Shown in pieces: positions 1 through 30,097 of a stretch of DNA of 30,097 bases. The position numbers were made by a program, and so were the translations under genes. The notes under the pieces were generated by a model. That model had not been told where the DNA came from and did no database searches. It saw nothing but the letters and a program-made list of their open reading frames with translations. Source of the stretch: Bacteroidota bacterium (GTDB lineage: Bacteria > Bacteroidota > Ignavibacteria > Ignavibacteriales > Ignavibacteriaceae); assembly GCA_024278655.1 (NCBI GenBank), contig JAJRSV010000394.1, forward strand, positions 1 to 30,097, read 5' to 3'. Positions within the stretch are counted from its first letter, which is position 1; each line of letters begins with the position of its first letter.

Positions 1-3000
1 CAATTATCGGGATGGAAGCTTACATTGTAAGGAAAGGCAACAGGTTCGAAAGGGGCGAAGCAAATGAATCGAACGGGAAAAAAGGAAAGAAAAATTATTC
101 TCACCTTATACTTCTTGCAAAGAACAAAGAGGGTTATAAAAACTTATCGAAGCTTTCAACTTTGGGGCATACCGAAGGGTTTTATTACAAACCGAGAATC
201 GATTGGGAACTGCTCGAAAAATATAACGAAGGATTAATTTGCACTTCGGCTTGTGTTGGTGGCGCGGTATCGTATCATCTTGTTGACGGCAATATCGATA
301 AAGCACGGGAAACAGCAAAGAAATTAAAAGATATTTTCGGTGATGATTTTTATCTCGAAATACAGGACCACGGTTTGGAGAAAGATAAAGCAGTGCTCGA
401 ATGGATGCCGAAGCTTTCGAAAGAACTGGGAATAAAATTAGTTGCTACAAACGATTGCCATTACATCGATAAAGACCATGCAATTCCGCACAACATTCTT
501 CTGCTTCTTTCTGATAAAAACGGAAGGGATTACAAGGATTTAAAGTATCAGACAGACCAGATTTATTTTAAATCTCCCGAAGAGATGATAGCGCTGTTCA
601 AAAATTATAAAGGCGCTATAGAAAACACTCTGGAAATTGATTCGAAGATAGATTTGAAGCTGGAGTTCGAAGGGCATTACTTCCCGCGGTTTCCGATTCC
701 CGAAGACTCGAAGGCAAAAACCCTTGAAGAGTATTTCGAGCTGCTTGCACGCGAAGGTTTGGAGAAAAGAAAACTCGATATTACAAACGAAGTTGAAGAA
801 CGGTTTAATTACGAGATTGAAACGATAAAGAAGATGGGCTTTGCCGGTTACTTTTTAATCGTGCAGGATTTTATTAACGCTGCAAAAAAGAATAACATAC
901 CCGTTGGACCCGGACGCGGAAGTGCTGCCGGTTCACTTGTGGCTTATGCACTCGGCATAACTAACATCAATCCTATTAAGTATAATCTTCTGTTCGAACG
1001 ATTCCTGAACCCCGAAAGGAAATCGATGCCCGATATCGATGTGGATTTTGCAGACGACCAGCGCGGCGATGTTATCGAATACGTTAAAGAAAAGTACGGC
1101 GAAAATTGCGTAAGCCAGATTATTACTTTTAACCGTCTTTCATCGAAGGCGGTTATAAGAGACGTTGCAAGAGTTCTGAAAATACCCATTCCTGTTGTTA
1201 ATAAAATTACAAAGTATATTCCTTCTAAATTCGGTAAAGTATATTCAATTGAGCAGGCATTGAAAGAAGTTCCGGAACTGAAATGGGTAAAAGAATCGAA
1301 GGAGCCGGATATACAAAACCTGATAAAGTTTGCTAAAGTGCTCGAAGGAATGAACCGTAATGCATCGAAGCACGCTGCAGGTGTTGTTATCACTCCCGAT
1401 GATGTAAGCAATTATGTTCCGCTTGCCAACGCGGTTTCGCAGCAGGATATTGTTACGCAGTTTAATATGAAGGAGATTGAAGGCGCAGGTCTGTTAAAGA
1501 TGGATTTCCTTGGTCTCCGCACACTTACAATTATCCGCGATACGCTTGAACTCATAAAGAAAAATCACAACAAAGAGATTGATATTGATGAAATTCCGCT
1601 CGATGACGAAGAGACGTACAAGCTTTTTTCGAAAGGACAAACCACAGGCGTCTTCCAGTTTGAATCGCCGCCGATGCGTGAATATTTAAAGAAGCTGAAA
1701 CCGACTACTCTGAACGACCTTGCTGCAATGAATGCGCTTTACCGCCCGGGTCCGATGGATTTTATCGATGAGTTTATCGACCGGAAATTCGGTAATAAAA
1801 AAGTTGAGTATCAGCATCCGCTGCTTGAAGAAATATTAAAAGAGACTTACGGCATTATTGTTTACCAGGAACAGGTGATTCAGATTGCAAACAAAATTGC
1901 CGGAATGAGTTTAGCCGAAGCTGATATACTCCGGAGGGCAATGGGCAAAAAAGATTTGCTTGCAATGAAGGAACAGAAGGTTAAGTTTATTGAAGGCGCT
2001 GTTAAAAACGGAATAAGCAAAAAGATTGCCGGGCAGATATTCGAAGCGATTGATAAATTTGCTAATTACGGATTCAATAAAAGTCATGCTGTTGCTTACA
2101 GTTACATAGCTTATCAAACGGCTTACCTTAAAGCGCATTATACTGCCGAGTTTCTTGCTGCAAACCTTACCAATGAGTTTGGGAACGCCGATAAAGTTAC
2201 AAAGTTCTTGGAAGATTGCCGTAAGCTTAAGATTGAAGTTCTTCCGCCCGATGTAAACAATCCTTCCGTTAAGTTCGATGTGCAAGGTGGTAAAATAAGG
2301 TTCGGTATGTCTGCAATTAAAAACGTAGGAAAGAATGCCGTTGAAGAAATTATAAAAGCGCGAAATAAACTGGGCAGGGATTTTAAAAGCATTTACGACT
2401 TTTGCATGAACGTGGATACCCGCGTCGTAAACAAGCGTGCACTCGAAGGATTGGTTGTTGCGGGCGCATTCGATTCGGTAAATCCGAACCGGGCTTCGTT
2501 GTTCGATGCAATTGAAGCAGCGTTAGAGTTTGGTCACAAAGTGCAGAATTCAAAGCTTACTGCAGCCGATAGTCTTTTCGGTGGTAGCGAAGAGATACAA
2601 ATTAAAGAACCCGAGCTTCCTTTAAGAGAACCGTGGAGCGAAAAAGAACGCCTTTCGCGCGAGCGCGAAGTGATGGGATTTTATGTTACCGGTCATCCGC
2701 TTCATAAGTACGAAGTTGAGTATAACTCATTTGCCGATTTTCATCTTGGTGAAACCGAAAACTTAAAAGAGCTTGTTAACATACGTGCGTGTGGAATTAT
2801 TACAGACTTAAGAACAAAGATAGACCGTTCCGGCAAAACAATGGCGTTCTTCACCATCGATGATTTTTCCGGCTCGTGCGAGTGCCTGATGTTTTCGAAA
2901 ATTTATGAAAACTACGGTGAACACCTGCGCGAAGAAGAGCCGGTTTTTATTTTAGGCGATATAGAAAGCAGCGGCGATACGGTTAAAATTCATGTTAATA

Positions 3001-3275
3001 AAGTTTTGCCGCTTGAGCACGCAAGAAACGAATTGGCGAAGAGTGTAAAGATTGTGATCGATAAAACTAACAGCACTCTCGAACAACTGGCGCAGTTAAA
3101 GCCGATACTTGAAAAGTATGAAGGCAAGCTTCCGGTATTTATTCATCTGAATAACAACGGTTCGAAAGGGAGTTTATTTTCATTAGAGAAATACCGGGTT
3201 GCCGTTTCGGAACAGTTCATAAACGAAGTGAAAAAACTGTTCGGTGAAGAGTCGCTAATCCTTAGCAGCAAGTAA
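1..3275 (+). CDS. dnaE: DNA polymerase III subunit alpha (5'-truncated; true start lies upstream of the window)
   Basis: The frame is open from the window edge (IIGMEAY, inside the PHP domain). Motifs: HLILLAKN, TNDCHY, GPGRGSAAGS, catalytic PDIDVDF and KMDFLGL, YGFNKSHA, and a C-terminal OB fold (FFTIDDFSGSCE). No intein is visible. Confidence 0.98.
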   Translation, partial: IIGMEAYIVRKGNRFERGEANESNGKKGKKNYSHLILLAKNKEGYKNLSKLSTLGHTEGFYYKPRIDWELLEKYNEGLICTSACVGGAVSYHLVDGNIDKARETAKKLKDIFGDDFYLEIQDHGLEKDKAVLEWMPKLSKELGIKLVATNDCHYIDKDHAIPHNILLLLSDKNGRDYKDLKYQTDQIYFKSPEEMIALFKNYKGAIENTLEIDSKIDLKLEFEGHYFPRFPIPEDSKAKTLEEYFELLAREGLEKRKLDITNEVEERFNYEIETIKKMGFAGYFLIVQDFINAAKKNNIPVGPGRGSAAGSLVAYALGITNINPIKYNLLFERFLNPERKSMPDIDVDFADDQRGDVIEYVKEKYGENCVSQIITFNRLSSKAVIRDVARVLKIPIPVVNKITKYIPSKFGKVYSIEQALKEVPELKWVKESKEPDIQNLIKFAKVLEGMNRNASKHAAGVVITPDDVSNYVPLANAVSQQDIVTQFNMKEIEGAGLLKMDFLGLRTLTIIRDTLELIKKNHNKEIDIDEIPLDDEETYKLFSKGQTTGVFQFESPPMREYLKKLKPTTLNDLAAMNALYRPGPMDFIDEFIDRKFGNKKVEYQHPLLEEILKETYGIIVYQEQVIQIANKIAGMSLAEADILRRAMGKKDLLAMKEQKVKFIEGAVKNGISKKIAGQIFEAIDKFANYGFNKSHAVAYSYIAYQTAYLKAHYTAEFLAANLTNEFGNADKVTKFLEDCRKLKIEVLPPDVNNPSVKFDVQGGKIRFGMSAIKNVGKNAVEEIIKARNKLGRDFKSIYDFCMNVDTRVVNKRALEGLVVAGAFDSVNPNRASLFDAIEAALEFGHKVQNSKLTAADSLFGGSEEIQIKEPELPLREPWSEKERLSREREVMGFYVTGHPLHKYEVEYNSFADFHLGETENLKELVNIRACGIITDLRTKIDRSGKTMAFFTIDDFSGSCECLMFSKIYENYGEHLREEEPVFILGDIESSGDTVKIHVNKVLPLEHARNELAKSVKIVIDKTNSTLEQLAQLKPILEKYEGKLPVFIHLNNNGSKGSLFSLEKYRVAVSEQFINEVKKLFGEESLILSSK

Positions 3276-3388
3276 AATGATTAAATACTCCTGTTTAATC
3301 AGGGAGTGCAACGGTTCAGATACCGGTTTAACGAGGTTGAATTTTTCTTTAAAACGGAAAATATTCATTTGTACCCACCGGCATTTGG

Positions 3389-3417
3389 TTGTTTAGGTTA
3401 TCCCTATTTTGTATTAT
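3389..3417 (+). promoter_or_regulatory. Candidate sigma70 promoter for the SDR-trxA-serA unit
   Basis: TTGTTT (3389-3394), 17-nt spacer, TATTAT (3412-3417), ~40 nt upstream of the ATG at 3459. Confidence 0.4.
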
Positions 3418-3458
3418 TGAACTCTCTAATAAAAATTACTTAGTTAAACACATTTTTT

Positions 3459-4274
3459 ATGAGTGATAACGAAAACAAAAATTATTGGGCGCTTATATTG
3501 GGTGCGTCATCGGGTTTTGGCGGTGCTACTGCTGTTAAACTTTCCGAAGACGGATACAATATAATCGGTATTCATCTCGACAGACAGGCAACAATCCCCA
3601 ATGTTGAAAAGATAATAAAGCAAATAAACGATAACGGACGGGAAGCATTGTTCTTTAACATAAATGCTGCCGATGAAATAAAGCGCAACGAAGTTGTGGC
3701 TGAACTAAAGGAAAAATTCAACGGTCAACCTGTAATTAAAGTTATAATGCATTCGCTTGCCTTTGGTACGCTCAAACCATTCGTAGGAAAAGAGAATGAG
3801 CGGATTACCAAAGCTCAGATGCAAATGACTTTAGACGTTATGGCGCATTCGCTTGTTTATTGGGTGCAGGAAATTCACGGTGCAAACCTGCTTACACGCA
3901 AAGGCAGAATATTTGCGATGACGAGTTCAGGAGGACATACATCAATTCCGTTTTATGGTGCGGTATCGGCTGCTAAAGCTGCTTTGGAATCGCACGTAAG
4001 ACAGTTGGCGGTAGAACTTGGACCGATGGAAGTTGGTGTTAATGCAATTATGGCAGGCGTTACCGATACACCCGCACTTCGGAAAATTCCGGGCAACGAA
4101 AACATGCTTAGAGTAGCGCTCGGTAAAAATCCGCATAACAGATTAACAACGCCGGAAGATATTGCCAAAGTAATTTCTTTGCTTTGCAGAGACGGGGGAG
4201 AATGGATAAGTGGAGGCATCATCAATGCAGACGGAGGAGAAGATATAGTTGGCTTTGCAATCCAGAAACAATAA
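3459..4274 (+). CDS. SDR-family oxidoreductase, FabL-like enoyl-[ACP] reductase
   Basis: Rossmann motif LGASSGFGG. Catalytic Y-x6-K (YGAVSAAK) is typical of ENRs rather than the classical SDR YxxxK. KAALE..RQLAVEL, VNAIMAGVTDTPAL and NADGG resemble B. subtilis FabL. Confidence 0.75.
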   Translation: MSDNENKNYWALILGASSGFGGATAVKLSEDGYNIIGIHLDRQATIPNVEKIIKQINDNGREALFFNINAADEIKRNEVVAELKEKFNGQPVIKVIMHSLAFGTLKPFVGKENERITKAQMQMTLDVMAHSLVYWVQEIHGANLLTRKGRIFAMTSSGGHTSIPFYGAVSAAKAALESHVRQLAVELGPMEVGVNAIMAGVTDTPALRKIPGNENMLRVALGKNPHNRLTTPEDIAKVISLLCRDGGEWISGGIINADGGEDIVGFAIQKQ

Positions 4275-4313
4275 AATTCATTTATCCGTAAAATCTTAAG
4301 TGAGGTACTAATT

Positions 4314-4634
4314 ATGGAACTAGTTACTATTACTGATGATAATTTCGAAGAGGAAGTTTTAAAATCCGACATACCTGTTATTATTGACTTTTGGGCAGTA
4401 TGGTGCGGTCCCTGCAGATTGATTGCTCCGATAATGGAAGAATTGGCTAAGGAATATGAAGGCAGGGTAAAAGTCGGTAAGTTAGATGTGGATTCGAATC
4501 AACAGACATCTATTAAGTACGGAGTAAGAAGCATTCCTACGTTACTTATTTTTAAAGACGGGAAAGTTGTCGATACTATTATTGGTGCCGTTCCGAAACA
4601 ACAGATAGTTGAAAAACTTAATGCGGTACTTTAA
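4314..4634 (+). CDS. trxA: Thioredoxin
   Basis: 106 aa with the WCGPC active site and the SIPT cis-Pro motif; GAGG SD upstream. Confidence 0.97.
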   Translation: MELVTITDDNFEEEVLKSDIPVIIDFWAVWCGPCRLIAPIMEELAKEYEGRVKVGKLDVDSNQQTSIKYGVRSIPTLLIFKDGKVVDTIIGAVPKQQIVEKLNAVL

Positions 4635-4656
4635 TCCTTCTAATAACAAATTTTAA

Positions 4657-6240
4657 ATGAAAAAAATATTTATTGCGGATTCCGTTTCCGAACAATGTGT
4701 TAAGGAACTGGAATCCGCCGGATATAAAGTTAACTACTCTACAAATCTCTCACCCGAAGAACTCAAATCGGAAATAAAAGATTATAATGCACTTGTTGTA
4801 CGAAGTGCTACAAAAGTTACCGCCGATTTAATAAGTGCGATGAACAATATGGAAGTAATCGGCAGGGCAGGAACCGGGGTTGACAATATAGACCTTGATG
4901 CCGCTACACGTAAAGGTATTTTGGTATTGAACACACCGGGCGGTAATACAATTTCGGCTGCAGAGCATACAATTGCAATGATTCTTTCGATGTGTCGCAA
5001 CATTCCGCAGGCAAACAAATCGCTTAGTGACGGCAAGTGGGAAAGAAAGAAATTCAAAGGTACCGAGCTTAAAGAAAAAACTCTCGGGCTGGTGGGTTTC
5101 GGAAGAATTGGAAGGGAGGTTGCAAAGCGGGCTTTATCTTTCGATATGAATGTTATAGCATTCGATCCGATAGTATCGGAAGACGTTGCTGAGAAATTAA
5201 ATGTAAAGTTGGTTTCGCTCGATGATATTTTCTCTCAGTCCGATATTATTTCGCTTCACATACCGCTTACTGATGCCACGAAAAATCTGATAAATAAAGA
5301 AACGATTTATAAATGTAAAAAAGGCGTGCGGATAGTTAACTGTGCCCGCGGCGGTTTGATTGATGAAGATGCACTTGTAAAAGCAATAGACGAAGGACAG
5401 GTATCGTCAGCGGCTATTGATGTCTTTAAAGATGAACCTCCTCCGGAAGAGAGTCCTGTTTTAAGCAACGAAAAAATTGTATGCACACCACACCTCGGCG
5501 CTTCAACATCCGAAGCACAGGAAAAAGTTGCCATCCAAATTGCAAGACAGATTATCGATTATTTTGAGAATAATAAAATCCAGGGCGCTGTAAACGCACC
5601 TGCCGCTAAAACCGAAGTTCCCGAAAAAATATTTCCGTTCATAAAACTTTCGGAAGTGATAGGCAAACTTCACAGCCAGCTTCTTTCGGAAAGAATTAAA
5701 GAAATTGAAATTAAATTTTTAGGTGAAGAACTACACGAAGCGGCGGACCTGTTAACAGCTTCGTTACTGAAAGGTTTATTGACCGGAAGAAAGGAACAAT
5801 CGGTTAATTTAATAAATGCACCTGTATTGGCTAAAGATGACGGAATAATTGTCAATCAGATAAAATCGGAAGAGAGCCGTGCTTACCTGAATTTAATATC
5901 TGCAGAGATAAAATTTGCAGGTTCGGGCAGGGTTATAGAAGGCACGGTAGTGGGCAAAAATGAGCTGCGGATTGTAAATATTGACGGCTTCCAGGTTGAA
6001 TTCAATCCCGAAGGAAGCATTGTCATTTATTATAATATCGACAAGCCGGGTGTATTAGCTAACTTCAGCAAGGTGTTAGCCGATTCTAAAGTGAACATTG
6101 CAGGTGTATCGTTAGGCAGAATTGAAGAGCGAAACGAAGCTTTAACCGTGGTTAAGGTTGACGGACAAATAAATAAAAATCTTCTAAAGCACTTGCAAAC
6201 GATAGAAGGTATAAATTATATTTATTCGGTCGATATTTAG
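4657..6240 (+). CDS. serA: D-3-phosphoglycerate dehydrogenase (long form with ASB and ACT domains)
   Basis: RAGTGVDNID, NTPGGNTISAAEH, GFGRIG, NCARGG and catalytic PHLGAST; C-terminal ACT domain (DKPGVL...VNIAG). Confidence 0.96.
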   Translation: MKKIFIADSVSEQCVKELESAGYKVNYSTNLSPEELKSEIKDYNALVVRSATKVTADLISAMNNMEVIGRAGTGVDNIDLDAATRKGILVLNTPGGNTISAAEHTIAMILSMCRNIPQANKSLSDGKWERKKFKGTELKEKTLGLVGFGRIGREVAKRALSFDMNVIAFDPIVSEDVAEKLNVKLVSLDDIFSQSDIISLHIPLTDATKNLINKETIYKCKKGVRIVNCARGGLIDEDALVKAIDEGQVSSAAIDVFKDEPPPEESPVLSNEKIVCTPHLGASTSEAQEKVAIQIARQIIDYFENNKIQGAVNAPAAKTEVPEKIFPFIKLSEVIGKLHSQLLSERIKEIEIKFLGEELHEAADLLTASLLKGLLTGRKEQSVNLINAPVLAKDDGIIVNQIKSEESRAYLNLISAEIKFAGSGRVIEGTVVGKNELRIVNIDGFQVEFNPEGSIVIYYNIDKPGVLANFSKVLADSKVNIAGVSLGRIEERNEALTVVKVDGQINKNLLKHLQTIEGINYIYSVDI

Positions 6241-6262
6241 TTTTAACGGAAAAATAGGTCTC

Positions 6263-6291
6263 TTGACATTTTTCGGGAAAAATCTTATTTC
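6263..6291 (+). promoter_or_regulatory. Candidate upstream sigma70 promoter P1 with an overlapping palindrome
   Basis: Perfect TTGACA (6263-6268), 17-nt spacer, weak -10 TATTTC (6286-6291). The spacer carries the inverted repeat ATTTTTC-GG-GAAAAAT (6268-6283). Confidence 0.4.
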
Positions 6292-6320
6292 ACTACTGGA
6301 AATATTGGATTTTAAAACAC

Positions 6321-6349
6321 TTGACATAAAATTGTGCTTGTGTTATTTT
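6321..6349 (+). promoter_or_regulatory. Strong sigma70 promoter P2 for the T9SS/TBDT locus
   Basis: TTGACA (6321-6326), 17-nt spacer, TATTTT (6344-6349) preceded by an extended -10 TG (6341-6342). SD AAGGAG lies before the ATG at 6430. Confidence 0.7.
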
Positions 6350-6429
6350 GGTTTCACAAATAATTGAAACATTACGTTTGAAAAAACTTAATAATCAATC
6401 ATAATTTCTCACAAATAAAGGAGAGCGCT

Positions 6430-8274
6430 ATGACCAGAAGATTTCCTATCTATATGATCTTATTGGTTTTCCTAACATCTTTTTCATTACTCTTTGCACA
6501 GAGTAAAAATGTTAAAGATTTAAGAATGCAATTACCAAATCCAGACTTTCATGCCCCAACCGTTGAAGGTTCAACTGTTGATGCACCTACAGGTGGCGGC
6601 GATGCTATGGTTTGGACAGGTTATGATTATGAAACAAACAATGCAACCAGAAGAATGTTAGATCTCGTTGATCTTGATGGTGACGGAACACCCGATCCAA
6701 TTATGGTTGCTATGAAAAGAGATGTTGAAGGCAGCACCAGACACGTTGTGTTCGGTTACAAAGCTTTTGGCGTCGTCGATACTGTAAACGCATTTGACGA
6801 TGCTCTTACTCCGGTTGGCTGGGGCGAAATTCAGTTTTGCGTTGGCGGTCCGATGGACGGCGAGGCTTTAGTAATGGCTCACGTTGGCGGTACTGCTCAT
6901 CATTCATGGATTGATCTTGTTAATTTAACACCAGTCCTTCCTTTTCCAACTGCTACATTCGGCGGCAATTGGCCATCATTTGTTTATTTAGGTTCGCAGG
7001 ATGGAACCATTATCGGTATTACAACCGATATGACATTCTACATTTCGGATGACGGCGGTGCTACATTTAATGCAGCATTCAATATTGGCGACGGCGATCC
7101 TAATGTTGATTTCGCACTTGCTTCGGATACACCGGCAGAAAATCCGTTAAGAAAATCGTATGATGATAATGTTATCGCAACTTTAGGGTGCTTCGCTGGT
7201 GTTGGAGTTAGCGGAAATCCTGATGTTGTATACTGGTATGGTTCAACCGATGGTGGTGCTACCTGGTTTGGCGATATCATCGGTGTTGGTTCCGCAGATT
7301 TCCCGGAATATGGTCAGGTTGTTAACAGAGACTATGCTCCATACTTCAATAACTTCGATCAGGTTGGCTATGATATAGATCCAACAGGTGTTACTCACGT
7401 AATGGTTAACGGTTACGGCGAAGGACTCTATATGGGCGGTGCTGATACAGTTAATGTTTATCCGATGCTTTACTGGAATAGCAACCATCGCCAGTGGATG
7501 GCTGTAACAGACGAAGCTATGGAAGCTCCTGATGATGGCTTCGGTAATACTATAGCTGATAATTATCCCGGAAACGGTATTGGTAATGCCTATGGTACAG
7601 TAGCTACAAGTTGGGACGGCCAGGTTGTATTTGTAATGTGGCAAGGTCCTGAGTGGACAGGCGAAATTGGTAACAGTGCTTACAATATTTACCCTGGAGA
7701 CGGTGGAGCTAACACCGGTCCTTCTTACTATACCGACATTTACTATCGTGCTTCTGAAGACGGCGGTGCTACCTGGGGTCCTGTTGGTATAATTGAAGGC
7801 GATGCTGGTGTTCAGGAATCTTACCCTGTTCTCGCTGCCGATCTTGAAGTTGTTGGCGACCAGGCAACTGCTCATTATATCTATTACATCGATCCCATTC
7901 CGGGAACAAGCTTGTTTGCCGGTGGTAACGGATTCGATCCTAACGGTGTTTGGATGTATAACACTTACACCTGGACACTTGCAACATCGGTTGACGATGA
8001 TGTAGTAGTTGATAAGTTCGAATTAGAACAGAATTATCCGAACCCGTTCAACCCAGCAACAACAATTAAGTATACACTTGCTGAACAAAGCAATGTGACA
8101 CTTAAAGTTTACGATATGTTAGGTAATGAAGTTGCAACACTTGTTAACGCTACCCAGCAGGCTGGTTCACATCAGGTTAATTTTGATGCTTCTAATCTTG
8201 CATCAGGATTGTACCTGTATACAATTAAAGCCGGAAACTTTACTTCAACTAAGAAAATGATGTTGTTGAAATAA
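6430..8274 (+). CDS. Secreted Asp-box (BNR) repeat, probable beta-propeller protein with a T9SS type A C-terminal sorting domain
   Basis: SPI signal peptide (...SLLFA|QSK), DLDGDGTPD loop and three SxDGGAT(W/F) Asp-boxes. Canonical CTD: FELEQNYPNPFNPATTIKY...LASGLYLYTIKAGNFTSTKKMMLLK. Confidence 0.85.
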   Translation: MTRRFPIYMILLVFLTSFSLLFAQSKNVKDLRMQLPNPDFHAPTVEGSTVDAPTGGGDAMVWTGYDYETNNATRRMLDLVDLDGDGTPDPIMVAMKRDVEGSTRHVVFGYKAFGVVDTVNAFDDALTPVGWGEIQFCVGGPMDGEALVMAHVGGTAHHSWIDLVNLTPVLPFPTATFGGNWPSFVYLGSQDGTIIGITTDMTFYISDDGGATFNAAFNIGDGDPNVDFALASDTPAENPLRKSYDDNVIATLGCFAGVGVSGNPDVVYWYGSTDGGATWFGDIIGVGSADFPEYGQVVNRDYAPYFNNFDQVGYDIDPTGVTHVMVNGYGEGLYMGGADTVNVYPMLYWNSNHRQWMAVTDEAMEAPDDGFGNTIADNYPGNGIGNAYGTVATSWDGQVVFVMWQGPEWTGEIGNSAYNIYPGDGGANTGPSYYTDIYYRASEDGGATWGPVGIIEGDAGVQESYPVLAADLEVVGDQATAHYIYYIDPIPGTSLFAGGNGFDPNGVWMYNTYTWTLATSVDDDVVVDKFELEQNYPNPFNPATTIKYTLAEQSNVTLKVYDMLGNEVATLVNATQQAGSHQVNFDASNLASGLYLYTIKAGNFTSTKKMMLLK

Positions 8275-8291
8275 TACGGTAATTTAGCAAT

Positions 8292-8345
8292 AACGGGTGG
8301 GTTACCAATAAATATATACGTTGGTTAATTCGCCCGTTTTTTTTT
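8292..8345 (+). terminator. Intrinsic terminator-like hairpin after the Asp-box gene
   Basis: AACGGGTGGGTTACCAA-12 nt-TTGGTTAATTCGCCCGTT, a long stem with G-U pairs and one bulge, followed by a T9 tract ending at 8345. Confidence 0.75.
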
Positions 8346-8399
8346 GATTATATTTTGATTCTTTTATGAAACATTTTTCAAAAACTTCGTGGAGAAGAG

Positions 8400-11282
8400 A
8401 TGAAAAGTTTGATTACAAAATTTACTGCAGTAATCTTTCTGCTTTTGTTTACCGTGCCGGCATTTGGTCAAACCGGTGTAGGAAAACTTAGCGGAAAAGT
8501 AGTTGATGCAGATACAAAAGAGCCGTTAATTGGTGCCAATGTTGTTATTCTGGGCACCGGGCTTGGTGCAGCTACCGACCTTGACGGTAATTATTATATC
8601 CTGAACATTACTCCAGGTACTTACTCGATCAAGGTTAGTTATGTTGGTTATGCACCTAAAACTATTCAGGATGTGAGAATAGTTGCAAACATTACTTACG
8701 AGTTAAATATTGAACTGAGCACCGATTTTACTTTGCCGGAAATTGTTGTTGAAAGTAAGAAGTTTTTCGAGCCGAAAGCTACAAACACCGTAAAGGTTAT
8801 AGACGCCGACCAGATTTCAAGACTTCCGGTTAGAGGCGTATCTAACTTTGTGGCACTTCAATCGGGCGTTGTAATTCAGGAAGGTAGCGGCGGTGCCGAT
8901 GGTAACGCAACTATTAACGTTCGGGGCGGTCGTGGTAGTGAGGTTCTTTACATCGTCGATGGTGTTCCTCAGAATAATTTATACAACCGTTCGAGTGTAG
9001 CACAGGTAAGTAATATTGCAATTGACCAGATTTCTTTCCAGGTTGGTGGTTACGAAGCTAAATACGGACAGGCTCAGTCTGGTATAGTAAACGTAACTAC
9101 AAAATCCGGACAATCTTACTACAGTGCATATTTCGATGTTTTAACTTCCACTTATACAGACCCTTACGACTATAACCTGTATTCCGGTTCTGTTAGTGGT
9201 CCATTAATTCCGGGTATTCCCGAGCATACGATATTTCTTTCGCTTGAACGCGGGTGGTTCAAAGATGCTAATCCGCCTGCTATTAAGCTGGAATTCCCCT
9301 CGATAGGTAAAACATACGATTTTATCCCTAACAATCCGGCAGATGTTTGGAGATTTAACGGTAAAATAAACTCCAGATTCGGTGGCTGGAAAATGACTGT
9401 TAGCGGACTGTGGAATAGACGTACCGCTAAAGTATTCGATTACAGAAAAATTAAAAACGATGCCGCTTTCCAGGATGAATTTTATCAGCAAAACGGTTCG
9501 GGAAGTTTTAGGATTTCTCAGACGGTTAGTGCAAGTACATTCTGGAACTTAACATTGGGTATGAGGCAGTTCGATTTCGAAAGGTATAATCCTTTCTTCA
9601 GAGACGGCAGTCACGTCGAAAACCTGATGGCTTACGGCGATAGCACAATATGGGCAAACAAACTTGGTGTTACTTTATTGGGCGACGGCAGAAGAACGGA
9701 TAACGTTGATGAGAACGGTGTGTTCAGACCTTACGGTTATGCTACCGGTTTGTATCAGCGCAGAGAAGATGATGCTATTACTGCCGATTTCGATTTTACC
9801 TCTCAGTTAGATAATCACCTGGTTGAGTTTGGTCTTGGTGTTTCTGCTCATACAATAAGAGGTTATGGTATTTTTGCTTACCGTTTGGCAAGTCAAACAC
9901 AACCTACTATAGAAGAAAAATTTATAAACCGTGCTCCTTTCGTTTTCGGTTACGACTATACCGGCGAGAGGAAAACTACTATGGATGAGCCGGCAACTAA
10001 CGACTTGCTCGAAAACGCTGGTTCTCATCCTTCTATGAATGAATTCATCAGACCGAGAAAACCTGTTCTTGCTTATGCTTATTTGCAGGACAGATTTGAG
10101 CTTGAAGATTTGGTTATTAACCTCGGTTTACGTTTAGATTATTTCGATATTAAATCACACGAACTTAAAAATCCCGAGCTTCCTTATGCCGGAGGTTTGG
10201 ACCCTACAAAATTTGATATTGAAGACTTTAAGATTAAAGATGTGGAAATTGAGCTTTCACCAAGAATCGGTATCGGTTTTCCTGTTACCGCTTCTACGGT
10301 TTTCCATGCTCAATACGGAAGATTTATTCAGGCACCCGAATTGAACGATATGTATTCGGGACCTTTTGGATACGATGACTTTATTTCTTTCGAACCACAG
10401 TTTGGTTTTAACGGCGGTTTGATAAGAGAAGAAACCACCCAGTACGAAGTTGGTTTCAGGCAATTGTTCGGTAACAGTTCGGCTATGAACATTACATTGT
10501 TCTATAAAAATACAAAAGGACTTGTAAACGTTCAGAATCATCAATATCGCAGAACACCGAATGGCGAAATATTAAATGCTATCTATCCTGAAAATGCCGA
10601 CTTTGGTACAGTTAAAGGTCTCGCATTTTCATTTGATGTAACCCGGTTAAGCTATTTCAGCTTATCGTTGCAGTACACCTATTCGTTAGCCGAAGGAACC
10701 GGTTCATCTACAAGTTCAAGTCAAACTGCGGTATTCAGAAATAACGACAATCAACCGCCTAAAGTTATCGCTCCTTTAAGCTTCGACCAGAGACATACCG
10801 GAGTATTGGTGGTGGATTTCTATATACCCGAAGGCGAAGCAGGACCATGGGAAATGTTGAATATCAACGCTTTATTCTCATTCCGCAGCGGTCGTCCTTA
10901 TACACCGGTTGATAACTGGAACCTGCTTGGCGATAACGGCTTATCTGCTAACAATACCGGTTATGTTAACTCGGCTTACGGTCCGGGTTCGTTCAGGGTT
11001 GATCTTAAAGTTGAAAAAAGCTTCCCCATCGGTGATTTCTATATTGTTCCTTACCTTTGGATTGAAAACTTGCTGGGAAGTATAAATGTTAATAATGTTT
11101 ATCGTTCTACAGGCGATCCGTATACCACCGGTTATTTGAATACCGATGCAGGAAGAATAGCTGTTGAAAATAACGGTGAAGGTTTTGCACAGGATTATCG
11201 AAGCTTAGAACGTAATCCGAGTAACTTTGGAATTCCTAGGTTAATTAAGTTAGGATTAAAGTTAAACTTTGCTCGATTTTAA
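8400..11282 (+). CDS. TonB-dependent receptor with an N-terminal carboxypeptidase-regulatory-like domain
   Basis: Signal peptide (...PAFG|QTG); CarboxypepD_reg-like domain (GKVVDADTKEPLIGANV...YVGY); TonB-box-like EIVVE; plug motifs VRGGR...YIVDGVP and GGYEAKYG...GIVNVTTKSG; barrel ending in C-terminal Phe (KLGLKLNFARF). Confidence 0.92.
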   Translation: MKSLITKFTAVIFLLLFTVPAFGQTGVGKLSGKVVDADTKEPLIGANVVILGTGLGAATDLDGNYYILNITPGTYSIKVSYVGYAPKTIQDVRIVANITYELNIELSTDFTLPEIVVESKKFFEPKATNTVKVIDADQISRLPVRGVSNFVALQSGVVIQEGSGGADGNATINVRGGRGSEVLYIVDGVPQNNLYNRSSVAQVSNIAIDQISFQVGGYEAKYGQAQSGIVNVTTKSGQSYYSAYFDVLTSTYTDPYDYNLYSGSVSGPLIPGIPEHTIFLSLERGWFKDANPPAIKLEFPSIGKTYDFIPNNPADVWRFNGKINSRFGGWKMTVSGLWNRRTAKVFDYRKIKNDAAFQDEFYQQNGSGSFRISQTVSASTFWNLTLGMRQFDFERYNPFFRDGSHVENLMAYGDSTIWANKLGVTLLGDGRRTDNVDENGVFRPYGYATGLYQRREDDAITADFDFTSQLDNHLVEFGLGVSAHTIRGYGIFAYRLASQTQPTIEEKFINRAPFVFGYDYTGERKTTMDEPATNDLLENAGSHPSMNEFIRPRKPVLAYAYLQDRFELEDLVINLGLRLDYFDIKSHELKNPELPYAGGLDPTKFDIEDFKIKDVEIELSPRIGIGFPVTASTVFHAQYGRFIQAPELNDMYSGPFGYDDFISFEPQFGFNGGLIREETTQYEVGFRQLFGNSSAMNITLFYKNTKGLVNVQNHQYRRTPNGEILNAIYPENADFGTVKGLAFSFDVTRLSYFSLSLQYTYSLAEGTGSSTSSSQTAVFRNNDNQPPKVIAPLSFDQRHTGVLVVDFYIPEGEAGPWEMLNINALFSFRSGRPYTPVDNWNLLGDNGLSANNTGYVNSAYGPGSFRVDLKVEKSFPIGDFYIVPYLWIENLLGSINVNNVYRSTGDPYTTGYLNTDAGRIAVENNGEGFAQDYRSLERNPSNFGIPRLIKLGLKLNFARF

Positions 11283-11321
11283 TTAGTTCTGAGGAATTTT
11301 CATAATATAGGATGATTGAAA

Positions 11322-14300
11322 ATGAAAAATAAAAAAATAAGTAACATTATTATGGTCTTTCTCCTTTTAGCCGGGGTTGTTTTAAGCTCCTACGGCTTTA
11401 TGGGAGATGATATTAAGGGCAATAAAAAGCCTCAAACTGTTTATAAGCAAACCTCCGAACTGGGGTCGGGTAAACAGGGCGATGCTTACAGAATGAATAT
11501 TAACAATATAAATCTTCCTTTTAACAGAAAAGGAAACATTGCAAATGTTAATATTTTCGACCCGACTATAAACGATAACAGATCGGGTGGAATTTTTGCC
11601 GGTCGCGTATTCCTGTTCTCTGCCGGTTTCTTTTTGACCGGTAATGCAAACGGACAGCTTTTTGCTAATGCTGTTGCTCCTTCTACACTGGTAGAAGATT
11701 ATGTGCCGGGTACTGTTGCTACCGGGCAGGGTAACCCGAATGCGGTTATCTATGTTCTTAAATCAACCGATGAGCCTTTCAGCCAAAGCTGGCAGGATTG
11801 GGTAGATGCCGTTAATTTAGGTGCCGATTTTTACGACGGCGACGGCGACGGTGTTTATAACCCTGTTGATAAGAACGGTAACGGTGCCTGGGACCCGGAT
11901 GAAGATGCACCTGATTTGATTGGTGATGAAACTGCCTGGTGCGTTTTTTACGATGGTCTTCCTTCCTCGCAAAGAAGATGGACTTCGGTTTCGCAGCTCG
12001 GTATCGAAGTTAGACAAACCATCTTTGCTTTTGCTTCTGCCGGTGCAATTGGAAACCTTATTTTCGTAAGATATAGGTTTACTTATATTGGCGGAGCAGA
12101 TATTTACGGTGACCCGGACGAATTAACAGATGTAATATTTGGTGTTTGGGCTGATCCCGATCTTGGTCAGTACGACGATGACCGTGTTGGTGTGGATGTT
12201 CCGCGTAATGCCGGATATACTTATAATGGTGAAGAAAATGACGATCAATACGGTACCCGTCCTCCTTGCTATATGATTGACTTCTTCTCGGGTCCGGCTT
12301 CATTTATTCCGGGTGAAACTTTTATTGATAACGACGGAGACGGAATCTATACCGATGGTGTGGATACTCCGCTCGATACAGCATATTCGGTACGTGGTCA
12401 GCTTTTGGGTGTTAAAGCAATTCCCGGGGCTAAAAACCTTCCCATTTCTTCATTTGTTGAATACCTTAACGGTGACCCGAATCTGAATGACCCGGCTAAT
12501 AAAGAAGAAGCACGTAATTATACATTAGGAAGAGACAGAGTGGGAGATATAGTCGATCCTTGTACATTCTCTCACGGTGAGGTTCTTGGAGGAGTAGATT
12601 GTACAACAATCGATCCGTTGTTCTGGTTCTCGGGTGATCCTGTTGATGGTACCGGTTGGGTATCGGTCGATGTGCAGGATGTAAGGCAAATGAGTAACAC
12701 TGGTCCGTTCACTCTTAAAAGAGGAGTGGAAAAGGAGATTGTTGTTGCTTATGTGGTTGGTCAGGGAACCGATTGGTTAAATAGTATAACTGTTGCACGT
12801 AAAATTGATGACGGTGCACAGAATATATTTGACCTGAACTTCCTTGCACCATCTCCGCCTCCACCGGTAAAACCCGAATTGAGCTCGAGCGATAACTTTA
12901 TTGATATCGTTTGGAATACATCCGATCAGGTTTCATATATAAATCAAACACCAACCTGGGATTTAAGATTCCATATATTCAATGTTTATGCATTCAGAAC
13001 GAACAACACTGCAGATGTTGTGCAGGGTGAACAAAACATTGTATTAATAGCATCGTACCAGGTTGATAACTTTATAGAAAACCTTTACAAAGAAAATTCT
13101 GAAACCGGTGGTATTGAAATGCTTTATCCTGAAGCACCGGCAGATAACAAATTAAATACTGAAGTTTATTCCGATCCTGAAACAGGCAGGATTAGATTGA
13201 GAATATATAACGATCCGTTTAGTCCTACTAAACCGATTACAAAAGGAAAACCATACTATTTTGCTGTAGTTGGTTCGGCAATCAACTACGATGCACTCAT
13301 ATTCAAGAGCGATCCGACACAACCGGTTGGTACGCAAGGTGATTATTATCTTACTGTAGAAGCATTCGCTCAGGAAGCTGAAAATCCGAAGAAGATAGTA
13401 AGCATTGTTGCCGGTTCGGATCTTTATAACCCACCTATAGATGTACAACCTGCTAATAAAATTGCCGGTCCATCTTTAGGCAGGGTTGGTTACGATATTA
13501 TTGACAATGCTGCATTAAAGAATGCAACTTACGAGGTAACATTCTTTAAAGATTCATCTTCTGCACAGTATAAAATGTTCTGGAAGTTAGAGGATATTAC
13601 CAATAATACAGTGCTTATCGATACAAGTGATAAGTACACTTACGGACTGTCGGAAGTAAGCCAGAAAGTGACCGATGGTTTTATAACCAGAGTTGAAGAA
13701 CAAATACCTACCATCGGCGAACCGACGTATGAACCGGCGGAAGCTGTTTGGTACGCTCCGTTCGATTCGGCTTCGAACACAGGTGCTATATATGTTGGAA
13801 AAGACATACCGCAAAGCAGGGTTCTGACTGAATTCGAAGGAAAACAATCCGATATAATTACTGCCGACAGGTTAAGAAAAGTTGAAATTAGATTTGGTGA
13901 TCAGGGTAAAGCTTATAGATACCTGAACGGTTACGTTGGCGTTGCACCTCCGCTTAGAAAGAAAACTTACCTTTATGCTGCCGGTGTTACATCCGATAAC
14001 CCCGATGTAACGGTTGATTTGAGCGGCGTTGGTAAGCTTGGCGAGGGCTTTGTTGATGTTCCGTTTACAGCATGGGTAGTTGATGAAAGATACGGTGAAG
14101 AAATGCAACTCGCTGTTGGATTTATTGAAAGTGCTCCGGATGTTGCCCCATTCCCGAACGGTAATCCCGACGGTCAATGGGACCCGGGCGATTCACTTAA
14201 TGCTTCCGGCGAAGTTATTATTATTTTTGATGCTCCATATGATCCTTCCGGAGGGCAAATTGAATATACAGGTGGTGTATTCGGCGATACTTTGGCGTGG

Positions 14301-14897
14301 GCTGACTTAATGAAATCGGCTTTAGCCAAAGAACTGCCTGTTAGCGCTCCGGCAACCGATGAACAAAGAGAAATATTTAATTCACCTTGGTTTAATGCAA
14401 TGTATGTTGTGGGGTTGCAGAGGAAAGACTCAACCTCATTCTTTACACCGGGAGATAAACTGACTATTCCTATCGATGTATATCCTTACACCGAGGCTGA
14501 TGTTTATCAGTTTACTTTAACCGGAACTACTATAACTGAGGATGATGAGAGAGCACTATTCGAAAAGGTTAATGTTTATCCTAATCCTCTTTATGGTTAC
14601 AATACTTTAACCGGTTACGACGGAACGCCACCTGACGAACCGTTTGTTACATTCACCAATTTACCGACTGATATAACAGTTAAGATATACTCATTATCCG
14701 GTCAGTTATTACGCACATTAACAACCGATGATAAGAGCGAACCCACATCTCCGTTCCTGAGATGGGATCTGCTTAACGAAAACGGTTTACGTGTTGCTTC
14801 CGGATTGTATCTGGCGGTTGTATCGTCACCTAAATTCGGTGATAAAGTATTGAAGTTCACGATAATTATGCCGCAGAAACAGATACCAAGGTTCTAA
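11322..14897 (+). CDS. Large (~1190 aa) secreted protein of unknown function with DxDxDG Ca-binding-like loops and a divergent T9SS-type CTD
   Basis: The hydrophobic N-terminus is a signal peptide. ATG 11322 is preferred over TTG 11316 because AGGA lies 9 nt upstream. Pro-rich hinge APSPPPPVKP. The C-terminus VNVYPNP...VKIYSLSGQLLRTL...RWDLLNENGLRVASGLYL...KVLKFTII is an Ig-like CTD. Confidence 0.8.
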   Translation: MKNKKISNIIMVFLLLAGVVLSSYGFMGDDIKGNKKPQTVYKQTSELGSGKQGDAYRMNINNINLPFNRKGNIANVNIFDPTINDNRSGGIFAGRVFLFSAGFFLTGNANGQLFANAVAPSTLVEDYVPGTVATGQGNPNAVIYVLKSTDEPFSQSWQDWVDAVNLGADFYDGDGDGVYNPVDKNGNGAWDPDEDAPDLIGDETAWCVFYDGLPSSQRRWTSVSQLGIEVRQTIFAFASAGAIGNLIFVRYRFTYIGGADIYGDPDELTDVIFGVWADPDLGQYDDDRVGVDVPRNAGYTYNGEENDDQYGTRPPCYMIDFFSGPASFIPGETFIDNDGDGIYTDGVDTPLDTAYSVRGQLLGVKAIPGAKNLPISSFVEYLNGDPNLNDPANKEEARNYTLGRDRVGDIVDPCTFSHGEVLGGVDCTTIDPLFWFSGDPVDGTGWVSVDVQDVRQMSNTGPFTLKRGVEKEIVVAYVVGQGTDWLNSITVARKIDDGAQNIFDLNFLAPSPPPPVKPELSSSDNFIDIVWNTSDQVSYINQTPTWDLRFHIFNVYAFRTNNTADVVQGEQNIVLIASYQVDNFIENLYKENSETGGIEMLYPEAPADNKLNTEVYSDPETGRIRLRIYNDPFSPTKPITKGKPYYFAVVGSAINYDALIFKSDPTQPVGTQGDYYLTVEAFAQEAENPKKIVSIVAGSDLYNPPIDVQPANKIAGPSLGRVGYDIIDNAALKNATYEVTFFKDSSSAQYKMFWKLEDITNNTVLIDTSDKYTYGLSEVSQKVTDGFITRVEEQIPTIGEPTYEPAEAVWYAPFDSASNTGAIYVGKDIPQSRVLTEFEGKQSDIITADRLRKVEIRFGDQGKAYRYLNGYVGVAPPLRKKTYLYAAGVTSDNPDVTVDLSGVGKLGEGFVDVPFTAWVVDERYGEEMQLAVGFIESAPDVAPFPNGNPDGQWDPGDSLNASGEVIIIFDAPYDPSGGQIEYTGGVFGDTLAWADLMKSALAKELPVSAPATDEQREIFNSPWFNAMYVVGLQRKDSTSFFTPGDKLTIPIDVYPYTEADVYQFTLTGTTITEDDERALFEKVNVYPNPLYGYNTLTGYDGTPPDEPFVTFTNLPTDITVKIYSLSGQLLRTLTTDDKSEPTSPFLRWDLLNENGLRVASGLYLAVVSSPKFGDKVLKFTIIMPQKQIPRF

Positions 14898-14910
14898 ATT
14901 GAATTTTAAC

Positions 14911-14936
14911 GGGCAGGTGCAAGTGTGCACCTGCCT
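14911..14936 (+). promoter_or_regulatory. GC-rich intergenic stem-loop without a U-tract (mRNA stabiliser or processing site)
   Basis: GGCAGGTGCA-agtg-TGCACCTGCC, a perfect 10-bp stem followed by TATTG rather than poly-T. Confidence 0.65.
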
Positions 14937-14973
14937 ATTGAAAAATTTATGAAAAATATGTGGAGTTTATAAA

Positions 14974-15993
14974 ATGAAAAAAATATTACTAATAATATTC
15001 AGCCTTGTCTTTGCAGCATCGCTTTATGCCGGTGATGTCTCGAGGAAAGGAACAACCGGTGCTGAGGAGCTCCTCATTCCTGTTGGTGCCCGGGGTATCG
15101 CTACGGGTGGAGCATTCCTTGCCAACATTACCGGGCTGGAAGCTTTGTTCTATAACCCTGCAGGATTGGATATTACACCGAGAACCGAGGCAATGTTCAG
15201 CTATGTTAATTACCTGGCTGATATTAACATTTCCTACTTTGCCGTAGGTACATCGCTTGGCGATTTCGGATCGATTGCTTTCGATTTGAAATCATTCGAC
15301 TTCGGTGATATTCCTATTACTACCGTTGAATTTCCGGATGGAACCGGGCAAACTTATTCGCCTACGTTTCTTACAATCGGATTTACTTACTCGAAGGTAC
15401 TTACCGACAGAATTTCGATAGGTACTAATTTTAAGCTCATATCCGAAAATATCCAAAACGTAAGTTCAACCGGTTTTGCAGTTGATGCCGGTGTTCAGTA
15501 CCGCTTTACCGAATCGTTTATGCTGGCGGCTACTGTTAAAAATATCGGTACTAATATGCAGTTTTCCGGTCAGAATTTAAGAACCAGAACAAAAATTCCC
15601 GGTTCAACTCCTAACTCGGAAGACGGAACATACGAGATTGTTGCTGAAACGTTCCAGATACCCAGTTTCTTCGAACTGGCATTAGCTTATAAATTCAACT
15701 TTAACGAGCAGAACAACCTCGCTATTGCCGGAACGTTTGTGGCAAACAATGCTTTGGAAGATGCCCTTAACTTTGGGCTTGAGTACGGTTTTATGAACAC
15801 GTTTTATGTACGCGGTGGTTATAATCTTAAACTCGAAAACCAGTCCAATAATGTTTACGGGTTTACCGCCGGTGCGGGAATTGACTACAGTGTTGGTGGC
15901 GACTTCGGAATAATTTTCGATTACGCTTTCAGAGACGTAAAAGAATTTCCGAGTGCTAACCATATCTTTACAGTTAAACTTACGTTTGAATAA
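14974..15993 (+). CDS. PorV/PorQ-family (UPF0164, FadL-like) outer-membrane beta-barrel protein
   Basis: Signal peptide (...SLYA|GDV); N-terminal KGTTGAEELLIPVGARGIATGGAF...LFYNPAGL typical of the family; alternating beta-strands ending HIFTVKLTFE. Confidence 0.88.
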   Translation: MKKILLIIFSLVFAASLYAGDVSRKGTTGAEELLIPVGARGIATGGAFLANITGLEALFYNPAGLDITPRTEAMFSYVNYLADINISYFAVGTSLGDFGSIAFDLKSFDFGDIPITTVEFPDGTGQTYSPTFLTIGFTYSKVLTDRISIGTNFKLISENIQNVSSTGFAVDAGVQYRFTESFMLAATVKNIGTNMQFSGQNLRTRTKIPGSTPNSEDGTYEIVAETFQIPSFFELALAYKFNFNEQNNLAIAGTFVANNALEDALNFGLEYGFMNTFYVRGGYNLKLENQSNNVYGFTAGAGIDYSVGGDFGIIFDYAFRDVKEFPSANHIFTVKLTFE

Positions 15994-16013
15994 AAGGTGA
16001 GTTTAGGTCATTT

Positions 16014-16053
16014 AAGCGTCTATTGAATTTTCAATAGACGCTTTTTTATTTTT
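16014..16053 (+). terminator. Intrinsic terminator closing the TBDT/PorV locus
   Basis: AAGCGTCTATTGA-attt-TCAATAGACGCTT, a 13-bp perfect stem followed by TTTTATTTTT. Confidence 0.9.
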
Positions 16054-16075
16054 GAATAAACAAAACCAGATAGTG

Positions 16076-17440
16076 ATGAAAAAGATTACATTTATATTAT
16101 TTGTATTATTAAGCGTAAATGTTTTTGCGCAAGGTAATTTCGATTTTGAATTCGACTATGCACAGTTTTCGTACGATACTACTGCTAACTACGTTGAGTT
16201 CTATTACTCATTCAATCAATCCTCTTTAAGTATTGAACATACCGACACGCTCGATTTAGCCGAAGGCATTTTACAAATATTTATTGAAGATACTCTTACT
16301 AAAAATGTAATAGTAAATAAAAACTGGTTAATCTATCATGCGGTTTCCGACTCTTCGAAGAATGAAACGCTGGTTGGTGTAGTTGGCTTTATTTTAGATG
16401 GCGGCACGTATAAATGCACTATTGTCGGAAGAGACAAGTTGGATGAAAACAGGAAAAGAGCAATTACCGAGTACATCACGGTTAATCCTTTTCTCAGGGT
16501 TAATCTATCGATGAGTGACATTCAGCTTGCATCAAATATAATTCCCGAAAGCGAAAACAAATCGTCCATCTTCTACAAAAACACATTTGAGGTAATGCCC
16601 ATCCCAACTGCAGTGTTCGGCGAAAAGCAGCCGGTTGTATTCTTTTATACCGAATTGTATAACGTGAAAGACGGCGGTGGTGCGAACGACCTCGATTTCA
16701 GCCAGAAGGTTTATAACAGCCGCGGTCAGGTTGTATATCAGAAAAGTAAAAAGATAAAAAGAACAGTTAATTCCCGGGTTGAAGTAGGCACCGTTATGGC
16801 ATACAAACTGCCCACGGATGCTTACACACTAGTGCTTTCGTTAATTGACAGTGCTGCTAATTTCGGGGTTTCTTCTTCTAAAAAGTTTTACATTATCAAT
16901 CCTTCGGTTGAATATATTGATACATTCAAGACGGAGGAGAAATCGTTTGTGGCTGGAATGTTCGGAGTTATGTCTGAAGAAGAACTGGACGACTTCTTCA
17001 GAAAATCGAGATACATAGCTACCGATAAAGAGATTGAAAAGTATGAATCGTTAACTACCGAAGTAGGTAAGAGACAATTTATGACCGATTTCTGGAAAGC
17101 CCGTGATGAAGATCCTTCGGATGACAGAAACCAGTTCCTGACCGATTATATGGATAGAATTGCCGAGTGTAATCTGAAGTACGGTGCTTTGGGTAAAGAG
17201 GGCTGGCAAACCGACAGGGGACGCGTTTATCTGATTTACGGCGAACCGAGCGAAATTGAACGGCACCCGAACGAAACTGAAACACGACCTTACGAAATTT
17301 GGTACTACAACGAAATTGAAGGCGGTGTTGTTTTCATCTTTGCCGATATTACAGGTTTTTCGGACTATGTTCTCGTGCATTCTACTAAAAGGGGTGAAAT
17401 GCGGGATGAAAGCTGGCAGAGACGAATCGTCATAAGATAA
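16076..17440 (+). CDS. Secreted/periplasmic GWxTD-domain protein
   Basis: ATG 16076 is preferred because TTG 16052 lies in the terminator tail. Signal peptide (...NVFA|QGN); C-terminal DFWKARD...GWQTDRGRVYLIYGEP...YEIWYY is the GWxTD domain. Confidence 0.9.
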   Translation: MKKITFILFVLLSVNVFAQGNFDFEFDYAQFSYDTTANYVEFYYSFNQSSLSIEHTDTLDLAEGILQIFIEDTLTKNVIVNKNWLIYHAVSDSSKNETLVGVVGFILDGGTYKCTIVGRDKLDENRKRAITEYITVNPFLRVNLSMSDIQLASNIIPESENKSSIFYKNTFEVMPIPTAVFGEKQPVVFFYTELYNVKDGGGANDLDFSQKVYNSRGQVVYQKSKKIKRTVNSRVEVGTVMAYKLPTDAYTLVLSLIDSAANFGVSSSKKFYIINPSVEYIDTFKTEEKSFVAGMFGVMSEEELDDFFRKSRYIATDKEIEKYESLTTEVGKRQFMTDFWKARDEDPSDDRNQFLTDYMDRIAECNLKYGALGKEGWQTDRGRVYLIYGEPSEIERHPNETETRPYEIWYYNEIEGGVVFIFADITGFSDYVLVHSTKRGEMRDESWQRRIVIR

Positions 17441-17481
17441 ATTTGTTGTTAATATAATTCCTGTTGTTACATTATTTTTTT

Positions 17482-17510
17482 AAGCCCTGCCGATAGGGCT
17501 TTTTATTTTT
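17482..17510 (+). terminator. Intrinsic terminator after the GWxTD gene
   Basis: AAGCCCT-gccgat-AGGGCTT followed by TTTATTTTT. Confidence 0.75.
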
Positions 17511-17585
17511 AAATAAAGTGCGGCTTACCCGAATTATTTTCTAATGATTCGTTATTTTTACAGATACTTGTTTCAGGAAAAACAG

Positions 17586-18455
17586 ATGAAAAATATTTTT
17601 GAATATATATTGTTTCTTGGGTTCAGCCGGATGTTCCGGTTGATAGGTTTGCGTTTATCCAGAAAGTTTGCCGTAGTTCTGGCTTTTGTTTTTTACTACC
17701 TGATTCCCATTCGTAAGGAAACTGTAATCGATAATCTGCTTCATGCTTTTCCCGGATATGATGATAAGAAAATCCGGCAGATTGCATTCGATAATTATAA
17801 AAGTTTTGCAATTACACTGATTGAAATTTTGTATATGCCCGCAATGAGCAGCGAAGATATTAAGAAAGTTATTAAATGCAACAACGTGGAATACGTTCGT
17901 GAAAAATATAACGAGGGCAACGGCTTAATACTTCTTTCGGCACACTTCGGAAACTGGGAATTTATGGCTGCATCAATGGGTGTACAGCTTGGAGTGCCGC
18001 TTTCGATTGTGGTTAAACCTCAGCGTAATCCTTACGTTACCGATTGGCTTAACAGAACGCGTGCAAAGTGGAACAACCAAATTGTTCCGCTCGGTATTTC
18101 CATCAGAAAGATATATCAAACATTAAAAGAAAAAAAGATTGTGGCTATGGTTGCCGACCAGAGAGGTCCGCAGGAAAGCATAAAAGTTAATTTTTTCGGA
18201 AGAGAAGTTTCGGCACATGTAGGACCCGCAGTGCTTGCGTTAAAAACCGGCGCACCAATATTATACGGCGTTCCGGTAAGGCAGAAAGATTTTTCATACG
18301 AAACTGTGTTTACCGAAATATCGAAAGAAAACCTGCCCGATTCTCACGAAGAAAAAATAAAAGAACTAACGCAAAGGCATATGAGTTACCTTGAAGAATT
18401 CATAAGAAAATATCCCGAACAATGGTTGTGGATGTACAAACGATGGAAACACTGA
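17586..18455 (+). CDS. LpxL/HtrB-family lipid A (lysophospholipid) acyltransferase
   Basis: N-terminal membrane anchor; SAHFGNWE, VADQ and QWLWMYKRWK motifs. ATG 17586 has a CAGGA SD; the alternative start is 17544. Confidence 0.88.
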   Translation: MKNIFEYILFLGFSRMFRLIGLRLSRKFAVVLAFVFYYLIPIRKETVIDNLLHAFPGYDDKKIRQIAFDNYKSFAITLIEILYMPAMSSEDIKKVIKCNNVEYVREKYNEGNGLILLSAHFGNWEFMAASMGVQLGVPLSIVVKPQRNPYVTDWLNRTRAKWNNQIVPLGISIRKIYQTLKEKKIVAMVADQRGPQESIKVNFFGREVSAHVGPAVLALKTGAPILYGVPVRQKDFSYETVFTEISKENLPDSHEEKIKELTQRHMSYLEEFIRKYPEQWLWMYKRWKH

Positions 18456-19474
18456 AAGAAAAAATACTCGTTATTCAAACAGCATTTTTGGGTGATGCTG
18501 TTCTTACGCTTCCGTTAATCCAAAAGCTTAGTGAAATATTTCCGCAGTCGTTAATAGATGTAATTGCAATTCCGGCTACGGAAGAAATTTTCTCCGCTTC
18601 TCCTTATGTTTCAAGCGTGTTTGTGCTCGATAAAAAAGGCAGGCATAAAGGCATCAAGCGTTTAATCGGGTTTATATCGGAACTTAAGAAAAACAACTAC
18701 ACAAAACTGTATTCGCCGCACCGCTCTTTCCGAAGCGGACTTATTACTTTGGGACTCGGCGTTAAGGATTCATACGGTTTCGATACGAGCAGTTTTAAAT
18801 TCGCGTATAAAACTCTTGTTAAGTATAACCTGAATGATCACGAAGTGAAAAGAAATTTATCTCTCGTATCGAATGAATTGAATAATGATGATTGGAAAAT
18901 ATTACCCGAAGTAGAACTGAATGAAACATCCACTGAAAAAATAAAAAACTACGTGTCTGCTAATAATTTAAGTAAAGGGTTTATAGCAGTTGCGCCCGGC
19001 AGCGTGTGGCAAACAAAAGTTTATCCGCAGGAATACTTTGCAGAAATTGCAAAGGAATTATTGCATCGGAATGAAAAGATAGTTTTAATCGGCGGTGAGA
19101 ACGACAAGAACATTTGCGACGATATTGCATTTAATTTAGAGAAAAATGTATATGTTTCGGCAGGCGAATTTACCCCGGTAGAAACAATAGGTTTGCTGAA
19201 GTATTCTAAACTTTTAATTACCAACGACAGTGCACCGACTCATTTGGGAATGTGTGCCGATATTCCGGTAATTACTTTATATTGTTCAACTGTTCCGGGA
19301 TTTGGTTTTTATCCGTATAATAACGGAAGCTCTTATTTAAGTTACGACAAACTGGAGTGTAAACCCTGCGGTATTCACGGTTTCAATCAATGTCCGGTCG
19401 GCACTTTCGATTGCGGGTACAAACTTAAACCGGAAACCGTTATTCAAAAAATAAATAATATTTTGGGACGATGA
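18443..19474 (+). CDS. Glycosyltransferase family 9 (LPS heptosyltransferase RfaF/WaaF-like)
   Basis: KILVIQTAFLGDAVL, APGSVWQTKVYP, ITNDSAPTHLG and C-terminal CKPCGIHG..C. The likely start, ATG 18443, overlaps the upstream stop. Confidence 0.9.
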   Translation: METLKEKILVIQTAFLGDAVLTLPLIQKLSEIFPQSLIDVIAIPATEEIFSASPYVSSVFVLDKKGRHKGIKRLIGFISELKKNNYTKLYSPHRSFRSGLITLGLGVKDSYGFDTSSFKFAYKTLVKYNLNDHEVKRNLSLVSNELNNDDWKILPEVELNETSTEKIKNYVSANNLSKGFIAVAPGSVWQTKVYPQEYFAEIAKELLHRNEKIVLIGGENDKNICDDIAFNLEKNVYVSAGEFTPVETIGLLKYSKLLITNDSAPTHLGMCADIPVITLYCSTVPGFGFYPYNNGSSYLSYDKLECKPCGIHGFNQCPVGTFDCGYKLKPETVIQKINNILGR

Positions 19475-20100
19475 ACAAACAAGCGGCACTAATAAATATC
19501 GATAAGGATTTTCAACGCGCGGTGGAAGAAGCGGCGCGGCTGTATGAATCGGGCGAGGTGTTCGTGTATCCTACCGATACTATTTACGGTTTCGGATGCA
19601 ATCCGTTTAATGACCATGCAACGGAAATGATCGACACTATCAAGGAGAGAAAGCAGGAGAAAAGATACATTTTACTAATCGACAGCATAGACACGCTTAA
19701 TAATTACGTTGAATTCAGGAATGATAATCAAAAAGATTTTTTGAATAAGATATGGCCGGGTCCTGTTTCGGCAGTGCTTAATTTGAATGCCCGGATGCAC
19801 TCGAAGCTTAATTATTTTACGGCTGCATTTCGCATTCCCGAAAATAAATTTTGTAAAGAGCTGCTTGCAAGTATTAAGTTGCCGCTTGTTTCAACAAGTG
19901 TAAACCGGAGGGACGAAAAACCCCTGAATGATTATAAAGAAATTGCACGGATGTTCGGAGACAAAATAAGTGCAATATTCTATACTGATAAGCCGGGTAC
20001 TGTTACCGCATCAACACTTATCGATTTAACGGGCGAAGAACCCGTTTTGCTAAGGGAAGGTAAAATTAAATTCGTAGAATTGATGAAAAAGTTCGGTTAG
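19471..20100 (+). CDS. tsaC: L-threonylcarbamoyladenylate synthase (YrdC/TsaC type, no Sua5 C-terminal domain)
   Basis: YPTDTIYGFGC, K-x-R motif, WPGPVS, STSVN and STLIDLT...LLREG; ATGA overlap with the GT9 gene. Confidence 0.92.
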   Translation: MNKQAALINIDKDFQRAVEEAARLYESGEVFVYPTDTIYGFGCNPFNDHATEMIDTIKERKQEKRYILLIDSIDTLNNYVEFRNDNQKDFLNKIWPGPVSAVLNLNARMHSKLNYFTAAFRIPENKFCKELLASIKLPLVSTSVNRRDEKPLNDYKEIARMFGDKISAIFYTDKPGTVTASTLIDLTGEEPVLLREGKIKFVELMKKFG

Positions 20101-20138
20101 ATTAGCACTTTGATTTTTTTAATATTTATATTTTTGAT

Positions 20139-20969
20139 ATGAAGTTGTTTAATTACATAAAAAATGTAAAAAGATTTTCGATAATATTCATCCCCGATGA
20201 TCCATCGAAAGAAGCCCGCTCGGTAAAGTTTTCAATTAAAAACTTGTTCATGTGGCTTGCCGGGTATTCGGTTTTTTTCATCTTTTTAGGATTTTATGCA
20301 ATCACACTCACTGGGCTGGATTTTTATCTGCTTCCGGCTAACACTGGTCTTAAGGAAGCCGACAGACAAAAAATAGAGCAGTTGAATAAAAAAATTATTT
20401 TCCTTGCCAAAGAGCTTCAAAGCTTAAAGGTTACTAACGACGAGTTAATGAACGCGCTCATTCTCGGCGACTCTACTATATTCGATTCGCTTCAGCATAA
20501 TGCCGATTCGCTGAAGCAGCAAAAAACAAATGCGCAGGGAGATGTATTCAACGTTATTAAAAAATTATTTTTTAACGATGCAGCCGGAAATGGAGAGCTT
20601 GTTTTCGTTCAACCGGTACTTGGTTACATAAGCAGAAAGTTCAATCCCGATAAAGGACACATGGGAACCGACTTTGCAGTAAAGCAGGGAACACCGGTTT
20701 ATGCGGCAGCCGGTGGTTATGTGGTTTTTTCGGACTATACGATTGACGACGGCTATATGATTATCATGCTTCATATTGACGGATACATCACGGTTTATAA
20801 GCATTGTTCTTCGTTAATCAAACATCAGCGGGAACGAGTTAAACAGGGAGAACTGATAGCTTTAAGCGGTAATACGGGAAAGCATACAACCGGTCCTCAT
20901 CTTCATTTTGAAATATGGAAAGACGGTAAACCGATAGACCCTGAAAAATTAATAATCAATAACAATTAG
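20139..20969 (+). CDS. Membrane-anchored M23-family peptidoglycan endopeptidase
   Basis: TM segment, coiled coil, then an M23 domain with intact Zn ligands HMGTD (HxxxD) and HLH. Confidence 0.93.
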   Translation: MKLFNYIKNVKRFSIIFIPDDPSKEARSVKFSIKNLFMWLAGYSVFFIFLGFYAITLTGLDFYLLPANTGLKEADRQKIEQLNKKIIFLAKELQSLKVTNDELMNALILGDSTIFDSLQHNADSLKQQKTNAQGDVFNVIKKLFFNDAAGNGELVFVQPVLGYISRKFNPDKGHMGTDFAVKQGTPVYAAAGGYVVFSDYTIDDGYMIIMLHIDGYITVYKHCSSLIKHQRERVKQGELIALSGNTGKHTTGPHLHFEIWKDGKPIDPEKLIINNN

Positions 20970-20986
20970 TTAAGGAGGAAGTAAAC

Positions 20987-21382
20987 TTGAAAACCAAAGC
21001 ATTTAACGGCAGTCCGGAAGATATTACTATCATAAGCAACGGGGTTAAAATCGAAGGAAAAGTTTCGAGCAACGGAAGTATCCGCATCGACGGATCCATT
21101 CAAGGCGATTTAACCGCCAAAGGAAATGTAACCATTGGTGAGCAGGGCGATATTAACGGTCAGATAACTGCAAACTCGGTTACAATAGGCGGTAAAGTTG
21201 TTGGAACAGTAAACGCCAAAGAAAAACTTGTTCTCGAATCGAACTCGACTTTGAAAGGCGATATTATAACCAAAGTACTGGTAATTGAAGCAGGTGCCAA
21301 GTTCGACGGTAAAAGTAATATGGGAGAAGCAGGCAGCGGATCCTCCTTTACTCAGCCGAAACCGCCTTCCGCTTCAACATAA
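20987..21382 (+). CDS. Bactofilin (polymer-forming cytoskeletal protein)
   Basis: TIISNGVKIEGKV...IRIDG...GNVTIG...ANSVTIGGKVVG...IEAGAKFDG beta-helix repeats; TTG start with an AAGGAGG SD. Confidence 0.95.
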   Translation: MKTKAFNGSPEDITIISNGVKIEGKVSSNGSIRIDGSIQGDLTAKGNVTIGEQGDINGQITANSVTIGGKVVGTVNAKEKLVLESNSTLKGDIITKVLVIEAGAKFDGKSNMGEAGSGSSFTQPKPPSAST

Positions 21383-21385
21383 AAT

Positions 21386-21622
21386 ATGGAACGGGAGCCC
21401 GATAAATTTAAGAAAGCAAATAAAATTTACAGGGATATTGCCCCCTACGTTGGGTTGGGGATGCAGCTTGGCTTAACCGTAACAATTATGGCTTTTATAG
21501 GAGTATGGCTCGATGATAAATTCGATACAAAACCTGTACTTACAATTGTATGCTCGTTGTTCGGAGTGTTTGCCGGCATGTATAATTTTATTAAAAGCGT
21601 AACCAAAGCCGGTAAAAAATGA
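21386..21622 (+). CDS. atpZ: AtpZ/AtpI-family membrane protein (ATPase gene 1)
   Basis: Two TM helices with the GVWLDDKFDTKP motif; first gene of the atp cluster. Confidence 0.85.
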   Translation: MEREPDKFKKANKIYRDIAPYVGLGMQLGLTVTIMAFIGVWLDDKFDTKPVLTIVCSLFGVFAGMYNFIKSVTKAGKK

Positions 21623-21990
21623 AATCCCGGGAATTCCTCATAGTAAGTATTAGTTTATCCGTCGCTTTATTAATCCTGTTATTTTTTCTTTCGCTGGATT
21701 TTGAACCGACCATTGTTTACAAATCCATTTTTCTGGGCAACTCACTTGCTTTCCTTAATTTCTTGCTCGGACTGGCGTTTATCACTTACGGACTGAGTAA
21801 ACCCGACAACATTTTCCTGCAATCGGTATTTGCAGGGGTTCTCCTGCGCCTTATTGTATTGCTTGTTCTGGTTATTCTTACGCTTAAATTCTTGGAAATA
21901 AATGATATAAGTTATATATTTTCACTCTTATTTTTTTACATTTTTTACATTGTAATCGAAGTAATTTACCTAATCCTTAGAAAACGATAA
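21619..21990 (+). CDS. ATP synthase protein I-like 4-TM membrane protein
   Basis: 123 aa with four hydrophobic helices and the F..V..G..LRL pattern; lies between atpZ and atpB. Confidence 0.7.
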   Translation: MKSREFLIVSISLSVALLILLFFLSLDFEPTIVYKSIFLGNSLAFLNFLLGLAFITYGLSKPDNIFLQSVFAGVLLRLIVLLVLVILTLKFLEINDISYIFSLLFFYIFYIVIEVIYLILRKR

Positions 21991-22000
21991 ATAACACTAT

Positions 22001-22852
22001 ATGACTTCAAATATTGCGGCAGATTCGTTACAAACTGCTGTTGATTCGGTAAAAAGCGCTGGCGGAGAAGGAAGCGGTTGGATTCTTCACCATATTCAGG
22101 ATGCCAAGGAATTGGATTTTATGCCTTTCGGCTCAATTCATATTCCTCAGTTTCCGACCTTGTTCGGTATTGATATTACCCCGACTAAACATGTTTTCTT
22201 TATGTGGCTTTCGGCATTGTTAGTGCTTATTACTTTTATAAGCGTTGCACGAAGCTACAAGAAATCATTAGTGCCAAGGGGATTTGCAAACTTCTTCGAA
22301 GTGTTTATTATTTTTGTTAGAGATGAGATTGCGCGACCGACAATCGGTACGGGATACGAAAAGTTTGTTCCGTTTCTGCTTTCACTTTTCTTTTTTATTC
22401 TCTACGGAAACTTCCTGGGGCTCGTCCCCTGGTCGGCTACGTTTACAAGTAATATTGCAATTACTGCCGGACTGGCAATAATCTCATTCGTTGCAATTCA
22501 AGTCGGCGGAATAAAACAGAACGGATTTATCGGATATTTTAAGGGAATGATTCCACATGGTGTGCCGGCGGCATTAATTCCTTTAATGGCACTTGTTGAG
22601 TTTTTGGGATTGTTCACAAAGCCGTTTGCATTGTGCATTCGTCTTTTTGCAAACATGATTGCCGGTCATACGGTTATACTTGCATTATTGGGTTTGATAT
22701 TTTTTATGGGAACTGCTTATGTTGGAGTAGTAGCGGTTCCGTTTGCATTGTTTATTTATTTGCTTGAAATATTGGTAGCATTAATTCAGGCATATATATT
22801 TACCATCCTTACAAGCTTGTTTATAGGGATGGCGGTACATCAGGAACATTAA
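22001..22852 (+). CDS. atpB: F0F1 ATP synthase subunit a
   Basis: YGNFLGLVPW, TSNIAIT, and essential Arg in LCIRLFANMIAGH; EILVALIQAYIFTIL. Confidence 0.98.
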   Translation: MTSNIAADSLQTAVDSVKSAGGEGSGWILHHIQDAKELDFMPFGSIHIPQFPTLFGIDITPTKHVFFMWLSALLVLITFISVARSYKKSLVPRGFANFFEVFIIFVRDEIARPTIGTGYEKFVPFLLSLFFFILYGNFLGLVPWSATFTSNIAITAGLAIISFVAIQVGGIKQNGFIGYFKGMIPHGVPAALIPLMALVEFLGLFTKPFALCIRLFANMIAGHTVILALLGLIFFMGTAYVGVVAVPFALFIYLLEILVALIQAYIFTILTSLFIGMAVHQEH

Positions 22853-22883
22853 TTAATCAACAAAAAATAGAAGGAGAAAATAA

Positions 22884-23105
22884 ATGGATTTAGCATGGTT
22901 AGCAGCAGGTCTTGGCGCTGGTTTAGTTGTTATCGGCGGTGGGCTTGGAATAGGTAAACTTGCAAGCTCGGCTATGGACGCAAGCGGAAGACAGCCGGAA
23001 GCTGCCGGTGCAATCAGAACTTCAATGATTATTGCAGCTGCGCTTATCGAAGGTATTTCATTCTTCGGTTTGGTTATTTGTATTCTTCTTGCGCTTAAAG
23101 CGTAA
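22884..23105 (+). CDS. atpE: F0F1 ATP synthase subunit c (H+-type)
   Basis: GxGxG helix, RQPE loop and carboxyl ALIEG. The Na+ ligands (Gln in helix 1, E-S/T in helix 2) are absent. Confidence 0.98.
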   Translation: MDLAWLAAGLGAGLVVIGGGLGIGKLASSAMDASGRQPEAAGAIRTSMIIAAALIEGISFFGLVICILLALKA

Positions 23106-23132
23106 TTAGTGGATTATTTTTTTAACCACTAA
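23106..23132 (+). promoter_or_regulatory. Stem-loop immediately 3' of atpE
   Basis: TTAGTGG (23106-23112) pairs with CCACTAA (23126-23132), extendable by 3 bp after a bulge. Confidence 0.45.
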
Positions 23133-23158
23133 AATTAATTAGATAAGGAATATAAAAG

Positions 23159-23698
23159 ATGCTCGCTGAAATTTTATTAGCCGTAGTGGCATCCGAAGGA
23201 GGCGGCGGTTCGCTTATTGATGTGAACCCCGGGCTTATCTTCTGGACATGGGTGACTTTTATAATACTGATGATAGTATTATATAAGATTGCCTGGAAGC
23301 CGATTCTTGCAGCACTTAATCAGCGCGAAAAAGATATTGAAGACTCGTTAAACAAGGCAGAGCAGGCAAAGCTCGAAGCTCAGAAAATTCTGGAAGAGAA
23401 TCAGGCGAGTCTTGCAAAAGCCGAAGAAGAGTCGAAAAAGATAATAGAGCAAAGCAGGGCTTATGCCGAGAATCTTAAAGAACAAATACTTAAGGAAAGC
23501 AAGGAACAGGCGAAGAAGATAATTGATGATGCCGGTGCGGAAATCGAAAGACAGAAAGAAGCTGCATTCGACGAACTGAAAACTCAGGTTGCCGAAATTG
23601 CGGTTCAGGCAGCGGAAAAGATTATGAAAGAAAACCTCGACAAAGATAAAAATAAGAAGATAGTCGAGAAATATTTAGGCGAAATAAGTAAGAATTAA
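23159..23698 (+). CDS. atpF: F0F1 ATP synthase subunit b
   Basis: NPGLIFWT TM segment, WKPILAALNQRE and a long charged coiled coil. Confidence 0.97.
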   Translation: MLAEILLAVVASEGGGGSLIDVNPGLIFWTWVTFIILMIVLYKIAWKPILAALNQREKDIEDSLNKAEQAKLEAQKILEENQASLAKAEEESKKIIEQSRAYAENLKEQILKESKEQAKKIIDDAGAEIERQKEAAFDELKTQVAEIAVQAAEKIMKENLDKDKNKKIVEKYLGEISKN

Positions 23699-23700
23699 AG

Positions 23701-24258
23701 ATGGCAAGCAATATTAAAGTTGCAAATAGGTATGCTAACTCTCTTATCGGGAATGCAATAGAAAAGCAGAATCTTGATAAGGTGTATGAAGATATGCAGT
23801 TGCTGTTGGGTTCATTCGATGTTAGCAGGGAATTGAAACGTGCAATCGAAAGCCCGGTAATAAGACCGGAAGTAAAGCTTTCGATTATAGATGAGTTGTT
23901 TAAAAACCGTATGGATAAAGACTCACTTAACTTTATCCATTTTGTAATTGAAAAAAGAAGAGAAAACGTTCTTTACGAAATTGCAAAAAGATTTCTTGAA
24001 CTAAGAGATGAGCATCTCGGTATAGTTAATATTGATGTAAAAACCGCTTTTGAATTCGTTGACGAGCAGAAGCAGAAGCTGAAAGAGAAATTTGAGTACA
24101 TACTTAGCAAAAAAGCTATGCTCAGGTTTCGGGTTGATGAGACACTTATTGGCGGGTTTATTGCGCAGGTAGGCGATACGGTATTCGATGCTTCGTTAAA
24201 GCATCAGCTCGAGCTTCTCAAAAAAGAATTCGTCCGCGGCGGTTTATCTCTTAATTAA
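23701..24258 (+). CDS. atpH: F0F1 ATP synthase subunit delta
   Basis: VANRYANSL and VDETLIGGFIAQVGDTVFDAS. Confidence 0.97.
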   Translation: MASNIKVANRYANSLIGNAIEKQNLDKVYEDMQLLLGSFDVSRELKRAIESPVIRPEVKLSIIDELFKNRMDKDSLNFIHFVIEKRRENVLYEIAKRFLELRDEHLGIVNIDVKTAFEFVDEQKQKLKEKFEYILSKKAMLRFRVDETLIGGFIAQVGDTVFDASLKHQLELLKKEFVRGGLSLN

Positions 24259-24286
24259 CTAAGAATTTTTTAAAGGAATAAAGAAT

Positions 24287-25840
24287 ATGGCAGAAGTAAG
24301 ACCAGACGAAATTAGTGCGATATTAAGGAAACAGCTTTCCGGTTACGAAAGCGAAACCGATATTTACGATGTTGGAACCGTGCTGCAGGTTGGCGACGGT
24401 ATTGCACGTGTTTACGGTTTAAGTAAAGTGATGGCAAGTGAGCTTGTTGAGTTTCCGAATGATGTTTTCGGAATGGTGCTCAACCTTGAAGAAGACAGCG
24501 TTGGTTGTGTGTTATTCGGCGAGAGCTCGCTGGTAAAAGAAGGCGATACCGTTAAAAGAACCAAACGCGTGGCATCGCTTCCTGTAGGCGAAGAAATGCT
24601 TGGCAGGGTTGTTAATCCTCTCGGCATTCCTATCGACGGTAAAGGCGCTATTCAAACAGAAAAGTTTTTACCCATAGAGCGTAAAGCTCTCGGTGTTATT
24701 CAGCGCCAGCCGGTTAAAGAACCGCTGCAGACCGGTATTACCGCTATCGATGCGATGATACCAATCGGTAGAGGACAGAGAGAGTTGATAATCGGTGACA
24801 GACAAACCGGAAAAACTGCAGTTGCAATCGATGCGATAATAAATCAGAAAATTACTCATACCGAAGAGGCAAAAGCGTTAGGTATCGAGCCTGTTTATTG
24901 TATTTATGTTGCTATTGGTCAAAAGAGCTCTACCGTTGCCCAGGTTGTTGCAAAACTGCAGGAACACGGCGCAATGGAATATACTACTGTTATTACTGCA
25001 TCTGCCTGGGAACCGGCACCGCTTCAGTTTATTGCTCCTTATTCCGGTGCAACCTTAGGCGAATACTTCAGAGACAGCGGAAGACATGCGCTGGTTGTTT
25101 ACGATGACCTTTCGAAACAAGCACAGGCATACAGAGAGCTTTCACTCTTATTAAGAAGACCTCCGGGACGCGAAGCATATCCCGGCGATGTATTTTATCT
25201 TCACTCAAGACTTCTTGAAAGAGCATCGAAATTAAGTGATGATTTGGGCGGCGGAAGTTTAACCGCTCTGCCGATTATCGAAACGCAACAAGGTGACGTT
25301 TCGGCTTACATTCCTACAAACGTTATCTCTATTACCGACGGACAGATCTACCTTGAGTCAAGCTTGTTCAACGCAGGCGTTCGTCCTGCTATTAACGTTG
25401 GTATTTCGGTTTCGCGTGTTGGTGGTAATGCACAGATTAAAGCGATGAAAAAAGTTGCCGGTACTCTTAAACTCGACCTTGCACAGTACAGGGAACTTGA
25501 AGCATTTGCAAAGTTCGGTTCCGATTTGGATAAAGCAACTCAAAGAACTCTTGCAAAAGGTGCCCGTCTGGTTGAGCTGCTTAAGCAGGGACAGTACTCG
25601 CCCGTGACGGTTGAAAGACAAGTGGTAAGTATTTATCTTGGAACAAACGGTTATATGGACGGCATACCGGTTCACGAAATAAATCGTTTTGAAAAAGAAG
25701 CTCTTGAATTCTTCGAGGTTAAGCATAACGATATTTTCGAAACCATTAAAAAAGAAAAGACAATAAACGAAGAATTAGAAGAAAAGATTAAAAAAGCTGC
25801 CGAGGAATTTTTAGGTGTATTTAAAGTAAGTGCGGAGTAA
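24287..25840 (+). CDS. atpA: F0F1 ATP synthase subunit alpha
   Basis: [11 protein letters not shown], Walker [31 protein letters not shown] and GISVSRVGG. Confidence 0.99.
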
Positions 25841-25853
25841 TTAAGAAAAACTA

Positions 25854-26729
25854 ATGGCAACATTACGCGACATAAAAAGAAGAATAGTTGGTGTTAAAAG
25901 CACGCAGCAGATTACCAAAGCGATGAAGATGGTTGCTGCCGCAAGATTAAGAAGAGCACAAAACAATGTTGTTAATGCACGTCCGTATTCCGAAGAAATA
26001 GAAGGGCTGCTGCTCCGTTTGGCTACTCCCGAAGCGGTTGAAACAAATCCTTTCTTCGAGCGGCGCGAAGTTAAAAACGCTGCTATAATTGTTGTAACTG
26101 CCGACAGGGGTCTTTGCGGTGCTTTTAATCAGAATATTATTAAAGAAGCAGAACGGTATATTGAAGAAGAACTGAAGCCCGAAGAAATTAATTATAAGAT
26201 ATACAGCATCGGAAAAAAAGCTACCGACTATTTTACTAAAAACGATTATCCGGTATTCGAACAGGTAACGGGATTATTCTCGTCGCTTAATTATAACTCG
26301 GCACTTGAGATAAGTAATAAAATTATTCCTGCTTTTTTAGACGGAACTTTCGACAGGGTTGTACTGATTTATAATATGTTTGTTTCTATAATTCGGCAAA
26401 AACTTGTTGTAAAACAATTTCTGCCGGTGCCGATGGAAGAAGGCGAAGAAACCGATAATTCGAATTACATTTTTGAACCGGATCAGGGATATATTTTTGA
26501 TTTTCTTGTACCTAAACATCTTAAAGCGCAGGTGTGGAGGGCATTGTTAGAATCGTACGCAGCCGAGCTTGCCGCAAGAATGACAGCAATGGATAACGCA
26601 ACTACGAATGCAGAGGAAATGATAAAACAATTGAACCTTACTTATAATAAAGAAAGACAGGCGGCAATTACAAAAGAGATTCTTGAAATTGTATCCGGCG
26701 CTAATGCACTTAAAGCCAGTTCGCAGTAA
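25854..26729 (+). CDS. atpG: F0F1 ATP synthase subunit gamma
   Basis: ITKAMKMVAAARL, ADRGLCGAFN and ARMTAMDNATTNA...RQAAITKEILEIVSGA. Confidence 0.99.
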   Translation: MATLRDIKRRIVGVKSTQQITKAMKMVAAARLRRAQNNVVNARPYSEEIEGLLLRLATPEAVETNPFFERREVKNAAIIVVTADRGLCGAFNQNIIKEAERYIEEELKPEEINYKIYSIGKKATDYFTKNDYPVFEQVTGLFSSLNYNSALEISNKIIPAFLDGTFDRVVLIYNMFVSIIRQKLVVKQFLPVPMEEGEETDNSNYIFEPDQGYIFDFLVPKHLKAQVWRALLESYAAELAARMTAMDNATTNAEEMIKQLNLTYNKERQAAITKEILEIVSGANALKASSQ

Positions 26730-26757
26730 TTCCGATGAATGTTTTAATAAACGGCAA

Positions 26758-26774
26758 TCGTAGGGTAACTACGA
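26758..26774 (+). promoter_or_regulatory. Small hairpin abutting the ffh start codon
   Basis: TCGTAG-ggtaa-CTACGA ends at 26774; the ATG is at 26775. Confidence 0.35.
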
Positions 26775-28100
26775 ATGTTTGAAAATTTATCGTTAAAATT
26801 AGAAACCGCTCTTAAAAAAGTTACCGGTCAGGGAAAGTTAACCGAGAAAAATATCTCTGACACTTTAAGAGAGATAAGACGTGTTCTTTTAGATGCTGAT
26901 GTAAACTACAAGGTAGCAAAAGAGTTTATCGAAAATGTTTCGAAGAAAGCTCTTGGCAAAGAAGTTTTAGCTTCCATATCTCCGGGACAGTTAATCACGA
27001 AAATAATTTATGATGAACTGACCGAACTTTTAGGCGGAGACAGGCAGGAGATAAAACTTAATGCAGCCGGTGTCACATCTATTTTAGTTGTCGGCTTGCA
27101 GGGTTCGGGTAAAACTACTTTTTCTGCAAAGCTTGCGCGGCTGCTTAAATCGCAAAAGCAAAAAGTGTTGCTTGTTGCGGCAGATGTATATCGTCCCGCT
27201 GCAATTGAACAGCTAAAACTTTTAGGCGAACAGATTGATGTTCCGGTTTTTTCGCTAAGTGAACCGGATGCAATTAAGGTTGTAAAAGAAGCACTTGACT
27301 TTGCCAAAGAAAATCGTTTTAATACGGTTATAATTGATACGGCTGGCAGACTTCATGTGGATGAAGAGATGATGAACGAAGTTGCCGCAATAAAAGAACT
27401 TGTGAAACCGACTGAAACGCTGTTTGTAGTCGATTCGATGACGGGGCAGGATGCGGTAAATTCTGCCAAAGCTTTTAACGAGCAGGTTGATTTCGACGGT
27501 ATTGTTCTTACAAAACTTGACGGAGATTCCCGCGGCGGTGCTGCGCTTTCGATACGTGCAGTTGTTGGAAAACCGATTAAATTCAGCAGTTCCGGCGAGA
27601 AGCTTGACTCTCTTGAGGTTTTTTACCCTGACAGATTGGCATCCCGTATTTTAGGAAAAGGTGATGTGGTCTCGCTGGTTGAGAAAGCCCAGGAGAGTTT
27701 CGATGAAGCCGAAGCGGAGAAGTTAGAGGAAAAACTTAAGAAAAATAAATTTGATTTTGATGATTTTCTTAAGCAAATTAAAGTTATTAAGAAAATGGGT
27801 TCTTTGTCATCGCTAATCGGGATGATTCCCGGCATGGGTGCGCAGTTAAAAAATGCACAAATTGATGACAACGCTCTTGTAAAAGTTGAAGCAATTATCA
27901 ACTCGATGACTATTAAAGAGCGAAGAAACCCGAAGGTTCTGAACGGAAGCCGGCGTAAGCGTATTGCTCGCGGAAGCGGTACTTCCATTCAGGATGTAAA
28001 CAGGTTAATAAAACAATTTAATCAAATGAAAAAGATGATGAGCCGTTTCGCAAAAGGCGGAATGAACAAATCATCTTTACGAAACTTAAAATTTAATTGA
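26775..28100 (+). CDS. ffh: Signal recognition particle protein Ffh
   Basis: GLQGSGKTT, DTAGR and TKLD GTPase motifs; Met-rich M domain with SRRKRIARGSG. Confidence 0.99.
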   Translation: MFENLSLKLETALKKVTGQGKLTEKNISDTLREIRRVLLDADVNYKVAKEFIENVSKKALGKEVLASISPGQLITKIIYDELTELLGGDRQEIKLNAAGVTSILVVGLQGSGKTTFSAKLARLLKSQKQKVLLVAADVYRPAAIEQLKLLGEQIDVPVFSLSEPDAIKVVKEALDFAKENRFNTVIIDTAGRLHVDEEMMNEVAAIKELVKPTETLFVVDSMTGQDAVNSAKAFNEQVDFDGIVLTKLDGDSRGGAALSIRAVVGKPIKFSSSGEKLDSLEVFYPDRLASRILGKGDVVSLVEKAQESFDEAEAEKLEEKLKKNKFDFDDFLKQIKVIKKMGSLSSLIGMIPGMGAQLKNAQIDDNALVKVEAIINSMTIKERRNPKVLNGSRRKRIARGSGTSIQDVNRLIKQFNQMKKMMSRFAKGGMNKSSLRNLKFN

Positions 28101-28123
28101 CAATATTCGGAGGTTAAACTAAT

Positions 28124-28648
28124 TTGGCTGTTAAGTTAAGATTAAGACGTATGGGCAAGAAGAAGCAGCCGATTTATAAAATCGTTGCTGCCGATGCAAG
28201 ATCACCACGTGATGGAAGGTTCTTAGAAGCAATTGGATTGTATAATCCTTTAACGAATCCGCATACGATTGATATTAAAGAGGATCGTGCTTTATACTGG
28301 CTTGGTGTTGGTGCACAACCAACTGATACTGTAAAAAGTTTACTGCGTCAGAAAGGCATTACTCTTAAATTCGATCTGATGAAACGCGGATTCGATGATG
28401 AAAAAATAGAAGCTGAGCTGGCTAACTGGCAAAAAGTAAAAGAAGCCAGTGCAGCTCAGAAAGCTAAGAAGCAAAAGAAGTCGAGAAAAGCTAAAGCTAA
28501 GGAACAGGAAGAAGCTGCCAAAGCCGAGGAAGTTTCTGATGAAAGTTCACAGACCGAAAAGGAAGCCGGTGTTGAAGATGGTGCAGCAGAAGTAAAGGGC
28601 GCTGCTTCTGAAGAAAATACAGCCGAGAAAGAAAAGACGGAGGAATAA
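28124..28648 (+). CDS. rpsP: 30S ribosomal protein S16 with a long charged C-terminal extension
   Basis: [37 protein letters not shown]; TTG start with a GGAGG SD. Confidence 0.98.
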
Positions 28649-28663
28649 GTCTTTTCTTCGGTT
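28621..28663 (+). promoter_or_regulatory. Stem-loop spanning the rpsP stop codon
   Basis: AAGAAAAGAC (28629-28638) pairs with GTCTTTTCTT (28649-28658); the 10-nt loop GGAGGAATAA contains the stop. It extends with AGCCG/CGGTT after a 3-nt bulge. Confidence 0.55.
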
Positions 28664-28712
28664 GAATTTTCGTCTGTACGTAAGTTCATAATTGCTCCCA
28701 GCTCGTAGAAAT

Positions 28713-28727
28713 ATAGGAGGCTCCTAT
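28713..28727 (+). promoter_or_regulatory. Hairpin sequestering the khpA Shine-Dalgarno sequence
   Basis: ATAGGA-GGC-TCCTAT contains AGGAGG and ends 2 nt before the ATG at 28730. Confidence 0.5.
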
Positions 28728-28729
28728 TT

Positions 28730-28963
28730 ATGAAAGAATTCATCGAGTTCATCGCGAAGCACCTTGTCGATAATCCCGATCAGGTGGAGGTAGAAGAGAA
28801 AACTCCGGAGGAGAAAAAAATCGTGCTCTCGCTTAAGGTGCAGTCCGATGATGTCGGAAAAGTCATCGGTAAGCAGGGTAAAACAGCTCAGGCGATGCGT
28901 ACACTTCTTACGGCTATTGCCGCCAAAGAAGGTAAACGCGCAATATTAGAAATATTGGATTAA
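28730..28963 (+). CDS. khpA: KH-domain RNA-binding protein (KhpA/YlqC family)
   Basis: 77 aa; LVDNPDQV...DVGKVIGKQGKTAQAMRTLL with a GxxG loop; located between rpsP and rimM. Confidence 0.93.
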   Translation: MKEFIEFIAKHLVDNPDQVEVEEKTPEEKKIVLSLKVQSDDVGKVIGKQGKTAQAMRTLLTAIAAKEGKRAILEILD

Positions 28964-28981
28964 GGATTAATCTAAAAATAA

Positions 28982-29494
28982 GTGAAGGATTTTTTCCTTA
29001 TAGCAAGAGTTATTTCTCTTTTTGGTAAAGACGGTTATGTTAAGGTAGAATCGTTTTCCGATTTTCCCGAACGGTTCTTTGAGCTGAATGTTGTTTATAT
29101 CGACTTTTGGGGCGAGAAGAAAAAATTTGTTGTTCAAGACGTAAAGCAGCTTAAAAATGCTTTCGCATTGAAGTTTAAAAATTTCGATGACGAAAGATCA
29201 TCCGGGTTGCTTATCGGCAGGGATATTTTTGTTTTAAATGATAACAGTATCCTGTTGGATGAAGATACGTTCTTTGTTCACGATTTGATTGGAAGCAAGG
29301 TTCTGCGGGAAGATGAGTTGCTCGGGGTGATAACCGATGTTATCTCTCCGCCTGCAAACGATGTTTTAATAATTGAAACCGAAAATAAAGATGAATTATT
29401 GATTCCGTTTGTTCTTGATTTTATTGAGTACTTCGACCCCGAAAAGAAAATATTGGTATTGAAAAAGGATGCCGGTTACTATGATGAGGATTGA
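28982..29494 (+). CDS. rimM: 16S rRNA processing protein RimM
   Basis: [22 protein letters not shown] and LIPFV..F; synteny with rpsP and trmD; GTG start. Confidence 0.95.
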
Positions 29495-30097
29495 TATTAT
29501 AACAGCAGTACCCGACTTGCTTGTGAGTCCGCTCAATACCAGTATTATTAAACGGGCGCAGGATAAGGGCAAGGTCGAGATTAAGATTCATAATCTGCGC
29601 GATTATACGCACGACAAGCACAGGCAGATTGATGATAAACCTTTCGGCGGCGGACCGGGAATGGTTCTTAAACCCGAACCGTTCTTTGAGTGCATCGAAA
29701 GTTTGATGAAGCAGCGTAAATACGATCATATTATTTTTACGACGCCCAAAGGTAAGATATTTAATCAGAAATATGCCAATGTTCTTTCGCTTGCTGAAAA
29801 TATTATAATTATTGCAGGTCATTATAAAGAAATTGATGACCGTGTAAGGCAGCACTTTGCAACCGATGAAATTTCAATCGGCAATTTTGTGTTAACCGGC
29901 GGAGAATTACCGGCACTGATAATTGTTGATGCCGTTATTCGCCTGATACCCGGAGTGCTGAACGATAGCGAAGCTGCATTGGATGATTCGTTTCAGGACG
30001 GTGATGTTGTTGAAGCTCCTTACTATACCAGACCTGCTGAATACAGAGGCATGAAAGTTCCCGATGTACTTCTTTCGGGGAACGATAAGGAAATTAA
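29484..30097 (+). CDS. trmD: tRNA (guanine-N1)-methyltransferase TrmD (3'-truncated; absent from the ORF track)
   Basis: Hand translation from ATG 29484 (or 29481) gives [10 protein letters not shown]...[31 protein letters not shown]...VLTGGELPA...RLIPGVL...YTRP...VPDVLLSGN, open to the window end. Confidence 0.97.

Follow-up and report, generated by a model that had tools for sequence, protein, structure and literature searches.

A TonB-dependent transporter, a large T9SS cargo protein and a PorV/PorQ-type barrel as a candidate outer-membrane capture module in Ignavibacteria and related bacteria

Introduction

In the SusC/SusD (RagA/RagB) systems of Bacteroidota polysaccharide utilisation loci, including the 'utilisomes', a TonB-dependent transporter (TBDT) with an N-terminal extension and a plug adjoins a non-catalytic, surface-exposed partner. 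A partner outside the SusD family is known from the BtuB-BtuG system of Bacteroides, in which a surface protein is reported to form a stable capture complex on the TBDT (PMC10404256); BtuG is a lipoprotein beta-propeller and needs neither a T9SS nor an anchoring barrel.

Other surface proteins are held by barrels. PorZ and PorU are T9SS cargo with a retained CTD on the PorV/PorQ-family barrels PorQ and PorV, respectively, and the idea of a cognate PorV-like barrel has been raised in the same context (PMC10202324). For type B cargo, a PorP/SprF-like barrel is described as necessary for secretion or anchoring (PMC9143113; PMC10202324). In the BamG-BamH pair of the Bacteroidota BAM, the extracellular loops of a FadL/PorV-like barrel hold a surface protein against a larger barrel (PMC12578637); however, these proteins belong to other families and serve another function, OMP assembly, and BamH is a lipoprotein.

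Here, we describe a locus from an Ignavibacteriaceae (Ignavibacteria) genome (GCA_024278655.1, contig JAJRSV010000394.1; 89% complete) in which genes for a TBDT (g2), a large surface protein (g3) and a PorV/PorQ-family barrel (g4) adjoin. The trio shares with SusC/SusD the N-terminal extension and plug of the TBDT and the adjoining partner, and its paralogues likewise have secreted GH16, GH3 and GH13 enzymes and CBM proteins as neighbours. In contrast, the partner is about 1,190 residues long, all-beta and unlipidated, has a divergent T9SS-type CTD and is accompanied by a third gene, that of the barrel. The likeness to PorZ-PorQ and PorU-PorV lies in the family of g4, in a g3 CTD that is nearest to the PorZ and PorU tails, and in the predicted docking of one on the other, but the g3 passenger is unrelated, the pair is coupled to a TBDT, several paralogous copies occur per genome, and g3 has an extra C-terminal tail, usually aromatic-ended. 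A large cargo gene followed by its own small barrel gene also recalls SprB-SprF, although g4 is not a PorP/SprF protein, the g3 CTD is type A-like rather than type B, and SprB-SprF systems have no TBDT. We found no description of a TBDT/large-protein/PorV-like-barrel trio in the literature.

Results

Gene layout and transcription signals

The analysed stretch of DNA (the window) comprises 30,097 nucleotides. Its + strand encodes, at 6430-15993 and in this order, a BNR/Asp-box protein, a TBDT, a 1193-aa large protein and a PorV/PorQ-family barrel. Families and strands agree with the original prediction, which had read the region as four co-oriented genes for a CTD-bearing Asp-box protein, a TBDT, a CTD-bearing protein of ~1190 aa and a PorV/PorQ barrel. 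The features are as follows:

6321-6349, + strand: sigma-70-like promoter match upstream of g1 (TTGACA, 17 nt spacer, TATTTT with TG); consensus match only
6430-8274, + strand: g1, 614 aa, secreted protein of the BNR/Asp-box beta-propeller type, bearing a canonical type A T9SS CTD
8292-8347, + strand: 18-bp hairpin and U9 after g1, intrinsic terminator- or attenuator-like (MFE -30.8 kcal/mol for 8270-8405)
8400-11282, + strand: g2, 960-aa TBDT with CarboxypepD_reg-like and Plug domains
11316-14897, + strand: g3, 1193-aa secreted all-beta protein; probable start ATG 11322
14911-14936, + strand: perfect 11-bp GC-rich hairpin in the g3-g4 spacer, no U-run (z = -4.83)
14974-15993, + strand: g4, 339 aa, outer-membrane barrel of the PorV/PorQ family, Sec signal peptide
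16014-16053, + strand: intrinsic terminator closing g2-g4, 13-bp stem (16014-16043) then T-run (z = -5.38)
16052-17440, + strand: g5, GWxTD-domain protein (TIGR04514, E 2.8e-31), past the g2-g4 terminator

The trio g2-g3-g4, defined as three adjacent and co-oriented genes in this order with a CTD-like end on the large protein, has spacers of 33 nt (g2-g3) and 76 nt (g3-g4) in the window. As read from the translations, the N-termini of all four proteins resemble Sec signal peptides and have no Cys; inspection of these N-termini found no lipobox in g1-g4, in line with the earlier statement that none of the four carries a lipoprotein signal.

The same prediction had placed the four genes in a single unit running from a strong promoter to a terminator, which our analysis supports in part. 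The closing terminator is clear, with its 13-bp stem and T-run directly 3' of g4. Upstream of g1, a consensus-type promoter match is present (10/12 positions, extended -10 TG), but such matches are no commoner in the window than in shuffles (21 observed versus 29.3 expected). The single unit itself is doubtful: because a hairpin and U9 lie directly 3' of g1, and a stable structure in the g1-g2 spacer is present in 21/21 orthologous loci examined, the four genes do not look like one simple operon, and g1 probably has its own transcription unit, separate from g2-g3-g4. The hairpin in the g3-g4 spacer, where hairpins occur in most orthologous loci, may serve in the processing or the stability of the mRNA. 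Rfam gave no match anywhere in the window, and hence no riboswitch or known RNA that would name a substrate.

The first gene, g1, matches BNR/Asp-box models and Por_Secre_tail (PF18962, E 7e-14), and its CTD (residues 536-611, nt 8035-8262) is of type A (TIGR04183, 52.4 bits versus a cut-off of 23). A profile of 14 positional homologues gave only local Asp-box matches, to sialidases and a GH74 xyloglucanase; as these are matches at the Asp-box level only, we do not assign g1 to a named enzyme. Its position is conserved across loci, while the passenger domain diverges quickly. We regard g1 as a T9SS-secreted BNR beta-propeller, probably with an accessory role at this locus, in binding or in processing.

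A TonB-dependent transporter outside the SusC family

The N-terminal part of g2 consists of a CarboxypepD_reg-like domain (residues 30-117, nt 8487-8750) and a Plug (residues 127-228, nt 8778-9083; PF07715, E 1.7e-12), and a candidate TonB box, EIVVES, can be read at residues 112-117. The barrel follows the Plug and ends in -ARF. In the barrel region, the hits are to TIGRFAM subfamily models of TonB receptors, all below their own cut-offs, and Pfam assigned no barrel family at all to g2. With its Plug, large barrel region and plausible TonB box, g2 fits a general TonB-dependent receptor at the level of sequence.

It does not belong to the SusC/RagA family as defined by TIGR04056, which it matches with 86.3 bits (cut-off 368.25) over model positions 2-208 only, that is, over the N-terminal extension and plug. 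No gene of the host genome exceeds the TIGR04056 cut-off, and PF07980 (SusD) finds no match in the whole host genome, both at 89% completeness. Nor does a SusD/RagB-family lipoprotein gene adjoin g2. Together with the absence of a lipobox from g1-g4, these results support the predicted lack of a SusD-type lid. In the class as a whole, SusD is present in 39/121 genomes, with 1-4 matches each. We also considered a complementary distribution of SusD and the g3 family; SusD occurs in 18/37 genomes without the g3 family versus 21/84 with it, a weak trend that we do not use as evidence, since these counts ignore kinship and relatives are not independent.

The large protein and its barrel

No Pfam family exceeds its cut-off in g3, and no match to any catalytic family was found. 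Based on AlphaFold2 models (pLDDT 81.8 and 89.9), the protein is predicted to comprise, after the signal peptide, a beta-supersandwich, a Pro-rich linker, an Fn3-like domain, a beta-rich region, a variant CTD and a short tail. The modelled supersandwich (residues ~50-510, nt 11463-12845) is galactose-mutarotase-like in fold, as are the sugar-binding N-domains in GH94, GH15 and GH65 (Z 17-19); its alignment with the GH94 N-domain covers 258 residues (Z 19.1, rmsd 3.7; VIA-align). The Fn3-like domain (residues ~515-705) has Fn3 structural matches at about Z 7. The beta-rich region (residues ~706-1075) has no convincing known fold, its best structural match reaching Z 8.5 over 83 residues. When the middle region was folded alone, only Fn3/Ig-like matches (Z ~7) came up, along with a weak one of FlgK/FlgL type (Z 8.5, 83 residues); this part of g3 evolves quickly. 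For the model of the whole protein, Foldseek hits in PDB and AFDB, sought for a known fold or function, were confined to beta proteins of several domains and to uncharacterised T9SS cargo, and a g3 profile found nothing among PDB sequences.

The last ~110 residues of g3 match the PorZ tail weakly (NF052228, E 1.9e-7). The TIGR04183 score is below the cut-off (17.7 bits versus 23), but the segment aligns motif by motif with type A CTDs, sharing the blocks YPNP, NLP...IxIYsxxG and WDxxxxxGxxVAsGxY and adding an insertion and a C-terminal tail. NCBI names some g3 orthologues 'T9SS type A sorting domain-containing protein'. We annotate a putative variant type A CTD (residues 1084-1183, nt 14565-14864) followed by a conserved tail, MPQKQIPRF (nt 14865-14894). 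Among 73 large proteins encoded beside such barrels, an extension of 8-9 residues past the last CTD strand is present in 73/73; it ends in F or Y in 62 and carries a motif specific to each cassette class.

The barrel g4 is a member of the PorV/PorQ family (NF033709, 169.5 bits versus a cut-off of 90, model positions 1-326) and matches the Flavobacterium johnsoniae PorV chain 6h3i_F (E 8.8e-8). It is neither PorV (NF033710, 68.7 bits versus 250) nor PorQ proper (NF033711, 101.8 bits versus 220), and it is not PorP/SprF (TIGR03519, 18.8 bits versus 90.55).

That the g3 CTD binds the neighbouring barrel had been proposed, and structure prediction agrees: g3 residues 1070-1193 are predicted to dock on g4 residues 20-339 with an ipSAE of 0.93, well above the best of three controls (0.00), a score that would reflect likeness to PorV-CTD complexes rather than cognate specificity and that may contain a memory of solved PorV-CTD translocon structures. 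The mark that we applied to such scores is reached by 58/80 solved complexes and 2/110 mismatched pairs and is a rough guide here, where our own alignments were used. The predicted interface takes in tail residues 1184-1188.

Conservation of the trio and replacement as a block

In a survey of the best 80 contig loci matched by the g4 alignment, a g3-family gene ends less than 400 nt upstream of the barrel gene in 62/63 loci with at least 3.6 kb of upstream sequence. Although only the barrel was searched for, the order TBDT, large protein, barrel is found in 56 of the 57 loci with at least 7.5 kb upstream (median spacers 32 and 54 nt). The loci come from Ignavibacteria, Melioribacter, Kryptonia and Calditrichia. 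In a class-wide search, the g3 family was detected in 84/121 genomes, and the order of the trio persists even where g3 identity is only 26-28%. Genomes carry several paralogous trios, and every one of these includes a TBDT of its own. These surveys bear out the view in the original prediction that the triad is found in many copies across FCB genomes outside Bacteroidia. In some modules, the large gene is missing, and the TBDT is directly followed by the barrel (contig C426, genomes G046 and G079).

The window copy occupies a conserved slot (dnaE...GWxTD...ATP synthase), with housekeeping and LPS genes as neighbours; there are no CAZymes beside it. The GWxTD gene (g5) is next downstream in 42/70 barrel-anchored loci, and Melioribacter roseus has the same five-gene locus (L105). 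In the closed genome G046, paralogous trios have other settings, alongside GH16+CTD, GH3 and CBM9+CTD genes and alongside GH13 amylase+CTD and starch-CBM+CTD genes.

G046 belongs to the same GTDB family as the host, and its flanks of the core slot are nearer to the window than those of three other genomes (G056, G026 and G002): identity is 74% versus 63-67% for dnaE, 72% versus 61-64% for the SDR and 55% versus 42-49% for the LpxL-like protein. For the cassette, the ranking is reversed, with G046 at 32% versus 54-61% for the TBDT, 26% versus 49-54% for g3 and 42% versus 57-66% for g4. The GWxTD gene (46% versus 39-48%) was not replaced along with the cassette, and the G046 slot holds extra g3-family genes without barrels. 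The TBDT identities of GWxTD-linked loci form two classes, 49-71% and 29-33%, and no value lies between them. By these identities, the core slot holds one or the other of two deeply diverged cassette types, which are exchanged as whole blocks. The alternating cassette types and the C-terminal extension of 8-9 residues, usually aromatic-ended, are the new points of our analysis.

The host T9SS

Over their cut-offs, the host encodes PorU followed by PorV on contig C330, SprA on C363 and C264, and PorZ on C237. A further 130 or so CTD matches are spread over 92 contigs. Of the T9SS on which the prediction depended (sprA, porU and porK/L/M/N), the translocon and attachment parts SprA, PorU, PorV and PorZ are thus present, but the models used found no GldL, GldM or GldN. 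The TIGRFAM blanks for these three are uninformative, as the controls gave no match anywhere. The Pfam models GldM_1st (PF12081) and GldN (PF19841) each match in 0/9 relatives of the host, and the GldM result is informative, as GldM_1st does match in 9 other Bacteroidota genomes. Since this model finds the family elsewhere in the phylum and not here, the T9SS motor of the host appears to be divergent, missing or unassembled.

Discussion

On balance, we favour the reading that g2, g3 and g4 form one outer-membrane module that captures substrate for the TBDT, probably a nutrient-capture machine of another kind than the SusC/SusD pair. In such a module, g3 would use Sec to cross the inner membrane, and recognition through its variant CTD of type A would then let it pass the T9SS translocon. 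The CTD would remain uncut and, with the tail of 8-9 residues, stay docked on the private barrel g4, in the manner of PorZ on PorQ and PorU on PorV. The large, non-catalytic g3, with its carbohydrate-binding-type supersandwich and Fn3/Ig-like domains, would thereby be held beside g2. From this arrangement, we infer a contact between g3 and the TBDT and a role of g3 in uptake: it would capture substrate, most likely a glycan, and pass it to g2, the part played in Bacteroidia by the SusD and SusE/F lipoproteins. The glycan is an extrapolation from the paralogues and one fold, as the window copy occupies the core slot and not a CAZyme locus. More tentatively, the trio may exemplify a third way of building a TonB-dependent uptake machine, in which the substrate-capturing lid, rather than being a lipoprotein such as SusD or BtuG or lacking altogether, is a T9SS cargo arm of ~1,100-1,200 residues placed permanently on a private PorQ-like barrel by an uncleaved CTD and a short, usually aromatic-ended tail; TBDT, arm and barrel would evolve and be swapped as one cassette, two ancient types alternating in the core slot.

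The docking prediction would fit equally well if g4 were only a dedicated shuttle that replaces the general PorV at SprA for g3, with g3 released or otherwise anchored and the TBDT linked by regulation rather than physically. PorV-family barrels do shuttle, the CTD binding PorV loops inside SprA (PMC10994853), PorP/SprF proteins do likewise for type B cargo, and the cargo and barrel genes adjoin. Yet a shuttle leaves unexplained the TBDT that accompanies the pair in 56/57 loci and is replaced with it, as well as the TBDT-barrel pairs without a large gene, and we consider it unlikely.

The two deeply diverged cassette classes in one conserved slot could instead point to a variable surface structure, in which g3 is an adhesin, an S-layer-like protein or a shield on a platform of barrel and TBDT, under diversifying or frequency-dependent selection, for example by TBDT-using phages. 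Quick evolution in the passenger of g1 and the middle of g3, the housekeeping and LPS neighbours and the barrel-less g3-family genes in the G046 slot would suit this reading. It is nonetheless improbable, given that the Plug of g2 is still complete and its TonB box plausible, that paralogous trios lie in beta-glucan and starch loci, and that g4 orthologues are 71-83% identical, indicating strong purifying selection.

The better score of g4 with the PorQ model (101.8 bits) than with the PorV model (68.7 bits), the PorZ-like CTD of g3 and the nearby LPS genes raise the question of an additional T9SS attachment pair, PorZ/PorQ- or PorU/PorV-like, that processes or anchors other cargo, with the TBDT being incidental. 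We hold this to be very improbable: canonical PorU, PorV and PorZ are encoded elsewhere in the genome, and each of the several paralogous trios has its own TBDT. Moreover, g3 is not PorZ (NF052228, 29.9 bits versus a cut-off of 260, in the CTD region only), nor PorU, as neither NF033707 nor the C25 peptidase family gave a match. We accordingly rejected g3-g4 as the canonical PorU-PorV, the true pair being that on C330.

In Myxococcus, protein secretion requires Oar, a TBDT of the CarboxypepD_reg type, and g2, with its N-terminal CarboxypepD_reg domain and no SusD partner, might export g3 in the same manner, but this is scarcely credible in view of the recognisable T9SS CTD of g3, its predicted docking on a PorV-family barrel, the presence of SprA in the host and a Pfam scan of g2 that returned no barrel family.

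The capture module that we favour offers concrete experimental handles in its class-specific C-terminal tail and in the block replacement of its cassette, and Melioribacter roseus is cultivable. Sediments, mats, hot springs and bioreactors commonly harbour degraders from Ignavibacteria, Kryptonia and Calditrichia, groups that, to our knowledge, mostly have few or no SusC/SusD pairs. If the trio is the outer-membrane capture and import unit of these groups, it would explain their polymer uptake. It would also provide an annotation marker for 'PUL-like' loci outside Bacteroidia and add a role for the T9SS and the PorV/PorQ family, in which the partner protein of a transporter is anchored permanently and without a covalent bond.

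A transporter module with a putative surface protein and its own barrel

The four genes lie in one orientation on a contig of a 3.37-Mb genome (486 contigs, 89% complete), and their homologues carry the taxon names Ignavibacteria, Ignavibacteriales and Ignavibacteriaceae.

Features of the module and its surroundings, in window coordinates
6430-15993, + strand: four ORFs, g1 to g4
6430-8274: g1, 614 aa, Asp-box matches and a canonical type A C-terminal domain (CTD) for the T9SS
within 6430-15993: g2, 960 aa, TonB-dependent transporter (TBDT) with a CarboxypepD_reg-like N-terminal domain, a Plug, then the barrel
within 6430-15993: g3, 1193 aa, large protein whose end weakly matches the PorZ tail and TIGR04183
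within 6430-15993: g4, 339 aa, PorV/PorQ-family barrel
8292-8347: 18-bp hairpin followed by U9, directly 3' of g1
14911-14936: perfect 11-bp GC-rich hairpin, no U-run, in the g3-g4 spacer
16052-17440: gene for a GWxTD-domain protein, constantly present downstream of either cassette class in the core slot

The CTD of g1 is recognized by PF18962 (E 7e-14) and by TIGR04183 (52.4 bits, cut-off 23); the end of g3 reaches 17.7 bits against the latter model, under its cut-off, and a Pfam search with g3 returned no family. The g2 barrel gives weak matches to TonB-receptor subfamily models, and its score against the SusC/RagA model (86 bits, cut-off 368) comes from the first 208 model positions only. 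The g4 protein belongs to NF033709 (169.5 bits, cut-off 90) and has a match, at E 8.8e-8, in the PorV structure of F. johnsoniae, while staying under the equivalog cut-offs of both PorV (68.7 vs 250) and PorQ (101.8 vs 220). As originally predicted, a lipobox cysteine is absent from all four N-termini. The host genome, at its 89% completeness, yielded no SusD and no SusC over the cut-off; SusD occurs in 39 of 121 genomes of the class, with 1-4 matches each.

The passenger domain of g1 evolves fast. The gene at this position (window 6430-8274 and its counterpart in L071-L109) always encodes a type A CTD, and its product is usually about 600 aa long (range 438-1006 aa). The passenger can often be aligned in part only, with 21-54% identity to that of the window, and its conservation is far below that of g2-g4.

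The original prediction placed all four genes in one unit behind a strong promoter and before a terminator. The terminator is borne out by a 13-bp stem downstream of g4; the promoter has a consensus match at 10 of 12 positions as its sole support. Two hairpins had been overlooked, the one with U9 behind g1 and the one between g3 and g4, and stable structures occur in both of these spacers in most of 21 orthologous loci. Given the hairpin and U9 after g1, and the retention of structures in orthologues, g1 is probably a transcription unit of its own, and g2-g3-g4 probably the core unit. The g3-g4 hairpin may act in mRNA processing or stability and so set how much large protein is made relative to barrel.

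Conservation of the trio

We anchored the counts of the trio (g2-g3-g4) on the barrel, so that the feature counted does not define the count. A profile of g4 relatives (alignment A2) detected 499 relatives in contigs from one genome per species, the best 80 of which were used. Among these, a g3-family gene ends within 400 nt of the barrel gene in 62 of the 63 loci that extend 3.6 kb or more upstream, and this survey of PorV/PorQ-homologue neighbourhoods recovered the order TBDT, large protein, barrel in 56 of the 57 loci with at least 7.5 kb; in the single exception, the TBDT gene is present and is followed by a 3-kb uncalled gap. The two spacers have medians of 32 and 54 nt, and the large protein has a median length of 1145 aa. 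Among the names attached to these loci are Ignavibacteria, Melioribacter roseus (L105), two Calditrichia (L113 and L114) and Candidatus Kryptonium thompsonii (L144).

When the whole class was searched with g3, its family turned up in 84 of 121 genomes, and the best loci again showed the trio, at g3 identities as low as 26-28%. Closed genomes carry several copies or one: G046, from the same GTDB family as the host, has four trios and one TBDT-barrel pair, G079 three and one, and G082 one. At least four more partial modules lie in the fragmented host genome (C317, C290, C4 and C426). The barrel-anchored and class-wide loci and these multiple copies thus bear out, for these lineages, the original statement that the trio recurs in many copies in non-Bacteroidia FCB genomes.

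A two-gene variant, in which the PorV-like barrel directly follows the TBDT and the large gene is missing, occurs in the host (C426:1611-5394, L034) and at G046:C1:2118781-2122555 and G079:C1:365000-368841. The genes that flank the host copy encode two lipoproteins, one of them containing an NHL repeat, and a CTD protein. This variant suggests that the barrel may associate with the TBDT itself. Elsewhere in the host (C242:8037-11508, L035), two PorV/PorQ-like barrel genes stand in tandem with no adjacent TBDT; a lipoprotein and a 520-aa BNR protein with a CTD-like end are encoded upstream.

Block replacement in a core-genome slot

The module of the window is preceded by dnaE, SDR, thioredoxin and serA and followed by genes for the GWxTD protein, a lipid A acyltransferase, a GT9 heptosyltransferase, Sua5, an M23 peptidase, bactofilin and the ATP synthase operon. 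Since this whole gene order is conserved in two further Ignavibacteria chromosomes (g3 identity 54-60%), this copy occupies a core-genome slot rather than a CAZyme island.

The orthologous slot of G046 (C1:646000-680000, L151 and L152, corresponding to window 1-19500) has the same dnaE...serA and LpxL-like/GT9 flanks and holds a trio of a deeply diverged second class. Compared with G056, G026 and G002, the flanks of G046 are nearer to the window (dnaE 74% vs 63-67%, SDR 72% vs 61-64%, LpxL-like 55% vs 42-49% identity), whereas its trio is much farther away (TBDT 32% vs 54-61%, g3 26% vs 49-54%, g4 42% vs 57-66%). The adjoining GWxTD gene departs from the trio pattern (46% vs 39-48%). In the full set of GWxTD-linked loci, the TBDTs form two classes, either 49-71% or 29-33% identical to that of the window, with no value between, and GWxTD identity overlaps across them (in L123, GWxTD 54% and TBDT 33%). 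The replaced block does not include the GWxTD gene, which some genomes carry in duplicate (L078, L093, L095, L096 and L105-L107). Judging from these identities, close flanks around a distant trio and two TBDT classes indicate that two deeply diverged cassette types share one place in the chromosome, where one has been exchanged for the other as a block. This replacement is evidence, of a kind that does not rest on gene order, for a joint function of TBDT, large protein and barrel. The G046 slot also contains three more g3-family genes after the GWxTD gene, without a barrel or TBDT of their own.

Fold of the large protein

In an AlphaFold2 model of g3 built from 41 homologues (mean pLDDT 81.8), residues ~50-510 form a galactose-mutarotase-like beta-supersandwich. 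It most resembles the N-domain of GH94 cellodextrin phosphorylase (Z 19.1, rmsd 3.7, 258 residues aligned), followed by the equivalent domain of GH15, GH65 and GH116 enzymes (Z 17-19). Domains of this type recur in many T9SS cargo proteins of ~570 aa and ~1000 aa. The middle part, folded alone (pLDDT 89.9), comprises an Fn3-like domain (Z about 7) and then a beta-rich region for which structure comparison gave no convincing match; it is the variable portion, and its profile hardly detects paralogues. A search of g3 for catalytic families and motifs found none, and its features seem more those of a binding or scaffold protein than of an enzyme.

On C308 and C107, the host encodes tandem arrays of ~920-985-aa type A CTD proteins without adjacent TBDT or barrel genes; their second domain shares 42-45% identity with the supersandwich of g3 (residues ~40-520).

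Predicted docking on the barrel, and the host secretion machinery

In alignments, the g3 CTD has the blocks YPNP, NLP...IKIYSLSG and WD...G..VASGLY in common with the PorU tail and local type A CTDs. In addition, it carries an insertion after the first strand and nine extra residues beyond the last. An extension of 8-9 residues past the last CTD strand is present in 73 of 73 large proteins beside g4-like barrels, with the motif PQKQ[IL]x[RK][FY] in the window's class and [QPM]E[QTE]Q..D.. or similar in others; the last residue is F or Y in 62 of the 73. Distant trios (the G046 paralogues and C290) have ordinary CTD-like ends, '...GKFAIIK'.

The proposed pairing of the PorV-like barrel with the CTD was recovered in a multimer prediction: g4 20-339 and g3 1070-1193 gave an ipSAE of 0.93, against 0.00 for the best of three controls. 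Of 80 solved complexes, 58 reach the ipSAE mark, as do 2 of 110 mismatched pairs; these counts are rough since custom alignments were used. The predicted interface contains residues 1184-1188 of the g3 tail as well as the conserved N-terminal segment of the g4 barrel. Because PorV-CTD complexes have already been solved (PMC10994853), the model shows PorV-like docking of the g3 CTD on g4, not specificity. Retention of the PorU and PorZ CTDs, bound to PorV and PorQ, is established, and a review proposes that cognate PorV-like barrels may shield the CTD from cleavage (PMC10202324).

The T9SS itself was recovered in part. In the host, C330 encodes PorU (995.8 bits) followed by PorV (309 bits), SprA is split across C363 and C264, PorZ is on C237, and tblastn with the g1 CTD gave 130 further matches on 92 contigs; GldL, GldM and GldN were not detected there with TIGR03513, TIGR03517, TIGR03523, PF12081 and PF19841. 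None of 9 relatives matched GldM_1st (PF12081) or GldN (PF19841), and GldM_1st had no match in the sampled class genomes, though 9 other Bacteroidota genomes matched it. These Ignavibacteria may have a T9SS motor that is highly divergent or of another kind.

On balance we lean towards a reading in which the T9SS would export g3, the CTD and tail of g3 would keep it docked on g4, and g3 would serve g2 as its capture partner. That the g4 barrel acts as a shuttle only is unlikely but carries some weight. A variable surface structure is a less probable role, and an extra attachment-complex pair is very improbable; export through the TBDT is the least probable of all.

A putative nutrient-capture module

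Full-text literature searches yielded no description of the trio. Relative to the literature, it newly combines two principles that are known, the pairing of a TBDT with a partner at the surface and the retention of a CTD by a PorV/PorQ-type barrel. What is added here is a docking prediction with controls, a C-terminal tail specific to each class, the position in a core slot where two cassette types are exchanged as blocks, and the probable separate transcription of g1.

In the window copy, g1, a BNR beta-propeller-type cargo, is the sole possible accessory protein. The paralogous trios of G046 have richer surroundings: one lies beside a CBM9 and CTD protein, a GH16, malectin and CTD enzyme and a GH3, another beside a starch-CBM and CTD protein and a GH13 amylase with a CTD and a SusG-type C-domain, and a third has an M14 carboxypeptidase neighbour. 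These glycan-utilization neighbours support a role of the module in general in nutrient capture and import.
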